Shown one piece after another: positions 1-64,000 of a stretch of 64,000 nt of DNA (positions within the stretch are counted from its first letter, which is position 1; each line of letters begins with the position of its first letter). The DNA is taken from contig CAWCYD010000003.1 of NCBI GenBank assembly GCA_963799775.1, positions 608,001-672,000 on the forward strand, read 5' to 3'. The notes beneath the pieces are model-generated. The model ran no database searches, was not told the DNA's origin, and was given only the letters and a program-made list of their open reading frames with translations. A program made the position numbers and the translations under genes. This DNA is from an uncultured archaeon (GTDB taxonomy: Archaea; Thermoproteota; Nitrososphaeria; Nitrososphaerales; Gagatemarchaeaceae).

Positions 1-191
1 CCTCTCTTCGCCTTCGCTCGTCGCCACCAGGAAGGCCTCCTTCTTCTGCTCGACACCCGTGTACAGGAAGCGCTTGCTCAAGATGCTCTTTCCGGCTCCC
101 GGAGGCCCTAGCACGAGGCATAACGAGCCCACCGGGATGCCTCCCAGCATCATCTGGTCCATGTCGGGGACCCGATGGGCAACCGTTTCAA
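1..191 (-). CDS. KaiC/RAD55-family ATPase, N-terminal part (runs off window start)
   Basis: Manual translation gives ...DMDQMMLGGIPVGSLCLVLGPPGAGKSILSKRFLYTG with Walker A GPPGAGKS. Likely TTG start (MKRLPIG) joined by a 1-nt indel near 171. Confidence 0.8.
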
Positions 192-491
192 TGACGCTTT
201 AGCCTCTCAATCCAGGTTTACAAGGCTTCGCTGCTCTTGAAATCCTAAGAGCGACGGTGCGATCCTCAGAAGCGGTTCCGAGCTTGCCAATCACCTTCTG
301 TCTGGCTCCTCGAAATGCCCCACTGTGCCTGCTTCAAGATGGAGACTGAATTTCGGCTCCATTCGCCTTATAGCCCGATTCTATGAGATGCCGTAGTAAC
401 CATCACAAAGTGCACAATCTTGTCAGTCAGCCCCTACGCCAATAGCTATTCCGACAGGCCGTAGTCCTACATCACTTTCCGATAGATTGAA

Positions 492-1214
492 TTGGTGGCT
501 TCCTCGAGCGTTGGTGAAACACAAACGATTGTAGCTCTTTCAATATTCGCGGAACTTGCTTTCATTCTCATCGCCGCCTCTGTCTTCTATGCCGGAACCA
601 AGAGATACGGTGCGACCAAGACAAGCATTTTCTTGCTAGGGTCAGTTCTGTGGACTGCGCCACTGGAGAACTTTGCAGTCCTTAATGGGGCATATTCGTA
701 CTACTACTTCGCAGGCGCGCTCCAAGCCAATTACCCAGGATACTTCTTTTGGGTCGGGCTTGTTCCATTGTGGATAATCCTGGGCTGGTTTGTCTTCGCA
801 TTGTCGGGGTTCTTGATCTTTCACAACGTCGTCCTGCCGAGAAGCAGAGCTTTGCTTCAGGCCGCTGCTTCAGGTCTGTTCGCGCTCAATATCGACCTGA
901 TGATGGACCCTGTTGCTTCCTCCAACGGACTATGGGTGTGGACCGCAAACATCATGGACATTCTGCGGATTCCTCTCTTTAATTTCGTGGGTTGGTTCAT
1001 GCTGATATTCTTCTACGACCTCATCGCCCAGCACACGATATTCAACAGCCGGGAGCTGCCGATCGTTGGGAGGCTTGAGCGGCTCGTCTTTCGCGGTGAG
1101 AATCGACAGGAGGGCATCGATCTCAAGCGCTTGGTATTCCGGATAGTCATACTCGAAATCGTTCTCATTGTATTTCTCACCTTGCTCAATGACACGCTGG
1201 TAGCTCTCACATAG
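492..1214 (+). CDS. CruF/DUF422-like (carotenoid hydratase-like) membrane protein
   Basis: Multi-pass hydrophobic protein with the family-like motif D-LMMDP...G-W-W...IPLFNFVGWF. Confidence 0.65.
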   Translation: MVASSSVGETQTIVALSIFAELAFILIAASVFYAGTKRYGATKTSIFLLGSVLWTAPLENFAVLNGAYSYYYFAGALQANYPGYFFWVGLVPLWIILGWFVFALSGFLIFHNVVLPRSRALLQAAASGLFALNIDLMMDPVASSNGLWVWTANIMDILRIPLFNFVGWFMLIFFYDLIAQHTIFNSRELPIVGRLERLVFRGENRQEGIDLKRLVFRIVILEIVLIVFLTLLNDTLVALT

Positions 1215-1224
1215 TGAATCTGAG

Positions 1225-1434
1225 ATGAATCCCTCAAACTCCGGTGACTCATGGGGCATCCGCCTGGCAGCACTCTCCATACTCGCGGTATTCGCGGTTT
1301 ACCTCGTCGTCTTATACGTCGGAGGGCCAATTGCCGCATTCGGGAACAAGGAGACGAGCTTCCTTTATGCCATACTCGTCTTCATTCCTGTGCTCTTGGT
1401 GTGCATCTACGCGATCTCTAAACGCGGACCCTAG
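1225..1434 (+). CDS. Small 2-TM membrane protein
   Basis: 69-aa ORF with two hydrophobic segments, 10 nt after the upstream gene. Confidence 0.55.
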   Translation: MNPSNSGDSWGIRLAALSILAVFAVYLVVLYVGGPIAAFGNKETSFLYAILVFIPVLLVCIYAISKRGP

Positions 1435-1463
1435 AGACCGACGTTACGAAGGTTTTGGGACTC

Positions 1464-1641
1464 TCAGTTCACGCCTATCTCGGGGAATTTTGACTTGGGG
1501 AGCCCAAGTTCGCCCTGAAGCGGTCCTTATCCTAGTCGCATACTTCACCATGTTGTTCGTGTCCTTCTGCGCTTTCGCGATCTTGTATGCCTTCCACGCC
1601 TTCTTCAGGCCGGCCCAGCTCTGCCCCACGCTGTAGGACAT
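1464..1641 (-). CDS. Small conserved hypothetical protein, thaumarchaeal-type (frameshift near 1521)
   Basis: MSYSVGQSWAGLKKAWKAYKIAKAQKD...RIRT continues after a 1-nt shift as LQGELGLPKSKFPEIGVN*. Resembles a small protein recalled from Nitrososphaerota. Confidence 0.65.
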
Positions 1642-1732
1642 CTGCCCTCCCATGCCTGGCCTCGGCGCTTTTAGCGGTTCTGGATTGCTCGCACCCTCAA
1701 GGACGAGCGCGGAAGATGGTTCCGGGTTCGCG

Positions 1733-3184
1733 TCAGCCGTGCGCCCCCGCCTCCTTTAGAAGGTCGAGCAGGCGAGTGTATCGTGCCTCCCAGGCCTGCC
1801 TCTGCTCGTCCGCTTTCTTCCGCTCCTCCTCGATCGACTTGTTCAAGTCGGCGACTTCCGTCCTGAGTCTGAAGGCCTCCGTCGAGTCTGGAAGCGTGGG
1901 GATCTCGAACCCTGGCTTCCTCTTGAACCAGGCGACGAGCTTCCCCTGGTCGGCGGTGACCGCGGACAGCGTGTATCCTTGCTTCTCTATACTCTTCGTC
2001 AGCTCTCCGCCTATCTCGCCCTTCACTGTCTCGATGCTGAGGATGTCGTCGAGCATAACCCCGATCGTGTAAGCGGGCTCGACCCGCCACCTGAACTGCC
2101 TCAAAGACCGAGAGATCCGGACGGCTTCCCTCATCTTCTCACTGCCCTCCTCGATGTACCAGGATTTTGAGACGAGCAGGTAGTCGTCCTTCTCCTTCGG
2201 AGGGGGCGTTTCCCTCGGAGGCGCGTGCACCATCTTCGTCTCATGGACCTCTGAAGGCGGCTGGGTCTCCACAGGGGTAGTTTGCACTGCCTTCGTCTCG
2301 TGGACATCTGGTTGGCTTGGCTCCTCTTCCTCAACCTTGGCGGGTGCCTCTTCTTTTGGCTCGAGCACTTGCTCTTGTTCTGGCGGGCTTGTGACTTCTT
2401 CCGCCACATTCGCGGGACGTTTGTGTTCAGTCTCGAGCACTTGCTCTGGTTCTGGCGGGCTCGCCGTTTCTTCCTCCACCTTCGCTGGAGGTTCGCGTTC
2501 TGGCTCGAGCTCTTGCTCTCGCTCCACCTCAAGTTCCACCTCAAGCTCGGGCGCTTGAACCTTCAAGGGCATCGGCTCAGGGGACGGATGAAGTATTTCG
2601 GGCTCGCCCTCAAGCCGAGGAGCCGCTAAGAAGTCAGCATACATTCCTTCGGCTGGGACGACTGGTGGTTCAGGCCTTGGAATCTCCTCCTTATGCTGCG
2701 TGGAGAGGTTGGGCAGCCTTAACGCTTCCCTGGCCTCCCTTACGTACTCGACCGCTTCGGGCTCCCATGTGTAGAGCTGACCGGTGCCTCGTCGGTCAGA
2801 GTATTCCCCTTTTGCAACGATCTCGCGTACCTTCGGGCCTTCATCGAAGTCCAAGTCTTCGACGAAAGCATCGGACATGTCCTCCTTGAAACCGCTGATG
2901 CGAAAGACTGGCTCCTGAGACTCTCCCGTGGTGACGAATTCGACTACCACCTTCGGCAGGGATATTCCATGGCCATCCCCAGAGAGTGGATTCTCGCCTA
3001 TGCTACGGGCGGCCTCCGGCGTCTCCGGCGACTTGCTGTCTTTGACCTCCATGACATTGTGCCCGGGATGGCTCAGGCTGAAGTGATTGACACTGATTGG
3101 TGAGAAGAAGGACTCTGTTATTCCGCATGTGACACACCTCACGGTAATCTTCTTCGTTCTCGACGAGAACGCTTCATTGTTCAA
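1733..3184 (-). CDS. Hypothetical protein: N-terminal CxxC/His zinc-finger-like motif, Pro/Glu-rich repeat linker, C-terminal coiled coil
   Basis: CVTC...NHFSLSHPGH, repeated PAKVEEE..SPPE.EQVLE and VHETK units, heptad-like tail. Confidence 0.7.
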   Translation of the reverse strand: MNNEAFSSRTKKITVRCVTCGITESFFSPISVNHFSLSHPGHNVMEVKDSKSPETPEAARSIGENPLSGDGHGISLPKVVVEFVTTGESQEPVFRISGFKEDMSDAFVEDLDFDEGPKVREIVAKGEYSDRRGTGQLYTWEPEAVEYVREAREALRLPNLSTQHKEEIPRPEPPVVPAEGMYADFLAAPRLEGEPEILHPSPEPMPLKVQAPELEVELEVEREQELEPEREPPAKVEEETASPPEPEQVLETEHKRPANVAEEVTSPPEQEQVLEPKEEAPAKVEEEEPSQPDVHETKAVQTTPVETQPPSEVHETKMVHAPPRETPPPKEKDDYLLVSKSWYIEEGSEKMREAVRISRSLRQFRWRVEPAYTIGVMLDDILSIETVKGEIGGELTKSIEKQGYTLSAVTADQGKLVAWFKRKPGFEIPTLPDSTEAFRLRTEVADLNKSIEEERKKADEQRQAWEARYTRLLDLLKEAGAHG

Positions 3185-3353
3185 GCGGGCCGTGTCTCCT
3201 GTTCGTGGCCCGTGCTTGAGAGCGCCTTGGCAATAAGCTCGCTTGCCGATTCGCTAACATTGAGCCGTGTCTTCTTGTGCTTGCTCCTGGCCGCGACATA
3301 ATCGATCAGCCTCATGTAAAGCGGTCCTCCAGGGACACGGTGATCTTCTTCAT
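3181..3353 (-). CDS. Ribbon-helix-helix protein (frameshift near 3325)
   Basis: Correcting one indel gives MKKITVSLEDPLYMRLIDYVAARSKHKKTRLNVSESASELIAKAL, an RHH strand-helix-helix pattern. Confidence 0.6.
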
Positions 3354-3450
3354 GTCCGCCAAGCTGACAATCTGCCTGGAATATTAGCAGAATTGAGCAC
3401 AAATCTGGACCTGAAATCGGCCCGCGGTCCTTGCTGGTCAGCCCTGACCT

Positions 3451-4185
3451 CTAAAATATTTGCTCGCTCGGGAAGACCTCTATCCCGTGCTCGGTTATCC
3501 GATACGGATGAGGCTGGGTGTCATGCGCTACACCGCGCATCTTCTCGATGCTGAAGACCCTGGTGAAGGTTGACCCCGCCAGGATCTTCGACATCACAAT
3601 CACACCCTGGGTCAAGAACTCCTCGAAGACGTGAGGGCGTTGGAGCTGCGCGTCGTTGAGCTCGTCCACGAACAGCGTGGTGCACTTTGTCTTGGACGCG
3701 GCGGCGATGAGGTCGAGGAAGGCTATTCTCCTCGTGTACTCGTCGCTAAAGTGCACAATGAGGGTGGAGATGGGGTCGATCACAAGGCGGGTCGCATTGA
3801 CCCTCTTCACCGCGTCGGTGAGGGAAGATATCATCGTGGACAGAGCGAACTCATGGCCCCCGACCTCCGCACCCCCAAGCTTGATCTTGGCCGGGAGGAG
3901 CCGGATGGGCGAGGCATCCACTATGGCTATCTTGCCATCCTTCACCGGTTTCGCCAGGTCGACGCCCATTTGCTTGGCGTTTGCAAGCAGCCTTTCAGGG
4001 TCTTCGTCCATGGAGAGATAGACGCCGTTCTCCCCCGAGGCGATCCCCGACTGGAGGAACTGGAGGCTGAAAATGGTCTTCCCGCTGCCGGGAGCGCCTA
4101 GAAGAAGAATGGAGGAACCCTTGGGAACGCCCTTCCCGTCAAGAAGAGAGTCTACGCCCTGGATTCCCAGCGTCACATAGGACAA
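3451..4185 (-). CDS. KaiC/RAD55-family ATPase (single domain)
   Basis: Walker A GAPGSGKT, SMDE, Walker B RLVID, EEFLTQGVIVM, IEKMRG. Confidence 0.92.
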   Translation of the reverse strand: MSYVTLGIQGVDSLLDGKGVPKGSSILLLGAPGSGKTIFSLQFLQSGIASGENGVYLSMDEDPERLLANAKQMGVDLAKPVKDGKIAIVDASPIRLLPAKIKLGGAEVGGHEFALSTMISSLTDAVKRVNATRLVIDPISTLIVHFSDEYTRRIAFLDLIAAASKTKCTTLFVDELNDAQLQRPHVFEEFLTQGVIVMSKILAGSTFTRVFSIEKMRGVAHDTQPHPYRITEHGIEVFPSEQIF

Positions 4186-4665
4186 AGTCTAGCCCGTGAC
4201 CTTGGCGACGTGGTTCTTAAGAGACTGCTGCCAGGCCTGCGGTGCTGGACCTCGAACTTTGCGATTTCGACGCCGTTTTCCGTCTCGACAGTCAGCATGA
4301 GGGTTGAGAACGTCTCGGAGTCGTCCAGAAACCCCGGATGAGAGTTAATCGCTCGCTCGCCTGAGGCCTTTCTCTGGAAGTCGTCCTTGCTCTTCCAGTT
4401 CGGACGGCTCCTCTTGGCCCGGACTCCCGACTCGGTCGTCACGTCCATGATGGTGCTGAGTGCAATGGAGAGGATTTTGCCCGTCGAGTTCAGCCGCGCC
4501 GTCTCGAGCACGCCCGCGTACCGGGGCTCGTGGATGTGGAATATCAGGTATCGAGAGTTGAGCATGAGCTTGCCGACCATAACGTGGGGGTAGGAGGAGA
4601 GGTGGCCCTCGTAGTAGACGAAGACGTTCGCTGGGACCTTTGAGGTCTCGAGAGACCTTTGGTTC
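4173..4665 (-). CDS. Hypothetical protein with possible PH/GRAM-like fold
   Basis: Frame stays open upstream of 4580 (VFVYYEGHLSSYPHVMVGKLMLNSRYLIF...ILSIALSTIMDV), resembling bacterial PH-like domains. Start uncertain. Confidence 0.45.
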
Positions 4666-4668
4666 GAG

Positions 4669-5136
4669 CTATTCCCCTCCGGTCTGTTGCTCGATTGTCA
4701 TCTCCCTTCGCCTCTTGGGCGCGAAGGGGTCTAGGGTCGCCATGGATTCGATGTCGTGGATGCCTCTGGCCGTCACCAAGCATCCGAGAAGCGTCGCGAC
4801 TGCACATGCCCCCGCGATGGGCTCGCGGAAGAAGAATCCGACCACGCCAGTTTCAGCTGCGAGGGTGCCGCTCGCGGCAACCAGCATGCCGACCTGGTAG
4901 ACGAGAGAGCGGCTCCTGAAACCGGCGTAAATCATCGCTACAGCCCCCAATGAAAGGCCCGAGATTGCAAGGTAGAGCCACTGCGAAGAGAAAGCGGCAG
5001 CAGCCACGCTCGTGACCATGAATACAAAGCTCCCCGCTAGCGAGAGGGCGAACCCTCGTAGCTTCCTGTTCTTCCCTTCTAGCTCTGGGTAAAGCTCAGG
5101 GTACATAGGTCTTCGATTGCGCATGGTGGACTTCAC
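4669..5136 (-). CDS. 4-TM membrane protein
   Basis: Four hydrophobic segments, co-oriented in the kaiC-like operon. Confidence 0.65.
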   Translation of the reverse strand: MKSTMRNRRPMYPELYPELEGKNRKLRGFALSLAGSFVFMVTSVAAAAFSSQWLYLAISGLSLGAVAMIYAGFRSRSLVYQVGMLVAASGTLAAETGVVGFFFREPIAGACAVATLLGCLVTARGIHDIESMATLDPFAPKRRREMTIEQQTGGE

Positions 5137-5145
5137 CGAGGAAGT

Positions 5146-5535
5146 TTAGAAGTTTAGACTGTTGAGTCGATTCGGGTTATTCGTCTTCGACTCCACGGGC
5201 ATCAGCTCGGGCGAGATCAGGTGCGCGAGCTCGATGTACTTCTGGACGAAACCGGCTCCCTTGGGCGTCGCGACGTAGACTATGCTGTCCTCCTCGTGTA
5301 TCGAGTCGAGCAGGCCGGTCTGGGTGAGGTTCTCTATCATCCTCGTCGCGACGATGCTGTTCACGTTCGCGAAGAGCATGATGTGGCTCTTGCTCGCCGG
5401 AGATCTGCAACAGTTGAGCACGTCGGCCATGACGTCGATCCTTCCCCTGTTCTTTGCGTGGGAGGGCTTCCGTGTCGGCGACCTGCTCTGCTGCGAGTCG
5501 AGCGTTACTTCCCTTGCCTGCTGCGATGACTGCAT
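5146..5535 (-). CDS. Winged-helix transcriptional regulator (HTH_45-like)
   Basis: RGRIDVMADVL...SKSHIMLFANVN...GLL...YVATPKG. Confidence 0.8.
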   Translation of the reverse strand: MQSSQQAREVTLDSQQSRSPTRKPSHAKNRGRIDVMADVLNCCRSPASKSHIMLFANVNSIVATRMIENLTQTGLLDSIHEEDSIVYVATPKGAGFVQKYIELAHLISPELMPVESKTNNPNRLNSLNF

Positions 5536-5831
5536 TCCAGCGCCGAACTAGTTGTGGACGCGATTAGAACGGGTGTCGTGCAACATCCCTGCAATCGTCC
5601 TAGGACTGTGTCTGTAACACACCACGTTGCAGCCCACTTTCGCATTACGCTAGGCAGATGAGAGTGTTGAGCGCGCGGTCCTCCCCTGACTCTTTCTGGA
5701 GAGATAGCGGAAACCCCGCGAGGGTTGCGCAGAGATTCGGGCTCCGCAAGTGTTCACTTTCCCCATCATGGGGCACAATCTGGGGAGAATCCATATATAA
5801 TGGGGAATATCCCAAAATACGGGGAATAGTC

Positions 5832-6077
5832 TTGACTGTTAGGCGGGTCGACAAGCAGGGCAGGATAGCGTTGCCTCGGAAATGGCGGTCCAGAGCGTTG
5901 AAAGGTGCGACCGAGGTTGTCGTGGTTGAACAGGATGAAACGTTGATAGTGCGCCCACGGGCGAGAACCGACCTTACTAGATACTTCGACAGCATCGAGG
6001 TTGACTTGGACCCTCGTCTCTTCGCAGACTATAAGCTTCTCAAACAGTCTTTGTTAAAACAAGAGAGGGAGGGGTGA
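5832..6077 (+). CDS. AbrB/MazE/SpoVT-family antitoxin
   Basis: RRVDKQGRIALPRKWR motif, TTG start, precedes a PIN gene. Confidence 0.85.
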   Translation: MTVRRVDKQGRIALPRKWRSRALKGATEVVVVEQDETLIVRPRARTDLTRYFDSIEVDLDPRLFADYKLLKQSLLKQEREG

Positions 6078-6082
6078 AGTGG

Positions 6083-6503
6083 TTGCGATTTGTGGATGCC
6101 TCGGTGTTCCTCCACGCCTACCTGCGCCCGAAACTAGAGCCGCCCAAGGACATCGATGGCCGTCAAGGCAAGAGCGCGCGCGATAGTGAAGCGCATAAAC
6201 GAAGGGGAAGAGGTAAGCACCACGCTGGTTCACATGTCTGAAATCGCCAACATCCTGGAGGCGAGAACCACTTTGGAGACCAGTCTTGAAATCATCTCGG
6301 CATTGATCGGCCTTCCCAACTTCCTCGTCTTGGAGGTATCTAAGGAGTCATACGAGTCCGCGATTGAGCAATCCCGGATTTACATGGTCGGTCTGAATGA
6401 CGCTCTTGCTTCTCTGATCATGATTGAGGCGGGGATATCAGAAATCTACAGTTTCGACAAGGACTACGACAGAATACACGCCCTCACCCGAATCGACTCG
6501 TGA
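6083..6503 (+). CDS. vapC: VapC PIN-domain toxin (frameshift near 6155)
   Basis: MRFVDASVFLHAYL in one frame, then HMSEI, GLNDAL and IYSFDKDYD in the next. Confidence 0.85.
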
Positions 6504-6639
6504 AAAGGGTTTCATCGGTTCATCAATCGATTGATGTCCTGTTCATACGCGCGGCCTCCAGGCTCGCTAGATGCGGAACCCCATCGACAACGATGCATTC
6601 CAAAACCCTAATCTTGGGTATCGACAGCTTACCAGGGAC

Positions 6640-7799
6640 TTGAGGTTCTTTGTGGTAGGCGCGGGGATAAGCGGGCTCTTCCTCTCATACTACCTGCTGG
6701 AAAGGGGCCACGATGTCGTCATCGCCGACGTCGAGAGGGGCGTCGTCATGAACCTCGGCCAACAATGCCGGGCAGCTTTCTACTCGTCCTTCCTTCACTC
6801 CTCTCTTCCTCCCGACCCGGCCTGTGCGAATCTCGGCGAGGGAGAGACGGCGCAACCGGCGCTGGATGGCTTTGGCGAGGAAGCAGACACCGGACGCCTA
6901 CGAGAAGGTCGCCATCCCCCTTTCGATGAGAAGCTTGGAACTCTACAACGCGTTCTTCAAGAGGGAAAAGGGCAAAGTCGACCTCAAGGAGAAGGTGCTG
7001 GAGCTCAGGAAGACGGGCACCTCCGAGACGTTAGATAAGGAAGCAGGGGACCGTCCCATCGAGGGGAAGGAGCTCGATGAACCTAGGATACAAGGGGTTC
7101 CGATTCGGCCTGCTCAAAGACGAGAGATCGTTGTATTCGGCGAAGCTGCTTGTGCATCTGAAATCCAGAATCCTCTCAATGGGAGGGCACATAGGAACCG
7201 GAAGGGCCACGCTTCGCGCCTCAGGAGGCAGGATCTCCGCGGCCATAGTCAACGGCAGAGAGTTTCACGCCGAGAAGTACGTGGTCGCGGCAGGAGCTTG
7301 GAGCAACGAGGTCTGCAAGCCCCTAGGCTACGATCCTCTGATCCTCCCTGCAAGGGGGCTGGTGCTCTACTGCAAGACGGGCGGTTCCAAGCTGGTGGAC
7401 TACCCCGCGCACTACGACGAAGGACTCACGGTGACCCAGCACGATTCCGACACCCTTCGTCTGACGAGTTTCTTCGAGCTGGTCGGCTTCGAACCCAGAT
7501 TCAACCGGTCGCGAGTCGACTGGCTGTTTCGCACGGCAGTCTCTCACTTTTCGAGGAGCTCAGACGTCCGGGTCTCTGAGCTCGGAGTGGGATTCCGTCC
7601 TTCCACGCCAGACCAGCTTCCAGCAGTCGGGAAAGTCCCGAGATGCGACAACGGCTACCTACTGAGCGGCTCGTGCAGGAAGGGCATGGCCCTCGCACCA
7701 ATCCTCGGTAAAATGCTGATGAAGGAGATGCTCGGTTCTGACGACGTACCAGACCCGTTAGCCAGGGCGCTGGATCCAGGTAGGTTTCTAGCGATTTAG
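6640..7799 (+). CDS. FAD-dependent oxidoreductase, D-amino acid oxidase/DadA family (split by frameshifts)
   Basis: VVGAGISG dinucleotide motif, VVAAGAWS, GFRPSTPDQLPAVG and GMALAP spread over three overlapping ORFs. Confidence 0.85.
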
Positions 7800-7902
7800 T
7801 CTATTCTTCCGGTGGTCAGGCACGAAATGTACACGATATACCGCCAATCCTTCGTCCCTTCAGCGTGATGAGAAAGTCCTCGGATTGTCGCCAGCCTTCC
7901 AC

Positions 7903-8310
7903 TCATTCGAAAACTCGCTTGACTCCGTCGATTCGGTCAAAATCAGAGTCATTGGAGTAGATCTCTTGGATGTTCAGTCGCTCCATCTGACGGGCGATGA
8001 CTAGATCGTCGAACAGATGCCACCTTCCCTCGCTGCGCTTCTTCGCTTCGATGAAATCTGCGAACTCGGTCTCGGCCTTCATCATGGCAGGGAGCGACTG
8101 GAGGAATTCCAAGAACTGCGGGATTGCAGCCACCTTCTTTTTCCATCTGAGGTATGAGATGGACCTGGCTGATAACATGAGTGGATGCCGCCGCTTCCTC
8201 CCCCTGCTCGATCCTGGTGAGTATCGTCTTAGCGGTCTGTCCATACTTCGAGTCCGCCGCCAGACTATACACGAATATGTTCGAGTCGACGAATCTCAGG
8301 TCGGCATCAC
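7903..8310 (-). CDS. vapC: VapC PIN-domain toxin (frameshifted)
   Basis: RFVDSNIFVY...FDDLVIA...IYSNDSDFD across two frames. Confidence 0.85.
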
Positions 8311-8525
8311 TCTTTTCCCGGTGCATCCTTGATGTCCTCGATGTTGACGCTGAAGCTGCCGAGGGCTCCATAGATGTCAGAAACGGTAACGACTCGCTTG
8401 CGCTTCAGGATGATCGCGCCGTCCTTGGCGGTTATCTCAAGTTTGTCTCCTTTTGTGATGCCGAGGTCTCTTCTGAGGTGCGCTGGGATTGTCACCCTGC
8501 CCCTACCTTCAACTTCTGCTTCCAA
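8307..8525 (-). CDS. AbrB/MazE-family antitoxin
   Basis: VEGRGRVTIPAHLRRDLGITKGDKL. Confidence 0.9.
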   Translation of the reverse strand: MEAEVEGRGRVTIPAHLRRDLGITKGDKLEITAKDGAIILKRKRVVTVSDIYGALGSFSVNIEDIKDAPGKE

Positions 8526-8626
8526 TTAGTACCCACTCAGTCATCCCACTATTTTTGTGGGTTAAATAGATTCCCACGTCCAGTCGGGCGGCACCTCCAC
8601 CAACTCGATTTTCTGCATATTGTCGC

Positions 8627-8725
8627 CTGGCCGATCTTTACCGTGGTCTCGACTACAAGCCCGTCGTTCTGGACTACGTGCCGGAACGACTTGAACTTGG
8701 ATATGACTTCGAGGAGCTTCTCGAT
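8627..8725 (-). pseudogene. Orphan duplicate of the 3' end of the KaiC-like gene at 9390-10166
   Basis: IEKLLEVISKFKSFRHVVQNDGLVVETTVKIGQ vs IEKLRKVIPKSKTFRHVVQNDGLVVETTARIG*. Confidence 0.85.
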
Positions 8726-8773
8726 CGTTTGAGAGGAGAAGTCTAATGACCAGGCGGATGAAACGCCAGCGCC

Positions 8774-9115
8774 TTGGCCGTCGACGAAGAAGACTCCGAG
8801 CTGACGACAAGGGCTCATGACGGGAGCCGGTTCATTTTGACGAAAAGGCGTTGGCTCCACATCGTCGACAGGCATGGTGAGCTGAGGACACTTTTGGAAT
8901 CAATAGGGTTCGCGGCCGAGTCTCCAGATGAAATCTTCACGGATTCGCGTGGGATGTCACACCTTGTGAAGCGGTTGCACGACGCGCCTTCTGATTTCCT
9001 CATTCTTATCGCACGAAAGGAAACTTCCACAACCTATTTAGTGACCGCCTATCTCATGGGCAGCAAGAGAAAAGAAAGGAGGTATCGGAAATTCAAAAAG
9101 CAAACACTCTCTTAG
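8774..9115 (+). CDS. Putative BECR-fold (PBECR2/DUF4258-like) ribonuclease toxin
   Basis: RWLHIVDRHGEL...PDEI...LVTAY pattern, followed by a DUF2283-like gene. Confidence 0.65.
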   Translation: MAVDEEDSELTTRAHDGSRFILTKRRWLHIVDRHGELRTLLESIGFAAESPDEIFTDSRGMSHLVKRLHDAPSDFLILIARKETSTTYLVTAYLMGSKRKERRYRKFKKQTLS

Positions 9116-9168
9116 ACATAGACCTAAAGAAAGTCATAGCGAGAACTGGAAAGAGGTATCATCTAAGG

Positions 9169-9345
9169 ATGCCATCCACGGTCCTCATGGCCGATTACGA
9201 CGACAAAGAGGGTGACCTATACATCAGATTCGTCGAATCGGACCATACCGAAGGAGAACCCACCGACGACGGCCTTGTCGTGGTCCACCGCGACAACAAG
9301 AACAACATTGCGGCAATCGAAATCCTCGATCTCTCAGAACTCTGA
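9169..9345 (+). CDS. DUF2283-like putative antitoxin (not in ORF track)
   Basis: Manual translation MPSTVLMADYDDKEGDLYIRFVESDHTEGEPTDDGLVVVHRDNKNNIAAIEILDLSEL*. True start may be further upstream. Confidence 0.75.
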   Translation: MPSTVLMADYDDKEGDLYIRFVESDHTEGEPTDDGLVVVHRDNKNNIAAIEILDLSEL

Positions 9346-9389
9346 GGATTGTCAGGGCCGCATCTTTATGCGACTGTTTCTGACTAGGG

Positions 9390-10166
9390 CTAGCCTATTC
9401 TCGCGGTGGTCTCTACGACGAGCCCGTCGTTCTGCACGACGTGCCTGAACGTCTTCGACTTTGGTATGACCTTGCGAAGCTTCTCAATCTCGACTTCGCC
9501 CTCTGCCTGTGAGTATCCTTCCACGAACTTGAAGTTAAGGACCCCATCCACCAGGCTCTTCAGGAATATGACCTGCCTCTCGTCGTGGGCGCCCTGGAGC
9601 ATGAGGATGAAGTGGACTCCGCCATACTTGTGCACGGCGCTCACCCAGAACAGCATCAAGTCGTTGATCTCTTGCGGCGTGTACTGGTTCATCAAGTAAG
9701 AGATGTTCAGGATGCTCCACCTCTCGTCCTTTAGCTTGCTGAGGAAGTCTCTGGTCAGAGAGCCTAGCCCTGCGGACGAGAGGTTTAGGATCTGCTCGCT
9801 CGGGACCTGGGGCATCAAGCCGACTAGCGTCTGGAGAGAGGGTGGCAGGGGCCTGACGAACTGCAGGCTGCCGTCCTGGACGTAGCTCTGGAAGTTCCAG
9901 CCGTAGAGGTCGGTGTCCTGCTTGATGTCGGTGCTGGAGGTCTCCGCTGTGTAGTAGACGGCCCTGCCCTTCTTTGCAAGGTGACTGAAAATCGCCTGCT
10001 GTGCGAAGGTGGTGAAGTATGTCCCGGGTTGTCCGGTCAGGATGTAGACCGCATCCTCGGGCATCCCGCCTCCGGTGACGAACTCGAGACCTGGTATCCC
10101 GAGGTTTGACAGCTTTACCTGATATTCCGCCGAAACAGCGTCAGATCGCTGGCCACTGAAGGCCAT
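9390..10166 (-). CDS. KaiC/RAD55-like protein with degenerate P-loop (probably inactive)
   Basis: LGIPGLE..GGGMP..ILTGQPGTYFT lacks the GK, LVDGVLNF, IEKLR. Confidence 0.85.
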   Translation of the reverse strand: MAFSGQRSDAVSAEYQVKLSNLGIPGLEFVTGGGMPEDAVYILTGQPGTYFTTFAQQAIFSHLAKKGRAVYYTAETSSTDIKQDTDLYGWNFQSYVQDGSLQFVRPLPPSLQTLVGLMPQVPSEQILNLSSAGLGSLTRDFLSKLKDERWSILNISYLMNQYTPQEINDLMLFWVSAVHKYGGVHFILMLQGAHDERQVIFLKSLVDGVLNFKFVEGYSQAEGEVEIEKLRKVIPKSKTFRHVVQNDGLVVETTARIG

Positions 10167-10371
10167 TGGATTCTTCTAGAATGCTAGTCTGAGCGGTTCT
10201 ATTTATACTCTACTATAATTCTTTTCGTTTTGCAACAGATTATACCAATAAATTGCAGTGACCCGCACTTCCTTCGTCCCCTAAGAGTGGCAGTTTTTGG
10301 GCCGGCCATTTAAGCGCCCGCGCTTCCGGTAGATTGGTCAGCATAATGAACCTCAAAGAGCTTCCTTGGGC

Positions 10372-10540
10372 TCATCCGGGCGCGTCCTTAATGTCGTCGA
10401 TATCCACGGCGAAATGACCTCTGGCGCCGTAAGTGTGGGCGACGCTGACGATCTTCTTGCGCTTCAGGACGATCGCGGCTTTGGTGGTTATCTCCAACGC
10501 CTCCCCTTTGGTTATTCCGAGATCCCGCCTGATGCGAGAA
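10372..10540 (-). pseudogene. Degenerate AbrB antitoxin paralog of 8307-8525 with no toxin partner
   Basis: IRRDLGITKGEALEITTK.AIVLKRK...IDDIKDAPG matches the intact copy, N-terminus scrambled. Confidence 0.75.
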
Positions 10541-10675
10541 TTCCAAATAGCGCTCGTAACTTTACCCACCTTGGAATGGGCTATACACCTTCCCACGCGT
10601 CTTTGGAGAACCTTCTCCCGGAGTTGAGCACGGGCACGTGCAAAGCTTATTTAACATGCATAACATTGTTAAACA

Positions 10676-11065
10676 TTGAGAAGGATGAAAAAACAGGTTC
10701 TCATTAGGGGGGTCGACGAAAAGGTCTACCGACTAGCGAAGGCTGCCGCAGCCTCGGTTGGACTTTCAATGGGAGCCGCCGTAGAACAAGCCCTTGACGC
10801 TTGGGCAAAGGAGGTCGAGCGGTCCACTCTCGAGCGCGAACTCTCCGAGAATCTCAATTTCGTCAGGAGGGAGTGGGAGAACATCAAGATGCGACACCAA
10901 GGAGAATTCGCAGTTGTGGCCCAGGGGAAGCTGCAAGGGGCTTTTGGCTCCTACGATGAAGCCCGCAAGGTTTCTTCGAGGTTCAGGATTGCTTTGGCAT
11001 TCCCTGTCGAGGGGGATGCCCCGGAAAGGCGGGAGATCGAGTTCGGACCCGAGTTGGCTCTATAG
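10676..11065 (+). CDS. RHH-like + DUF5678-like protein
   Basis: KQVLIRGVDEKVYRLAKAAA (RHH/HicB-like) followed by ENLNFVRREWENIKMRHQGEFAVVAQGKL. Confidence 0.65.
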   Translation: MRRMKKQVLIRGVDEKVYRLAKAAAASVGLSMGAAVEQALDAWAKEVERSTLERELSENLNFVRREWENIKMRHQGEFAVVAQGKLQGAFGSYDEARKVSSRFRIALAFPVEGDAPERREIEFGPELAL

Positions 11066-11420
11066 CGAGAAACACGTTCCGCCCGCGCCCGTGCTGAGGG
11101 TCGAACTGCTCGACTCAACTATAGAATGCATAGTGGATTCGGGCTTTGCGGGCGGGATCCTCGTCCCGTTCTCGACGTTCGAGTCGCTCGGGTTCCTCTC
11201 GAATATGTCCAAGGAAGAGTTCAGCGCGGTGAGGCCCGACATGAGGAGCTTTCCGCTCTTCACATCAAGGGGCAGAGCGAAGATCGGTCCGATGGAGATC
11301 GATGTCGATGTGCATTCTTCGCCGGCGCTGAGTCGAAGTCTGGTCGGCAGGCAATTTCTCAAGAACCTCAGAGCCGAGCTGGATGGTCCCCGACGAACCC
11401 TCACGATCAGGAATCCCTAG
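11043..11420 (+). CDS. Clan AA (retropepsin-like) aspartic protease
   Basis: PPAPVL...CIVDSGFAGGILVP...SLVGRQFL...LDGP. Start codon unclear. Confidence 0.8.
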   Translation, partial: SDPSWLYSEKHVPPAPVLRVELLDSTIECIVDSGFAGGILVPFSTFESLGFLSNMSKEEFSAVRPDMRSFPLFTSRGRAKIGPMEIDVDVHSSPALSRSLVGRQFLKNLRAELDGPRRTLTIRNP

Positions 11421-12074
11421 GTGCATGCGTAAGAAGACAAAACGAAAATGCCTGCTCAGGAGATAGGTCACGAAAGCACATCACCTTACCGAGAGGGTCG
11501 GCGACAGAATCCTTACGACTTTGGGTGCCTCGGCGCTCGGAGTTGACAGTCTTCGTCACCAGTCGATGGTCAGGCAAACAGAAAGAGACAGGTCAGAATC
11601 CAAGTAGCCTCGCTTCGTGAGAGCAAGGGCATCCCAAGGGGAGGCGCCGAAGGCCTCAGAATTCATCGACAACGAAATCTAGTAGTCGACGGGAGCTCAC
11701 GACGACAACTCTTTGAGCTCCAATACGACCTTGAGAAAGAGGAGCTCCTCGAACAAGTTGTCTGGGTTCAACGTAGAAGCCTGAACCGCCCTTCTCGTCA
11801 GTGACTTCGCCAGCCTTTCAAGCAGCTCGGGAAGTTCTTCTCGCTCTTCGCCCAGGCTTCCTCATGCCCCTGACGGCCCGCTCGACCATCCCTTCGAAGA
11901 GTGCCTCATCTTGGAGAAGTTCGCGGAACTTCCTCTTGTCCTCCTCGGTAAGGGTCCCCCAATGTTTCGCATCTCGACCGTCCCAGAGCAATCCGAATGT
12001 CTCTAATAAACACCCATGAGGCTCCGTCGAGCAGCGCCAAGCCCTCCGAGTCCATCTACAACGAGTAAGCGGCG

Positions 12075-12536
12075 TTACTCCGTTCCGCTGTCCGGTGCGA
12101 CTAGTGCCCCGAGTCCTTTGGCCGCTATCTTGAGGAACCTCGTCGGGCTGACTACTCTGATGCCCTTGAACTTCCGCAGCTTGAGCAGGTGTTTGTCGCC
12201 AGAGACGATGTAGTCTGCCTTGCCGTCGTACGCGGTGTTTACCACGACGTCGTCCTCAGGGTCATCCTTGACCGCCCCGAAGCTCGAATTTACGTCGACG
12301 AGCTCAGCGACATCCCTTATCGCCGCCTCGAACTCCGAAACCTCACGCGTCCCATATCCGAACCTGCTTTGCACTTCTTCCCTGGTCATCACGTCCCTGA
12401 ACTCCTCGAGTAACCCGTCAGAGAGCACCAGGGTAACCTCGTCCAGCATGAGCACCAGCTCAAGGATGTCTGCGGGGTTGCCGCGCTTGGAGATGAACGC
12501 CGATACAAGGACGTTGGTGTCGAGGGTGACTCTCAT
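12075..12536 (-). CDS. PIN-family toxin (PIN_3-like)
   Basis: MRVTLDTNVLVSA...DDPEDD..V..A..GKADYIVSGDKHLL. Confidence 0.92.
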   Translation of the reverse strand: MRVTLDTNVLVSAFISKRGNPADILELVLMLDEVTLVLSDGLLEEFRDVMTREEVQSRFGYGTREVSEFEAAIRDVAELVDVNSSFGAVKDDPEDDVVVNTAYDGKADYIVSGDKHLLKLRKFKGIRVVSPTRFLKIAAKGLGALVAPDSGTE

Positions 12537-12799
12537 CCGCTCATCTTTCGAGCCGCCTGTATCAGGCCCTGGATCTCCTTCTCAGTGAAGCCCGATTTCT
12601 TCGCCTTGGCCCGGGCCTCTCCCAGCAGGCCCTTGAGGCGGAGCTTCTCCTGCGACAGCTCCAGCTTCCTGAGCACGATGGTGTCGCCCAAGCCCATGAC
12701 TATGAACCTCTCCCCTTCCTTGAGGTGCATGCTCCTTCTGAGCTCGGTGGGGATCACCACCTGCCCCCTCTCGGAGAGCCTAGTCATCTCAATCGTCAT
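12533..12799 (-). CDS. AbrB/MazE-family antitoxin
   Basis: TRLSERGQVVIPTELRRSMHLKEGE, 4-nt overlap with the PIN gene. Confidence 0.9.
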   Translation of the reverse strand: MTIEMTRLSERGQVVIPTELRRSMHLKEGERFIVMGLGDTIVLRKLELSQEKLRLKGLLGEARAKAKKSGFTEKEIQGLIQAARKMSG

Positions 12800-13065
12800 C
12801 TTATAGTCGCTAAATAAGACACATCTTATCGATATTTATGGGTTTATGCCACCTCAGCAGCGTCAGGAGATGGCCTCCTGCTCCCATGAAACCCATACCC
12901 CAGACACGGATATCCGGGCTCCCCGGGTCTTGGAGTCCGTCTCGTCGGTCGGCGGCCCAAGCGATAGGTCGATTATTCCAATGGAACCTGTGTTGGTCCA
13001 AATGGCGCAGCGGCCATCGGCCGGCACGCATCAGATGGATTCCTCAACTTCGTTGGCGGATGGTC

Positions 13066-13914
13066 TTAGTTTGCCGCGTGGTAGAGCTCGATCGCCCTGT
13101 GGGCCGCGGGCCCATCATGGGCCAGACCTGCATTGGTGATCTCCGTGCGGAGAACGTTCTTCACTCTCTGCCTGATCCCCCTCTCCGCCAGCCCCTCGAG
13201 ACCCAGGTAGGCGCCTGCCGCGCTGAACCTTTTCGCGCTCCAGGTGTGGATTGCCTCTCGGGTGACCTTCTCGACGCTCTTCGCCTCATAGCCCTCCATC
13301 ATGAGGTGCAACCTGGGGACGAACTTGTCCTCGTCGAACCTTGGATCGGTATACATCCTGAGGATCGTCTCCGCAAACATGGGCCTCGCCATTTCAAGGG
13401 CGCTCGGACCGCCTTTGGACAGGATGAGGTCGATCAGCCCCAAGCTTGCCTTCGCACGGGTGGGGTCGTCGACGTCCTTGGCGATCTCCTGCAGCAGGAG
13501 GTAGACACGGATCCTCATGTCTCCCGTCCACGCAGCGATCTCAAGCGAAAGACGGTTGATTATGGATGTGAAGCTATCTAGCAGTTCGACTCTCGACGAG
13601 TCCGGCTGCCTTGAGACGAGCTTGTGGAAAGCGACATCGAAGCTCTTCATCGCACTCTGCTGCGGTGCCTTGCTCTTTTGTTTCGCAGGAGTCTTCCTCT
13701 CCTTGGCAGATTGAGATCCTTCGGACGAGGTCTCGTTATCCTTCTTGCCCTGTCTTACTTGGGCCGTGACCACAGTTGCGGCGACAAGGCCGGCGCCACC
13801 GCCAAGCATCAGGGAGTTGTAGGGTTCTGGGACCATGTCCACCGAATAGGAGTACATTGAAGCGACGCCGAGGCCAGCCACCACCGCCTCCGCGATCCGG
13901 CCCAGTATTCTCAA
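13066..13914 (-). CDS. Membrane-anchored hypothetical protein with helical C-terminal domain
   Basis: Two N-terminal TM segments, charged linker, helix-rich body. Confidence 0.65.
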   Translation of the reverse strand: MRILGRIAEAVVAGLGVASMYSYSVDMVPEPYNSLMLGGGAGLVAATVVTAQVRQGKKDNETSSEGSQSAKERKTPAKQKSKAPQQSAMKSFDVAFHKLVSRQPDSSRVELLDSFTSIINRLSLEIAAWTGDMRIRVYLLLQEIAKDVDDPTRAKASLGLIDLILSKGGPSALEMARPMFAETILRMYTDPRFDEDKFVPRLHLMMEGYEAKSVEKVTREAIHTWSAKRFSAAGAYLGLEGLAERGIRQRVKNVLRTEITNAGLAHDGPAAHRAIELYHAAN

Positions 13915-14143
13915 AAGAAGCAGTGATATGAATCTCGAAATCAGATTTAACCAGCATGAAATTGGGCTCTATGTTAGATTTGCACTTGCGTCAGGCCGAG
14001 TAAGAGATTTTCTACGTGTATTCGCTGAATTAGGGCGATAATCGCAGAACAAGAAGAAATTTCATGAATCTAGCTCTATAGATTCTATATGAACTGGGCT
14101 TGGATGGAGAAATGAAAATGGGGGGGCAGCCAGCAGGAGGCGT

Positions 14144-14821
14144 TTAGCCTGTTCTGCCGGCTGTAATTGAGAACACCGCAGTTCCGCCCGTAGCAGTTAC
14201 GACCTTGACTGAGTTGCTCGTGCCCGATACTGACCCGCCTTGGATTCCAATGACCAACTGCGCTGTGCCTTGTGACGCTATGGTCAGGTTAGGAGTCTCG
14301 TCGCTTGCTGCGTTGCCCGTCGTGAAGCATGCATTAGCTGCGCACGTGCTGCTGCCCTCAGTACCGCATGCCGTGGCAATTCCGGATGCCGGGGCACTGG
14401 TCGTGTGGGTGACACTTTGGACGACTGGAGAGCTGGTTAGGATGGCATAACAGTTTTGTCCTGCTGTTGTTGGGACGAGGAAGTTCGCGGAGTACTTGCC
14501 TGTGGTAATGGCCCACGGGTTCAGCGCGACTCCGTTGTAGTAGACGGCGCTTATTGTGAGTGAGGAGCCTCCTGTATTCTCCATGTTTATGACGGCTACG
14601 ACGCCGTTTGTGGAACCTCCAGTTCCGTTGCCATTAAGACCCTGGAAGCTGTAGGCTTGCATTTGGAGTTGGGATGAGACTTGGCTTCCGCCTCCGCTGG
14701 TGAGTCCACCTGCGAGGCTGTTGACGTAGACGTAGACGATGATGCCTGCGGCTACTGCGATGGCGATGAGTAGGAGTGATGCGATGATGGGGGAAACTGC
14801 TCGTCTTCGTGTGAACTTCAT
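14144..14821 (-). CDS. Archaeal type IV pilin
   Basis: Class III signal peptide MKFTRRRA/VSPIIASLLLIAIAVAAG, C-terminal VKVVTATGG..AGRTG. Confidence 0.92.
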   Translation of the reverse strand: MKFTRRRAVSPIIASLLLIAIAVAAGIIVYVYVNSLAGGLTSGGGSQVSSQLQMQAYSFQGLNGNGTGGSTNGVVAVINMENTGGSSLTISAVYYNGVALNPWAITTGKYSANFLVPTTAGQNCYAILTSSPVVQSVTHTTSAPASGIATACGTEGSSTCAANACFTTGNAASDETPNLTIASQGTAQLVIGIQGGSVSGTSNSVKVVTATGGTAVFSITAGRTG

Positions 14822-14823
14822 GA

Positions 14824-15294
14824 CTAGCCTGTCCTCCCCGCGATCACTGAGAATGTGGATGTTCCTCCGGTCGATGTCTCTACCTTGATTGTGTGACTCG
14901 TTCCTGAATTGGGGGCAGTTACTAGGGAGTCTATGAATTTGAGGGTGAGAGTCTGGCCCACGGTGCAGCTCGCGTATGGCGGGTTCGCACCAGCACTGCA
15001 AGTTCCTGACACGGAATTTGCGGCGCCCTCAAGGCTGCCATCAATGAATACCGAGGTCACTGAGACAGACGTCGAACCGACATCCCTGACGGTGAAGGTA
15101 AGGCTCGTACCGGAGACGTAGTTGTAGGCGTCGAGTTGAAGCTGATCGGAGACCTGCGCGCCTCCTCCTTGTGTGAGGCCGCCTGCGAGGCTGTTGACAT
15201 AGACGTAGACGATGATGCCCGCCGCCACCGCTATCGCGATGAGGAGCAGGGTGGCTATGATTGGATCGACTGCTTTGCGTTGTGTTTTCATCAT
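14824..15294 (-). CDS. Archaeal type IV pilin
   Basis: RKA/VDPIIATLLLIAIAVAAG. Confidence 0.92.
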   Translation of the reverse strand: MMKTQRKAVDPIIATLLLIAIAVAAGIIVYVYVNSLAGGLTQGGGAQVSDQLQLDAYNYVSGTSLTFTVRDVGSTSVSVTSVFIDGSLEGAANSVSGTCSAGANPPYASCTVGQTLTLKFIDSLVTAPNSGTSHTIKVETSTGGTSTFSVIAGRTG

Positions 15295-15317
15295 TGGGCG
15301 AAGAGACCAGGCCAGTG

Positions 15318-15344
15318 TATATAATGCGGTTGAACAAGTTTTTC
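15318..15344 (-). promoter_or_regulatory. TATA box (TTATATA) with upstream palindromic operator
   Basis: TATA at 15318-15324, about 30 nt from the ATG. GAACAAGTTTTTC at 15332-15344, 7-nt spacer. Confidence 0.75.
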
Positions 15345-15560
15345 AAGAAAAATGCTCCACGAATCTGAAAGGATAGCCCGCGGTTCCTCGAACATTGCAA
15401 TTCTCAGAGGCCCCTTGCCGAAGTGACGTCTTTTAGCTTCATCAGGTGCCGAAATCCGGACCACTAGTCTATGTGAGAGCCTCTCATGATGGTCGAGGCT
15501 TTCGCACCGCCGCCGTTCGGGGCCCTACCCCTGTTCGGCATTTATTGAGAAGAGTTGAGA

Positions 15561-16148
15561 CTACCCTGAACGGCCCACGGTCACGCTGAACACGTACGTG
15601 GCACCCGTTGAACTAACGACTTTGACGGTGTGGGACGTTCCTGCCGTCAATGCGTTGGTGGCCACATTCACACCGATTTCGACCGCCCCTGTTCCTGTCG
15701 CACTTGCTCCACCAGCCGAATAGGTCGTTTGTGCAGAAGCAGCCGGTGCCGCAGCGCAATAGAACGTGGAGGCGGCGATTGTAATGACGCAATTGGCGCT
15801 CGTGGGAGCGTACACGTAAGCTGAAGCAAACGACGCCGCGCTTACCGATGTAGGTGGATTAGTCCCTGCAACGGGAACCAGTACTCCATCGAAGTAAACG
15901 CTGCTGATCGTAGTCGATGAGCTGCCTGAATTGACAAGGAAGACTTGCACGACCTGGTTTGACCCTACGTTGAAATTGTAGCCCTGCATCTGGAGCCTTT
16001 CGGTGGTCTGCTGTCCTCCTCCTGCCGTCAGGTTCGCAGCCAGACCATTCACAAACACGTAGACGATGATACTTGCCGCTACCGCGATTGCGATCAATAG
16101 TAATGTCGCTATGATCACTGAGACTCCTCTGCGCCTACTGAACTTCAT
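15561..16148 (-). CDS. Archaeal type IV pilin
   Basis: RRRG/VSVIIATLLLIAIAVAAS. Confidence 0.92.
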   Translation of the reverse strand: MKFSRRRGVSVIIATLLLIAIAVAASIIVYVFVNGLAANLTAGGGQQTTERLQMQGYNFNVGSNQVVQVFLVNSGSSSTTISSVYFDGVLVPVAGTNPPTSVSAASFASAYVYAPTSANCVITIAASTFYCAAAPAASAQTTYSAGGASATGTGAVEIGVNVATNALTAGTSHTVKVVSSTGATYVFSVTVGRSG

Positions 16149-16152
16149 CGTA

Positions 16153-16617
16153 CTACCCTGACCTCCCTGCAATTATTGCGAACGTGAAAGTACCCCCATC
16201 TGTGGTTACGACTCTGACTATATGTGACGTTCCAGAAGTCTGAGCCGAAACGGTCAATATTACAGCTTCGTACTGCCCTGCGGTGCAAGTTGCACCTCCG
16301 CAAGTCCCAGTCGAATAGTTGGGGACAGCCGTGCAGGTTAGCCCACTCGCTTGACAGAGGTTTCCATCGACGTAGATCTGGTTGATAGTTATCGACGTGC
16401 TGCCCACATTGCGAAGAACTATCGTCGGGTTGGCCGTAGAGTAGGTATAGGCGTCCATCGAGATTTGATCGGCCAGCTGCTGCCCGCCCTGTTGGGTGAG
16501 ATTGCCTGATATGCTATTTACGAAAACATAGACAATGATACCTGCCGCAACGGCTATTGCGATAAGAAGCAACGTCGCTATGATAGGTGAGACGGCTCTT
16601 CGTCTCGTGAATCGCAT
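16153..16617 (-). CDS. Archaeal type IV pilin
   Basis: RRRA/VSPIIATLLLIAIAVAAG. Confidence 0.92.
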   Translation of the reverse strand: MRFTRRRAVSPIIATLLLIAIAVAAGIIVYVFVNSISGNLTQQGGQQLADQISMDAYTYSTANPTIVLRNVGSTSITINQIYVDGNLCQASGLTCTAVPNYSTGTCGGATCTAGQYEAVILTVSAQTSGTSHIVRVVTTDGGTFTFAIIAGRSG

Positions 16618-16640
16618 ATTGCTTGAGGACCGTTCGACGA

Positions 16641-16667
16641 TATATAACGAGCCGGAACAACTTGTTC
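16641..16667 (-). promoter_or_regulatory. TATA box with perfect palindromic operator GAACAACTTGTTC
   Basis: TATA at 16641-16647, palindrome at 16655-16667, 7-nt spacer, ATG at 16617. Confidence 0.8.
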
Positions 16668-16701
16668 AGGTTTGGCCAATCCGAGATTGGAGGGGCTAGT
16701 C

Positions 16702-19537
16702 CTACCGCCGCTTCTTGTCCTTCTTGACTTCCAAAGCGAACAAGCTTAGGCCGACCCCGACTACAGACCCGGTGGTCACTGCGAAGGCAGCCTTCTGGTC
16801 CGCATCCCCGTTATTGCTGGAGACGTAGATTTCGAAGTTGCCAACGCTCGAGTGATGAGAGGAATCCGCCGCATATGTGCCTGTCACGGTGATCGGTCCA
16901 GTGGCCGACGGCGTGTACCTCATGTTGCATTGAATTTGCCCGTTGTTCTCACCATTGTCATGGGGCCCTCCTTGGTTGTTGCAATTCGAGTTGGAGATGG
17001 TGCCATGATCGGTCGTAGTCCAGGTCACCGTTCCGGTCAGGGGGCCTCCGTCACCGTCACTGACCGTGGCGTGGCAGTTGGTGCTCTGCCCCTGCTGAAG
17101 ATAGACCTGGTCACACGTCACCGACGTTCCCGTGTCGTGGTTGTTCGTGGTGCCGACGAACACCACCAGCGTTCCTGTGCTCGAGGAGTGGTATGGGTCG
17201 CCCGAATAGGTGGCGCTCAAGTCCTGCTCACCTGAGGATGAGGGAGTGAAGTCTGCCTGGCACTGAAGCTGCCCGTTGTTCTGCCACCCAGGCTGGTCAG
17301 GCCCGTTGCAGTCGATGTTGCTGAACGAGGCGCTCGGGCTCCAGGCGACCGTTCCTGAGGCTGAGCCTCCGTCTGCGGTGAACACGTCGTCGGTGCAATG
17401 CAGCTTTTGGTTCTGCTGAACACTGTTGCCCCCTCCGTCGCAGGTCAGCGAGGAAGACGTCGGGACCGCGGCCTGGCCTGACGTGGTCGTCGTTAAGGTT
17501 GACGTGACCAGTGTGGTCGAACTGATTGTCTGAGTCGCTGTCGTCGTCGTGGTTGCGGTCTGGGTGATTGTAGTCGTGGAGGTATGAGCGGATGAGACCG
17601 ATGAGGCGACAGACGATGACACTGCTGAGGAAACAGAGGACGAGACCGATGTCGACACTGAAGATGAGACGGACGTAGAAACTGTAGAGGATACCGTGTG
17701 CGACACAGAAGATGAAACTGCGGTCGAAACCGAAGAAGAGACCGCTGATGAGACTGACGTTGAGACCGAAGTTGACACCGAGGATGAGACTGACGACGAC
17801 ACGGACGATTGGATCGAGGGTTGGTAATTGAAATTCATGATTGTCGGGCCGGTGACGGTTCCCGAAGTTGTAGTATAGGTCTCACAAGTGGTCGACCCAC
17901 TTGTCAACGTACTCGGCACGCTCCAAGTTGCACCAGCATCAAGGTAGTAGGGAGTAGGCGTCGTCGTGAGAGGTGTGGAGTAAGCTTTCCCCAACTGGGT
18001 CGAAGTCAATGTTGGAGCTGGCGCGTTCGAACAGCCTGAAGACAGCGAATAGGACGCTGTGAACGAATACTCGTAGTATACGCTGTTAGTGTGTGGATCC
18101 GGGGAAGTTGTGCCAGTGGTGTAGGTCCACGTGGTGGAGCCGTCCGCGAAACGGTACTCGGTATAGGACGTGTCGGGCGGCACAGAGATGCTGAGAAGAC
18201 AACTCTGATCTACGTAGAAGTTGTGCTGAGCACCGTCCATCGCAACCGAAGAAGCCGTGGTATCGCATCCAGAGACGCTGGCGGAGGCCGGACTCGCGAA
18301 GTTCTTGTTGGAGATTGTGACCTGTTCCTGTATCGCGGGCAGGGTCGAGGCCGCGGAGAACATGATGGTGTACTCTGTGGGAGTCGTGGTCAGCCATACG
18401 GCCATCACCTCCCTCGAAGGGTTTGTCGAGGCGGCCAGGCTGGCGCCCACGATGTCTATGCCCGTTTCGCCGCTGGCTATCCGAGAGGCAGTGGAGAACG
18501 TCAAACCCCCGTTCGTTGACTGCTCGTAGTAAATACTAGTACCGCCTGTCGCGTAGAACAGGTCTAGAATGTTGTTGGGTTGATCTGCAGTGATCGAACA
18601 TGAGGTCCCCAGAGGAAGCGACAGTGCTGAGAGTCCCCCACGTTCCTCCTACATAGTTGTATACGACGAACCAAACCGAGCCGCCGTCCGAGGCGCAGTA
18701 CTGTATGTTGTCACCCAGAGCGACGGCGGTCGAGAACTGAGGCGCCACGGAGGTGCTCGCGGGGGCCGGAACCGATGCCCCTTTGTGCCAAGCTGAACCG
18801 TCGAATGTCTCCAAGTTTCCGGGGCTTGTGTCATCTCCGGAGAGAAGAGCCATCTTGCCCGCAGTCAGAGAAACAAGCTGCGGGATTGGAGACCCTGATG
18901 TATCAGTCACCTGCGCGGTTGGCCAGGATATCCAGACGCCGCCGACCTTCTCGAACACCTCGTTAAACGAAGTGCCCGACAGGCTCTGGGTTTGAACGGC
19001 CACCCACACGTTCCCGCTGCTGTCCAATGCAATTGTCGGTGCGTTCACCGTGAATCCAACCGTCTGAACTGAGGTCTCAGAATTCCAGGATATGCTTCCG
19101 TCTGAATTCAGTGTTCCAGAATTGAAGTAGAAATGCTGGTCACTGCCCGAGTCCATTCCCCCGGCATAATAGACCAGACCGCTCAAACAGTCGAAGGCGA
19201 TGTTGCTCTTATGGGTGGTCGGGGCGGGAATCGCTGAAACAGGAAACGCTCCGTTTGATATCCAGGTAACCCCATCAGTGCTGGACTTCCAAGCCCAGCT
19301 CGAGCTTGAGGTCTCGTAAAAGAAGGCCCAGTACCGCCCACTGCTTCCGCAAGTGAAACCATCGTACGAGTAGCCCAAGGCTTGCGCATTTCCCGTGGTC
19401 CCAACGGTGCTTGTGGCTATCGCTTGCCCCCGAGCAGGAAACAAATCGAGGATCGGCAGCGTGGTTGCCGCTGAAAGCAAGAATAACAGCAGGATTTTAG
19501 ACCAAGACTTGTAGAATTTGCGCGAATTCTGCTTCAT
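16702..19537 (-). CDS. Large secreted, C-terminally anchored surface protein (propeller-like region, Ser/Thr linker, Cys-Ig-like repeats); one frameshift near 18607
   Basis: Signal peptide, Asp-box-like SSTDGVTW and STNGGLTF. The two ORFs join in a GGGG run (SGTSCSITADQPNNILDLFYATGG...). C-terminal TM plus KKDKKRR. Confidence 0.8.
17585..17810 (-). repeat. Degenerate 12-nt tandem repeat encoding (VSSS/VSTS)n linker
   Basis: SSVSSSVSSSVSTSVSTSVSSAVSSSVSTAVSSS... in the translation. Confidence 0.85.
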
Positions 19538-19645
19538 GATAAGCGCTATGGATTTGAAATCTATGATTCTCTTATGTAGGCATTTTGGCCGAATTCCAGA
19601 ATTTGGAATAAACCAAGTATTTTCGCATGAAAGTTAGGCAATTTC

Positions 19646-20248
19646 CTAGCCGCTAATGCCTGAGGTGACAGTAAAGACGTTGACGGCGCCCGTTGTACTC
19701 ACAACCTTCACGGTGTGTCCCGTACCGTAGGCGATGGGACTGCTGAACGTGATGACGACCTGCCCGACGTCCTCGACGCTGTAAGACGTCTTTGGTGTCG
19801 TCGATGTGAAGCATATCGACGTAGGGGACCCCGCTGTGCTCGTGCAGGCTGCGTTCGCGTAGTCGTTGACAAGGGTTGTCGAAGGCGCGGTGTATGCTTG
19901 ATCGTTCAAGCCTGCGAGGGATACGTCGGGACCGAGGAAAGGAGCGGACTGCAACGCCAATAGAGTACCGTCAAAGTAGACCGCAGAGATTTTCGTGATA
20001 GCTGGTCCCGGATTGAAGAGGAATATCTGCAACACATACTGAGCGCAACCACAGGCACCTGGGCTCAGGGCAAAGTTGTAGGACTGGATCGTCAGCTTCT
20101 CGGTCACCGGCTGCCCTCCGTTCTGCGTGAGGTTCCCAGCCAGTCCTCCGACGAAGACGTAGACGATTATTGCGGCTGCCACAGATATCGCTATCAGGAG
20201 CAGAGTAGCCACGATTACCGATACCCCTGGCCTGCCCTCAGATCGCAT
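19646..20248 (-). CDS. Archaeal type IV pilin
   Basis: GRPG/VSVIVATLLLIAISVAAA, C-terminal GTGHTVKVVSTTG. Confidence 0.88.
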   Translation of the reverse strand: MRSEGRPGVSVIVATLLLIAISVAAAIIVYVFVGGLAGNLTQNGGQPVTEKLTIQSYNFALSPGACGCAQYVLQIFLFNPGPAITKISAVYFDGTLLALQSAPFLGPDVSLAGLNDQAYTAPSTTLVNDYANAACTSTAGSPTSICFTSTTPKTSYSVEDVGQVVITFSSPIAYGTGHTVKVVSTTGAVNVFTVTSGISG

Positions 20249-20415
20249 CTTCGAGGGGCTTCTCACCTCGCTCTGGATATATCGGTTGCGAACGAAGGAT
20301 TCACCGCCGCCTTCGACAGACCTTCGCCTCGGGCGTCGGCGGCCTCTTCGTCCCGGAGGCATATCGGGGTTTTATCTGCTGATCGATACCGTCCTTCCGG
20401 GACCGTCCAAAGTCG

Positions 20416-20840
20416 TCACGAAACTCTCCATGAAATGCCTTCCCGCCAGGGTTCGGCCAAGCGAAGGCGGGCATGGATCATCACCTCGAGTTCGTGCGAG
20501 CCTGGTCTGACCATCTTCCTCGAAGTGAACAGGGGAAGGCTCCTCGAGTCAGGGATCACCGCATAGTACTCATCGCTCCAGATGTCGTTGAGGAGCCCCA
20601 GGGATGGGAATGTTGAGAAAGGGATGACGATGCCGCCGTCGAACCCAGAATCCAAAACGCACTCGAGCGATAGCCCGAGAAGGTCGACCTTGACCACGGG
20701 CGCAGCCGGGAGATACCTATCGCTGTAGGGCCATCTCTGGTCCAAGGTTTAGCTCGTGCCTCTCGGGAGCGTGTTCAATTCGGAACGTCATAGCGAGCCG
20801 GAATCTGGAGGCCGTGCTCCGCGCCGCTTCATATTCACTG
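20416..20840 (-). pseudogene. Degenerate second copy of the DUF5678-like/aspartic protease pair
   Basis: Protease CVLDSGFDGGIVIP with a frameshifted tail. Upstream fragment EYEAARSTASRFRLAMTF...ELNLGPEMAL matches the end of 10676-11065. Confidence 0.8.
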
Positions 20841-20906
20841 CGATGGCTGGGTTGTAGTGGAACTTCATCCTACTTCTTTTCGATGTTTGAAAATACTTTT
20901 AGCTTA

Positions 20907-20926
20907 CGTAACATCTGCATGTTACG
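20907..20926. promoter_or_regulatory. Inverted repeat, probable RHH autoregulatory operator
   Basis: CGTAACAT-ctgc-ATGTTACG directly before the RHH start codon. Confidence 0.65.
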
Positions 20927-20929
20927 CAT

Positions 20930-21205
20930 ATGGAAATCCTCAACGTCAAAGTCGAAAAGGAGACCAAGGAGAAGATAGAAAGGATTGTCAGGTCCAAGGG
21001 CTACAAGAACAGGAGTGAGGCGGTAAGGGGGATAATTGAAGACCACTTCGCTGAGCACCCAGAGCTGTTCGCCGGCGACGACATCGCCCCGCTTTTAGCG
21101 CAGGCAGACGAACTCTCCGACTCGGACTTCGACCGATTGGCCGCCGAGGTCTTCAAGGGCTCGAATACGGCGGCCGAGCTCGTCGCAGAAGGAAGAGAAA
21201 GGTGA
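20930..21205 (+). CDS. CopG/RHH-family antitoxin
   Basis: ILNVKVEKETKEKIERIVRSKGYKNRSEAVR. Confidence 0.85.
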   Translation: MEILNVKVEKETKEKIERIVRSKGYKNRSEAVRGIIEDHFAEHPELFAGDDIAPLLAQADELSDSDFDRLAAEVFKGSNTAAELVAEGRER

Positions 21206-21208
21206 GGC

Positions 21209-21757
21209 ATGAAGCAGTTCTACATGGATACGAACGTATTCATTGCAAGTCTCAAACGCGATGACCCGTTTCACTCGGAGGCGAGGACTATGGCCAAGAG
21301 CATGAATGAAAGGCAAGTTAGGGCGGTCACTTCTGTCTTCACTCTTCTTGAGGTCGCGTCGGTCTCCGGCAGGCTCTACGGCTCCGGGCCGAAGGGATTC
21401 AAGTCAGCAACCAGGCAGGTTTTCATCATCAAGACACTAAAGAGGCTGGCGGCGCTCAATCCGGAGCTCATCAACATCGCGGGCGACGTTCCGGTGGGCG
21501 TTAAGGGGATTGACATAATCCTACCGAGCATCTTTAACGAGTCGATTCTATTGAGCCTTAAGACCGCTGTGAGGAGCCTCGACCTGATCCACCTGACGGC
21601 CGCGAGGCATGCAAAGCGAGCGAACGTTGAGCTTGGAGCGTTCGTCACTGGAGACAATGAACTCCTCTCAAGGAAGAAGGAACTCTCAGACATCATCGCG
21701 ATGCCGATTCTATCGCCGGCCGAGTACGTAAAAGCGGTAGGTCTGACCTCGCGTTAA
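21209..21757 (+). CDS. PIN-domain toxin
   Basis: YMDTNVFI, TLLEV, RSLDLIHL, FVTGD. Confidence 0.88.
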   Translation: MKQFYMDTNVFIASLKRDDPFHSEARTMAKSMNERQVRAVTSVFTLLEVASVSGRLYGSGPKGFKSATRQVFIIKTLKRLAALNPELINIAGDVPVGVKGIDIILPSIFNESILLSLKTAVRSLDLIHLTAARHAKRANVELGAFVTGDNELLSRKKELSDIIAMPILSPAEYVKAVGLTSR

Positions 21758-21956
21758 CAGGCGAACACGCGGTGGCGCGAGTATCCGACCCCACCAGCCG
21801 TGCTCCTTCTGCACCCGTCGTAGCTACCCACGATGGGTTTGCCCGAGAGACCCGTCACGAACGGAGATTCTCTCCGCCGCCACGAATGATATCGCAATAC
21901 CCCAGGAGCAGCGTTATCATGATGACCGGACCCCCGTCTTTCTTCGGAACTTCATC

Positions 21957-24900
21957 CTAGGGAAGCTCCACGACCGAGATCTGCGGGTTTGCGTACGTCC
22001 AGGCATCAGTACCAGTGGTACCACCGTCCGTCACGCGAAGGTCGAACCAGTACGTGGTCCCGGGGGAGAGCCCCACCAGCGATGCACTCACGGACTCTAC
22101 GATTTCTGCGTTGCGGGCTCCTCCTGGTGTCCCAACAGCTTGCGTGTACGTGTTCCCGATTACCGTCCCAGTCGAGGCAGCAGCACAGATGGACGCGGTC
22201 GGAGGGGTGCCTGTCCCATAGACCCAATTCCAGGTGCTCGTGTCACCTGCGGTAGTGGCGTCGACAATGTTGAAAGTCAGGTCCACCTGTATGTTCCCCG
22301 AACCGTAGGATGTGGTGGTGTACTGCATATCGTTGCTCACCGCCCCCGACACGCGGGAGAACCCCATCATCTCGGTGGTGGTCGTGATTGGCGAGCAAGT
22401 GTTGGTGTTCGACGAGAACTCAGTATTGCTATGGACGAAATCGGGCGGCATTATGTCCATTACCGCCAAGGCAGGGTTGGAGTAGGTCCAGACCCCTGTG
22501 GTCGAGTCCGTCGCTTGGACATCGAACCAGTACTGGGTGCCCCTCGTAAGACCGGTGAGCACGAACCCTATGGTCTGCCCCATCCCGCCCACGACGGCCG
22601 CCTCGGTGTCGATGGTGTACTGGTTGCCAACGGTCGTGCCGGTGGCGGCCGCGTTGCACGCAGGTGGGGCGCCGGTCCCATAGACGACCTGCCACTTGCT
22701 GTTCAGGCTCGCGGTCGCCGGGCTGGCCACCTTGAAGGTCAGAGCGGCGAAGATGCTGCCGGTCGACGAAGAAAGGGTGGTGTAAGTGGCGCCGAAGCCT
22801 GCCATCCCGTTGGCGGCAGTGTTGCGCCCGCATGAGTTCGCACTGAAGTTGAAACCCACGTTGGGAGAAAGGCTCTCCGCACCGGGCATCTGGGCCACCG
22901 CGAGGGTCGGATTGGTGTATATCCAGCTTGCGGCGCTGGAATCTGTGACCTGGACGTCGAACCAGTATGTCGTGCTCGAAGCCAGGTTGGGGATGACGAC
23001 GCTCTCGCTCTGGCCCATCTGCAGGGCCACGGCGGCCTCAGTGCTTACCTCGTACTGGTCGCCGACCGTCGTTCCCGTGGAGGCAGCATCGCAAGCGGGA
23101 GCGGTTCCAGTGCCGTAGGCGATCCTCCACTGAGAGTTGATGCCCGACGTCGCTGGCGACTGCACCCCCATGCTGAGCGTGAGGTAGAGGTTACCGTCGA
23201 AGCTCGTCCCGCCGGTCGTGTAGGTGGCCGCGAGGCCGCCCATCTCCGTCCCCGCGAACGAGATCGTGCACGTGTTCGTGTTGGACGAATAGCCGAGCTG
23301 CGGGGCCGTCAGCGCAGTCGTGAGCACATCGGTCACGGAGAGGGAGGGCAGCGAGTAGACCCACCCGCCCGCAGTGGAATCCACGACTTGGACGTCGAAC
23401 CAATACGTCGTGCTGGCAGACAGGCCGGTTATCGTCACGCCTACGGACTGGCTTGTGCCCAGCACCACGGCCGCCTCAGTGCTGACCGTGTACTGCTCTC
23501 CCGAAAGCGTCCCAGTGGCCGCAGAGTTGCATGCGGGAGCGGTCCCTGTCCCATAGGCGAGCTCCCACTTTGAGTTGATCCCGCTCACCGCGGGCGAGGC
23601 GACGTTGAATGTGAGAACGACGTAGATGCCCCCCGTGGAGGAGGCGCTCGTTTTGTAGGTGGCGCCCAAGCCCATCATCAATGCGGTCCCAGAGGTGACA
23701 TCGGTGCACGTGTTCGCGTTGGAAGTGAAGCTCACGGCCGGGGACTCGTCGGACGGCGCAGAACAAAGCTGAGCTGGCGAAATCTCGGTCAAGAACTGCC
23801 CCGTTGAGCACGCGGTCGATGTCCCGGGCAGTGTCGTGGCGGTGGTCTGAGCCTGCACGCCGGTGTCCGTGCTGATGGTGACAAGGTAGCTCGTCGACGC
23901 TGTCCAGATGAAGCGGAACGGGATGACCATCGTGCCGCCTTGTCCCACCCAGTAATCAAAGTCCTCGGTCGAGTTGTAATACCAGTGGGCGACAAGCGTG
24001 TTCGTCCCTGAGTTGTAAACATAGAGGTCGACCACGTGGACTGCGAACGGGCTGCTGTTTGAGACGGTCAGCGTCGAGAGCGCAGCGAACCTGATGTTGA
24101 ACGCCGCCCCGGCGCCGGTCCAAGTTATGGCCATCGCGTTGTCAGCCGGCGCTAGGCCGTTTATCGCCGATTCGGACGACTCGAGAGTTATCGCCTGGCT
24201 CCAGCTGCCGCTGGCACCGAGCAGACTGCTGGTGTAGTATTGGATCGAGGCGGAGGTGGGGTTGTCGAACAGGGCGAGCGTGGTCCCGGAGGAGGTCAGC
24301 GCCGCCTGCCAGGCCACCGAGGTCGTGCTCTCGATCACCACTTCGACGGAGTTAGCTGGGCTGTTCAGAGCGACGATGTTCGGAGAGGTGTACGTGAATG
24401 GCAAGGTCCAGAACCGTAGCTCTCCCGTGGTCGCGCCGGTCGCTGTCCCCGCGAGGCCTGCGAAGTAGAACGTGTTGCTGATGAAGAGGGCAGAAGAAGA
24501 AGTCAGAGAGTAGTCGACGTAGCCTCCCGACAGAGTCAAGGTGATGGTCTGCCATGTCGTGGACGCGAGAGTGGCTTGCGTGACCATCGTCAAGGACCCG
24601 GTCGACGGGTTCGTGGCGCTGCCCGTCTCGTACATCAGCACCACCCCTTGCGAGTTCACCGTGCTCGGGACAGGCTCGAAGATGGTGTGGACGTTCGCGC
24701 TCAGGCCGGTGAATGTGCCTGCGTAGTTCGACGGTGCGCCACTGCTTGAACAGGCGTTAGGCTCCCATCCGTTCGCCGCCGAAGTACCGGACGAGCAGGG
24801 TAACCTCTCATAGACGCCGATCGCGTAGGGACTCGCCCCAACGACTATCGCGACCCACTGGTTCCCGGCGGCGTCGACCGCCATGTTGATCGGCCCGAAG

Positions 24901-25517
24901 GCGACCCCCGAGGCCGCGATCGTGGCTACCTGGGCAGGAAGGCTCGTCCATGATAAGATCCCACCCGGAGCGGAGTTCGTCCCCCCGGCGGTCAGGGTGC
25001 CGACGCCGAATTGAAAGTCGCTCGACCCTACCTTAGCTATCGCAAGGTAGAGGGTCGTTCCCGAGACCTCGACATCGAAATACGGCCCGACAGTGTAGCC
25101 CGCGACCAAGCTGGGAATGGTGATGGGAGGATTCCACGTCACCCCGTCGAACGAGCTGGAGTACTGATAGTTGCTGTTGCAGGTGAAGAATTCCCACCAC
25201 ATGCCAGAGACGTAGAAGAGTTTCTGCCGATTGGAGGGGTAGGTGGCCTGCGAATTGCAAGTGTTCGGGCTCGAGACGACGTTGTAGTTCGAAGTCGTCG
25301 ACGGCGGGTAGGCACCGAACGTCTCGCCGGTGATCGAGAGCTTTGTGGTCGCGATCTGGTTCTGGGCATTGCTGGCCTTGTTCACCGCAGAGTTGTAGTT
25401 GGTGAAGGAGTTGAAGATGGTCACAAGCGACCCTATCGCGACCACCATGATCAGCACGAAGAAGATTGACCCGACTATCGATGAGACTCCCTTCCGTCTG
25501 CGGTCGAGAAAACGCAA
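21957..25517 (-). CDS. Giant pilin-like adhesin (1186 aa) with inserted propeller-like domain and four C-terminal tandem repeats
   Basis: RRKG/VSSIVGSIFFVLI signal, SSFDGVTW, four copies of YGTGTAPACNAAATGT...TYWFDVQVTDS. Confidence 0.85.
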   Translation of the reverse strand: MRFLDRRRKGVSSIVGSIFFVLIMVVAIGSLVTIFNSFTNYNSAVNKASNAQNQIATTKLSITGETFGAYPPSTTSNYNVVSSPNTCNSQATYPSNRQKLFYVSGMWWEFFTCNSNYQYSSSFDGVTWNPPITIPSLVAGYTVGPYFDVEVSGTTLYLAIAKVGSSDFQFGVGTLTAGGTNSAPGGILSWTSLPAQVATIAASGVAFGPINMAVDAAGNQWVAIVVGASPYAIGVYERLPCSSGTSAANGWEPNACSSSGAPSNYAGTFTGLSANVHTIFEPVPSTVNSQGVVLMYETGSATNPSTGSLTMVTQATLASTTWQTITLTLSGGYVDYSLTSSSALFISNTFYFAGLAGTATGATTGELRFWTLPFTYTSPNIVALNSPANSVEVVIESTTSVAWQAALTSSGTTLALFDNPTSASIQYYTSSLLGASGSWSQAITLESSESAINGLAPADNAMAITWTGAGAAFNIRFAALSTLTVSNSSPFAVHVVDLYVYNSGTNTLVAHWYYNSTEDFDYWVGQGGTMVIPFRFIWTASTSYLVTISTDTGVQAQTTATTLPGTSTACSTGQFLTEISPAQLCSAPSDESPAVSFTSNANTCTDVTSGTALMMGLGATYKTSASSTGGIYVVLTFNVASPAVSGINSKWELAYGTGTAPACNSAATGTLSGEQYTVSTEAAVVLGTSQSVGVTITGLSASTTYWFDVQVVDSTAGGWVYSLPSLSVTDVLTTALTAPQLGYSSNTNTCTISFAGTEMGGLAATYTTGGTSFDGNLYLTLSMGVQSPATSGINSQWRIAYGTGTAPACDAASTGTTVGDQYEVSTEAAVALQMGQSESVVIPNLASSTTYWFDVQVTDSSAASWIYTNPTLAVAQMPGAESLSPNVGFNFSANSCGRNTAANGMAGFGATYTTLSSSTGSIFAALTFKVASPATASLNSKWQVVYGTGAPPACNAAATGTTVGNQYTIDTEAAVVGGMGQTIGFVLTGLTRGTQYWFDVQATDSTTGVWTYSNPALAVMDIMPPDFVHSNTEFSSNTNTCSPITTTTEMMGFSRVSGAVSNDMQYTTTSYGSGNIQVDLTFNIVDATTAGDTSTWNWVYGTGTPPTASICAAASTGTVIGNTYTQAVGTPGGARNAEIVESVSASLVGLSPGTTYWFDLRVTDGGTTGTDAWTYANPQISVVELP

Positions 25518-25518
25518 G

Positions 25519-26715
25519 CTAGGTCGCCTCTGCCTGGTACACGACGCTGTTCCCTAGCGACGAGGAGACGACGAACGAGTAGGTGTGACCGTGCGTCGGC
25601 GTGAAGGTGAGCGTGGTGTGAGGTATCTCCACAAAGGTGCCGACCTGGACGGTGGTGCTCACCGTCGTCTGGGACACGAAACTGCCTGATGTCGTGTCGG
25701 TGATGTAGACCGAGACAAGCGTCGTCTGGATGCTTCCTCCGTTTCTCACGTAGACGTCTGCTCCCGAAGTCGGTGCTGGCGAGGCTTGAATCGCATCGGC
25801 TTCCATGATCCACCTGTCAGACGAATCTGTGGTCGTCCCGAATGTCACTGTGCTAGAGGACTGGGTCGCGCTGACCACCTTGTACTCGAGGCTCGCTTCG
25901 GAGCCACCGACCCCGCCTCCATCCACCGGAGTAGTGACCAATGAGAAGCCAGAACCCGCGGTCTCTGTGGGAAAGCTCGCGTCACCGGCCGTCAAGACTC
26001 CCGCGAAGCCCAGGATCATGTCATTGGCGTCGGTGGTGGACACCCCGCTCGCTGTGGGTATCGAAGCCGTCGAGCCTGTGGCGCCCGCGGGGACGGAGAC
26101 GTTCGGGTCCCAGGGACTGGCAGTGTTCGCGCCTGAGATTCCAAACGCGATAATCGAGCAGTCGTCGGTGGCACCGCTGAGCGTTACCGTGATGGCTAAG
26201 CTGCTTAGAGGTGATGAGGCTATCGCATACCAGACTTCGGCATCCGAGTAGGGCGTTGCGCTCAGAGACCCTCCAGACCTCCTCAGGAAGGAGAGTCCTG
26301 CCGCAGTGACCCCGCTGGCCGCGATGGTGCGAAGCGGCCCACCCTGGTTCTCGTTCGACGCCAGAACGATGATTACGTCGTTCGAATGGACGGTCGTCAA
26401 GGTCGCCGAGCCGGAGGTTGTCCCAGAAGTGCAGGGGGCCGATTGCGTTGCCGCCCCGAAACAGCCAATGGCGTAGCCGTCAGGGGCGAGTGTTCCCACA
26501 GACCCTATCGTGAATGCGACCTGCTCGACCGTGAACGTCTCGGCTACAGCGTTTTGTTTTCCTTTCATCCCGGCTGAGTACCCTTGGCTGAAGGTCCGCA
26601 TCCCGGCGGATGCAAATCCGAAGATGATGACCCCAAGGCTGATGACGATGGCGAGCATCAGGATGACCCCGACGATCTCGCTCACGCCCCTCCGCCCCCG
26701 AGAAGGTGTCATCAT
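25519..26715 (-). CDS. Minor pilin with inserted extracellular domain
   Basis: RRG/VSEIVGVILMLAI. Termini align with 26712-27212 around an insert of roughly 235 aa. Confidence 0.85.
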   Translation of the reverse strand: MMTPSRGRRGVSEIVGVILMLAIVISLGVIIFGFASAGMRTFSQGYSAGMKGKQNAVAETFTVEQVAFTIGSVGTLAPDGYAIGCFGAATQSAPCTSGTTSGSATLTTVHSNDVIIVLASNENQGGPLRTIAASGVTAAGLSFLRRSGGSLSATPYSDAEVWYAIASSPLSSLAITVTLSGATDDCSIIAFGISGANTASPWDPNVSVPAGATGSTASIPTASGVSTTDANDMILGFAGVLTAGDASFPTETAGSGFSLVTTPVDGGGVGGSEASLEYKVVSATQSSSTVTFGTTTDSSDRWIMEADAIQASPAPTSGADVYVRNGGSIQTTLVSVYITDTTSGSFVSQTTVSTTVQVGTFVEIPHTTLTFTPTHGHTYSFVVSSSLGNSVVYQAEAT

Positions 26716-27212
26716 GTCGCCTTCGCGAAGAACTCCACGCTGTTGCCTAGGTTCGAGGTTACGGTGAAGGAGTACGTCTGGCCGTGAACCGGGGTGAAAG
26801 CCACCGTCGCAGAGGGTATGGTGACGAAGGAGTTGACGTTCAAAGCTGTGCTGATGGCGAACTGGCCGACGAAGGTCGAGGTCGACTGGTCGACGACGTA
26901 TACTGACACGAGAGTCGATGCTATCGTCCCGACGTTCCGAACGTAGACGTTGGCACCGGCCGACCCGCTGAACGCGAAGGTCACCTGTTCGACGAGGAAG
27001 TGCTCGGACGCGGCGTTCCCCTGACCCGAGATCAACCCCGTAAAGCTTCCGGTCAGGGAGCTGAGGCCGCCGCTCGCGAAGGTGAAGACGATGATGCCCA
27101 GGGAGACCACGACCGCCACCAAGAGGAGGGTCGAGACGATCTCGCTGACCCCGCGCCTCTTGCGATAACTCCTGCCGATGGTGGAGGAGATGTGGAACCT
27201 CATCAAGAACAC
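26712..27212 (-). CDS. Archaeal type IV (minor) pilin
   Basis: RRG/VSEIVSTLLLVAVVV. Confidence 0.88.
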   Translation of the reverse strand: MFLMRFHISSTIGRSYRKRRGVSEIVSTLLLVAVVVSLGIIVFTFASGGLSSLTGSFTGLISGQGNAASEHFLVEQVTFAFSGSAGANVYVRNVGTIASTLVSVYVVDQSTSTFVGQFAISTALNVNSFVTIPSATVAFTPVHGQTYSFTVTSNLGNSVEFFAKAT

Positions 27213-27215
27213 CCC

Positions 27216-28220
27216 TTACTGTGAGGGCTTCGGCTGGCTCGAAGCCTCCAGCAGCGCCTTCACCTTCTGTACCGCCCCAGCGCCGTCACCGTCCTCTACC
27301 AGGGTGATGCCGTAACCCTCGTTGATCTGCTTCGCCGCGAGCGAGGCGGTAGGGATGGCGATGAGGATCGATAGCTTCGGCCGCAGGTCGTACGTCTTTG
27401 CGAAGAACGAGATCACGGCGGAGGGTTCCACTGCGACCGCGTCTACCGCTATCTGGATGGCAACGTCTGCGTTCTCGCCTCCCGGGCCCGTCTTCTTTCC
27501 GTAGACGTCTAGCGTGTGACTCGTCCCGGAGCGGCCTTGAAGAGTCGCTGGCGAGAGCACGTCGTACCCCATCGGACTCATCAGCTGGACGAGAGCTGGG
27601 GCGAGTATCAGGGCGTTCTTGAGCTGCGCCACCACCGAGGCCTCCACTGAATAGGAGTAGGCAGGGGCGAGCCTCAGGTCCGCTGTCCCGAACTCGTGCC
27701 CCTCCCTGCAAGTGAAGACGACCTTGGGGAGGCTCGTCTTGGTGAGGCAGTTCTGGCACTCGAACCACACGCCCGAGCTCCGCATCTCGTCGGCGCGGTG
27801 GATGGGCCTCTTGCAGTTGGGGCAGACGAGGAACCCCCCCTTGTCGAACTTGGAGTCGGCGTCGATGTACCCGCAGTAGAGGTGCTCGACGAGCGCCGTC
27901 TTCCTCATCCTCCTCGCCTTGCACTTTGTGCACTCGAGCTGGACGAGCGGGTCCGCCCTCATGTGCATGGGGCAGGTCACGAGGTCCTTGTAGGCGCCTT
28001 TCTTCATGATCCCGTCCTTGAGCATGTCCTCTATCCAGACCTCCGTCGCCTTTGTGTCGCCGATGACCTCCTCCGCCATGAGGTAGCGCACGAGCCCGTC
28101 CGGCCCCACCTCGGGCTCGAGAGACTTGCTGTCGACGATGAGCCTCCGAAGGAGCTCCCTCGTCTTCGGGTCGGTGAGGAGCTTCTGCCTCCCCGTCCCG
28201 TTCTCGGATGACACTTGCAT
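27216..28220 (-). CDS. TackOD1-like multi-zinc-ribbon protein with C-terminal restriction-endonuclease-like domain
   Basis: CPMH, CTKC, EHLYCGY, CPNC, WFECQNC, CREGH, then GRSGTSHTLDV. Confidence 0.75.
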   Translation of the reverse strand: MQVSSENGTGRQKLLTDPKTRELLRRLIVDSKSLEPEVGPDGLVRYLMAEEVIGDTKATEVWIEDMLKDGIMKKGAYKDLVTCPMHMRADPLVQLECTKCKARRMRKTALVEHLYCGYIDADSKFDKGGFLVCPNCKRPIHRADEMRSSGVWFECQNCLTKTSLPKVVFTCREGHEFGTADLRLAPAYSYSVEASVVAQLKNALILAPALVQLMSPMGYDVLSPATLQGRSGTSHTLDVYGKKTGPGGENADVAIQIAVDAVAVEPSAVISFFAKTYDLRPKLSILIAIPTASLAAKQINEGYGITLVEDGDGAGAVQKVKALLEASSQPKPSQ

Positions 28221-28228
28221 CTACTATC

Positions 28229-29101
28229 TCAACTCACTAGGATCGTGAAGACCACTATGTTCAGGACTGCGAGGATTATCACGTGCTTGAACCCAGCGGC
28301 GAAGGAGGCCTCGCCGAGCTTGCCCGCTCCAAGCCCGCCGAAGACGGACTCCATCAGGCCCATCTGGAGGAACGCCTGTTTCAGAGCGGGGAGGTTGAGA
28401 CCGCCCAGTCCCGCGAAAATCGAGCCGCCCCCCTGGCTGAGCTTGGTGTTCGAAGCGAATATCTTCGCAAAGAAAGTATCGAGAAGCACCACCGATATGG
28501 CTAGGAATATGCCCACGGCGATGTAGATCGTCGCGATGTATGGCCTCAGAGTGTTCTTTCGCTCCTTCTCTATCTGGTGAAGCTCCGTCGTGTGGCGCTG
28601 GATGGCATCGAGGACGTCCTGGATGTTTCCCCCGGAGATGCTGGCCTGAGCGAGGGAAGCGAAGGTGCGCTTCGCCAACTGAGAGTCGACCCTCCGCACT
28701 TGGCCCTTCATGACCTGCTCGAAGGTCAGACCCCACGAGAGCTGGATCTTGTCCGTCCTGAGCTCTTCCGTCAGAGGCCCGTAGTCCGTTTCGGCCGCGA
28801 TCTCCATCGCCCTCGTCATGTTGAAGCCGCTCCTGACGCTGCCGGCGACGTCCGCGAGCATGTCCGGGATGCTGTCGTCTATCTTCGTGTACCACCTGTT
28901 GTAGGATCTCTCAGCCAGACCGGGGAAGATGAAGCAGCCGATTGCAGCGAGTATCGACATCGTGGCGACCGGGAAGGGAAGCGGGATCTTGAAGACGAGG
29001 TTCGCCACTAGGAGCAAGCTAGCGGCCGCCGCGGCGCATGCCGTGGTGACGCCGTAGAGGAGGGGCCTGCGGTAGTGGAACTCGCGAAGCTTCATCGTCA
29101 C
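28229..29101 (-). CDS. Type IV pilus platform protein (TadC/T2SSF family)
   Basis: IDDSIPDMLADVAGSVRSG...DYGPLTEEL...SGGN, multiple TM segments. Confidence 0.9.
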   Translation of the reverse strand: MTMKLREFHYRRPLLYGVTTACAAAAASLLLVANLVFKIPLPFPVATMSILAAIGCFIFPGLAERSYNRWYTKIDDSIPDMLADVAGSVRSGFNMTRAMEIAAETDYGPLTEELRTDKIQLSWGLTFEQVMKGQVRRVDSQLAKRTFASLAQASISGGNIQDVLDAIQRHTTELHQIEKERKNTLRPYIATIYIAVGIFLAISVVLLDTFFAKIFASNTKLSQGGGSIFAGLGGLNLPALKQAFLQMGLMESVFGGLGAGKLGEASFAAGFKHVIILAVLNIVVFTILVS

Positions 29102-30030
29102 GCGACCTCCTTGCCAACGGTCGAGTCGGCTATCACGAGCACACTTAGCCCGCCCAAGGGGACCAGTGCGTAGGTGATGAGGTAGATCAGCGTCAGGATG
29201 CTAAAGCCGCCGATGCTCCCTGAGATTATGCCGATGACCGAGAACATGATGAGGAGCAGCAACGGGGTGACCACCAGGAGGATGGTGTAGAGCTCAGCGA
29301 CGAAGCCCACCGACTCGCCTATGCTGCGGGCCTTTAGCCTCTTGTCGAGCATGAGGGAGGCCGCAGTCCTCAAGAGGTAGGCCTTCACCTCGCCGCCGGT
29401 CCTAGAAGCTGAGATGAATCCGTCGAGAAAGTCGGAGAACCTCTCAGAGGGGGATCGCTTCTGCTCCGCCTCGAGAGCGTGCTCCAGGTCCATCCCTAGG
29501 AGCGACATGTCCCTCACTATCATCTTGGCCTCCTCGTTCACCACGTCTGCCGACTCCTCCTCGGCGAGAGAGTGGAACATCTTCTCGGGGGTGAGGCCGG
29601 CCGACGCCAGCACTGCCATGTGCCCCACGGTGAAGGAGAGCTGGGAGTCCAGCTTCCGCCCCCGCGAGTTCGCCGTGAACTGGGGGTAGATGTAGAAGAC
29701 CGAGAAGGTCAGGGCGCCTGCCAGGAGCGCGAAGCCGAAAGGCATGAGCAGACGGAAGAACAGGAAAGTGTTGAGGTAGAAGGCGATGAGGAAACCGGTC
29801 AGCGCACCGCCTATGATGGCGAGCATCGAGGCTACCACGGTCCCTGCGACGTATGCCTTGTAGGTGATCCGCATGCCCGCCTTTGAGAGGGTCGGGTCCA
29901 GGTCGGCGAAGTAGGTCTCAAACCTGGCGAGATACGGCTGCATGAGGATGTAGGACATCCCCCAGAAGCCTGCCGCCATCGAGGAGCCCTTTGCCTTCAC
30001 TGCCTTCGTCTTGACCGCCTTGGCCTTCAA
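29098..30030 (-). CDS. Second type IV pilus platform protein (TadC/T2SSF family)
   Basis: LSKAGM, LDSQLSFTVGHMAVLASAG, RSPSERF. TTG start overlaps the corrected ATPase stop (TTGA). Confidence 0.88.
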   Translation of the reverse strand: MKAKAVKTKAVKAKGSSMAAGFWGMSYILMQPYLARFETYFADLDPTLSKAGMRITYKAYVAGTVVASMLAIIGGALTGFLIAFYLNTFLFFRLLMPFGFALLAGALTFSVFYIYPQFTANSRGRKLDSQLSFTVGHMAVLASAGLTPEKMFHSLAEEESADVVNEEAKMIVRDMSLLGMDLEHALEAEQKRSPSERFSDFLDGFISASRTGGEVKAYLLRTAASLMLDKRLKARSIGESVGFVAELYTILLVVTPLLLLIMFSVIGIISGSIGGFSILTLIYLITYALVPLGGLSVLVIADSTVGKEVA

Positions 30031-33000
30031 GGCTTGAGCCCCTCCAACTCGACCTTGGCCTTGTTGATGACGGCGTAGGGTCCCGCGTAGAACTCCCTCA
30101 CTTGGTCGGAGACCTCCGTGTGGCTGCGGATGTTCTTCGCTACCAGCCAGTCGAGGAACACCCTCCGTCCGTCGATCTCTCTCCGGATCTCCTCGGGCCG
30201 GGGCCCCGAACCTCGTCGTGATCTTGTCGAAGAGCTTGCTGCGGCCGGTGAAGGAGAACTTGTCGACCACCGGGTCCCATTTGAAGGCGTCGTTGAGGAT
30301 TATCTCACCGGTGCGGGTATCGTGCCCGACGACCTCGGTCACTGCGACGACCCTCCTCACAGACCTGTCGGCGAGACGGATCTTCAGCTGCATGACTATG
30401 CAGTCCAGGGTCGTCCCCACGAGGCTTCTCGGGATGTTCATCGGCTCTGTGGTGAGCCTGTTGATCACCGCCTCCACGGAGTCGGCGTGGATAGTCCCAA
30501 GGCCTCCGTGGCCGGTCGAGATGGACTGCATGAGCGTGAAGGCCTCTTCTCCCCTGATCTCTCCCACTATGAGGACGTCCGGGCGCTGCCTGAGGGAAGC
30601 CTTCAGGAGGTCGAACATGGTGATCTCGCTCGCGGTGCCCACTCCCCTAGTGACAGACTGGATCCAGTTCTCGTGTGGTAAATTTAATTCAGGAGTATCC
30701 TCGACCGACACTATCTTTTCTCCGGGCTCGATGAACATCGAGAGCGCATTCAGGGTGGTCGTGTTGTGTAGGAAGACGCCTCCTGAACCGCCAACGAAGT
30801 TCTCCGCTCCCGGTACTTCCAAGTCGTAGACGAACTCGCCATCGTACTCAACCTCACTGACGTCGACCACCTCGTCCCAGAAGATGTCAGAGTAGGCGAG
30901 ATTGAGGAGCCTCTGCGCGACCGAATCCTGTGCGCCCGTAACCTTGACGAAGGAGAGCAGCGTGTTCCGACTCATTGACTTGTTTTTGGTCGGGGACCAA
31001 TATGAATGCCAGTTGCTCCAGACTTCTTTCTTCTCCTTGCCGCCCTTGAATGCCAAGGCCTCCTTGAGCAGCGGGGCGATTCCAGGAATTGTGTCCACAT
31101 TGGTGTGAGGATGAACCTCGGCCTGGACAGCCGCCCTCAGCTTGGATTGGCGTGGACTATCCAGGAACCCGATTGATTCCTCGAATTTCCTGAGGTTCGC
31201 TTGTCCAAAAATTGATATCCTGTGATAAGTTTTCCCATCGACAACTTTCGGCGCTTTGCGAGCTACAATGTCGAACCGCAAGAGAACGTACTGCAGCTGG
31301 TAAGCGAGCTCCTCGCTCTTCGTCGTGGCCTCGATGACTGCTCCCGCAGACGCGTCCCCAGTGAAATAGCCGCGGAGAAACTCGGCAAGAATCTGGTTGC
31401 TGTCTTCCAAGACGAAGGAGGGGATTCTCTTGCTGGCCGAACCACTCCCCTTCCCGAACATCGCAGCTACGATGCTCTTCACCACGCTCGAATTGAAATC
31501 AATCCTTGTCCTGTCCGATCCCTTGCTGGGCTTGCCCTTTATCCCAAAGGCCCTGAAAGCTGAATCGATCATGTCCTCCCTGGTCCTCGCATCTAGTTGG
31601 AACAGGGAGAGGCCCTTTTCCTGATACATCCCTTCGGCGGCCCAGAACCCAAGGAATCTAGCCAGAGGCTTCGAAACAGAAAGAGATGCAGGGACCCTGA
31701 AGGTGGCGTTCGTCTTGGCTCTTATCCAGAGCGACTTGGTTTCGACCGCAATCCCAGCTGCGTCCATTAGCGAGAGGAACCCCTTGACTGGTGCAACGAG
31801 GAATGCGCGACTGATTCCTTCTCTGATGGTGCGGACTCTGATCCCAACGAGCTTGGAGGCTTCAGCTTGGCCGAGTTTCTCGACTCCCATACGAACGTAA
31901 TCTGCTACGTTCTCGACGTAGAACTGCGTCTTGGCGTCTCGAAGCAGCTTGAGCAGGTCGATGCTTCCTACGGCCGGCAGGGCATCGGGGAGATACCTTG
32001 GTATCGCGACGAACATTCCGGGAGTTAGCAACGATGTTTGATACGGCAATACCTCGCCATCCGCAATAGTGAACAAGGAGTGATCGCCGGTTGCCTTGAC
32101 ACTTCTCCCGGATCGAGTCTTCACGACGAAGATCTTCTTCGGCGAGCGATGCCGCACGATGGACTTTACGCGATGGTGTCCGACTCTAAGATCATGACCG
32201 AATGCGGCGGTCTCGATGCCTCGACAGGATACCGTCTCGTAGACACCTTCTCTTGATACTTCACCGGATCTCGCCATCTCGTCGTAGAAACGGCCGATGG
32301 AAACTAGTCTGCCGTGGCCATTTTGGTAGATCCAAACCTTCTCGTCGCGAGGGATGCTCTTGCCACTCGCGGTCCCGCCTGCGATGAGGAGCGCGAGCTT
32401 CTTCTCGATGAGATACCAGAGGTAGGCCGCTACATCCGAGCTCATCGTGTTGTAGCGGATGAGGTCGATGATAGTGAGAGGGTCGGTCCTGAACTTCCTG
32501 ATCGTGAATGTGCTCCCTCGCTGCGTGATCTCCTTCCCGAAAGTGAGGTGGAGCCTGCTGCCATCGGTGAGGGATGCGTCCACGATGGGCTCGGCCAGCG
32601 AGACGTGCTTCCCTGCGGAGTAGGCGAGCTTTGAGACGAAAGTGTCGAGCTCGTCCTCCGTCTCGAAGATGATGTTCGTGGGGATGGACTCGTAGTCGCG
32701 ATACCAGATGTAAATCGGGATGCCCGCGCCGTCGCAGCTAATGTCCTCGATGAGCTTGTCCCTCATGAGGGGCTCTATCTTGCCGAGGTGGATGAAGTCC
32801 CTCGTCATGTAATAGAGCAGCTTTGTCATCGTCGGCGGGGAGATCTTGTATCCGTACTTTTTCGCGAGCTCCTTCACCTTGGCCGAGATGTAGCGCTCCG
32901 CCTTCTCCGTGCTCCCGATGTTCCGGAGGTCGACGTCCAGCTCGTCGATGAGGAGCTTCTTGAGGTCTGCGAGGCTCGCCTTCTCCTCCTCCGACATGCT

Positions 33001-33507
33001 CGGTTCGATGACCACGTAGGTGTACCCCTCGCGACCCTCTTCCTTCGTGACCGCGGCGTAGATGTTGAGCGGATAGCCCTCGAGCTGGACGATGTCGACG
33101 AACGGCTGGGTCTCGGCGGTCTCCTCGAGCTTGAGCTCCCCGACCCTGAGGGCTCCGCTCTGGGACTGCGATTGCAAGGGGGCTGCCTCTCCAGCAGGCC
33201 TGCCGCTTATCTTTGCTACGTTTCGCACTGTCCTCGCCTTTGCGCCGATGTACTTTGTGAGGACGCTGGGCGTGGCCCTGAAGAGCCAGTAGACGAACCC
33301 GCTAGCGAACGAGACCAAGATGACTGTGACGATCGCGCCGGCGAGTGTCGGAGCGAGCCTGAGAGAGGTAACGAGGAAGTCTGAGATTGGGAGGCGGTAG
33401 ACCGCGCCCGTGAAGGAATCGAGAGCCTCGACGGTAAGGTAACCCATGAGAAAGTTGCCCAGGACGACTAGCGCGAGCTCAAAGAGCCACGCCTTCGGTA
33501 GCTTCAA
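30027..33507 (-). CDS. Type IV pilus assembly ATPase (VirB11/FlaI/PilB-like) with intein; frameshift near 30205
   Basis: IEDISCDG, TIRKF, GGTASGK|TT, SVEDTPEL, LRQRPD..IVGEIRG, TGH..TIHA. Corrected tail RPEEIRREIDGRRVFLDWL...LEGLKP*. Confidence 0.92.
30763..32358 (-). mobile_element. Intein (532 aa) with LAGLIDADG homing endonuclease
   Basis: GK|SIPRDEKV, VKATGDHSLF (block B), FLGFWAAEG and FLRGYFTGDA, VYDLEVPGAENF...LHN|T. Confidence 0.95.
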
Positions 33508-33658
33508 TGATTCTTCCAGATAATTCCTATATTACTATTTAAAAGAGTGTGTAACTTTTCAGGGGACAGACCGCTAGACGCCAGACCAAAGAGCAAATCA
33601 CCATGCATAGCCTCTTTTGCATGGCCATCTCGGCATCTCGCATGGTTGTCGCTCTTGA

Positions 33659-33685
33659 GAACAAGTTGTTCAGGCCCATTATAAG
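33659..33685 (+). promoter_or_regulatory. Perfect palindromic operator GAACAAGTTGTTC with TATA box
   Basis: Palindrome at 33659-33671, 7-nt spacer, TTATAAG at 33679-33685, ATG at 33710. Confidence 0.78.
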
Positions 33686-33709
33686 CTGAATGTGGACCCT
33701 TCGTCCCTA

Positions 33710-34063
33710 ATGGCTGAGCATCTCGAGACTTTCACTGTCGATGCGAAGCGAGGAGACGTCAGGGACCTTTGCATCAAATATCTAACCGGTTTCAAGTACA
33801 AGCTGCTTCGGGAGGAGGACCAGTCGCTTCTCTTTGAGAAGGGCTCGATGAGGAGGAACATCTTCACGTTCTCGTTCGAAGAGGCCTACAAGAGGGTCAA
33901 GGTCTCGGTGGTCGGTAGCGATAAGCTCCCTGTGACTTCGGTGTCCATCCTCTTCACCCTTCCGTATCTCAGGCTCCGCAAGGACGAGATCGACGGGATA
34001 AGGTCGGTCACAAGGTCCCTTCACGAGTTCATCCAGATCACGATGGGCTACGTCACCACGTAG
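33710..34063 (+). CDS. Hypothetical protein divergent from the pilus ATPase
   Basis: 117-aa ORF with a leaderless-type promoter carrying the pilin operator. Confidence 0.7.
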   Translation: MAEHLETFTVDAKRGDVRDLCIKYLTGFKYKLLREEDQSLLFEKGSMRRNIFTFSFEEAYKRVKVSVVGSDKLPVTSVSILFTLPYLRLRKDEIDGIRSVTRSLHEFIQITMGYVTT

Positions 34064-34196
34064 ACACACCGAATACCAGAAACATCGCTCGCCCGGGGCA
34101 CCATGATTCTTCCTCCGTCTGACTTGCGGGGGGAAAGTCAGACTTTCGCTACTCTCAATGAGATGCCCTGGGTGGCTACACTCCTCACACTTGTAG

Positions 34197-34445
34197 TCAC
34201 CCCTCGAGAACGGGTTTGAGCCGCCTATACTCTTTCAGCATGAGGTCGAGGGTCGGGCGTAGGTTCCCTGTGGTCTGGTATTGTCTGAGGGCCTCATAAT
34301 ACTGCTTTCTGTTCTTCAGCTCGATGTTCAAGGGAAGTAGTCCATGCTTAATCAGGGCGTTGATCAGCAGCAGCCTGCCGACCCTGCCATTACCGTCTTG
34401 GAAAGGATGAGTCGTCTCGAACTGGTTGTGCAACACATTTATCAT
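34197..34445 (-). pseudogene. Fic-family protein, C-terminal remnant
   Basis: HPFQDGNGRVGR motif present, N-terminal half missing. Confidence 0.8.
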
Positions 34446-34499
34446 GACGAAACGGCCCGGAATCAGAAAATTGAGCAACCGGCCGCGGCGGCATCGTCA

Positions 34500-35198
34500 A
34501 TGAGCAAGGCTGCGACGGGAATTGCTGTCGCCGCGCTGATTGTCTCCTTGGTGGCGCTCGGGGGATTTGGGTACACATACACGATGGTAACGCAAGCGAT
34601 CCACAACGCCCAGAACAACAATACCAACGGCAACCAGCAGACGACCGGGACCTCCAACGGCAACTCTCAAAATAATAGCGGCTGCACGTCGAATTGCAAT
34701 TCTCAAACCAACGGCGGCTGCACCTCAAACTGCGGTCCACAGACCAGTGGCAGTTGCACTTCCAACTGCAATTCCCAGACCAACGGGGGGTGCGCTTCCA
34801 ACTGCACAGGAGGCGGGACTAACGTGGTAGTCACAGTGACCTCTGGGACGACGACGACCTTGGACCAATGCCAGGGTACCTCCAACGGCCAAACACAGAC
34901 GTATTCGTCGCCTGCGAATAACAACGACCAGTGCCTCCTTACGGGAAATCAAGTGCTTGTGTTCACATTTGTGGCTGGCGCATCCGGACTGTCCGCGACA
35001 GGTTCGTTCCAATCGCAGAGCAACATCGACGTCAAGTTCACTGACGTTACGGCGTCGCAGACTCTCAACAGCCAGACGGCCACCACAGGCTCAAGCTTCA
35101 CCGATCAGCTGACAAACGGCCACACCTACGTTGTCCAGATCACCAACGATGGGGCTCAGAACAACGCGCTGACCTTGAGCTTCTCCATCACCGGCTAG
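34500..35198 (+). CDS. Membrane-anchored exported protein with Cys-rich 12-aa repeats
   Basis: N-terminal TM segment, four GCTSNCNSQTNG-type repeats, beta-rich C-terminal domain. Confidence 0.75.
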   Translation: MSKAATGIAVAALIVSLVALGGFGYTYTMVTQAIHNAQNNNTNGNQQTTGTSNGNSQNNSGCTSNCNSQTNGGCTSNCGPQTSGSCTSNCNSQTNGGCASNCTGGGTNVVVTVTSGTTTTLDQCQGTSNGQTQTYSSPANNNDQCLLTGNQVLVFTFVAGASGLSATGSFQSQSNIDVKFTDVTASQTLNSQTATTGSSFTDQLTNGHTYVVQITNDGAQNNALTLSFSITG

Positions 35199-35277
35199 TC
35201 GAAGCATCGAAGCTCGAAACGAATCAAAGCTAGTTGTGCTTAAGTGGTATCTTGGGAATGTAGCACTTGGCATCAGT

Positions 35278-35538
35278 ATGACTGAAGAAGTCGTGGTAAC
35301 ACGCAAAGGCCAGACGACGGTTCCGGTGAGATTCAGGAAGAAGTACGGAATCCAGGAGGGGACGAAGCTACAGGTCGAAGACACTGGCAAGGGGATATTA
35401 TTCAAGAAGACGACGAGCACACTCGAACTGATCGGCTCCGGGTCCAAGTACGCTTCCGTCGAGGAGATGAAGAAACTCCTGGACGAGATGAGGGCCGAAG
35501 AAGAGCGAAAGGCACCTCATACGATACGAGATTCCTGA
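35278..35538 (+). CDS. AbrB/MazE-family antitoxin
   Basis: VTRKGQTTVPVRFRKKYGIQEG. Confidence 0.9.
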   Translation: MTEEVVVTRKGQTTVPVRFRKKYGIQEGTKLQVEDTGKGILFKKTTSTLELIGSGSKYASVEEMKKLLDEMRAEEERKAPHTIRDS

Positions 35539-35894
35539 TCGAACTGTGTTACGCCAGCGAGCTCGCAATCAAGGAGAAGATCAAGAACGTGCTGTTGGTC
35601 TCAGAGCCGAACTATCTTTCGACCGCCGCCCTATCCGAGATCTACAAGCTGACCTTGGAAAAGGAGGGCAAGGACGTGGCGGAGATCAGGGCGACTTCCC
35701 TGGCCAAGGACTTCAAACTGGTCGATGTCGACAAGGAGATATCAGTTCAGGCTGCGCTCATCAAGCACAAACACGAAATCCCCTTCGCAGACAGTCTGAT
35801 CGCCTCCACGGCCAGAGTCCTAAGGATTCCATGCTACACACATGACGCTCACTTTCACGGGATAGACGGAGTCACTTCGAAATGGCTCAGGTAG
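35505..35894 (+). CDS. vapC: VapC PIN toxin (start codon apparently mutated to GCG)
   Basis: SYDTRFLI...ALSEI...IPFADSLIA...YTHDAHF in frame from 35505. Confidence 0.8.
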   Translation, partial: AKGTSYDTRFLIELCYASELAIKEKIKNVLLVSEPNYLSTAALSEIYKLTLEKEGKDVAEIRATSLAKDFKLVDVDKEISVQAALIKHKHEIPFADSLIASTARVLRIPCYTHDAHFHGIDGVTSKWLR

Positions 35895-35996
35895 TTCCCG
35901 CGTCGCAGCCACCTGAGGCGAGGCCAGGTCATCGCTCCTCTTCGGTCCGAGATGGTCTAGCGCCTGGCCGGGGCTTTGCTTGTGGCTCGGAGGCGA

Positions 35997-37274
35997 CTAG
36001 CTCGCAAAGATCTCTCTACGCAGTCTCGTGACCGCCGCCACGGGGTCGGCACCGTCTATCAGGATCACTCCAACGAGGTTCGCCAGTCTTGGGAGGTCGT
36101 CGCCGCTGAAAGGTGAGCCGATAACGACAAGGCGAGGTGTCTTGATCTCGATCCCTTTCATGATAGCGGCAATCATGTCCTCTCTCACTGCGCCCTCGTC
36201 GTTCCCCATCACGACCTCCAGCGCGTAGCTCCTCTTTTCCGACGAAAGGAGCGCAGGCACTTCGTAATCCGCGCCCGATACACCCTTTAGGTGTCCGGGA
36301 GCCTCTACCTTCCACCCCTCCAGGGGGAGGGACGCCTTCACGATGTCGATCATGGCCTTCGCCCTCTCCTCTGCCCTCCTGCCCGTCTTCAGCTCGTGAA
36401 GCCGGTCCTTCGCGTCCACGCTCCCTTCGAACGCCTTTGCGAACATAGGAGCCATGGTCCCAGCGTAGTCCATGCTGTTTGTCCAGATGGCCACGTCCTT
36501 CTCGTTCTTCCTGCCCACGACATCATCGAGCACGAGGGAGACAAGCACTTGGCTATGGTCAGCCAACACGATCCTGCTCTTGGCGAAGTCGTCTGAATGC
36601 TTGAGAGCTGCCGCACGAAGAACGGCTTCACTCGCCTCGGTCGTCTGGTGGTCTACGATGCTGATGATCCTGGCCTTCACCCCTCGCTTCTTCGCCTCCT
36701 TCAGGCCCTCGGCAACGCCCAGGATGTGAAGTTGAAGCAGGTCGTTGCGCGTCAGGACCATCTCGAGGGTCTCGGCCGCGCCCGCGACTATCCTGAGGAT
36801 CTGGGCGTAGATCTGCTCCCTTCCTTGGACCATCTTGAAGCTGTATTCCTCACGTTCCGAGCGCTGCAGCGGTGCTAGCGTCCTCCCAATCGAGACGACC
36901 TCGGCCCTTCCCTTCTCCATCTCCTCGAGCTTCTTCATCTGGCGGTCCATCATCATCGCGACCACCTGCTCGATCGGCTCAGCGGTGTACTTGACCGGGT
37001 TCCCCGGGGAGGCCACCACCATGCCCGAGTCGGCGAGCCTCTTGATTATCCTGTAGACCTCCATCCGCCTTATCTGGACCGCCTTTGCTATCTCGCCGGC
37101 GCTCTCCTTTCCGCTCGTCAGGAGGCTGAGGTAGACGAGCGACTCCCTATCGGAGAGGCCGTATTGCATGAGGAGGCTCTGCGCCCTTTCGTCCAACTTC
37201 GATGCGAGGACGACGTCCGGTTGATAAATCTTGAACCGTATTCGATTAGATGTAGCGAGCGGACGTGGTTGCAT
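35997..37274 (-). CDS. TrmB-family transcriptional regulator with extra C-terminal domain
   Basis: YGLSDRESLVYLSLL..AGEIA..RMEVYRIIKRL, effector-binding domain with AIWTNS. True start probably TTG near 37196. Confidence 0.88.
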   Translation of the reverse strand: MQPRPLATSNRIRFKIYQPDVVLASKLDERAQSLLMQYGLSDRESLVYLSLLTSGKESAGEIAKAVQIRRMEVYRIIKRLADSGMVVASPGNPVKYTAEPIEQVVAMMMDRQMKKLEEMEKGRAEVVSIGRTLAPLQRSEREEYSFKMVQGREQIYAQILRIVAGAAETLEMVLTRNDLLQLHILGVAEGLKEAKKRGVKARIISIVDHQTTEASEAVLRAAALKHSDDFAKSRIVLADHSQVLVSLVLDDVVGRKNEKDVAIWTNSMDYAGTMAPMFAKAFEGSVDAKDRLHELKTGRRAEERAKAMIDIVKASLPLEGWKVEAPGHLKGVSGADYEVPALLSSEKRSYALEVVMGNDEGAVREDMIAAIMKGIEIKTPRLVVIGSPFSGDDLPRLANLVGVILIDGADPVAAVTRLRREIFAS

Positions 37275-37345
37275 TACATCCTGTTTTCGGCGCTTAGCCC
37301 CCCTGGGCAGAAGGCAGGATTAGTGGCAAGCAAGAGCATGATAAA

Positions 37346-38538
37346 GGCTCTGCCATATCTACCGGACCTCATGTAGACCTGGCTTCGAGGATTCAGCTCG
37401 GAGGATTGGAGCAATCGTCGTCTCGTTCCCCTTCACAGCTTCATCTGTGCCTCGCGCTCCTGAGTGAGCCTGACCCAGACATCTTATCTTGCCGCGACGC
37501 TCGATGTTGATTGCAGAATTCGGGTCGCGTTCGAGCGTGGCACCACAATGAGGGCATGGCCAGCTCCTATCGGTGACTTTCAACTTGTGATTGATGTAGC
37601 CACAAAGATGACATGTCTTTGAGGTGTAGGCAGCAGGGACGTACTCGATTGGTACGCCAGCCCATTTGGCCTTGTAGTCGATGTATGATTGCAATTGCCT
37701 GAAAGGCCAGAGAGCAATCCTGCGTCTGGACGCCTTTCCCTCTCCGTTCCGCTTTCCGTGGGCGTACCTGATTCCCTTCAGTTTCTCGAGGACGATCGCT
37801 TCGTTGTTGGCCCTGGCCTTCTCGACTATCAGCGTCGAGACCCTGTGCAACTCTTGGCTGACCCGCTCCTTTTCTCTCCTTGATGACGCGAACTTCTTCT
37901 TGAGACGCCTGTCATTGGGATGTCTCTCGTAGAACCCGGAGCGCCTGACCCCGTAGAGCGTGTGCAGCCTGGCTACCTCTGAGAGGTCGTGCGAGTGTCC
38001 CGTCGCTCCCGACGATCGATTTCTCGTTGAGGTCATACCCGACCCGCGTTGCTGGATCTGACACCGGCATCTCTTTCGAGAAGGCAATGACAATCGAAGT
38101 CTCCGTTATTGTTACGGACCCGCGCTTCAGGGTCGCGTCCATCAGGAACGAGCGCTGGTAGTCGCCGTATTGCAACGGGATCAGGATTCGGCCTCCACCC
38201 TTCTTTGACGGTAGTGAAAGTACGGAGTAATTGAGCTTGTAGTTAGCAGAATCCATCTTGAACATCAAGCGCTTGGCGTATGGTCTTCGATGCCAACGCC
38301 TATGCTTCTTCACAATCGACCACGCTATTTCCGCAATCGAGTATGGAAGGCAGGACAAGACGCAGTACCTTTCTTGGAACTCCTTGTAGATCCTATCCCT
38401 GAGCCTCAATCGTCCCCTAATGTTCTCGTCAAGACAGATCCGGATGGCATCGTTGACCATATGTCTGAATGTGGTGAGGAGTTCAAGCGTCTGGGGAGTG
38501 GGATTGTATGCGAACTTGACTCCCTTGACGACCTTCAC
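37346..38538 (-). mobile_element. tnpB: IS200/IS605-family TnpB-only (IS1341-like) element; tnpB frameshifted near 37995
   Basis: RuvC motifs GYDLN, IVLEKL, ERDPNSAINI, zinc finger CHLC..CPHC, no tnpA adjacent. Confidence 0.88.
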
Positions 38539-38596
38539 ACACTATCCTGTCAGTTGCCCATATAAGCACCCACGCCGCACCGTAGAACCCGAAAAT

Positions 38597-38836
38597 ATGG
38601 GCGAGTCCCGAAGGATTCACAGAGGCATGATAAACATCCCAGCCAACATACGGAGGAAGTACGGCTTCAAGGAAGGGGATAAGGTGGTCTTCGTTGAGAC
38701 GGAACACGGGCTGATGCTGATACGTGTGCCCCCTCTGAAAGAGCTCTTCGGAATGGGACGGGACTATAAGGAGAAGCTGATCCAGATGGTCAGAGAGCTC
38801 GAAAAGGAGCACCGTGCGGAAGCGGCAAAAGGATGA
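38597..38836 (+). CDS. AbrB/MazE-family antitoxin
   Basis: RGMINIPANIRRKYGFKEGDKV. Confidence 0.9.
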   Translation: MGESRRIHRGMINIPANIRRKYGFKEGDKVVFVETEHGLMLIRVPPLKELFGMGRDYKEKLIQMVRELEKEHRAEAAKG

Positions 38837-39246
38837 ACCCTTCGATCGTGTTCGATACCGGCGCCCTCACCCTGTTCTGCGCCGAAGATGAGAGGTTGCG
38901 CGAGTTGGTCGACAAGTCGGACGAGCAGGGCGCGACCCAGTTCGTCTCAGCCGTCACAATCGGAGAGTTCTACTACAAGACATGCCAAACTCTGGGCCGC
39001 GAGACCGCAAGCGTCTGGTCAAAGCAAATCAGTGAAAGGATGGAAATCGTCAGCGTGGATGCAGACACGTCTCTTTCTGCAGGGCTCGAGAAATGCAGAA
39101 ACAACAGACTCTCGCTCGCCGATTGCTACGCTCTGACACTAGCAAAGCAAGTTAGAGGGCTGCTTCTAACCACAGACAGCGAACTGGCCAAAAGCAAGGA
39201 AACTTCCGTGAGGCTTTTCCAGGTGGGTGCGTCGTCGAAAGTCTAG
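38833..39246 (+). CDS. vapC: VapC PIN toxin
   Basis: IVFDTGAL, VTIGEFY, LSLADC, LLTTDSEL, ATGA overlap with the antitoxin. Confidence 0.9.
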   Translation: MNPSIVFDTGALTLFCAEDERLRELVDKSDEQGATQFVSAVTIGEFYYKTCQTLGRETASVWSKQISERMEIVSVDADTSLSAGLEKCRNNRLSLADCYALTLAKQVRGLLLTTDSELAKSKETSVRLFQVGASSKV

Positions 39247-41723
39247 GTGGCGGACTCTTTCGTCTCATCGAATTCGTCTGAGGTCTTCCTCCGCCGCTTC
39301 ACTATCTGCCTCGCTCCCAAGGCGATGACGACGATTATCACGATGACGATCAGTATCGGAAGGATGCTCCCGATTATCCCCAGGCTCCGAGAGGTCGCGC
39401 CCGAGATAGGGAGACTGCTCCCCGAGGTGACGAGGATGTTCGTCCCGGTCGTCTGGTTCCCCAAGGCCGGGTCATGGACCACGGCCGTGACGGTGGCGAC
39501 GCCGTTGGTTGCAGGGATGAAAGTGTCGGTAAACTGCCCGTTCGCATCGGTGACCCCGCCCGGAGTGAGCATGCTGCCCGAGGTCGTCGAGATCGAGACG
39601 TTCGCGCCCTTCACGGGCACCCCGTTAGCGTCGACCTGCAGCTGGACGGTTGCAGTGGCCGCGATGGCGATCACAGGCTCGGAGCTTATGAGAGTTATCG
39701 AGACAGGCAGGGACAACTCCAAGAGGTTCGCGCTGGATGAGCTCAGACCGCTAGACGAAGCAGTCAGGACCGTCGACCCTGGGCCCGAAGTCTTGACCAT
39801 CGTCCAGGCGTAGTCCGCTCCCTGTGGGATGTCGAGCTGGAGCGGCTTGGAGATCATGCTGCTGTTGGAGCTGGTTATCACGATTGGGGTGTCCTGCCGC
39901 GCCCGCGCAGGCTGCGAGGTCGAATCCTGCAGCTGGACTGCGATTATCGCGTCTCCCTGAGGCCCGAATGATTGGATCCCGCTCGAAGGGGCGATGTAAA
40001 AGCCGAGCTGGGAGGGCGCGGGGCTCACGCTCGTGAAACTCGCGGCCGAGGAGGAATAGCCAGAGGCCGTCGCTGTGATGTTGGCGACGCCGGGCGAGAT
40101 CGTCGTGCTCACGTTCGCGAGGGCGAAAGAACTGCCCGCGGCGAGGATGACGCTGGAGTTCAGGGTAGCGATGTTGGTGGTCGAGCTCGTCAGCATCACG
40201 GTTGTGTTAGCCGGCGCCTCGGCGGGGAGCCCTGATGCGTCCTCGAACGAGACCAGGAGCACAGAGTAGGCGTTCCCATCGGCCGGCAGCTTGGAGACCA
40301 CAGATTGGACAGCGACTTTGGTCGGCGTCGGGCCATAGCTGGCGACCGAGATGGAGGCCGACTGGAGGTTCTGGGCGATCGCCGTGATGAAGGTGCTCCC
40401 GACGGAGAAGGTGGACGTGAACGTAGCAACAGCGAAACTAGAGCCGGCGGCGATCGTCACATCCTCACCGACGTTCCCTACGGACGCATCTGAGGAGGTG
40501 AGCGTTACCTGGGTGTCTGTGGTCGCTAGAGCGGGGTTCCCACTGGCGTCGGTCAACGCCACCAGTATCGAGTCGTAGGGTTTCGCGTCAGCGGGGACAG
40601 GGTTGGGGGCAACCTCGAGGGCCAGCTTGACAGGGGAGACCGGACTGACCACCGTGACCACTGAGAACGCCGACCTTAGGCCCGGTGAGGATGCCGTGAG
40701 GTTAGCATTGCCGGCCACCGAGGCGCTCGAGAACGACGTCACCGAATACACCTCTCCCTGATGAATCGTGACGGTCTGCTGGACCGACACAATCGTGGTG
40801 TTAGACGATGCTATCACGACCGAGACAGGCGCGGGAGCAGGAGTCGGGTTTCCAGACGAGTCTACGAGAGTCACCACGAGCCTTCCTGAGGTGGCGGTCG
40901 CGACCGGGTCAGGCTGGGCGAAGAGCGCGAGACCGAAGGGCGAGGCCCCCTGAAGCGAGACAGTGCCCGACCCTGAGCCGAAACCAGAGGCCGAGGCAGT
41001 GATAGTCGCCGACCCAGGAGAGGCGCCCACATCGTACGCCGTCGAGGCGAAGATGGACCCGCTTGCTATCGTCAGAGTGCTGTTCGGAAGGCTCGCCACG
41101 TTGTTGTCCGAAGAGGAAAGCGTCACCAAGATGGGCGAGCTAGACTTTGCGGGAGACCCCGTAGAGTCGAGGGCCTCGACCAGAACGATTCCTGGAGCAG
41201 ACTGGCCCACCACCTGTGTCCCGGGAACGGGTATCACGCTCAGGCGGGTCGCGAAACCGCTGAGGGTGACAGTTGTGAGCGAAGTAGACACCGCGCTGAG
41301 TCCTGGCGAAGAGGCCGAGATCGACGTCGTCCCAGGAGTTGTGCTTGTGGTGAAGTTTGCGACCGCGAAGCAGGCCCCCTTCGAGATTGTCGCCTGCGAA
41401 GAGATGCTCCCGACGCCAGCCTGGGAGGAGGTCAGGAACACGACAGTGTCATTGAGCGCGAGAGACGCCCCGCCGGAGCTCTCTAAGTAGACCACCACCG
41501 CGGGATATGATCCGCCATCCGCGGGAAGCTTGGGCGGGATGACCGAGATGGCCAACGAGGTGGGAGTCGCCGAATGACTCTGAGCCGGGGATGAGGTGGT
41601 CGTCGTGGTGCTCGTGGTCGATGTCGATGCGGCCATGGCACCGGGGAAAACCAGGATTGAGAGAAGAAGCAACGCGGCGAATGAGAGAGCGCGAGACAGC
41701 GCGCCGCCAGCATAGCTCTTCAT
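39243..41723 (-). CDS. Surface protein with tandem invasin/intimin-type Ig-like repeats and C-terminal TM anchor
   Basis: Signal peptide, repeated PADG..V.L.D..GNP..VTLTSS..ITASA.G units, TM followed by KRRRK. Confidence 0.85.
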   Translation of the reverse strand: MKSYAGGALSRALSFAALLLLSILVFPGAMAASTSTTSTTTTTSSPAQSHSATPTSLAISVIPPKLPADGGSYPAVVVYLESSGGASLALNDTVVFLTSSQAGVGSISSQATISKGACFAVANFTTSTTPGTTSISASSPGLSAVSTSLTTVTLSGFATRLSVIPVPGTQVVGQSAPGIVLVEALDSTGSPAKSSSPILVTLSSSDNNVASLPNSTLTIASGSIFASTAYDVGASPGSATITASASGFGSGSGTVSLQGASPFGLALFAQPDPVATATSGRLVVTLVDSSGNPTPAPAPVSVVIASSNTTIVSVQQTVTIHQGEVYSVTSFSSASVAGNANLTASSPGLRSAFSVVTVVSPVSPVKLALEVAPNPVPADAKPYDSILVALTDASGNPALATTDTQVTLTSSDASVGNVGEDVTIAAGSSFAVATFTSTFSVGSTFITAIAQNLQSASISVASYGPTPTKVAVQSVVSKLPADGNAYSVLLVSFEDASGLPAEAPANTTVMLTSSTTNIATLNSSVILAAGSSFALANVSTTISPGVANITATASGYSSSAASFTSVSPAPSQLGFYIAPSSGIQSFGPQGDAIIAVQLQDSTSQPARARQDTPIVITSSNSSMISKPLQLDIPQGADYAWTMVKTSGPGSTVLTASSSGLSSSSANLLELSLPVSITLISSEPVIAIAATATVQLQVDANGVPVKGANVSISTTSGSMLTPGGVTDANGQFTDTFIPATNGVATVTAVVHDPALGNQTTGTNILVTSGSSLPISGATSRSLGIIGSILPILIVIVIIVVIALGARQIVKRRRKTSDEFDETKESAT

Positions 41724-41786
41724 TTCAGGTCGCCTCGTTGAGCCGAGCGTATATAGCCGGTTGGTGTGTCACTTTGGTCAGGACAC

Positions 41787-44700
41787 CTACGAAAGAGACT
41801 TCGACATGTCCCTTCTCATCCTCATCAAGACAAGGATCGACGCGGAACCCGCTCCGGCGACGGCCGCGACCATGACGAAGAGCGAGATGATGCTCAGCGC
41901 CACTCGGCCGACAGGGATTGTCGCGCCAGAGGCCGCGTCTCCGTCGATGTGGGCGGTAGACCCCAAGCTTGTCACTTTCGCAGAATAGGTCCCGAGAGGT
42001 ATCATGGCCACGGAGAAGATCCCGTTGCTCTTGGTCACGCCGTTGATTGTGGTGCCGTTGGCGAGAGACATCGCGACGTGGGCCCCTGCCACAGGCAGCC
42101 CGAAGAGGTCGACCACCTTGAGGGAGGCGCTATACACTCGCGTCTCCAGTGTGATGTTGAGCGGCGCTCCCTTCACGACGAAGGAGGGCGAGCCCGCAGG
42201 CCCGACGCCGACTCCTTCCCAAACCACCGAGGAGACCGAGAAAGCCGTCCCGTTCGGGAACCACGCCGAGGAACCTTGGATCTCCGTTGTCGAGTTGCCT
42301 ATGGTTAGGTCGACGACGCTCGGTGTGACGGCGTTCCGTCCAACGCTGTCGAAGAACTGGAAGTTGACCAGATACTGCGTGTTCGCAGTGAATGCGAGTG
42401 TCACGGGGCCCGTGAAGGTCACGGAGGGCGTCGTGAAAGTGGAGGAGCTGGCGGAAGCTTGAACGGGGACTGGCGTTGCCCCGTTGATTGAATACGAAGA
42501 CAGGGTCTCAATCGTCCCTTGGCCCGAAGTGGCATTCCATTGGCGGGGGACCGTGAACGTCTCCTTCGAGCCGGAGTCGAAGTAGGAGTCCTGGGTCGGG
42601 GACGGAGGGATCGCAGAGACCTGCTGCGGGCCCGAGGTCGAGAGGAGGTATTGTGTCACGGAAGTTATCGCTATGGTGTGCGCCCCAGTCATGGACAGGC
42701 TGATCAGGAAGGTGCTGTTTCCAGGGCGCGTCAGGGTTGTCTTCGCGCCCCCGTCAATCGTGTAGCTCGTCGCGCTCTGCCTCGAGCCCGTCGAGTTGGT
42801 CGCCCAGGTCGAATCGAAGACAGCCTTGACGGCGACGCCGGAGTCATACCACCCTGGCAGATCTCCGGGGATGGTGGAGTTGGTGACCGATATCCACGGG
42901 ACCGGATTGGAGCTGAGGTGATACTGCGGGCCGGTCTTGGTCGTTATCGCTTCAGGCGCCGATATCCCGGACAGGCTGAGAGCTTGGACGGTGGAGGTGC
43001 TGAAGACGGTCGTCGTCTTCAGGCTGACCGTGTACGACACCAGCCTGCTCCCTGCGCTTGCAGTCCTTCCCCATACTCCGTTCAAGACGACCGAGACCGG
43101 CGTTCCGCTGTCATACCAATACTTGTCACCTGCAATCGCGGGAGGCGTGATCGAGGAGAGCGAGGCGATCCCTCCGCTGTCGAGGGTCAGCTGGTATTGC
43201 GTGACCACGTCGCCTGAGATCGACTCGGGCGATGTGATCTGCGCAAGATTGAGCGCGTTCACCAGACCGGACGAACCCACAGCGACGGGTGCCCCGCCGC
43301 TGATGGAGTAGGAGGCCAGCCTGTCTCCTGTGCCCGAGGCCCTGCTCCAGACGCTGTTCAGCACGACGCCCACAGGCGTCCCAGAGTCGTACCAGCCGGA
43401 GTCCAAGGGTATGCTGGGGCTCGTTATCGTTGATAGGGCGCTCGTCGTCGCCTTGTCGAGGGTCACCTGGTACTGGACGACGCTGGTGGTGTTGATGAGT
43501 TGAGGGGCAGTCATCGCCCCCGTCCTGATTGTCAACTGGTTCGTCTGGGCGATCTTTGTGACAGGCCCGCCGTCGAGCTGCCACGAAGCGGTCCGGTCGC
43601 CCGTCCCCGCGGAACGAGAATAGATCCCGTTGAGCACGACGCTCACGGCGGGGGATCCGGCATCATACCAGAAGGTGTCTCCCTGGAATGTGGACGGAGG
43701 TGAGACCGAGGCGAACGCACCAGCCGCTGCCGGGTTCAGCACCACCTCGTACTGCGTGGCGCTAGTTGTGGTGATGGAGATGGGGGTCTGGATTAGTGGA
43801 TTGGAGTAAGCTTGGATGGTCCCTGTGGTGTTGACGTGAAGGGTGGGCTGACCTGTTGCCGAGATGGATGTCAGTCGATGCCCGGTGCCGCCCGCTCTTC
43901 CCCAAGCTCCGTTGAGGGCGATCTGGACGGGTGAACCTGTGTCATACCAGTAGTTGTCTCCAGGGATGGTGGGCGGAGTGATGGAGCTGAGGCCCCCGCT
44001 CGCTCCCGCGTCGAGGCTTACCTGGAACTGGGTCACTGACTTGAAGGTGATGGTGTGGGGCCCTTCCATCGAGATGTAGAGGGTCAGCGTGGATAGGGGC
44101 TGAGACAGCGTCACGGGGCTCTTGGAGTCGATGGTGTAGGAAGTCACTCTGTATCCCGTCCCTTGTGACCTTCCCCAGACGCCCGGCGTGTTGAGGGTCG
44201 TGTTCGTGCCTGCGCTGACCCACTGCGTGGGGAGCGTCGCGCCTACGATGGTGAGGAGGTATTGCTGGTCGTAAGCGACGTCCACGATGTTGTTGGGGGC
44301 AGGGCCGATTATGGTCCCTGTCGCGGCGGGCGCGAACCACCTCTCAGTGCTTCCTGAGCTGGCGAGGATGCTCGTTGTGGAATACGTTGTCTGAGCGTCA
44401 GCCCAGAACATCTGCTCGCTTGTGGTGAGCGTCAACTGCTGGACGCTTCCCGCGAACATGTAGCTGAGGTTCGGCTGTGTCGACGACGGTGGAGCTTGCA
44501 GGCCCACGATGGAGAACGCGAACCCTTCGAGATACTGATGGAAGTAGACTGGGCTGATTTTGGTGGCCTGCGTTATCGTTCCCGTGGTCGAGTTGTTCAG
44601 CTCCCATCTCTCGCTGCTGTTCGTGCTGATGCAGCAGATATCAGCCGGCAGAGTGTAGGTCGAGCCGCCGTCGACCCAGACCGCCTCGTTCGCAGACGTC

Positions 44701-45737
44701 GAAGCCTTTGAGCCGAATTGCTGGTAGTTGAAGGGCGGCAGCGTCAAGCCCGTGGTGCTCCCTCCGTTGAACGTGAATGTGACGTTCACAAGGAACTGCT
44801 GGTAGTAGACCGGGGTGACCGGTATCGGGCCGGTCACCGTCCCGTTGTTGTCCATCGAGAGCGCCGTCCCCGTCTGCGCGGGCACCAAGACGGTCCCAAC
44901 CCACTTCTGATTGGTCACACTCACGGGCGTGATAACGGAGGTCCACGAATAGGATGCCCCCGCATCGAACCAGACGTTCTGAGTGCTCGGGCTCAGAGTG
45001 ATGCCCGTGTTCGAGCCGAATGCCATGCTGTCGATGACCGGGGCTGCCGGCGGTCCGCCCCCCACGACAGAGTAGCTCGTTGCGACCAGGTATTGGTGCC
45101 AATAGGTCGAGGTGATGCTCGTGGGAGCCGAGATCGTGCCGCTTCCACCCGAGGGGAGTATCCATCTCTCGTTGGTGGAGGTTCCAGGGAGCTCACCGCT
45201 GTAAGAGTAGGGGGAAGAGGCATCCACCCAGACCGGGCTGGCTCCCGCGGGCGATGAGGTGCCCGATCCCATCTCGTCATAGCTGACGGACGGCGGTGAG
45301 TATCCTGACCCTCCTTTCGTGATGTTGAAGTTGAACGTCACCAGGTACTGATGGTAATAGCTGAAGCTGATCGTCAGAGGCGTCGTGATGACGCCCGAGA
45401 CGTCCTGACTGGTCGTCCACCTCTCCTTGCTCGAGGAGCCGTTGAGGACGGTCAGGGCGCTCCATTGCGTCCCCGAATCCACCAGGTAGCCTGTGGGCGT
45501 CGAGGTCAGGGGGACGACCACGGTCGCTCCGCCGCTTACGTATTGCAACAGGTCTTGAGTGCCGCTGGAGCCGCCGCCGATGACCGAGTAACTCGCGGTG
45601 AGGGTGACCTGCGACGTGGCGTGCGCAGGGACCGCAGAGGGCCCGGCGATGAAGGAGAACGCTAGAAATGCGACGGTTGCGAGTGACAGAACCCCCAAGA
45701 CTGAGCGAATCCTCAATTTCCGGCCCTCACCACTCAT
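41787..45737 (-). CDS. Large surface protein (1316 aa) with tandem QY-type beta repeats and C-terminal TM anchor
   Basis: Signal peptide, more than ten repeats of W.DSG...ERW...QY.V, C-terminal TM. Confidence 0.85.
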   Translation of the reverse strand: MSGEGRKLRIRSVLGVLSLATVAFLAFSFIAGPSAVPAHATSQVTLTASYSVIGGGSSGTQDLLQYVSGGATVVVPLTSTPTGYLVDSGTQWSALTVLNGSSSKERWTTSQDVSGVITTPLTISFSYYHQYLVTFNFNITKGGSGYSPPSVSYDEMGSGTSSPAGASPVWVDASSPYSYSGELPGTSTNERWILPSGGSGTISAPTSITSTYWHQYLVATSYSVVGGGPPAAPVIDSMAFGSNTGITLSPSTQNVWFDAGASYSWTSVITPVSVTNQKWVGTVLVPAQTGTALSMDNNGTVTGPIPVTPVYYQQFLVNVTFTFNGGSTTGLTLPPFNYQQFGSKASTSANEAVWVDGGSTYTLPADICCISTNSSERWELNNSTTGTITQATKISPVYFHQYLEGFAFSIVGLQAPPSSTQPNLSYMFAGSVQQLTLTTSEQMFWADAQTTYSTTSILASSGSTERWFAPAATGTIIGPAPNNIVDVAYDQQYLLTIVGATLPTQWVSAGTNTTLNTPGVWGRSQGTGYRVTSYTIDSKSPVTLSQPLSTLTLYISMEGPHTITFKSVTQFQVSLDAGASGGLSSITPPTIPGDNYWYDTGSPVQIALNGAWGRAGGTGHRLTSISATGQPTLHVNTTGTIQAYSNPLIQTPISITTTSATQYEVVLNPAAAGAFASVSPPSTFQGDTFWYDAGSPAVSVVLNGIYSRSAGTGDRTASWQLDGGPVTKIAQTNQLTIRTGAMTAPQLINTTSVVQYQVTLDKATTSALSTITSPSIPLDSGWYDSGTPVGVVLNSVWSRASGTGDRLASYSISGGAPVAVGSSGLVNALNLAQITSPESISGDVVTQYQLTLDSGGIASLSSITPPAIAGDKYWYDSGTPVSVVLNGVWGRTASAGSRLVSYTVSLKTTTVFSTSTVQALSLSGISAPEAITTKTGPQYHLSSNPVPWISVTNSTIPGDLPGWYDSGVAVKAVFDSTWATNSTGSRQSATSYTIDGGAKTTLTRPGNSTFLISLSMTGAHTIAITSVTQYLLSTSGPQQVSAIPPSPTQDSYFDSGSKETFTVPRQWNATSGQGTIETLSSYSINGATPVPVQASASSSTFTTPSVTFTGPVTLAFTANTQYLVNFQFFDSVGRNAVTPSVVDLTIGNSTTEIQGSSAWFPNGTAFSVSSVVWEGVGVGPAGSPSFVVKGAPLNITLETRVYSASLKVVDLFGLPVAGAHVAMSLANGTTINGVTKSNGIFSVAMIPLGTYSAKVTSLGSTAHIDGDAASGATIPVGRVALSIISLFVMVAAVAGAGSASILVLMRMRRDMSKSLS

Positions 45738-45890
45738 CCGACGTTCTTTATGCCCTCGCCTCTCGAGACCAAGCTCGACGAGAAGAGAGACGGGATTAGG
45801 GCGATCTGGCCGCTGAGCGCCGCTTTTCTGGCCGCCCCCGATCTCGCCTGCATAGGGTAGTTTAGCGTCAAGGCCTCAAATATTTAGAAA

Positions 45891-46772
45891 GTGTATGCGG
45901 GATTCATATTACTTTTATCGCCCGAGAGGCGGTTTTCACGCGTTATTCTCATGCGCCCTCGGGTGTTGAATCTCGCTGCTCCTTCAAGCGAAGACACCTA
46001 CGAGCTTCTGCTCAACGTAAAATCAAAGATAGGCGTGCTCCATGAGATAACGGGGTTCCTTGCGAAGTCCAAGATAGACATACTCTCCATGCACATCCAA
46101 GCGGCACGAGGAAAGACGGCGGTCATCGTCGCGTACCTTGAGATGGAGGAGTCCAAGACCAACGTCCAGAAGCTCTTGCGAGACCTCCGGGACCTTGATT
46201 TCGTCATCGAGGCAGAGGCCGTGAAGAAGGACGGGCTCATGTTCGAGGAATTCCTATTCCCGATCTTGGTAGACGACGAAGTACGAGGATTCCTGATGAC
46301 GGACAGCGCCTGGATGTCCATAGCGTCCAGGATGGTCCTCACCTACGGAACGGGAGGGCTGGCGATCCTCTACGAGGCAGGGTTGGCGTGCGGCGAGGAA
46401 TACGCCCGGCACCTCCACGCCAAGTTGGGGCTCAACGCGAGCGCAAAGGCGGCCATCGAGAACCTCGGCGCCATGCTGAGGGCAGTGGGGATGGGCGTCA
46501 CAGAGATGAACGCGACCACCGACGGGTTCCTCGTGAAGGTCACGCAACCGGTAATCCCGGCGACGGAGACCAAATTCCACGACCGATTCCTGGCGGGCCT
46601 CATCGCCGGCGCGGCGGGGAGGTTGATGGCCACTAGCTACTCGGTGGAGAACGTAAAGTTCGAGGGAGACGAGCTGAGTTTCAAGCTCAGCCAGCGCGCT
46701 CCTGAGAACCGGACAAACGAAGCCAGAGCCAGAGGTCCTGAGAGCTCGATCAAGAGCGTCCGAGTGCCCTAG
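45891..46772 (+). CDS. ACT + V4R-like sensor protein
   Basis: VKSKIGVLHEITGFLAKSKIDILS (ACT), then ILYEAG..G.EYA...GMG...FLAGLIAG. Start may be 45951. Confidence 0.75.
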   Translation: MYAGFILLLSPERRFSRVILMRPRVLNLAAPSSEDTYELLLNVKSKIGVLHEITGFLAKSKIDILSMHIQAARGKTAVIVAYLEMEESKTNVQKLLRDLRDLDFVIEAEAVKKDGLMFEEFLFPILVDDEVRGFLMTDSAWMSIASRMVLTYGTGGLAILYEAGLACGEEYARHLHAKLGLNASAKAAIENLGAMLRAVGMGVTEMNATTDGFLVKVTQPVIPATETKFHDRFLAGLIAGAAGRLMATSYSVENVKFEGDELSFKLSQRAPENRTNEARARGPESSIKSVRVP

Positions 46773-48149
46773 GCCTGCTTCTTGACGTGCAGGCCGCCCG
46801 AATCGTAGCTAAAGTTGGCCGAGTAGAGGTTCCTGACCACGTTGATCGTCTTGTCATCGTGGGCCTTTGAGAGGACTATGGAGACGAAGACGACGTCGCC
46901 GCGGCTCACTATCTCGTTCATCTGTCTAAGGAACTTGTAGGTCTCCTGGAACCCTCCGTCGAGGATCATCGACGAGATGTTGTCGAAGACGATCGCCTTC
47001 GGCTTTTCCGGGGACTCGGTGACCGCCTCGTCCATCACGTTCAGCAGCACCGAGTGGTCGTTTCGGGGGACAAGGACCTCGAGCGGCGTGCCAGACGCCT
47101 TTGGATAGGAGACGTCGGCGAAGACGAAGAAGCGCACCCCTGGGGCCTCGTGAACCAAGAGATAGACGGGGCTTCCCTTGGAGGTGAGGACGAAGACGGT
47201 GCGCCCTTTGGCCAGCATGTCCTGCCCAAAGTCCCTGATCGCGCGCTCGTAGTTGGAGGAAGGGTCGGCCTCCAGGAGCGTGGACCCCTTGTATTCTACC
47301 ACGCTACCTCGCGCTCCGGGTTCCCTATTAATATCCGATGGGGTCATGGTGGCCGAATTCGCGGAATCCGTCGGCTTGAAGAGATCCTCGAGGACGGAGC
47401 CCCGTCTCATGGCTATCCCTATGCTCGCCAGGAGGAGGCCGACGATCACCTGGCCGGGTGCTATCGCGTCGACGGAGACCGTGGGAAGGTAGCCCAGGAT
47501 CATCAGGCCCACGAACGCTATCAGTGTCCCAGCCCCCCGAGATCAGCGTCACGGCCCTTCTCGTGGAGCTGTCGCGTATCGCCCTGATGCCTATCACGTA
47601 CTCGGTGGTCGGGAACACGAGGAAGATGAGGAACGCCACCTCTGCGAGGCCGAGGAACGAGCTGTCCAGTCTCGGAAGGAGGTCTTGTGCGCCCGTAAAG
47701 TCGTGGAGGGTGGCGATCGTGAAAGGCTGCTTCACCACCAATAGGACGTCCAGAGCGAGCAGGTAGGCCACGAACAGGAGGAGGCCGAGGCCGTAAGGAA
47801 AGAAGCGCTTTGTGACGAGGGCCACCACCCTCTCTTGGAACGTCGGCTCCGGAGGCCGACAGCAGATGACGTAGGCCAGGCTCGTCAGCAGGATCCCTAT
47901 CCAGAGGATCAGGCTGATCGTCCCGACCGTGTAGAACTCCATGTAACCCGGGACCGAAGAGAAGATGCCGCGCAGGAACTCGAGGAGGAAGATCACCAGG
48001 ATGAAGACGTGAGCGAAGACGAGGATCCACTTCGCGTCGTAGAGCCTGGATATCTTCTGCCTGAGGACGAACCGGAGCGCCACCGACCCTGCCGCGAACT
48101 CAAAGATCGCGAAGAGGACGACCAGAGAGACGGGTAGCGAGCTCGTCAA
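46769..48149 (-). CDS. Multi-pass membrane sensor fused to an inactive KaiC-like (DUF835-like) domain; frameshift near 47535
   Basis: About 7-8 TM segments, then TLLEADPSSNYE...IVFDNISSMIL...TYKFL. Break lies in a C7 run. Confidence 0.7.
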
Positions 48150-48193
48150 AGTTCTCTATTTTTCTCTCACTGCGTCCGCGTTGGCAACCGATA

Positions 48194-48970
48194 TCAATCT
48201 TCCACGCCTGCGACCTGAGGGCTCCTACCGCCCTCCGCAGACAGCACCGACATGACCATGAGGATGCCGCCGAGACAGATCCCTATCCTCCCAACCCAGA
48301 ACACGACTGCGTCGAATTGCCAATCAGACAAGAGAAGGGCGAAGAGGCCCACCGCGATCGTCGCCAAGGACCAGGAATACCAATACAGGATTGAGGAGGT
48401 CGACCTGAGCCCTATGAGGACCGCCGCCAGTCCGAAGATGGCGATCGCGCCGCCGAGCACGGTCTTAGCCGCCGAAGTCGCCCCCGCCCCGGGGTTGAGG
48501 AATCTTGGGAGCACTCCTTGTCCGGCGGCCAATACTATAGCGCCGACGAGGAGCACTGACAGGGCCATGACCCCGAGAGCCGCTAGGCCCGAACCTCTGC
48601 GTTCACTTTGGTGAAAGAACCTGGAAGCCGCGCACGAGAGATGCAGGACCGCTGAGCAGACCGCGGCCAGGATGAAGACCAAGGTGGAGATGTTCGAACC
48701 AGAGTTCCCTGCGAGCAATGCTGCGACCAGCGCTGCGACGCCGAAGACCAGGGAGCCCGACCCCAAGAAGAGCATGCTCGGGAGACCTTCCTTGACGTAG
48801 GCTCTCACCGACACATAGGAGACTATCACTGAACCCGAGGTGATGAAGACTATCGTCAAGACCGGGAAGACAGGGACGGGCAGGGGAGAGGCGGTGAGCT
48901 TCGCCTCATAACTCAAGACGGTGAGAACGACGAGAATCGCCGCTCCGACAGCGCCTTGAAGCCTGGCCAC
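48194..48970 (-). CDS. Stand-alone multi-pass membrane sensor-like protein (MASE-type)
   Basis: About eight TM segments resembling N-terminal sensor modules of kinases, no cytoplasmic domain. Confidence 0.55.
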   Translation of the reverse strand: MARLQGAVGAAILVVLTVLSYEAKLTASPLPVPVFPVLTIVFITSGSVIVSYVSVRAYVKEGLPSMLFLGSGSLVFGVAALVAALLAGNSGSNISTLVFILAAVCSAVLHLSCAASRFFHQSERRGSGLAALGVMALSVLLVGAIVLAAGQGVLPRFLNPGAGATSAAKTVLGGAIAIFGLAAVLIGLRSTSSILYWYSWSLATIAVGLFALLLSDWQFDAVVFWVGRIGICLGGILMVMSVLSAEGGRSPQVAGVED

Positions 48971-48979
48971 TACTCAGCT

Positions 48980-49489
48980 TCACTTTTTGAAGGCGGCTGC
49001 GAATCTTTGCGAAGTGAGCTCGATGGAGGCCTCCAGTTGCCGATTATGGTGTGAGACCAATTCTGACCTGTGCGCGCCGTCGCTCGGCAACGTCGCGAGT
49101 TCGACGAACCTCTTCAAGATCTTCTTCTCGTTCGACGTCACTGAGTGGTTCGGTGCTCCGGCGAGCGCCACGAGGCCCGACCAGCGGTGATGAGGTCTAT
49201 CCTTCCCTACTTGGTCTGCCGTGTTACGAAGCAGTATCCTCGCTATCTCGCATTCGATTATGTGCGCGCCCCTCTCTTGGAATATCTCAGTCATCGCTTG
49301 GTGGAACCTCAAAGGATCGGCCGCGAGACTGGGAAGGGGGTGGAGGCTGAGTAGCATCTGAAGCCCGCTCTCTCCCACGACCTGGCGCAGGCCCTCGGTC
49401 ACGCTCTGCTCTAGGACTACCTGGAAATCTGGCGCGCCGCTTTTCTTTCGCACTCCGGGCTCCAAATCGAGGTCTTTTGCCGGTTGCAT
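48980..49489 (-). CDS. NitrOD5/DUF3227-like small signalling protein
   Basis: EGLRQVVGESG...P.RFHQAMTEIF..GAHIIE.EI pattern. Confidence 0.55.
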   Translation of the reverse strand: MQPAKDLDLEPGVRKKSGAPDFQVVLEQSVTEGLRQVVGESGLQMLLSLHPLPSLAADPLRFHQAMTEIFQERGAHIIECEIARILLRNTADQVGKDRPHHRWSGLVALAGAPNHSVTSNEKKILKRFVELATLPSDGAHRSELVSHHNRQLEASIELTSQRFAAAFKK

Positions 49490-49652
49490 CAGGAATCTAT
49501 ATAGGGATTATGAATTTGGTAATACACCGCGGTCCAGGCGAGCTCCAACTTGCAATAATTGTAGTCTGCTCCCTGTAGTTCATCGGACCTATCTGGAATA
49601 GTAACGTGGTCCTGCATATTCCGATAATACACGAACGGCCGCTGAAGCAGAC

Positions 49653-49886
49653 ATGAATTCTCTGTTTCTGCACAGGCTGGTCAAGGCGGCGCCGTTCGCA
49701 ATGACCGTCTTCGGCGTTCTCTTAATGGCCCACGGGGTTCATGGAGTCGTCCACAACGGGGATCCGGGAGGCAATGGCGGACCCAACATCCACGCCATCT
49801 CCAACGGAGACCCCGGCGGCAACGGTGGGCCCAACCTTGGCAGGATTTCTAACGGCGATCCGGGCGGAAACGGTGGACCTAACTAG
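49653..49886 (+). CDS. Putative secreted peptide precursor with three NGDPGGNGGPN cores
   Basis: Basic/hydrophobic leader and three 16-aa units whose 11-aa cores differ only at synonymous positions. Confidence 0.8.
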   Translation: MNSLFLHRLVKAAPFAMTVFGVLLMAHGVHGVVHNGDPGGNGGPNIHAISNGDPGGNGGPNLGRISNGDPGGNGGPN

Positions 49887-50986
49887 GTCCACCGTTGGGC
49901 CTTTATTCTCATCTTCTGAGGGAGGATCTTCTCCAGAGCTGACTTGGGCTCGAAGAACCATCCTTTCTCGTCATCGTAGTTCTCGTAGGGGATCGTGTAC
50001 CAGAAGCTCGTGGACAGGTCGAGCGTCCAGGCCGTCCATGTGCCCACTTGCGCGCTGAGATGCTGTGACAGGAACCTCATGGATTCCATGAGCGACCCAG
50101 CTGGGACAGCGCAATGCACCTGGTAGTAACCGTCTTTCCGGCCGGCTTCGAACCAGGAGAACGGGAAGTTGTTGAACAAGGTCCTGAGCGCCTCTAGATT
50201 CTTCTTCGTCAGGTTGTTGAACTCGTAGACGAGCCCTGCTGAGGTGCCTACGTCCTTCTTCGAGTCCGGGAGCCAGTGGACGTAGCTGGAGAGGGCCGTC
50301 GGAGATACGTGCTTCGCGTAATGCCAGCGCAACGTCCGCTCATTGATGCGGAGCTTCCTCGCTATCTCTGCGATGTTACGCCAAGAGTCCAGCTCGAGCT
50401 CCTTTATGATCAGGGTGTCGGTCGAGTCGATCTCTGGCGATGCGCTTGGTTCTTCCGCGCCCGATATCGCTGGCGGCTTCTCCGTCTGTTTTGCAATCTC
50501 GTCCCAGTCTATGGACCAAGCCCCTCGGCTGAAATCATAGAATCTGCTCTTGATCTCCGGGTGTCGAGACCACTCCAGCCTTTCTATCCGGGCCTCTGTC
50601 AGCACGCCTTCATGCACGAGCCTGTCCATGAACTTTCGGAACTCGTCGGTGACGGCGACAGGGACTGCGAAGAACGAAAGATAGCGAAGGTCTGCCGGGC
50701 TCTTCACCCAATAGGTCAGGAATGCGGAGGAAGAGAGGCTGTCGAGGATTGCCGGAGCGGAGTTCCTGGATTCCTCCGTGAACTTCATCACGACGAAATA
50801 GCGCTCGAGCCCCATGTAGTCGTAGTTCACGGGCGTCCTGATGTCCAGGCCCAGGGTAGGAAACCTCTTCTTCACCGTGTATCTTACGGTCTCTACCGGC
50901 ATCCCGCTCATCCGTGAGAGGAGCGAGATGTTCTGGATCCCGACTCTGTCGATTGCCTCAATCAGCTTTGTGATGTCCCGAGTCAT
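49883..50986 (-). CDS. Two-HTH transcriptional regulator (Lrp/AsnC-like duplicated architecture)
   Basis: N-terminal NISLLSRMSGMPVETVRY and internal IDSTDTLIIKELE...IAEIARKLRINERTLRWHY. Confidence 0.75.
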   Translation of the reverse strand: MTRDITKLIEAIDRVGIQNISLLSRMSGMPVETVRYTVKKRFPTLGLDIRTPVNYDYMGLERYFVVMKFTEESRNSAPAILDSLSSSAFLTYWVKSPADLRYLSFFAVPVAVTDEFRKFMDRLVHEGVLTEARIERLEWSRHPEIKSRFYDFSRGAWSIDWDEIAKQTEKPPAISGAEEPSASPEIDSTDTLIIKELELDSWRNIAEIARKLRINERTLRWHYAKHVSPTALSSYVHWLPDSKKDVGTSAGLVYEFNNLTKKNLEALRTLFNNFPFSWFEAGRKDGYYQVHCAVPAGSLMESMRFLSQHLSAQVGTWTAWTLDLSTSFWYTIPYENYDDEKGWFFEPKSALEKILPQKMRIKAQRWT

Positions 50987-51082
50987 CTGTCAGGACAAGC
51001 GCCTCCGCCTAATCCCTAATAAAGATAATAGATTTTGCGAAAATATATGAGGTCCAGAATCCTGTGAATGGTCGAAGCCCCG

Positions 51083-51742
51083 CTAGACCATTTCGGGAGG
51101 CTTCCAGGTCACCTTGAGCTCGCACTTGACGCCATTGACGGCCTCGCAAGCGAGCTCGTACGCTGTCGCCTCGACCGCGAGAAGGGTTGAGACCATGCCT
51201 TCGATGTAGCCCCGCACATACCAGCACCTGGGCTCCTCGTCGACCGTATTTCTCACCATAGGGGAGTTGTGCATCGATATCCTCGCTTCGTTATGGAGCA
51301 AATCAATCTCTTCGATCTTGATCGCGCCCCAACCTAGTTTGTTGTAGGTGTGCGCGAGCTGCGCTGCCAACTGGTCGATGCCCACCTCGTCCGCAAGGTT
51401 CGCGAACTTCTTGCCTTCCGTCTTTCCCACGGTCTTTCCTGCGTTATACCAGATGACGAAGGCTCCAGTTCCAAGGACGGAGACTTCGCTCTCATAGACG
51501 CGCCGCAGCGCTTCGCCAGAGATCAGGACCCAGTCCTCCCCTGATGAGGCCCGAAGTTCTCCCCGGGAAGCGTCGAGAGAAGGCATCACGTCTTCGTCCT
51601 TGACGTGCGGTCTGCCCTCCACGGAGTGGAAGGAGCGCTCAGAGACAATATTCGCTTTCTTTCCATTTCGGAAATTCCCGGCCCGCATCTTTCTGCAATA
51701 GAACGAGAATCTGAATTCAGCATCCACACGAAACCAGCACAA
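51083..51742 (-). CDS. V4R-domain protein
   Basis: WYNAGK..G, LGWG, PRCWYVRGYIEG, ELAC...KC. True start probably near 51586-51606. Confidence 0.8.
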   Translation of the reverse strand: MCWFRVDAEFRFSFYCRKMRAGNFRNGKKANIVSERSFHSVEGRPHVKDEDVMPSLDASRGELRASSGEDWVLISGEALRRVYESEVSVLGTGAFVIWYNAGKTVGKTEGKKFANLADEVGIDQLAAQLAHTYNKLGWGAIKIEEIDLLHNEARISMHNSPMVRNTVDEEPRCWYVRGYIEGMVSTLLAVEATAYELACEAVNGVKCELKVTWKPPEMV

Positions 51743-52018
51743 TTACTTTATGCATTTGCTGACAGCGCTTAAATTCCTAAAGTGCTAACCGAAAAGCTGG
51801 GTCAGAGAACGAAGAAAGAGATCATCTCGGTCTCGAAAGACAACGTCAGTCTACGTTTGGTGATAACGAGGAAAGACGACGTCTCGACTCCACGCGGAGA
51901 CGCAGCAAACAAGACTGCCCCGAAGCTGCAGAAGCCCATAATCATTCAACGCAAGTAGCAACCTCGCCGCCGCACGCAACTTTCTCCTCAGCCAACCGGC
52001 TTTGTCTTCTGGCGTCGC

Positions 52019-52492
52019 TTGATGAGTTTTCACTCTCGTAAAGACTTATGTAGCCTGTTGCCGTTTGCATGGGATGTCGTGGAAGGGTCAGTTAATTCGG
52101 TATCAATCCTCGATATCGACTCGCTAGTCCGAAAGTATAGGAGAGGAATGGTCAACTCTCTCCTGGAGTACCTGATCCTGAACTCGCTCGAAAAGAGCAA
52201 GATGTGCGGCTACGACATTATCAAGCTGCTGCACGAGAGATTCCACACGTTGCTCAGCCCCGGACAGGTCTACCCGGTGATCGATCATCTTGCGAGGCAG
52301 GGCCTCATCGAGAAGGAGAAGGAAGGGAGGTCCGTGATGCTCTCCGCGTCCCACCTCGGACAGTCATTGCTAAAGGCGTGGAGAGAGGAACTGCGTAGCA
52401 TCCAGATGGAAGTAGACAATCTTGGCGTCCAAAAGCCAGGATTGGGTCGCGGGAGTGAAGCGCTTCGTCTCGATCCCATCCTCGCGAGTTAG
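52019..52492 (+). CDS. PadR-family regulator
   Basis: LEYLILNSL...CGYDIIK...LSPGQVYP. Confidence 0.85.
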   Translation: MMSFHSRKDLCSLLPFAWDVVEGSVNSVSILDIDSLVRKYRRGMVNSLLEYLILNSLEKSKMCGYDIIKLLHERFHTLLSPGQVYPVIDHLARQGLIEKEKEGRSVMLSASHLGQSLLKAWREELRSIQMEVDNLGVQKPGLGRGSEALRLDPILAS

Positions 52493-52559
52493 TGTTTTCA
52501 CAAGAATCTATACGTTTATTAGTGTATAATCCCTTCCAAATGATTACAGGGTGTGGTAG

Positions 52560-52901
52560 TTGCCAACGACTTGGGCCGTAGCCAGGTTCAGGACGAACAT
52601 CATTCGGGAAAACCTCCAGTTGATGGTCTTGAGTTATTTGAGACAGTCTGAGCTATCCGAATGGGAAATCCTCAACCTGCTTCACTCCCGACACAATGCG
52701 ACGCCAGGAGAGAGAGAATTCCGGAAGCTGGTCGACTCCCTAACTCAGGGAGGCTATGCAGAGTCAGAGCTGGTCTCGGGAGACCGGAAATTGCGTCTGA
52801 GCCGAAAGGGGATGGACCTGCAGAGAACGCTCGCGAAGGAGTACAAGGCCGTGATGGCAAGGTTGAACGCCTTCTCTGCAGCTGAGTTCGCGAGAGGGTA
52901 G
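52560..52901 (+). CDS. PadR-like winged-helix protein
   Basis: LQLMVLSYL...SEWEIL...L...GY...LSRKG. Confidence 0.65.
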   Translation: MPTTWAVARFRTNIIRENLQLMVLSYLRQSELSEWEILNLLHSRHNATPGEREFRKLVDSLTQGGYAESELVSGDRKLRLSRKGMDLQRTLAKEYKAVMARLNAFSAAEFARG

Positions 52902-52908
52902 CGGCCCC

Positions 52909-53278
52909 TCAGGCTATCTTGTAGCGGTTCGCTGCCTTCACGATAAGGAATATCACAAAAGCCACGATTATGAAAGTGAGGACTGCATTGGCGAAGTCTC
53001 CGATCCCGAACCCGTCGACCGCGTAAGTGTTGATGTTTGTGCCTTTCGGAAGGGCTAGACCGACAATCGGGAGGATCAGGTCGCTGACGAGGGCCTTGAC
53101 CACGCCTCCCAGGTATAGGCCCAGGATGAACGCGACGGCGAGGCCTATGGACCTTGTACTCGGCTAGGAAGGCCTTGAACTCTTGCGCCATTCCCTTTGG
53201 TTTCGGAGGGTCGGGAGGCTTCTTGAGTGCATCTGAGATCTTGCGGAGCTCGGCAAGGATCTCGTCATCTTTGTCCAA
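52909..53278 (-). CDS. mscL: Large-conductance mechanosensitive channel (frameshift near 53150)
   Basis: EFKAFLAEYKV, then GLAVAFILG..VVKALVSDLILP...IGDFANAVLTFIIVAFVIF. Confidence 0.88.
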
Positions 53279-53415
53279 TTGCTACAACGATTCGATTTGA
53301 GAACGGCATATATAACAAGTTCAGACAATCATAGTGAAAAATCTCGCGGGGCCGCTCAGGCCGTGAATGCCCTGCGGTCGCGACAAGCGGGAAGGACTAT
53401 CGCAGGCGACTTGCC

Positions 53416-53730
53416 TCAGCGCATTATTTCCATTCGGTGAGTCGGATAGATGAGGCCCTCTGCGTTGGAGTTAGGCTCCATGAAGACCGATTCGACCTCT
53501 TGGAAGCGTTTCAACAGGGTGAGGCCGTCGGAAGTCGGGGTGACGACCACTCCGGATGGGGTGTCCTTGCTCTCGAGTATGCCCTTCTTCTCGAGCGAGT
53601 CTAGAGCGTCGTTCAGGACTGTCCAGGCTAGGTTCGCCTTGTACATGATCCTCGTCCGCTTCATCTCTCTTTCCTCGGCGACTACCTTCATGATGTCCAT
53701 GAAGACTTCCAACTTCGACCTTCGAATCAT
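53416..53730 (-). CDS. Winged-helix regulator (HTH_45-like)
   Basis: RRSKLEVFMDIM...TRIMYKANL. Confidence 0.85.
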   Translation of the reverse strand: MIRRSKLEVFMDIMKVVAEEREMKRTRIMYKANLAWTVLNDALDSLEKKGILESKDTPSGVVVTPTSDGLTLLKRFQEVESVFMEPNSNAEGLIYPTHRMEIMR

Positions 53731-54118
53731 CTTAGGACGTGTTCCGGGAGCGTCTTAGATATCCTTGTTAGGCCTCACGCCAGAAATCGAGGACCGATAT
53801 TTATGGAAAATGACAGAAATCCACGCTTGGTTCAATCTCGTTCGGGAGGGGGACGACGCGCGGGGGGCTCAGGAGTGAATCGGCTAGGGGATCATGGACG
53901 GATTTTGGCGACTTTGATGAAAATCGCACTCTGCAGTCATTCTCGCGGCTGCTTTCCTGCCACACAGACGGTCTTGCAACGAGTTACGGCCCGAATATTA
54001 TGAATGTTGCACAAAAGGCAGGCGCTTTCGAGAATTGTCGGAAATCAAAACATAGAGCCAGAGCATAGATTCTTCATTCACTTTCCCTTTATAGATTAGC
54101 ACCGCTTCATTTCGCGTC

Positions 54119-54655
54119 TTGCAGGGTCTGTCCAAGAGGACGCTGGAGGGAGTCATAAGGACCGACCTCACATCTGCGAGGACTCTATACATGTCCGCCA
54201 ACTCTTGGCTTCAGATCGAAGACGACCTCTTCAGGACCTTCTCGACAGGCGCCTCGATGTTCTTGATCCACCTGGGGACATATTACGGCAAGTCGATTAC
54301 CAAGGAAGCGAAGCTCTCGTTCACAGACCCGCAAGGGATCTTGGACAGGCTCAAGGCCATGATGCTAATCGCTGGTTGGGGAGAGCTCTCGATTCGGTGG
54401 AGACAAGGCGATGAGAGGAACCTCGAGATGGAGTTGAAGAACTGCGTCTTCTGCTCAGAAGAGACGAAGGCCTTGTCTTGCTATTTCTTGCAGGGCGTGA
54501 TGGCGGGGGCGCTCTCGGAGACGTTCGGGCGGGAGTACAAGGTCTCTGAGACAGAGTGTTGCAGGAAGGGCGCGGACTCGTGCAAGCTCCACGCCACAGT
54601 GTCCGCAGTCCGAGAGACGGCAGGGATATTCTCTTCGTCCTCGGAGAGCAACTAG
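54119..54655 (+). CDS. V4R-domain protein
   Basis: AGWG, NCVFC, SCYFLQG, ETECCRKGADSC. Confidence 0.85.
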   Translation: MQGLSKRTLEGVIRTDLTSARTLYMSANSWLQIEDDLFRTFSTGASMFLIHLGTYYGKSITKEAKLSFTDPQGILDRLKAMMLIAGWGELSIRWRQGDERNLEMELKNCVFCSEETKALSCYFLQGVMAGALSETFGREYKVSETECCRKGADSCKLHATVSAVRETAGIFSSSSESN

Positions 54656-54938
54656 CGCGGCTCTGTCCAATCCACTGGACTTGGAGACATCGACTGGCCG
54701 GTTTCGCTCCGGTTCCATCGCTTCACACGCCTCCCGCTCCTCGCCGAGCCACAGCGAGACATCTTGTTATCTTAGAGTCCATCACCACAAAGGGCATCGG
54801 TGGACTCTTTGCTCTTCTGAGGTTACAGAGCATGACCCAGTTGCGTCATATTCGGGCCATCAATTTAAGCGCCCATGCGTCCAGCGAACTTGACAGCGGC
54901 ACAGTGCCAAGGGTCTCGGCAAGACCTTCCACACGCGG

Positions 54939-55514
54939 TCAGTAATGCTCGCTGAAACGGGGAAGCTCAAGAGCCATCATCAGTTCTTCGACCGTCCTAA
55001 CGCAATAGTGGATGCCCCTGCCTTTCTCGGCGATCTTTTCCATGAATGCTGAGGGCTTTAGAGAGAGTTCGACCGCATCAAGTCTTATCTCTGCCTTTGC
55101 GATTTGCTCGCACAGCGGAAGAGGGTCTGGCCCTTTGTTGCCTCCATCCCCTATGAGCTTTATGCGGCGGACCGCGGGACGCCGCATCCTGTCGATCGTG
55201 GCGACGCTCTGCATCAGGTTCTTTGCGTACGAAAGGGCGTCGCGGACAGGACTTCCTCCCGTCGGCGAGAGGTCGGCCAGGTTGGCGAGCTCCGCCCTCG
55301 TAGGTGTGACCATCAACGGCACAAGCTCCTGGATGTTGGTCTTGCCGATGACGCCTTTGAGGTTATAGGACGCGATCGCGACCTTGAGCGGCCATTCAGG
55401 ATAGAAATTAGGCCACGATTCCGAGCAGAACCTCCTCAAGGCCTCCTTGACGATATCAATCTTCGGATGGCCCTTGAGTTTCTCCTTCATGCTGTTTGAG
55501 GCGTCGACAAGCAA
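54939..55514 (-). CDS. Stand-alone vWA-domain protein
   Basis: MIDAS-like LVDASNSM, TGGSP, LIGDG. Confidence 0.8.
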   Translation of the reverse strand: MLVDASNSMKEKLKGHPKIDIVKEALRRFCSESWPNFYPEWPLKVAIASYNLKGVIGKTNIQELVPLMVTPTRAELANLADLSPTGGSPVRDALSYAKNLMQSVATIDRMRRPAVRRIKLIGDGGNKGPDPLPLCEQIAKAEIRLDAVELSLKPSAFMEKIAEKGRGIHYCVRTVEELMMALELPRFSEHY

Positions 55515-55635
55515 TACTCTGTATTCAGCGGTCCTCTCTACGGTGCTCGCAGCAGGTCATCTCCGCCTGCCGAGCATCCATTCGTCACGCTATATGCAAG
55601 ATGGAGATTAGTTCCACGCTGGACGGTCGCTGGCT

Positions 55636-56470
55636 CTACTTTGCCAGCATGCTGATGGTCAGGTCCCACGGCGTGAGTATCATCTTCCTGTCCTTCGTGA
55701 TAAGGCAACGGCCGTCCTCCGCGTTGATCCAGCTCAGAGCAGAGGCCGCGTCCAGTTCGGGGTCCACGAAGACGGGCTTGTGCAACATCGGGCCCATCGA
55801 CTTGATCGGGGAGTCAAGGATCTCTCCGGGAGAGTCACGCAGCCTCCCTAGGTTCACCGGCGAGAGGAGCCACTTGATGATGCCCCTGTCGGAGACCACG
55901 AGGCCCGATTCCTTGACGAAGAGGCGCCTGACGTGCTTGTCGAGCATGGTCTGAATGGTGTCCATGACGCTCAGGTTCTCGCTCACGCTGACCAGCGGGT
56001 TTGAAGCCTTGTCCCTCGCCCTCACGTTGGTTATCTTGGCAGTGTAGCCAGACTTGACCAGGAAGGAGGCTATGTCCAGGAGGCCGACTAGGTTGGTCGG
56101 GGCGCCGTTCGGCGCGACGACGATGGCGTAGCCCCAGCCCTGATTCATTATGCTCTTCACCACGGTCTGGACGTCGTCCTCAGGCTTGACCAGCAGGGCA
56201 CCTCATCTTCGAGTCGGCGATCCTCGTCTGGTAGAAGGTGGTCCACACCGTCTTTCGGTTGACCAAGCGGAGCACGTTGTAGCCGAGTATGATGCCCGTC
56301 GGGGCGCCTGCCTGGTCGACGGCCACCACGCCCTCGACATCGAGCTGCGAGAGGTGCAGGCCTGCCGATATGATCGGCTCGTTCTCGTTGATCTTGTATA
56401 GAGTGCACGGGGAGGCCTCGAGGATGGACTTTACGGAGGCACCTGAAATCGAGATGCTCTTCGAGGCCAA
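55636..56470 (-). CDS. CBS-domain protein (frameshift near 56195)
   Basis: CBS-like units such as LVSVSENLSVMDTIQTMLDKHVRRL spread over two ORFs. Confidence 0.75.
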
Positions 56471-56560
56471 CAGGTCAAATTTCGCACACTCAATATTTAT
56501 TCCTTAGGGATTTGGGCTCCTCGATATGGGCGATTAAATACTCTAGCATCCGATTAGAGC

Positions 56561-57800
56561 ATGTCTGTCGTTGCCATGCTCTCGGTTTGGCAGCCTCATG
56601 ATAACGGTGTCTTGACTGGAATTCTACGTGAATGCAGGATCCTGACATACAACGCAATCGAATATGCTGAAAACAACGGACTAAAGAGCAGGAAGCAGAT
56701 GAACGGGTTCTACCGGTCGATAAATAGTGTCAATCTACCATCCTGCTTCAAACTCGCAATAATTACGCGCGCCTGTTCTGTACTTAGGAGTAGGAGAAAG
56801 AGCGAAAACAAATCCGTCCAGGTGAAGTATCGAAAGCCTCTGAAGCTTATGGCCTGCATAACAGCTGGATTCTTCATTACCTCTAAGGGCAAGTTGTTCA
56901 TCTCGCTGGGTCATGATAAATTCGAGATGGTCCAACTCAACTGCTACGCCTTCGCCAAAGTCTCTGCGCCCAATATCAAAATGAGGAGCCTGACAATAAC
57001 AGAAGATAGGATTGGAATCTGCTACTCGAAACAGGTTGAAGCGATACATTGTCATCGAGTCTTCGGTGTCGATAGGAACGAGAAGAACCTCACTTTTGGC
57101 AATCGAGATGCATTCGAGACGATAGATCTGTCACAGATAGCGCGAGTGAATCAGACAACGAGAGAGATCCTGAGCTCCTTCAAAAGAAACGATGATAGAG
57201 TCAAGAGACGACTATTCGATAAGTACTGGGGACGGGCCAGTAGAAGAACGAATCAGGTGCTCCACGATGCGACTAACCGTATCGTTGAAAAAGCTAGATC
57301 TGAGGGTGCGGCGTTGGCCCTTGAGGACATCGCAGGAATCAACAAGATGTATCAGAAGGGCAACGGGCAAGGAAAAGACTATCGATTCAGGATGAATTCC
57401 TGGGCGCATGGAAAGACATGCAGGATGATCGATTACAAATCTGCCGACAAGGGCGTGACTGTTGTGAAGCTCACAAAAACAGAGACCAGAGGGTCTTCAT
57501 CGACTCATTTTGGGTGTGGGGAGAAGCTCCAAAGCCCAGCCAAGAGAGATCTGGTTCATCGGCGACACCTCTGGTGCAATAAATGCGAGCGTTGGGTTCA
57601 CCGCGACGTCAACGCGGTGTTCAATCTGGCTGACAGGGGGCTGTCCAGGCTTGCCAGTTCCCTGCCTCCTTCTGAGAAGATGGAGGTGAAAGGGCATGCA
57701 GGTGAAGCTATGAATGGGAATCCGACGACGATGGCAGTAATCCCAGGAGCAGATGCCATGCAAGTGGACTCTGGGTGCGAACCGAAGAGTTAACAGAGCC
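56561..57800 (+). mobile_element. tnpB: IS200/IS605-family TnpB-only element, tnpB ORF intact (56561-57793)
   Basis: RuvC motifs GVDRN, LALEDI, HRDVNA, zinc-finger-like HFGC..CNKC, visibly more AT-rich than flanks. Confidence 0.9.
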
Positions 57801-57827
57801 GGGATTTCGGACACTGAGCAGGCCCGA

Positions 57828-58250
57828 ATGGACCTTTCGCTCCTGATCCACCCCATTATCGCCGCCAGCGCCGTCCTCCTTGTCGCGACCACCTACCTTC
57901 TGAAATCTCGGAGAAAGCTCTACTTTCGGCTCCATTACGCGGCAGGGATTCTCGCCTTTTCGTTGTCGATGTTCGCCTTTCCCCTGGGCCTATACTTTGT
58001 GCTGAGCAGCGGTGGCGTCTCGCAGTTTCCCGAGGAGATACTCTTCCACACCGTGAACTTCTTCGCCGTGGTGGGCATGATAGTGATCCAGGGGGGATTG
58101 GGCATGGGGATGCTGCTCTTCGGCAGGAGAAGGGAGGCCTACAGGACGCACAAGCGGCTCGCGAAGTACGTGCTTGCAATCTTCTTACTTCAGGGAGCGC
58201 TAGGTCTGGCGACCCTATACGGCATATTGCCATTCGTATTTGGGTCCTGA
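57828..58250 (+). CDS. 4-TM protein with four His residues (cytochrome b561/DUF4079-like)
   Basis: IHP, RLHY, FHT and THK, one His per helix. Confidence 0.55.
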   Translation: MDLSLLIHPIIAASAVLLVATTYLLKSRRKLYFRLHYAAGILAFSLSMFAFPLGLYFVLSSGGVSQFPEEILFHTVNFFAVVGMIVIQGGLGMGMLLFGRRREAYRTHKRLAKYVLAIFLLQGALGLATLYGILPFVFGS

Positions 58251-58356
58251 GGGGAAATATGAGAAACCCCTGAGAAAGGTGGAAGCATGCTTCAGAGAGC
58301 TTATACCCAAGGGAGAAACGAATTCACATGCGGATAGTTCGCTTGGTGTGTGATAG

Positions 58357-61300
58357 TTGAATATCTTAGGCCGCAGGGCCGGCCCGTTAGTTATTGCAGT
58401 AGTTGCCGTCTTCTTGGCGTTTTCGGCCCTGGGTTATCATGCAGCTTCCGCAACAACAGGAACCACCACGAGTGTTTCATGCACTCCATCAATCACTGTC
58501 GGTAACCCCGCGACGTGCACGGTAACGGTAACACCAAGCTCTGCGGATGCAGCGACCGTCACCATCGCTCAAACAGGAGGAAGCGGGGCCGTGACCGGTT
58601 CGAGCTGCATGACAAGCCCGGCAAACAGTGAGACGTGTACTACAAACCTACCCAGCACCGGTGCAGGAAGCGTTACTGTGACGGCGACCTACCCAGCTGA
58701 TAGTAACTTCATGACGAGCTCCGACCCAACGAGCTTCACAGTGAATCCAGCCCAGAGCAGTGTTTTCGTCAGTTGTGCTCCCTCACCTGTCGTCGTTGGC
58801 ACCTCGACCACGTGCACCGCCACCGTCGGCGGGTATGGTACGCCTTCGGGAACTGTGACTTTCACACAACCGACAGGGACAGGGACCACTTCGCTCGTAG
58901 GTCCGGGCACCACGTGCGCCCTAAGTTCAGGGACTTGCCAGGTCACCGTCTCGACCACCGCGGCAGGGGGAGCCGGCATATTGGCCTCGTATCCGGGTGA
59001 TGGCGTGAACAACAAGGCGGGCTCGGGTTCGACAAACCTCACTATCAACCAAGTCACCAGCACGACGACGGTGGTCTGTGCGCCCTCGACCTTGATAGTC
59101 GGTCAGCCGGCCACGTGCTCGGCGACGGTGAGTGGGTATAATCCTACAGGCATCATCAATTGGCAGTCGACGGACAGAAGCGGCATTTTCTCCGCGAATC
59201 CATGCATGCTCAACTCGGGCTCATGCGGCGTATCGTATACACCCACCTCCTCGGCGACCATAACCGCGAGCTACTCCGGCGACCAGAACAACATCGGCGG
59301 CTTTGGGACGTTTGCGATCTCGACCCACGTCAACGAGCTGATCCAGGTCGTGGTGGCCAACTCCGGGCCACCGACGCCTCTGAGCCTGTCGGGTTGCTTC
59401 GTCTCTCCGAACACCATAGTCGCTAACGGGACCGCCCAGAAAGTGGAAGTGGCCTCGGCCTGCTCTCTCACGGTGACCCTTCCCTCCGCAGGCGTGAGCT
59501 CCCAGTATGTCACTTCTTCGGGGCTCAACGCCCTGACCATCGGCAGCTGCAACACGGCCACCTGCCAGAGCTATTCTGCAATCATATACTACCAGACCCA
59601 GAACACCTACCAGGCCTTCCCGAAGAGTCCTTCCGCATGGGGTTCGCCGGGGACGATAGTCGTCAACGGCACCCAGCTCGGCTCTAGCGGCCAGACAGTC
59701 TGCTCAATCAAGGTCAGCACAGGCGCGGGCGAGTTCTCATGTGAGGGGTGGACAGACTACAACACCCAGGCGCTCATGGGCTTCCTCCAGCTCTCTCAGC
59801 AGCAGAGATGGGCGAGCCCTCAGAGCTCCTTCACCGACACGTCTGGCGGGAATCAGCACCCCGCAAATTACTTCCTGCAGGTCCTGGAGGGCTTCAGCTA
59901 CTCCGTGATTGGCTCGAGCGGCGCCCCATCGTCGCCAACGCTCTCTTTCACTTCATTGGGCTCGCCGAACTCCTCTCCCCTCATCGGATCCGCCACATCC
60001 ATCTGGCTTGACTCTGGCTCGAGTTGGGCGGTCCCCCAAAGCTTGACGGGCTCGTCGAGCACCGAGAGGTGGCAGACGACGGTCACAACGGGAGCAGCGA
60101 CGGCCAACAAGACGGCGACCATCGTCTATTATCACCAGTTCCTGGTCGACTTTGGCTTCTCTATCGTTGGGGGAGGGACGGCCTACGTCTCCCCGCTCGT
60201 GCAGTTCACCTCCTTCGGAGCACCAGCTAGCGGGACTCAGAACTGGGTCGACGCTGGGAGCCCGTTCAACTACACCAACCCTCTCGCGGGTTCCACATCG
60301 GTAGAGAGATGGCTCGCCGCCTCGCCAAAGGGAACGGTGTCATCCTCGACCACCGTCAATCCGACCTATTACCATCAGTTCGCTTTCAACGTGAACTTCA
60401 CGGTGTCAGGGGGAGGCGCCTACAACAACCCGAGGTTCAACTTCACCGCGATGGGAGTCCCCACCCTGCAGCAGCTCAGCTCGACGCAGTCCACCTATTG
60501 GCTGGACGCGACCACGCCCTGGAGCATCAACTCTCTCCTACCGAGTTCGAACTTCTCGGAGCAGTGGATAACGACGCGCGTCTCCTCAGGGACCGCGACC
60601 TCGCCTTTCATCGCGGACTACCTCTACTACCACCAGTATCTGGCGACCATCCATTACAGCATCCTGGGCTCGGGCGGCTCCCCTCCAGTGCCCTCGATGA
60701 ACTTCACTTCAATCAGCAATACCCAGTCGGCGCACCTCAACAAGACCGCGACGACCTATTGGATGGACGCGGGAAGCTCATGGGTCGCGCCGGTCATCCT
60801 TCCCGGGATACATGACGAGCGCTGGCTCTCCAACATGACGGTCGCCGCGCTGGTTGACCAGCCCTTCAGCACCAACGTCCAGTACGCGCACCAGTTCTTC
60901 GTCTCTGTGGAGGTGAGCACGCCCGCGGGAGGCCAGGTCGCGAACACCGACCAGTGGAGGAACCAGGGCGACACCGAGATACTCAACGCGACATCTGCCA
61001 AGTTTTGGAGCTTCGCATACTGGAAGGGCGCCACGCCGTTCTCTTACAACGGGACGATGGCCCTGCCCACTCTGTTGGTCACAGGCACCGCCAACGAGAC
61101 GGCGATCTTCTTCCCTGGCCTGACGATATCAGCAGAGAGCCAGGGCTCAGTTTCCTACTCCTACGGCAAGATAAACGGGACCGTCCCCGCCGGGGCGAGC
61201 ATGACGATCTACCCGCCCCCGGGCAGGAACGTCACCCTCACCGCCATCCCTGACAACGTCGAGATAATGTTCGGGGGATGGACGGGGGTGCTCGCCAACT

Positions 61301-61479
61301 CGCAGCTCCAGTCCTCGGTCGCCATCAGTTCGCCCGGGCTTGTCCACGCCAGCTTCGCCCTGGACTACACCGACATCCGGACCTTCGCCATCGCGACCCT
61401 CGTCATCTTCGTGGCAGGCTGCTACGTCTTCGTCATCAGGCGCGGGTTCGCGCCCAAGATAAGGCCGTCGAAGACCTAG
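58357..61479 (+). CDS. Large surface protein (1040 aa) with Cys-Ig-like and QY-type repeats, C-terminal TM anchor
   Basis: Signal peptide, three V.C.P...TC.ATV units, several YYHQ[FY] repeats, TM followed by RR. Confidence 0.85.
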   Translation: MNILGRRAGPLVIAVVAVFLAFSALGYHAASATTGTTTSVSCTPSITVGNPATCTVTVTPSSADAATVTIAQTGGSGAVTGSSCMTSPANSETCTTNLPSTGAGSVTVTATYPADSNFMTSSDPTSFTVNPAQSSVFVSCAPSPVVVGTSTTCTATVGGYGTPSGTVTFTQPTGTGTTSLVGPGTTCALSSGTCQVTVSTTAAGGAGILASYPGDGVNNKAGSGSTNLTINQVTSTTTVVCAPSTLIVGQPATCSATVSGYNPTGIINWQSTDRSGIFSANPCMLNSGSCGVSYTPTSSATITASYSGDQNNIGGFGTFAISTHVNELIQVVVANSGPPTPLSLSGCFVSPNTIVANGTAQKVEVASACSLTVTLPSAGVSSQYVTSSGLNALTIGSCNTATCQSYSAIIYYQTQNTYQAFPKSPSAWGSPGTIVVNGTQLGSSGQTVCSIKVSTGAGEFSCEGWTDYNTQALMGFLQLSQQQRWASPQSSFTDTSGGNQHPANYFLQVLEGFSYSVIGSSGAPSSPTLSFTSLGSPNSSPLIGSATSIWLDSGSSWAVPQSLTGSSSTERWQTTVTTGAATANKTATIVYYHQFLVDFGFSIVGGGTAYVSPLVQFTSFGAPASGTQNWVDAGSPFNYTNPLAGSTSVERWLAASPKGTVSSSTTVNPTYYHQFAFNVNFTVSGGGAYNNPRFNFTAMGVPTLQQLSSTQSTYWLDATTPWSINSLLPSSNFSEQWITTRVSSGTATSPFIADYLYYHQYLATIHYSILGSGGSPPVPSMNFTSISNTQSAHLNKTATTYWMDAGSSWVAPVILPGIHDERWLSNMTVAALVDQPFSTNVQYAHQFFVSVEVSTPAGGQVANTDQWRNQGDTEILNATSAKFWSFAYWKGATPFSYNGTMALPTLLVTGTANETAIFFPGLTISAESQGSVSYSYGKINGTVPAGASMTIYPPPGRNVTLTAIPDNVEIMFGGWTGVLANSQLQSSVAISSPGLVHASFALDYTDIRTFAIATLVIFVAGCYVFVIRRGFAPKIRPSKT

Positions 61480-61485
61480 CCGGGC

Positions 61486-61869
61486 TCAGGTCGACTCTGA
61501 GAGCTTCCGCAGCCCTTCCGCCATCTTCGGGTTCGAAGTGTTGTCGCAGCAGAAGGCGAGGATCTTGAGCTGCCTCTTCACCTCGCCGTCCACCTCCGAC
61601 TTTAGCTTCGCGAGCTCGGCCTTCCCCTTGTTGGATATCACGTATCTCCTCACCGTCCCGCCCCTGCTGGGGAGCTCCACTATCAGCGCACCCTTCCGCA
61701 GCTCCTCGAGGAGGAAGTAGATGGAGCCGGGCCCGGGCTTCCAGATGCCGTCGCTCGTCTTTCGTATCTGCTCCTGGAGTTCGGCGCCGGAGAGGGAGGA
61801 TGTCGAGAAGAGCTGGAGCGAGACGAGCTTGAGGAGGCCCTTTGGGGCGCTTATCGTCACGGCGTCCAC
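61486..61869 (-). CDS. PadR-family regulator
   Basis: APKGLLK...WKPGPGSIY..L...YVISNKG. Confidence 0.88.
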   Translation of the reverse strand: MDAVTISAPKGLLKLVSLQLFSTSSLSGAELQEQIRKTSDGIWKPGPGSIYFLLEELRKGALIVELPSRGGTVRRYVISNKGKAELAKLKSEVDGEVKRQLKILAFCCDNTSNPKMAEGLRKLSEST

Positions 61870-61922
61870 CGGCGCCGAGGTTGGCTTAAATGCTCTGACC
61901 TGGGCCGGGTCGAAGCGCCGGC

Positions 61923-62892
61923 TTGCCCCACCATTGCCTCTCGCACGTCAAGGACATCGACGGCCTCTCATCAGCGGCTCTCGTGCTCGCGGCGAAGGGC
62001 GGGACGTTCAGGCTCACCGACTACGACGAGGTCCATCAAGGAGCTAGACGCCGTGCCGCCGACCGCGACGAGCCTCACGATCTGCGACCTCGGGACGAAC
62101 GCCTCGAACTTCCCTGACTTTGTAGCCCGGCTCAAGGCCCTGGCGTCGAGGATGCCCGTCACCTACATCGACCACCACTACCTCGCAGAGGAGGCCAGGG
62201 CCGAGATCGAGAAGACGGGGGTCGAGCTCAGGCACGACGTCCGCGACTGCGCGTCCACCCTCACCTACCTGACGTACAAGGCCAGCCTCCCGGAGCGGGC
62301 TCGACTGCTGGCCCTCTACGGGGCGGTCACGGACTACATGGACTCGAGCGCGGTCGCTGGCCAGATGATGGAGAGCCAGGACAGGCACTACGTGCTCCTG
62401 GAGGCGACGATGCTCTCCTACGCGCTCGCGAAGAACGGGAAGGACTACTCGTACGCGGACATGCTCGTGCGAGAGCTGGCGGCGATGAAGGCGCCCCACA
62501 CCATAGACGACGTCCCTGCCCAGGCGGTGGCCCAGGCGGAAGTCGTCAGGCAGCTCGCGGAGGAGGTGGGGACGAAGGGGCCCCGCCTGGGGAGGCTCGC
62601 CTACATGAAGACAGAGGAGAGCTCGACGGGCAACGTGGCGAAGCTCCTGCTGGGAGCGTTCGGCGTCCCGGTGGGCGTGGCCTACAAGGTCAAGGCGGAG
62701 GGAAGGGCCGAGTTCAGCTTGCGAAGCACCTCCGAGAGCAAGATCCACCTTGGCAAGGAGATAGGGGTCATAGCGCAGAAGCACGGTGGGAGCGGAGGGG
62801 GGCACGAGAAGGCCGCGGGATGCTCGGTGCCGATCTCTGAGGTGCAGGGCCTCCTGGCCGACCTGGAGTCGCGCCTCCGCGCAGCTTCGTAG
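61923..62892 (+). CDS. DHH/DHHA1-family phosphoesterase (frameshift near 62040)
   Basis: H..DIDG, ICDLG, IDHH, GGGHEKAAG. Confidence 0.88.
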
Positions 62893-62907
62893 CACGATTC
62901 ATTAGCG

Positions 62908-63433
62908 CTAACGGACGCTCGAGATCTCGGGATCCTTGACGGCCGCGTCGGAGGCGTCAGCGAGCTTCCTCAGAAGGGACATCAGCGTCTCGACCTCTTC
63001 TGGCTCCAGCGCTGAGAGCCCCTTCTCGATGAACTGCCTGTGCAGGTCCATGCCCTTATCGTAGGCGTCGTTCCCCTTTGCGGTTATCGCGATCAGGCAC
63101 CTCTCGCCTGTCCTCCTTGCTCCTCACGCGCTCCACCATCCCCCGCTCCTCGAGCTTGTCGACTATCCCGGTTATCGAGGGCTGGGAGAGCAGCGTGGCC
63201 GCGCAGAACCGGTTCATCGGCGAGGAGCCCTCCTCGCGAAGCACCCTGAAGACGCGCAGCTCGGCGGGCGTGAGGTCGAGCCTCAGGAGGTTCTTCTCCG
63301 CCCCGCGCTGGAGCCGCTTCCAGTTGTCGACCATCGAGCGCCAGAGCTCGACCTCGTCGACCGGCGCTGCCCGGGCGCTGCCCGAGGCCTTTGCCTTCCT
63401 GACGACCTGGCTGGAGGAACCCATAGCTCTCAC
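62908..63433 (-). CDS. MarR-family regulator (frameshift near 63096)
   Basis: LTPAELRV...SQPSITGIVDKLEERGMVER...EDRR, continuing LIAITAKG...KDPEISSVR*. Confidence 0.88.
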
Positions 63434-64000
63434 TTCTGCCCCTTCTCGTTCGCCGGCGCGTCCATGGGAGATGCGACCGACTTCGCGACTGGGACGACCT
63501 GTGGCTGGGCCTCTCGCGCGGGGATGGCCGCTACGGGCTCGACCTGCTTCCTCTTGCCCATGCCGAACCAGGTGGTGGCCGCCGCGACGTAGGACATCGC
63601 CGAGCCGATGTAGAAGGCGTCGTGAAGCGCGGACATGAAGGCCGGTGCTATCGCGGTGGGGAAGAAGGTGAGGTCGGTCAGGTGGGCCTGCGTCGCTGCC
63701 GGCAGCGAGCTCATGACCGAGGCCGGGATGAGCGCGCCGATTGGGTTGTATCCCAGGAATGCCGCGAAGAGAGCAGAGGTCGGCGGGAGGCCCTTGAACG
63801 CGCTCGCGAGTTGGGGAGCCCCGGCGCTGGTCACTGCCGCCGTGAGCGCGGGTGCTAGGCTCGCCCCGAGCGCCACCAAGACGATCGAGAAGAAGACGGC
63901 GGTGCTCGCGGTCATCCCGGTGTTCTGGACGGTGGCCCTCATGCCCGACGCGGCCCCTCTCGTCTCAGGAGGGACGGAGTTCATTATCGCGACGGTGTTG
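63430..64000 (-). CDS. MFS (DHA2-type) transporter, C-terminal part
   Basis: NTVAIMNSVPPETRGAASG, FAAFLGYNP, AFMSALHDAF. Confidence 0.85.
   Translation of the reverse strand, partial: NTVAIMNSVPPETRGAASGMRATVQNTGMTASTAVFFSIVLVALGASLAPALTAAVTSAGAPQLASAFKGLPPTSALFAAFLGYNPIGALIPASVMSSLPAATQAHLTDLTFFPTAIAPAFMSALHDAFYIGSAMSYVAAATTWFGMGKRKQVEPVAAIPAREAQPQVVPVAKSVASPMDAPANEKGQK

Follow-up and report, generated by a model that had tools for sequence, protein, structure and literature searches.

Peptide signalling systems of the RRNPP type are defined as a propeptide together with an adjacent intracellular receptor (PMC10075063). In the streptococcal SHP/Rgg systems, group III shp genes are situated downstream of rgg and converge on it, and the mature SHP is the C-terminal part of its precursor, with a conserved Asp or Glu as first residue and often a Gly-rich end (PMC3679016). 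In the Rap-Phr systems, some Phr propeptides are tandemly duplicated and carry the putative mature pheromone in several copies (PMC11343458).

The window analyzed here is a whole stretch of 64,000 nucleotides from an uncultured archaeon of the Gagatemarchaeaceae (assembly GCA_963799775.1, contig CAWCYD010000003.1, positions 608,001–672,000 of the forward strand). With a probability of roughly 45%, the core of the region may be a two-gene signalling cassette that pairs a small, exported, pheromone-like propeptide with a tandem Lrp/AsnC-type regulator as its cognate intracellular receptor, similar to streptococcal SHP/Rgg; KaiC and inactivated KaiC (iKaiC) genes would be an optional side branch. 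The firm result is that the peptide gene and the regulator gene constitute a conserved two-gene module among soil archaea of this group, for which the pairing, the selection on the repeat units, the regulator fold, and a conserved upstream element are direct observations.

The module resembles group III SHP/Rgg in having a tiny hydrophobic propeptide gene directly downstream of, and convergent with, the regulator gene, and in the multiple paralogous pairs per genome. The C-terminal SHP signal starting at a conserved acidic residue also has a counterpart in the archaeal tails, which carry an invariant Asp followed by 8–9 residues with invariant Gly and Pro. However, the receptor of SHP/Rgg consists of HTH-XRE and TPR domains, whereas the one here is tandem Lrp/AsnC-like, and the present systems are archaeal, with precursors of 39–80 aa that have a long conserved leader. 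As in the tandemly duplicated Phr propeptides, the precursors can be multi-copy, with one to three units each; in contrast to Phr, units of the same gene hardly ever differ and are kept identical by selection, and the receptor family is unrelated.

The peptide gene and its pairing with the regulator

The propeptide gene (49,653–49,886, plus strand) encodes 77 aa in the ORF listing and has orthologues in nine genomes. Its stop overlaps that of the convergent regulator gene by 4 nt in the palindrome CTAG. A convergent peptide gene was found in 10 of 10 genomes with a regulator orthologue, comprising all nine close genomes, where it lies −4 to +42 nt from the regulator stop, and G040 of another family. 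The pair also occurs in all 14 informative metagenome loci (contigs extending past the peptide), and a convergent peptide gene accompanies six of six regulator copies in a sister clade whose regulator is 45% identical. Among 22 relatives in one genus, both genes are present in the same 12 and neither in the other 10. For more distant regulator paralogues (27%–34% identity, several families of the order), 11 of 20 sampled loci have a related gene of 39–49 aa placed likewise, and the peptide type tracks the regulator clade. Within this genome, three of six regulator copies have a peptide gene, counting the 77-aa pair itself; since the remaining nine sampled loci and three copies are peptide-less, the regulator family is able to work without a peptide. 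That the peptide gene and the HTH regulator belong together, as the first-pass annotation proposed, is supported by their conserved pairing in close genomes, metagenome loci, and the sister clade. Wherever the peptide gene was found, a regulator of this kind was next to it, and the unrelated neighbourhoods that the annotation had named as counter-evidence were not encountered. Every locus found belongs to one archaeal order.

The propeptide starts with a conserved leader, continues with a hydrophobic segment whose last residues are AHG, and closes with three 16-residue units, each of which ends in GDPGGNGGPN; three NGDPGGNGGPN units were confirmed in the ORF. No Pfam domain was found among the 52 members of the peptide family in public data, which carry one to three units. 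Comparison of the intragenic units revealed 85 synonymous and no nonsynonymous differences in 150 codon comparisons, and a tandem repeat at the DNA level is absent from the gene. Judging from these sequences, the ORF is more than a chance ORF, and its units are held identical by purifying selection on the reading frame. Between species, unit positions 4, 6–8, and 10 vary, the species-specific changes are present in all copies within a gene, and extra units are copies of the entire 14–16-residue tail seen in single-unit forms. The unit conservation, the species variation, and the whole-unit amplification together indicate that the peptide is a functional product. The 40-aa family, to which the 39–49-aa genes of the distant paralogues belong, has 483 members in public data, with a nearly invariant leader and variation concentrated in the last nine residues.

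For a signal peptide that is discarded after use, the leader is unusually well conserved, its short cytoplasmic stretch at the N-terminus included. Together with the hydrophobic segment, it is more conserved than the tail across genera and families, and the hydrophobic stretch suffices for one TM helix. This pattern would fit a stable membrane micro-protein as well, that is, a single-pass protein with an outward Gly/Pro-rich tail, serving as a partner or modulator instead of a diffusible signal; for example, its conserved cytoplasmic N-terminus could tether or release the regulator, or it could modulate a membrane sensor such as the TM-iKaiC protein described below. Such a protein would explain the pairing with the regulator equally well. 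It seems rather unlikely all the same, as the amplification of a complete tail unit to two or three identical copies under purifying selection and the species-specific changes in all copies are more typical of released units, and most pairs have no membrane sensor nearby.

A tandem Lrp/AsnC-like regulator and its putative operator

The regulator gene (49,883–50,986, minus strand) encodes 367 aa with two HTH and RAM-like modules, as indicated by profile searches, hhalign, AF2, and Foldseek, and its product is presumed to be the cognate regulator or receptor of the peptide. In searches of the profile against the PDB, the C-terminal half matches ST1022 (E 2e-11) and LrpA, while the two halves match each other in hhalign with a probability of 98.5% (E 2.3e-15). 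By these profile and model comparisons, the protein is a tandem duplication of the Lrp/AsnC type, i.e., of a ligand-binding family. The known ligands of the Lrp/AsnC family are amino acids and small metabolites, and are not known to include peptides. The archaeal protein shares the HTH and RAM-type ligand-binding module with these regulators (FFRP) in both profile and fold, but differs in that two modules are fused into a chain of 360–400 aa, the first of them strongly diverged. Its family includes 322 representatives, and a paralogue clears the Pfam HTH_AsnC-type cut-off.

The AF2 model has a pLDDT of 94.4, and its top Foldseek matches are NirDL, a tandem Lrp-like chain, and Lrp/AsnC regulators. 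The best whole-chain match is the NirDL siroheme decarboxylase (4ch7, Foldseek E 1.6e-10, TM 0.51–0.58); because this closest match is an enzyme, DNA binding by the regulator remains putative. NirDL/AhbAB likewise is a single chain of two Lrp/AsnC-like modules; however, it shares only 10%–12% identity with the archaeal regulator, at an rmsd above 10 Å, and the latter is set apart by its pairing with peptide genes and its 6–13 candidate paralogue loci per genome. No NirD-type family was present among the Pfam matches of the regulator.

A conserved 32-nt element (49,598–49,629, plus strand) ends in a TATA-like GATAATA approximately 24 nt before the peptide ATG. It is conserved in 13 of 13 close loci and in five of five sister-clade loci tested, and is presumed to be the promoter and operator of the peptide gene. 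A genome search allowing up to eight mismatches recovered it in a single copy, at the peptide gene only, and it therefore defines no regulon.

The divergent genes and the KaiC-like branch

For archaea, a signalling hub of KaiC and inactivated KaiC proteins was reportedly proposed by Makarova et al. in 2017. One account equates DUF835 with iKaiC and NitrOD5 with PF11537 (PMC5847659). The literature search found no description that links this network to a peptide gene. The present neighbourhood resembles it in a membrane domain fused to a P-loop-less KaiC-like domain, and in having KaiC genes, V4R and ACT sensors, and small helical adaptor-like proteins, but its DUF835 and NitrOD5 matches are under the curated cut-offs.

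Divergent from the peptide gene lies a gene for a 169-aa soluble helical protein (48,980–49,489, minus strand), whose true start is probably a TTG near 49,465; in its AF2 model, only residues 20–93 are confident, forming a helical hairpin. It had been labelled NitrOD5/DUF3227-like, an assignment that reached no accepted threshold: hmmscan gave no PF11537 match at E ≤ 5, the genome search placed one of 11 bits (E 0.8) inside the gene, and distant small paralogues score 13–23 bits against a cut-off of 27. Next follows TM258 (48,194–48,970, minus strand), an all-transmembrane protein of 258 aa with no Pfam match. It is possibly a MASE3/MASE4-like sensor module, a lead taken from the protein atlas, in which 20%–48% of the members of its nearest clusters carry MASE3/MASE4 (score 0.96). 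The reported gaps of 9 and 44 nt in this operon agree with the ORF listing and the sequence.

The third gene (46,769–48,149, minus strand) encodes a protein that joins a TM domain to an inactivated KaiC-like (DUF835-like) domain. It is split here by a frameshift at approximately 47,526–47,536 into two overlapping ORFs in different frames (47,328–48,149 and 46,769–47,512), to both of which the intact 460-aa protein of a relative aligns. Unbroken ORFs of 456–460 aa for the described fusion occur in G018, G020, and metagenome locus L061, although not in this genome, and the DUF835 match is sub-threshold (22 bits against a cut-off of 33.1, E 1.3e-4). In our reading of the alignment, EADPSxNYE stands at the expected Walker A loop and there is no P-loop.

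On the far side of this gene, an ACT-domain protein (45,891–46,772, plus strand) is present in six of nine close genomes. The ACT part of its ACT-V4R label is supported, with 24.6 bits here and two of five orthologues passing the cut-off, while the C-terminal half is weakly V4R-like, by a BLASTP match (E 0.002) to the V4R gene. The latter (51,083–51,742, minus strand), confirmed at the flank of the block with 37.3 bits against a Pfam cut-off of 31 (E 3e-9), adjoins the regulator only in G000 and G020. Beside the iKaiC gene lies an adhesin-like surface repeat protein of 1,316 aa (41,787–45,737, minus strand), with a sub-threshold CarboxypepD_reg match only; its orthologue (54%–60% identity) is adjacent in nine of nine close genomes and absent at four sister-clade loci. 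On the upstream side of the regulator, a PadR regulator (52,019–52,492, plus strand; Pfam PadR E 2.2e-9) and a PadR-like protein of 113 aa (52,560–52,901, plus strand) occur in all nine close loci and all four sister-clade loci. As for the gene layout as a whole, the positions were as first described, except that the TM-iKaiC gene is split and the NitrOD5 label and the V4R half of the ACT protein fall short as given above.

The first-pass annotation had combined these genes into a possible complete peptide-sensing circuit, in which TM258 or TM-iKaiC senses the peptide outside the cell, the iKaiC/KaiC network relays the signal to the regulator with the 169-aa protein as adaptor, and pilus and adhesin genes respond at the end. 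Several observations are in line with it: the operon shares an intergenic region with the peptide gene, the iKaiC gene lies within approximately 2 kb of the pair in nine of nine close genomes, TM258 resembles MASE-type modules, and pilus and adhesin genes are indeed close by. A second regulator clade also has a TM-iKaiC paralogue approximately 3 kb away, beside KaiC genes, in seven of eight loci, and the iKaiC gene thus recurs near two regulator clades; that second clade, however, is peptide-less. The 169-aa and TM258 genes are at the locus in six of nine close genomes and off it in the other three, yet the peptide there is intact; TM258 is relocated in G008, and searches of G017 and G013, at 95% and 82% completeness, did not find it anywhere. 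Both genes are missing from all four sister-clade loci, where no sensor gene was found within 9 kb on either side, and no such gene accompanies either 40-aa-type pair in this genome. A TM part is attached to iKaiC in only three of nine close genomes. Peptide reception by these TM proteins is therefore improbable; what stands of the circuit is the conserved pair of peptide and HTH regulator, and the 169-aa, TM258, TM-iKaiC, ACT, and V4R genes lie outside the obligatory cassette. Control of the pilus and adhesin genes likewise finds no support in the upstream element, of which the genome has a single copy.

A proposed route from peptide to regulator

The peptide could also be an effector that the cell secretes, such as an antimicrobial or competition peptide or one that binds metals or surfaces, with the regulator doing no more than control its expression; a small peptide that is predicted to be exported, varies from species to species, and is multi-copy in its precursors would be consistent with this. 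One paralogous peptide gene has, immediately upstream, a gene for a CPBP/Rce1-like intramembrane protease, of a family common in bacteriocin loci. Nevertheless, genes for immunity, export, or modification do not accompany the pair in a conserved way, the uncharged Gly/Pro/Asn-rich units of 9–16 residues are, in our judgement, unlike known antimicrobial peptides, and the presence of several paralogous pairs in a genome, with regulators that diversify along with their peptides, fits signal–receptor pairs better, which makes an effector very unlikely. Most loci of the A type belong to one genus with gene order conserved from the adhesin to the HTH_45 gene, and the synteny therefore is partly shared descent; but that the adjacency is meaningless or the ORF unexpressed is hardly credible, since the pairing persists at 27%–34% regulator identity in several families and survives the loss of every other neighbour, with the reading frame under strong purifying selection and the promoter element conserved.

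For the signalling cassette, the following course is proposed. The conserved promoter/operator would drive transcription of the peptide gene, whose product would enter or cross the membrane by way of its leader and hydrophobic segment. A cut after the conserved HG would free the tail, which here holds three identical units, each ending in D-P-G-G-N-G-G-P-N. The freed peptide would accumulate extracellularly and then be re-imported; the genome has two genes for Opp/Dpp-type binding proteins. Inside the cell, the RAM-like domains of the regulator would bind the peptide, and the regulator would act on the 32-nt element and on other targets. That a two-module Lrp/AsnC-like scaffold has room for a large ligand is shown by NirDL. 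The 169-aa, TM258, TM-iKaiC, ACT, and V4R genes constitute a variable sensor module of the KaiC network, which has stayed near two clades of the regulator family and may feed into the same regulator.

A convergent pair of propeptide and regulator genes

The well-supported and novel item of this locus is a cassette composed of a 77-aa propeptide gene (49653-49886, +) and the gene of a 367-aa regulator (49883-50986, -), which run convergently and overlap by 4 nt at their stops in CTAG, an overlap already described in the first-pass annotation and found again in the sequence. The cassette is an order-wide, multi-paralogue and unannotated family. Its best-supported reading, by analogy with the SHP/Rgg systems, is that it may encode a signal together with its receptor.

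The regulator family has six matches in the genome of the window (G000; 2.47 Mb in 3 contigs, 81.7% complete), up to 10 in relatives, and 322 representatives among 1.84 billion proteins. Its orthologues, with 54-62% identity, occur in nine close genomes, and in 9/9 a convergent peptide gene directly follows the regulator stop with a spacing of -4 to +42 nt. The first-pass annotation had drawn the peptide, the HTH regulator and the transmembrane (TM) sensors into one arrangement; synteny upholds the pair of peptide and regulator in all nine, while the TM-sensor genes vary at the locus. The convergent gene is also present in G040, a genome of a different family, so that the peptide adjoins this type of regulator in 10/10 genomes. 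The same holds for all 14 metagenome loci that extend beyond the peptide (15 were fetched, of which L062 ends within the peptide; some duplicate genome loci, e.g., L052 and G013). A sister clade with 44-46% identity (G001, G002, and two copies each in G007 and G014) has a related single-unit peptide in 6/6. A gene of 39-49 aa located 6-36 nt past the stop is carried by 11 of 20 further paralogue loci, which have 27-34% identity and come from several genera and families. G000 itself has a peptide gene at three of its six regulator copies, own pair counted. Both genes are found in the same 12 of 22 relatives in genus g1, and neither in the remaining 10. A related-locus search of genome contigs returned four loci, all already in the genome-search set.

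The 39-49 aa genes encode M-[TS]-[LT]-[ED]-[ED]-K-[VI]-R-x-G, a hydrophobic stretch, and GVH-x-SPL-[DE]-x-x-GG-x-G. The 40-aa family to which they lead comprises 483 members with a conserved leader and a variable tail: the first 31 positions are nearly invariant, and the variation lies in the last 9 residues. Peptides and regulators have co-diversified, with the peptide types forming coherent clades on the regulator trees; the second of these (n = 42 regulators) was built by a quick method and rooted at the midpoint, and no direction was inferred from it.

By its sequence, the peptide gene is a real one. Homologous ORFs with two to three units occupy the same position in six close genomes (G018, G008, G017, G011, G006, and G013), and those of G016 and G020 have one degenerate unit each. 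When 5.8 billion proteins were searched by profile, a family of 52 members of 44-80 aa was obtained, all annotated as "hypothetical" and without a Pfam domain. The propeptide is composed of a leader with the consensus MNSLLLxRLVKVAPFAM, a hydrophobic stretch to AHG that terminates in a small-x-small motif, and one to three units ending in GDP-x-G-x-x-x-P-[NDST]. The added unit (e.g., L-H-x-I-x-N-G-D-P-G-G-N-T-G-P-N) corresponds to the whole 14-16 residue tail after ..HG in single-unit forms. Tandem Repeats Finder detected no DNA repeat in the gene, so the repeat exists only at the protein level. The unit is under selection: units within one gene encode the same protein with different DNA, 85 of 150 codons differing, all synonymously (15 unit pairs from seven genes), and between species the unit varies (NGG, SGG, PGA, PGE, NTG, and others) with all copies changing together. 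The strongest rival to the signal and receptor cassette is that the product stays in the membrane as a stable micro-protein partnering the regulator or a sensor, a reading favored by the unusually conserved leader.

Some variants of the peptide gene were also recorded. One peptide variant (metagenome locus L059/L060) has HGVSGL repeated three times after the leader and ahead of the first unit, which shows that the spacer can expand as well. The peptide gene of G011 (L018, 10536-10742, -) stops early within a would-be third unit (…LHGISDAV). Internal stops or splits are also found in the regulator, MscL-like and iKaiC genes of the same assembly, which suggests assembly indel errors rather than biology. 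A candidate profile hit was also recorded in G340 (E 7e-4); weak profile hits in G148 and G356 were dismissed as chance since they lie inside frames of 804 and 479 aa.

Pfam gave weak HTH matches for the 367-aa regulator, the HTH_AsnC type only at E 0.035; a paralogue is above the cut-off for this type with 33.9 bits. When the family profile was searched against PDB (hmmsearch), Lrp/AsnC HTH and RAM domains were matched in the C-terminal half at positions 182-330 (2efo, E 2e-11; 1i1g, E 3e-10), and the two halves are homologous to each other (hhalign probability 98.5%, E 2.3e-15, 160 columns). The AF2 model has a pLDDT of 94.4 and a pTM of 0.91. Its best whole-chain Foldseek match is NirDL, which has two Lrp-like modules (E 1.6e-10, TM 0.51-0.58, 10-12% identity), and single modules match Lrp/AsnC structures with TMt 0.56-0.69. 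The regulator shows the Lrp/AsnC arrangement, in which a RAM (beta-alpha-beta-beta-alpha-beta) domain comes after an N-terminal HTH, and the profile match, the half-to-half homology, the predicted fold and the HTH_AsnC match of the paralogue identify it as Lrp/AsnC-like and duplicated in tandem. From its family it would be expected to bind DNA and a ligand, although NirDL illustrates that the same tandem-Lrp scaffold can be an enzyme. Modeling the regulator in complex with the whole propeptide returned a score of 0.01, without controls, and is not counted for or against binding.

A second copy of the regulator/TM-iKaiC block of C3:598-608 kb is located on the 27-kb contig C1 of G000 (L090). 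The regulator there is almost identical to the G018 one (branch 0.002 vs. 0.03 on a quick tree), and the contig may be a strain variant or mis-binned. Outside the window, the 42-aa peptide gene of one paralogous pair has, 155 nt upstream and on its own strand, a gene for a 413-aa CPBP/Rce1-like intramembrane protease (G000:C3:690935-692173, i.e., L047:1767-3008, -; PF02517, E 2.4e-9, above cut-off). It was seen at this one locus only and is a candidate processing enzyme.

The upstream element and the neighboring sensor genes

A conserved 32-nt block, TTAGTAAC-N8-CTG-[CA]-ATAGTGCG-[GC]-TAATA, ends approximately 24 nt upstream of the ATG of the peptide gene. The block is kept in 13/13 close loci and in 5/5 sister-clade loci tested, and it is also present in loci that have no divergent operon. 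With up to eight mismatches allowed, the genome holds a single copy (49598-49629), and a regulon search with the element found no second copy; it is also absent upstream of the peptide gene of a distant paralogue (L047). The element could combine promoter and operator and is a candidate site for the regulator. A second upstream block that is conserved corresponds to the TATA box of the divergent 169-aa gene; this gene probably starts at a TTG near 49465.

The divergent genes follow the order and the gaps of 9 and 44 nt of the first-pass annotation, both of which were recovered from the ORF listing. Upstream of the peptide gene are the helical 169-aa protein (48980-49489, -), the 258-aa all-hydrophobic protein TM258 (48194-48970, -), and two overlapping ORFs (46769-47512 and 47328-48149, both -) of TM-iKaiC, a membrane domain fused to an inactivated KaiC-like domain, with an ACT protein (45891-46772, +) beyond them; a V4R protein (51083-51742, -) lies on the side of the regulator.

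The proposed fusion of a multi-TM part with iKaiC exists as intact single ORFs of 456-460 aa in G018, G020, and the metagenome locus L061, but in G000 it is split by a frameshift. The intact 460-aa protein of L061, the closest relative, aligns with residues 1-208 to 48149-47526 and with residues 205-460 to 47536-46772 in another frame. A G6 run at 47533-47538 was rejected as the frameshift site, since in the alignment with this intact protein the frame changes a few bases further downstream, beyond the GGWD codons. The split could equally well be an assembly error or a real pseudogene, given that the genome is in three contigs and that comparable assemblies also contain split genes. As for the iKaiC label, the alignment reads YKG-[ST]-[LM]-L-EADPSxNYE with no GxxxxGK[ST] Walker A loop, in agreement with it, but the DUF835 (PF05763) scores of the window protein, an intact orthologue and a paralogue, 21.8-23.2 bits, fall short of the cut-off of 33.1; DUF7504 and DUF7090 matches in this set are likewise below cut-off. 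The N-terminal half of the intact forms is hydrophobic, and the whole appears to be a KaiC/RecA-like core without a functional Walker A behind a membrane domain.

One source equates NitrOD5 with PF11537 and DUF835 with iKaiC (PMC5847659). The NitrOD5/DUF3227-like label of the 169-aa protein did not hold: no PF11537 match was obtained at E ≤ 5, and the genome-search score at 49241-49321, 11.1 bits (E 0.8), is below the cut-off of 27. Distant small paralogues score 13-23 bits against the same cut-off, and a remote relationship is possible. The AF2 model of this protein (mean pLDDT 62) is confident only at residues 20-93. TM258 has no Pfam match at E ≤ 5, MASE3/MASE4 (PF17159 or PF17158) included; its protein-atlas neighbors (score 0.96) are clusters with MASE3/MASE4 on 20-48% of members, a likeness that serves as a lead only. 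No similarity was found between TM258 and the TM part of TM-iKaiC; therefore, they are not duplicates. The supposed ACT-V4R protein retains its ACT domain (2/5 orthologues above cut-off), but hardly its V4R half, which is below the Pfam cut-off and matches the V4R gene with a BLASTP E of 0.002. The V4R gene itself was confirmed (PF02830, 37.3 bits, cut-off 31), and another at 54119-54655 reaches 44.9 bits.

These sensor genes are accessory, yet not random, around the peptide/regulator pair. The iKaiC domain, the adhesin and the PadR pair are at the locus in 9/9 close genomes, the 169-aa gene with TM258 in 6/9, the ACT protein in 6/9, the TM part of iKaiC in 3/9, and the V4R gene in 2/9. The 169-aa/TM258 pair of G008 has been relocated to another contig, and a TM258 query had no match in G013 (82% complete) or G017 (95% complete). 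Twelve metagenome loci reach far enough upstream to be compared, and 10 of them have the 169-aa gene; of the other two, one has iKaiC and one TM-iKaiC directly beside the peptide. Within plus or minus 9 kb of sister-clade loci (n = 4), only the PadR pair is kept of these neighbors. The two 40-aa-type pairs of G000 lie far from any iKaiC paralogue, and a regulator clade that has no peptide carries a TM-iKaiC paralogue approximately 3 kb off in 7/8 loci, one of them from another family. From this presence and absence at close, sister-clade and paralogue loci, the regulator family is recurrently linked to KaiC/iKaiC genes, and the peptide is independent of that link. The same pattern weakens the earlier version of the circuit, in which TM258 or TM-iKaiC senses the peptide outside the cell, though such sensing may still occur in genomes carrying those genes. 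The observations behind the "complete peptide-sensing circuit" were largely right and its completeness only partly so: the iKaiC domain is near the peptide in all nine close genomes, but the 169-aa gene and TM258 are missing at three.

One block of the peptide-less kind (L083, G000:C3:600392-607178) ends 1.2 kb before the window and comprises KaiC, a tandem-Lrp regulator, polyprenyl synthase genes, a second KaiC and a 592-aa TM-iKaiC. The spacing of approximately 3 kb between regulator and TM-iKaiC recurs in G011, G018, G009, G017, G030, and contig C1.

Genomic surroundings

A type IV pilus locus occupies part of the wider window; it encodes an intein-bearing ATPase fused to T2SSF, together with another T2SSF protein, TackOD1 and a pilin. 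Also present are two KaiC genes, TnpB-like genes, numerous PIN/MazE pairs, and three large surface proteins of the Ig-like or fn3 kind. The 1469-aa ATPase ORF (29098-33507, -) is of the T2SSE/PilB type, interrupted by a LAGLIDADG-bearing intein, with a C-terminal T2SSF membrane domain; the second T2SSF gene and the TackOD1 gene come after it. Five PIN-domain genes (5658-6503, 12075-12799, 20930-21757, 35236-35894, and 38420-39246) each have a small partner gene of the MazE/RHH/MraZ type, and the TnpB-like (Cas12f1-like TNB) genes are at 37359-38093 and 56561-57793. Around the pilus and adhesin genes, which the first-pass annotation had considered a possible target of control, the area resembles an island with an abundance of toxin-antitoxin and mobile genes.

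A 104-aa HTH_45 winged-helix protein (53416-53730, -) is 86-95% identical, mostly above 90%, across all close genomes, far above any neighbor (38-80%). A 64-aa ORF (52909-53103, -) matches the C-terminal part of MscL only (Pfam 40 bits, profile positions 30-97), is kept in all close loci with 71-81% identity, and could represent a shortened or miniature form of an MscL-like membrane protein. An Rfam scan of 45000-53000 had zero matches at E ≤ 0.1. PF12942 (AmoA) had no match in the genome, and its control likewise matched nowhere, which makes the absence uninformative.

Known systems, proposed mechanism and meaning

RRNPP receptors bind their peptide through a TPR-type domain, to which Rgg, PlcR, and PrgX add an N-terminal HTH, and their propeptides are secreted, matured and re-imported via the oligopeptide permease. 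The archaeal pair shares the small propeptide gene beside the candidate receptor but differs in receptor fold: no TPR was found in the regulator by profile search against PDB, Foldseek or Pfam, and Lrp/AsnC HTH and RAM are found instead. Its resemblance to RRNPP is functional, not one of homology. The shp gene of group III Rgg/SHP is downstream of rgg and convergent, and mature SHPs are C-terminal fragments starting at a conserved Asp or Glu (PMC3679016). In the archaeal tails, an acidic residue that is invariant or nearly so precedes 8-9 further residues. Rap-Phr systems also include propeptides that carry the pheromone in tandem copies (PMC11343458). Multi-core RiPP precursors differ in having their enzymes encoded alongside: no genes of RiPP-type modifying or processing enzymes are common to the archaeal loci, where the regulator is the only gene conserved with the peptide and a CPBP protease lies upstream in one paralogous pair. 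The class III signal peptide of archaeal type IV pilins has a short charged N-terminus and [KR]-[GA] directly before the hydrophobic segment, followed by a globular pilin body. The peptide was rejected as such a pilin, as its pre-hydrophobic residues vary in a by-eye comparison (VKAAPF, VQYAPF, RYGMM, NLYLWVP) and the products of 39-80 aa are without a body domain.

As a signal and receptor cassette, the pair would work as follows. The propeptide would be exported via its leader, and the tail, or two to three identical units, would be released and build up outside the cell. The peptide would then be taken up again, for which two SBP_bac_5 genes elsewhere in the genome are candidates, and would bind the RAM-like domains of the regulator, which would act on the conserved 32-nt element.

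Cell-to-cell signaling in archaea is barely understood. A 2025 study of Haloferax describes how little is known about archaeal cell-cell signaling and reports a protease-resistant, non-peptide small molecule (PMC12240190). A full-text literature search, with most subscription journals outside its scope, found no paper on an archaeal peptide pheromone, a peptide-linked Lrp regulator or this gene pair. We give a chance of roughly one in three to the full reading that this is the first archaeal family of ribosomal peptide pheromones, in which order-wide cassettes of propeptide and tandem-Lrp receptor (Nitrososphaerales-type), several per genome, have co-diversified, some precursors having their unit amplified two- or threefold and some cassettes being wired to the KaiC/iKaiC network beside adhesin and pilus genes.

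Whatever the function, approximately 530 public small genes (52 + 483 cluster representatives) gain a family and a context. If the reading is true, it would supply synthesizable candidate signals (9-16-mers) and a soluble, confidently folding candidate receptor, opening the question to in vitro testing although the organisms, whose MAGs occur in acidic soil and peat, are uncultured. The Lrp/AsnC scaffold would then have been co-opted to sense peptides, and archaea would have evolved the logic of peptide signaling known from Gram-positive bacteria independently.

Follow-up and report, generated by a model that had tools for sequence, protein, structure and literature searches.

The window, meaning the whole stretch of 64,000 nucleotides of archaeal DNA that was analysed, carries at 49653-49886 on the + strand an ORF of 77 amino acids (aa), in which a leader is followed by three units of 16–17 aa, each with the same 11-aa core at its end. 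The leader (49653..49736) spans codons 1–28 and comprises a basic n-region (R8, K11), hydrophobic residues 12–26 and then Ala-His-Gly. Unit 1 (49737..49787) joins a 6-aa His-containing segment to the 11-aa core NGDPGGNGGPN, unit 2 (49788..49835) joins the spacer IHAIS to an identical core, and unit 3 (49836..49886) joins the spacer LGRIS to a further identical core, with the TAG stop codon directly after it; leader and units are all on the + strand. The repeat unit measures 48 nt, and the cores are found at 49755-49787, 49803-49835 and 49851-49883. The ORF, its three units and these core coordinates had been given in the initial annotation, and were found to be correct on re-translation and alignment of the units. 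Convergent to this gene, on the - strand at 49883..50986, lies a gene for a 367-aa protein with a predicted Lrp/AsnC-like fold, in which an HTH and a RAM-like alpha/beta domain occur twice in tandem; the stop codons of the two genes overlap. A PadR-family regulator gene (52019..52492, + strand; Pfam PadR, E 2.2e-9, above the cut-off) is a third member of the module within the genus.

On the promoter side of the peptide gene, a conserved cis element of the form AGTAAC-N8-TGMATAGT-N4-TAATA is present on the + strand at 49599..49629, with TAATA ending 23 nt before the ATG. The blocks of this element do not vary among 12 aligned upstream regions of orthologues, the element is also present at 17 metagenome loci, and the distance from TAATA to ATG is fixed at 22–23 nt in the orthologous and metagenome loci. 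It occurs a single time in the 2.47-Mb genome, even with three mismatches, and a control pattern gave 0 matches. Rfam models gave no match to 48900-50400 with E values of up to 1, indicating that the upstream element does not come from a known RNA family. From its sequence and position, TAATA may be the TATA box of a leaderless mRNA, with the upstream blocks as a candidate regulator site. At the other end of the gene, an inverted repeat (49869..49896) with 11-bp arms and a 6-nt loop extends across both convergent stop codons, and is followed by a T-rich tract (about 49902–49907). The arms vary together from species to species, and a stem over the stop codon was seen in 20/22 genes of the GDPGG clade in a by-eye reading of RNAfold output. 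This hairpin may serve as a terminator or a 3'-end stabiliser.

The 11-aa core is the same in 3/3 copies, and the 5-aa spacers diverge. Alignment of the three units shows nine variable columns within the 33-nt core, and 9/9 fall at third codon positions, in agreement with the earlier observation that the cores differ by synonymous changes only. Under random placement, the chance of nine out of nine variable core sites falling on the 11 third positions is C(11,9)/C(33,9) = 55/38,567,100, or ~1.4e-6. Tandem Repeats Finder reported no array at 49500-50000, and this blank result at the 77-aa ORF indicates that there is no recent DNA-level tandem array. Combined with the codon pattern seen across the family, it rules out recent slippage as the origin of the three cores. 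The composition of the 77-aa protein is Gly/Pro-rich and of low complexity, and no N-glycosylation sequon was seen by eye in the core in its translation. Scans against Pfam and NCBIfam gave no match for the protein, and a search of the ESM Atlas gave no usable match.

Orthologues of the gene were found in 11/22 other genomes of its genus, as well as in metagenomes, and whole-gene dN/dS ranged from 0.10 to 0.50 in eight equal-length pairs. Cores of identical amino acid sequence were present in 19/20 distinct multi-core coding sequences, with 3–9 of 10 core codons differing, and the variable core bases in those 19 genes amounted to 124 at codon position 3 and 0 at positions 1 or 2. The single exception, L054, has two non-synonymous codons. 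The 77-aa ORF is a real, conserved gene under purifying selection, and the proposal in the initial annotation that selection on the peptide, rather than recent slippage, accounts for the repeats is borne out by the blank Tandem Repeats Finder result, by the conservation of cores within genes and by the dN/dS values. The cores are the same within a gene and species-specific between genes, varying at core positions 6–8 and 10 (NGG, NTG, TGG, SGG, PGA, PGG, PGE, SGA, SGP and IGQ). Some neighbouring cores are only 1–2 nt apart, which points to ongoing duplication or conversion.

A profile search of 1.84 billion representatives returned 14 homologues, every one 44–80 aa in length, and none is part of the larger Gly/Pro-rich protein that had been allowed for at the outset. 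Among the longer matches of the wider family, the 11 that were examined (57–85 aa) owe their extra length to upstream start calls only. With all homologues being small, origin as a fragment of a larger Gly/Pro-rich protein was ruled out. The wider family comprises at least 351 database matches, for which the name, where given, is always 'hypothetical', and consists of 40–49-aa single-copy microproteins from Nitrososphaerales that, as far as tested, are non-ammonia-oxidising. The 77-aa gene is a derived multi-copy branch of this larger single-copy family. The initial annotation overlooked the single-copy family, as well as the pairing with a tandem Lrp/AsnC-fold gene and the non-ammonia-oxidising host. 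Going by titles or the openings of abstracts, no relevant publication was found for the GDPGG motif, and the family is likewise not described in the portions covered of the literature on Thaumarchaeota small proteins, archaeal peptide quorum sensing and archaeal RRNPP systems.

Comparison with the relatives also defines the unit that was multiplied. Unit 1 agrees in phase and length with units 2 and 3, and with the entire tail that follows the Gly in single-unit relatives, and the repeat phase of the multi-core genes begins exactly past this invariant Gly. The unit is present in one, two or three copies in close relatives, and where a gene has two units, each is 16 aa long with the same pattern. 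In multi-core relatives the end of the protein coincides with the end of a core, except in G011/P0004, where the third unit is out of frame, and in P0022, where a short tail extends past the second core. By position, the spacer of unit 2 is the orthologue of spacer 1 in L058 (5/18 nt differ, compared with 8–12 at non-matching positions), and the third core of the 77-aa ORF has 0/30 nt differences from the third core of L058. The positional orthology of the spacers indicates that the three-unit layout predates the species splits.

The leader was described at first as basic and hydrophobic, and this description holds: R8 and K11 precede the hydrophobic residues 12–26 as in the charged n-region and h-region of Sec-type signals, and the hydropathy profile, with a hydrophobic stretch of ~15 aa, is signal-peptide-like. 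Leader dN/dS is below 1 in 10/10 pairs. The residue at the putative -1 position, G28, is invariant across the family alignments (A2, A3 and A5), and the putative -3 position is Ala in most members and Leu, Val, Ser, Thr, Ile or Met in others. A signal-peptidase site may lie after G28, which the invariant Gly would fit. Prepilin-type signals carry Gly, Ala or Ser at -1 directly past the charged n-region, ahead of the hydrophobic stretch. A class III signal of this type was rejected, given that K11 is followed in many members by Val, Tyr, Trp or Phe and that a conserved Pro lies at leader position 14, within the hydrophobic stretch.

The best reading of the locus, which we consider to have about the same chance of being right as of being wrong, is that the gene encodes a multi-copy peptide precursor that is exported and has a regulator of its own, with export, cleavage and signalling all putative. 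Residues 1–28 would be a Sec-type signal peptide, cut past the invariant Gly (Ala-His-Gly in the 77-aa protein). In ordinary members of the family, this cut would free a C-terminal peptide of 14–16 aa with a pattern of five residues, Leu, Asp/Glu, x, Ile, Gly, Gly and 3–4 further residues. In one subclade of the genus, the entire freed unit would have been tandemly duplicated to 2–3 copies, each with a Pro-Asn end, and a putative endopeptidase would cut after each Pro-Asn, so that several identical peptides would result from each translation. The spacers (IHAIS, LGRIS and their orthologues) contain no dibasic pair or other known processing site, and the sole constant boundary between units is Pro-Asn before a hydrophobic residue. 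AlphaFold2 gave pLDDT <50 for residues 33–77, so a folded repeat domain is not predicted. Production would be controlled by the tandem-Lrp-like protein, together with the PadR protein within the genus, acting on the unique cis element. The peptide would then work extracellularly, with a species-specific signal as its most plausible role, and this is the weakest step of the proposal.

The prepro-protein of yeast alpha-factor is a multi-copy secreted precursor, in which a short peptide is repeated in tandem behind a leader. The archaeal precursor resembles this type in its signal-peptide-like leader and tandem identical cores, in the variation of core sequence and number among species, and in that the last copy ends the protein. 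It differs, however, in having no sequence relationship, no dibasic Lys-Arg sites and no pro-region, in being encoded by an archaeon, and in that its processing is putative.

The partner of the peptide gene was characterised mainly by structure prediction. AlphaFold2 produced a model of the 367-aa protein with a mean pLDDT of 81.8 and a pTM of 0.82, for which the top Foldseek match was NirDL (4ch7), over the full length (E 1.6e-9, TM 0.49/0.56), and many single Lrp/AsnC regulators matched one half of the protein at E of about 1e-3 to 1e-4. The protein is therefore predicted to have two HTH+RAM modules in one chain, RAM being a ligand domain of beta-alpha-beta-beta-alpha-beta order, like the fused siroheme decarboxylase NirDL and, in each half, the Lrp/AsnC (feast/famine) regulators; this likeness is apparent at the fold level only, from the order of secondary structures in the AlphaFold2 model and from Foldseek. 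Identity is ~10%, and no Pfam or NCBIfam model exceeded its cut-off, siroheme decarboxylase (NirDL/AhbAB) families included; the Pfam HTH matches were all sub-threshold, with an HTH_AsnC-type model at 14.4 bits against a cut-off of 27. A role as regulator or as enzyme is putative.

The pairing of the two genes is widespread. The 367-aa partner adjoins the peptide gene at 6/6 loci, and at 12/14 loci in a further comparison in which the two misses are cut contigs. Among the best 30 loci, from eight genera, the tandem-Lrp-fold gene is convergent with and abuts a microprotein gene at 29, counting convergent small ORFs scored by eye and with a stricter script in genomes that are kin and not independent, with gene order within one taxonomic family being partly inherited. 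Convergent pairing was also seen at 19/40 further paralogue loci; 21/40 of these second-tier loci, one of the 21 being without a flank, had no small ORF by the criteria used, which weighs against the best reading. The genome of the window holds three microprotein/tandem-Lrp pairs with different peptide tails, and there are six tandem-Lrp-fold paralogues per genome. The tandem-Lrp-fold gene family is paralogously expanded and tied to the microprotein family. The PadR gene is kept by the pair in the divergent clade G001/G007/G014, though other synteny has been lost there, and also in genus g10, and none was found within 1.5 kb of the pair in more distant genera.

The main rival to an exported precursor is an uncleaved single-pass membrane microprotein, with a signal anchor oriented N-in and C-out, which we regard as possible while leaning against it. 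The outside tail or the cytoplasmic stub of such a protein would modulate a membrane partner, or would tether and control the tandem-Lrp-like protein, and the repeats would be a multivalent display of one epitope and not separable products. The single-unit relatives have a hydrophobic stretch of 16–20 aa, long enough for a membrane anchor, and AlphaFold2 predicts a single long helix at residues 3–27 of the 77-aa protein (pLDDT 77–93 per 10-residue block). Paralogue groups share the N-terminal motif M-x-x-D-x-K-I-R, which is more conserved than is usual for the n-regions of signal peptides, and this would fit a functional cytoplasmic stub. The tight pairing with a cytoplasmic regulator-like protein also favours this view, as does the finding of no processing protease or exporter nearby, in the window or at the G007 locus. 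Among the loci compared, the peptide gene likewise has no conserved neighbour that is a protease, an exporter or a membrane receptor, which weighs against the exported precursor. On the other hand, the duplicated unit starts just past the invariant Gly and runs to the stop, as expected of a discrete product, and copies 2 and 3 would lie increasingly distant from the membrane. The hydrophobic stretch in the 77-aa protein itself is short and contains the conserved Pro, and the small residue at -1 is invariant family-wide, all of which speaks against an uncleaved anchor.

The peptide may instead be exported to bind metal through His and Asp ligands, for capture or buffering in acid soil and not as a signal, but we consider this improbable. 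H27 and H30 vary little or not at all within the GDPGG clade, the core Asp is invariant, and the His-Gly-rich segment ahead of the first core is expanded in some species (threefold HGVSGL in L055). A cut after Gly would moreover put His at position 2 of the peptide. Conservation is highest, however, in the Gly/Pro core and not at the His residues, the position of His in the first spacer is frequently taken by Arg, Gly or Gln in the second, and single-unit relatives from other genera often have no His past the Gly. The neighbourhood has no conserved metal transporter or metal regulator, the Zur-like NCBIfam match of the PadR protein being sub-threshold (17 bits against a cut-off of 167), and the species-specific changes in the core would be unexpected for a metal ligand.

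It is highly improbable that the gene encodes a RiPP precursor, in which an enzyme encoded elsewhere would recognise the leader and modify the cores before export. Multi-core precursors are known among RiPPs, and conservation of the leader is unusually high for a signal peptide. Yet many core variants lack Cys, Ser or Thr, the hydrophobicity of the leader is signal-peptide-like, and no modifying enzyme, recognition element, peptidase or transporter was found among the window neighbours scanned against Pfam and NCBIfam or at the G007 locus, nor is any conserved among the loci compared. For the neighbours scanned, this confirms the initial remark that neither a tailoring enzyme nor a protease is adjacent. 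Finally, the ORF might have no function, having arisen by chance, by slippage or as a piece of a larger structural protein rich in Gly and Pro; this would suit the low-complexity composition and the blank Pfam, NCBIfam and Atlas searches, but has practically no likelihood in view of the codon-position pattern and dN/dS below 1, the start, stop and promoter spacing kept by orthologues, the blank Tandem Repeats Finder result and the small size of all homologues.

Returning to the exported precursor, a more far-reaching proposal is that the microprotein/tandem-Lrp pairs are archaeal peptide-signalling cassettes, in which the C-terminal peptide would be sensed by its cognate tandem Lrp/AsnC-fold regulator; we put this forward tentatively and think it rather unlikely. 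Sensing could be direct after uptake, or indirect. The paralogous pairs would provide several private channels per cell, and the species-specific cores, three per precursor in this lineage, would represent pherotypes. Since the partner is predicted to have a soluble cytoplasmic fold, the signalling loop would need re-import or another sensor.

In Rgg/SHP and the other RRNPP cassettes of Firmicutes, a very small ORF, whose product has a hydrophobic leader and functions through its C-terminal end, lies beside a gene for a cytoplasmic HTH protein. The archaeal loci are similar in that a microprotein gene lies beside the gene for a predicted HTH protein, in that several paralogous pairs with differing tails occur per genome, and in that oligopeptide-binding-protein genes are present in the genome of the window. 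They are dissimilar in that the partner is predicted to contain HTH+RAM twice and no TPR, neither component is homologous, and the host belongs to a different domain of life. The precursor is also comparable with the Phr peptides of Bacillus, which the initial annotation brought up for a loose likeness of the core to Phr pentapeptides, as a small, putatively exported protein whose active part would be C-terminal, but a Rap-type or TPR neighbour is absent, and homology is without support here.

Searches for AmoA were blank in the genome of the window (81.7% complete) and in four genomes of the family that are 95–100% complete, and positive in G050, a genome that belongs to a different family within the order. 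As far as these searches go, the host is no ammonia oxidiser, and an idea of copper economy tied to ammonia oxidation was dropped because of these blank searches. The GC range, the absence of AmoA and a thermopsin neighbour appear to match the Gagatemarchaeaceae, presented in an excerpt of PMC10640624 as an acid-soil family. The host group consists of abundant, uncultured soil archaea.

The cell-cell signals of archaea named in an excerpt of PMC12240190 are a carboxylated acyl-homoserine lactone, diketopiperazines and an unidentified small molecule, with no ribosomal peptide among them, which is in keeping with the initial statement that no characterised peptide quorum-sensing system of this type is known in archaea. 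The locus is a concrete and testable candidate: its peptide is defined and open to synthesis, and the promoter element and the regulator-like partner are defined as well. Whatever its function, it links a family of 'hypothetical' microproteins with at least 351 clusters to an expanded tandem-Lrp-fold family, and offers a clean natural case of selection holding peptide copies identical while the DNA diverges. Should the signalling cassettes prove true, Archaea would have their first ribosomal-peptide system for cell-cell signalling, one whose components are not related to those used by bacteria.

The ORF at 49653–49886 on the forward strand encodes a 77-residue product (MNSLFLHRLVKAAPFAMTVFGVLLMAHGVHGVVHNGDPGGNGGPNIHAISNGDPGGNGGPNLGRISNGDPGGNGGPN) made up of a leader and three 48-nt units, and its coordinates and description in the initial annotation were correct. 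When the three units were aligned, nine variable columns were found within the 33-nt core, all of them at third codon positions and all synonymous, while the spacers between the cores diverge, confirming the pattern first read from the sequence. The probability of all nine sites falling on third positions by random placement is, by arithmetic, ~1.4e-6. No array was reported in this region by Tandem Repeats Finder, so as a stretch of DNA the repeat is an old one. Among 29 coding sequences compared, 27 were distinct, and 20 of these carry two or three cores. The 10-aa cores are identical as protein in 19 of these 20 genes, though 3–9 of the 10 codons differ, and the variable core bases in the 19 number 124 at codon position 3 and 0 at positions 1 or 2. 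The exception, locus L054, has two non-synonymous codons.

Between species, the core varies at positions 6–8 and 10, with the variants NGG, NTG, TGG, SGG, PGA, PGG, PGE, SGA, SGP and IGQ, and with N, D, S or T as the last residue. Within a gene the same variant occurs in all copies, the sole exception, known as protein only, being the protein-collection match P0015, whose first core is degenerate by our own reading. Spacers at matching positions in genome G000 and locus L058 differ by 3, 5 and 5 nt, compared with 8–12 nt at non-matching positions; they are positionally orthologous between species, and the three-unit layout is therefore older than the splits of those species. Adjacent cores are only 1–2 nt apart at three loci (L044, L046 and L043), and the copy number of units among close relatives is 1, 2 or 3, which together point to ongoing unit duplication or conversion. 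As judged from these alignments, the units undergo birth and death, with strong selection for all copies to encode one peptide. Two metagenome loci, L055 and L057, carry a threefold HGVSGL between leader and first core, where a His-Gly motif has thus expanded a second time, independently.

A six-frame search of 61 related genomes detected clear orthologues (E 5e-16 to 5e-29) in six further genomes from the same genus. Within the genus, a profile search recovered the gene from 11 of 22 further genomes, and from 0 of 74 genomes belonging to nine other genera of the family. Relatives also include 17 loci on metagenome contigs and 4 in species-representative genomes. A collection of 5.8 billion proteins gave 19 proteins at E ≤0.01, the query counted in, and a profile search through all 1.84 billion representatives returned only 14 clusters, every one of 44–80 aa and none with a homologue inside a larger protein. 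The homologues from genus genomes, metagenomes and protein collections are hence not the fragments of a larger protein that the initial annotation had allowed for. Whole-gene dN/dS was 0.10–0.50 for equal-length orthologue pairs (n = 8 pairs), and that of the leader was <1 in 10 of 10 pairs. Judged by these comparisons, the ORF is a real gene under selection, and a non-gene reading is excluded.

The gene has dedicated cis signals. The element AGTAAC-N8-TGMATAGT-N4-TAATA (49599–49629, forward strand) is conserved upstream of all orthologues and occurs once in the 2.47-Mb genome, with three mismatches permitted. The distance from TAATA to ATG is always 22–23 nt, and the intervening bases vary freely. 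Such a spacing is fitting for the TATA box of a leaderless archaeal mRNA and suits TAATA as a candidate for this role; the conserved blocks upstream of it look like a regulator site. In loci of another genus, g9, a different conserved motif (TTGATGAAAA...GAACTAGT-like) takes the place of this element 30–50 nt before the microprotein ATG. No Rfam family matched the window around the peptide gene (48900–50400). An 11-bp inverted repeat (49869–49896) at the 3' end of that gene spans the overlapping stop codons of the peptide gene and its convergent neighbour, and looks like a hairpin common to the 3' ends of both. A stem at the stop codon was seen in 20 of 22 genes with GDPGG-type cores (our own reading of RNA folds), and the arms co-vary between species, also at the same place in orthologous loci. 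The hairpin also accounts for the third core being nearly frozen at synonymous sites between species (0–3 differences). At locus L004 (genome G011; P0004 is the same protein), the third unit has lost the reading frame, and the ORF closes early with a short tail unlike the core, while a core remnant and the hairpin remain downstream; either a frameshift or an assembly error accounts for this.

The convergent neighbour (49883–50986, reverse strand; 367 aa) adjoins the peptide gene in 6/6 loci and in 12/14 of a second set, the other two contigs being cut off at that point. The peptide is ~30% identical and other flanking genes are different in a divergent clade (G001/G007/G014), where the peptide gene is still accompanied by this neighbour and a PadR gene alone. 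The neighbour had no family match above cut-off. Its AlphaFold2 model (pLDDT 81.8, pTM 0.82) contains two tandem modules, each an HTH followed by beta-alpha-beta-beta-alpha-beta. The best full-length Foldseek match was the fused siroheme decarboxylase NirDL (4ch7; E 1.6e-9, 10% identity), and one half matches many Lrp/AsnC regulators. The model therefore suggests a tandem Lrp/AsnC-fold protein, for which DNA binding is assumed. A V4R-domain gene (51083–51742, reverse strand) lies between it and the PadR gene, as in G020, and is absent in most relatives. In G007 a thermopsin, an acid protease (L065, 12613–14268; Pfam E 8e-57), is encoded ~1.5 kb past the PadR gene, something not conserved at other loci.

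This pairing extends well beyond the genus. The tandem-Lrp-fold family is an expanded one: of 97 genomes from the taxonomic family, 91 have matches, across all 10 genera and usually in several copies, with six in the window's own genome. Of the 30 best-matching loci (8 genera), 29 have an abutting convergent ORF of 40–49 aa and like build (GTG starts at two), L096 alone having none. Among 40 second-tier paralogue loci, 19 have such an ORF too, and one of the 40 lacked a flank in which to look for it. The window's genome has three such pairs with differing tails; the two outside the window are tandem-Lrp-fold genes at C3:231476-232558 and C3:689650-690645, each with a convergent microprotein ORF of 40–42 aa and a different C-terminal tail. 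In the alignment of this wider family, proteins begin M-x-x-D-x-K-I-R, continue with 16–20 hydrophobic residues and an invariant Gly, and then have five residues, Leu, Asp/Glu, x, Ile, Gly, Gly and 3–4 residues before the stop. The profile matched 351 proteins at E ≤0.001 among 738 candidates from the 5.8-billion collection, which, where named, are always 'hypothetical protein' and, where labelled by organism, Thaumarchaeota or Nitrososphaerales archaeon. The longer matches examined (11, of 57–85 aa) were mere upstream start calls, so that, among these, the multi-copy layout is apparently limited to one subclade. In the alignment, the GDPGG genes of the genus fall as a derived branch of this family.

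In the product, an N-terminal segment (residues 1–11, with R8 and K11) precedes a hydrophobic stretch at residues 12–26 of the hydropathy profile, directly followed by Ala-His-Gly, of which the Gly (G28) is invariant in every alignment. A prepilin-type signal was rejected, as the residue following K11 is often Val, Tyr or Trp. AlphaFold2 (35 sequences) predicted a confident helix at residues 3–27 and no order at residues 33–77 (pLDDT <50), which makes it unlikely that the repeats fold as a domain. The repeat phase starts directly after the invariant Gly, both units of two-unit genes are 16 aa (hydrophobic residue, His, three residues, core), and the protein ends with the core in nearly all members, so that the duplicated module corresponds to what signal-peptidase cleavage behind the Gly would leave. 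Of the internal arguments for the segment behind the Gly as a putative discrete product, these module boundaries are the strongest.

An exported multi-copy peptide precursor is the best-supported reading, held at about even confidence. The precursor would be exported by Sec, cleaved after Gly28 and after each Pro-Asn, and act extracellularly as a peptide, with the neighbouring regulators controlling its gene. Having several identical units after a single leader is most readily understood if these are released, or at least serve as equal ligands. The secreted, processed signal proposed initially is partly supported: coding, identical-core selection, the dedicated cis signals, membership of the wider family and the pairing stand, and export, cleavage, regulation by the neighbours and extracellular action are what we infer. 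The main rival, tentative and less probable, is a membrane microprotein that stays uncleaved and acts on a partner through its conserved cytoplasmic stub or its short outer tail, and the longer hydrophobic stretch and conserved N-terminal motif of single-unit relatives favour it. A metal-binding peptide is improbable. A RiPP precursor is very improbable. Across the neighbours and loci compared, the pair has no conserved protease, exporter, modifying enzyme or membrane receptor next to it, in line with the earlier remark that no tailoring enzyme or dedicated protease is adjacent.

Relatives of the peptide gene are labelled Nitrososphaerales or Thaumarchaeota. A search for AmoA was negative in the window's genome and in four family genomes (95–100% complete), and positive in a genome from another family of the order. 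Gagatemarchaeaceae are described in PMC10640624 as non-ammonia-oxidising archaea of acid soils with 54–62% GC, thermopsin and oligopeptide transporters; GC in the window is 52–67%, and the window's genome has two oligopeptide-binding-protein matches. With the thermopsin gene of G007, these traits suggest that the organism may belong to that family. Elsewhere in the window, three large paralogues (39243–41723 and 41787–45737, reverse, 826 and 1316 aa; 58357–61479, forward, 1040 aa) with bacterial Ig-like or invasin-like domains and conserved synteny are probably surface proteins. Two reverse-strand ORFs (46769–47512 and 47328–48149) overlap by ~185 nt in different frames; between them they have a part that spans the membrane several times and one that weakly resembles DUF835/DUF7504, and they may be one frameshifted gene. 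A 410-aa ORF (56561–57793, forward), absent at the syntenic loci compared, encodes a TnpB-like transposon-associated nuclease, judging by its Cas12f1-like TNB domain (Pfam E 1.4e-9).

The peptide gene would work like multi-copy precursors of the alpha-factor type, whose processing sites it does not have. Its layout is similar to that of Rgg/SHP-type cassettes, except that its partner has an Lrp-like fold in place of TPR. The gene belongs to neither family. A literature search returned nothing describing the microprotein family, and no peptide is among the archaeal signals listed in PMC12240190. The exported precursor would be a known kind of system, built from non-homologous parts, in a domain from which no characterised example is known. 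In its boldest form, which is doubtful, it would be the first system in archaea to signal by ribosomal peptides, through several paralogous channels.
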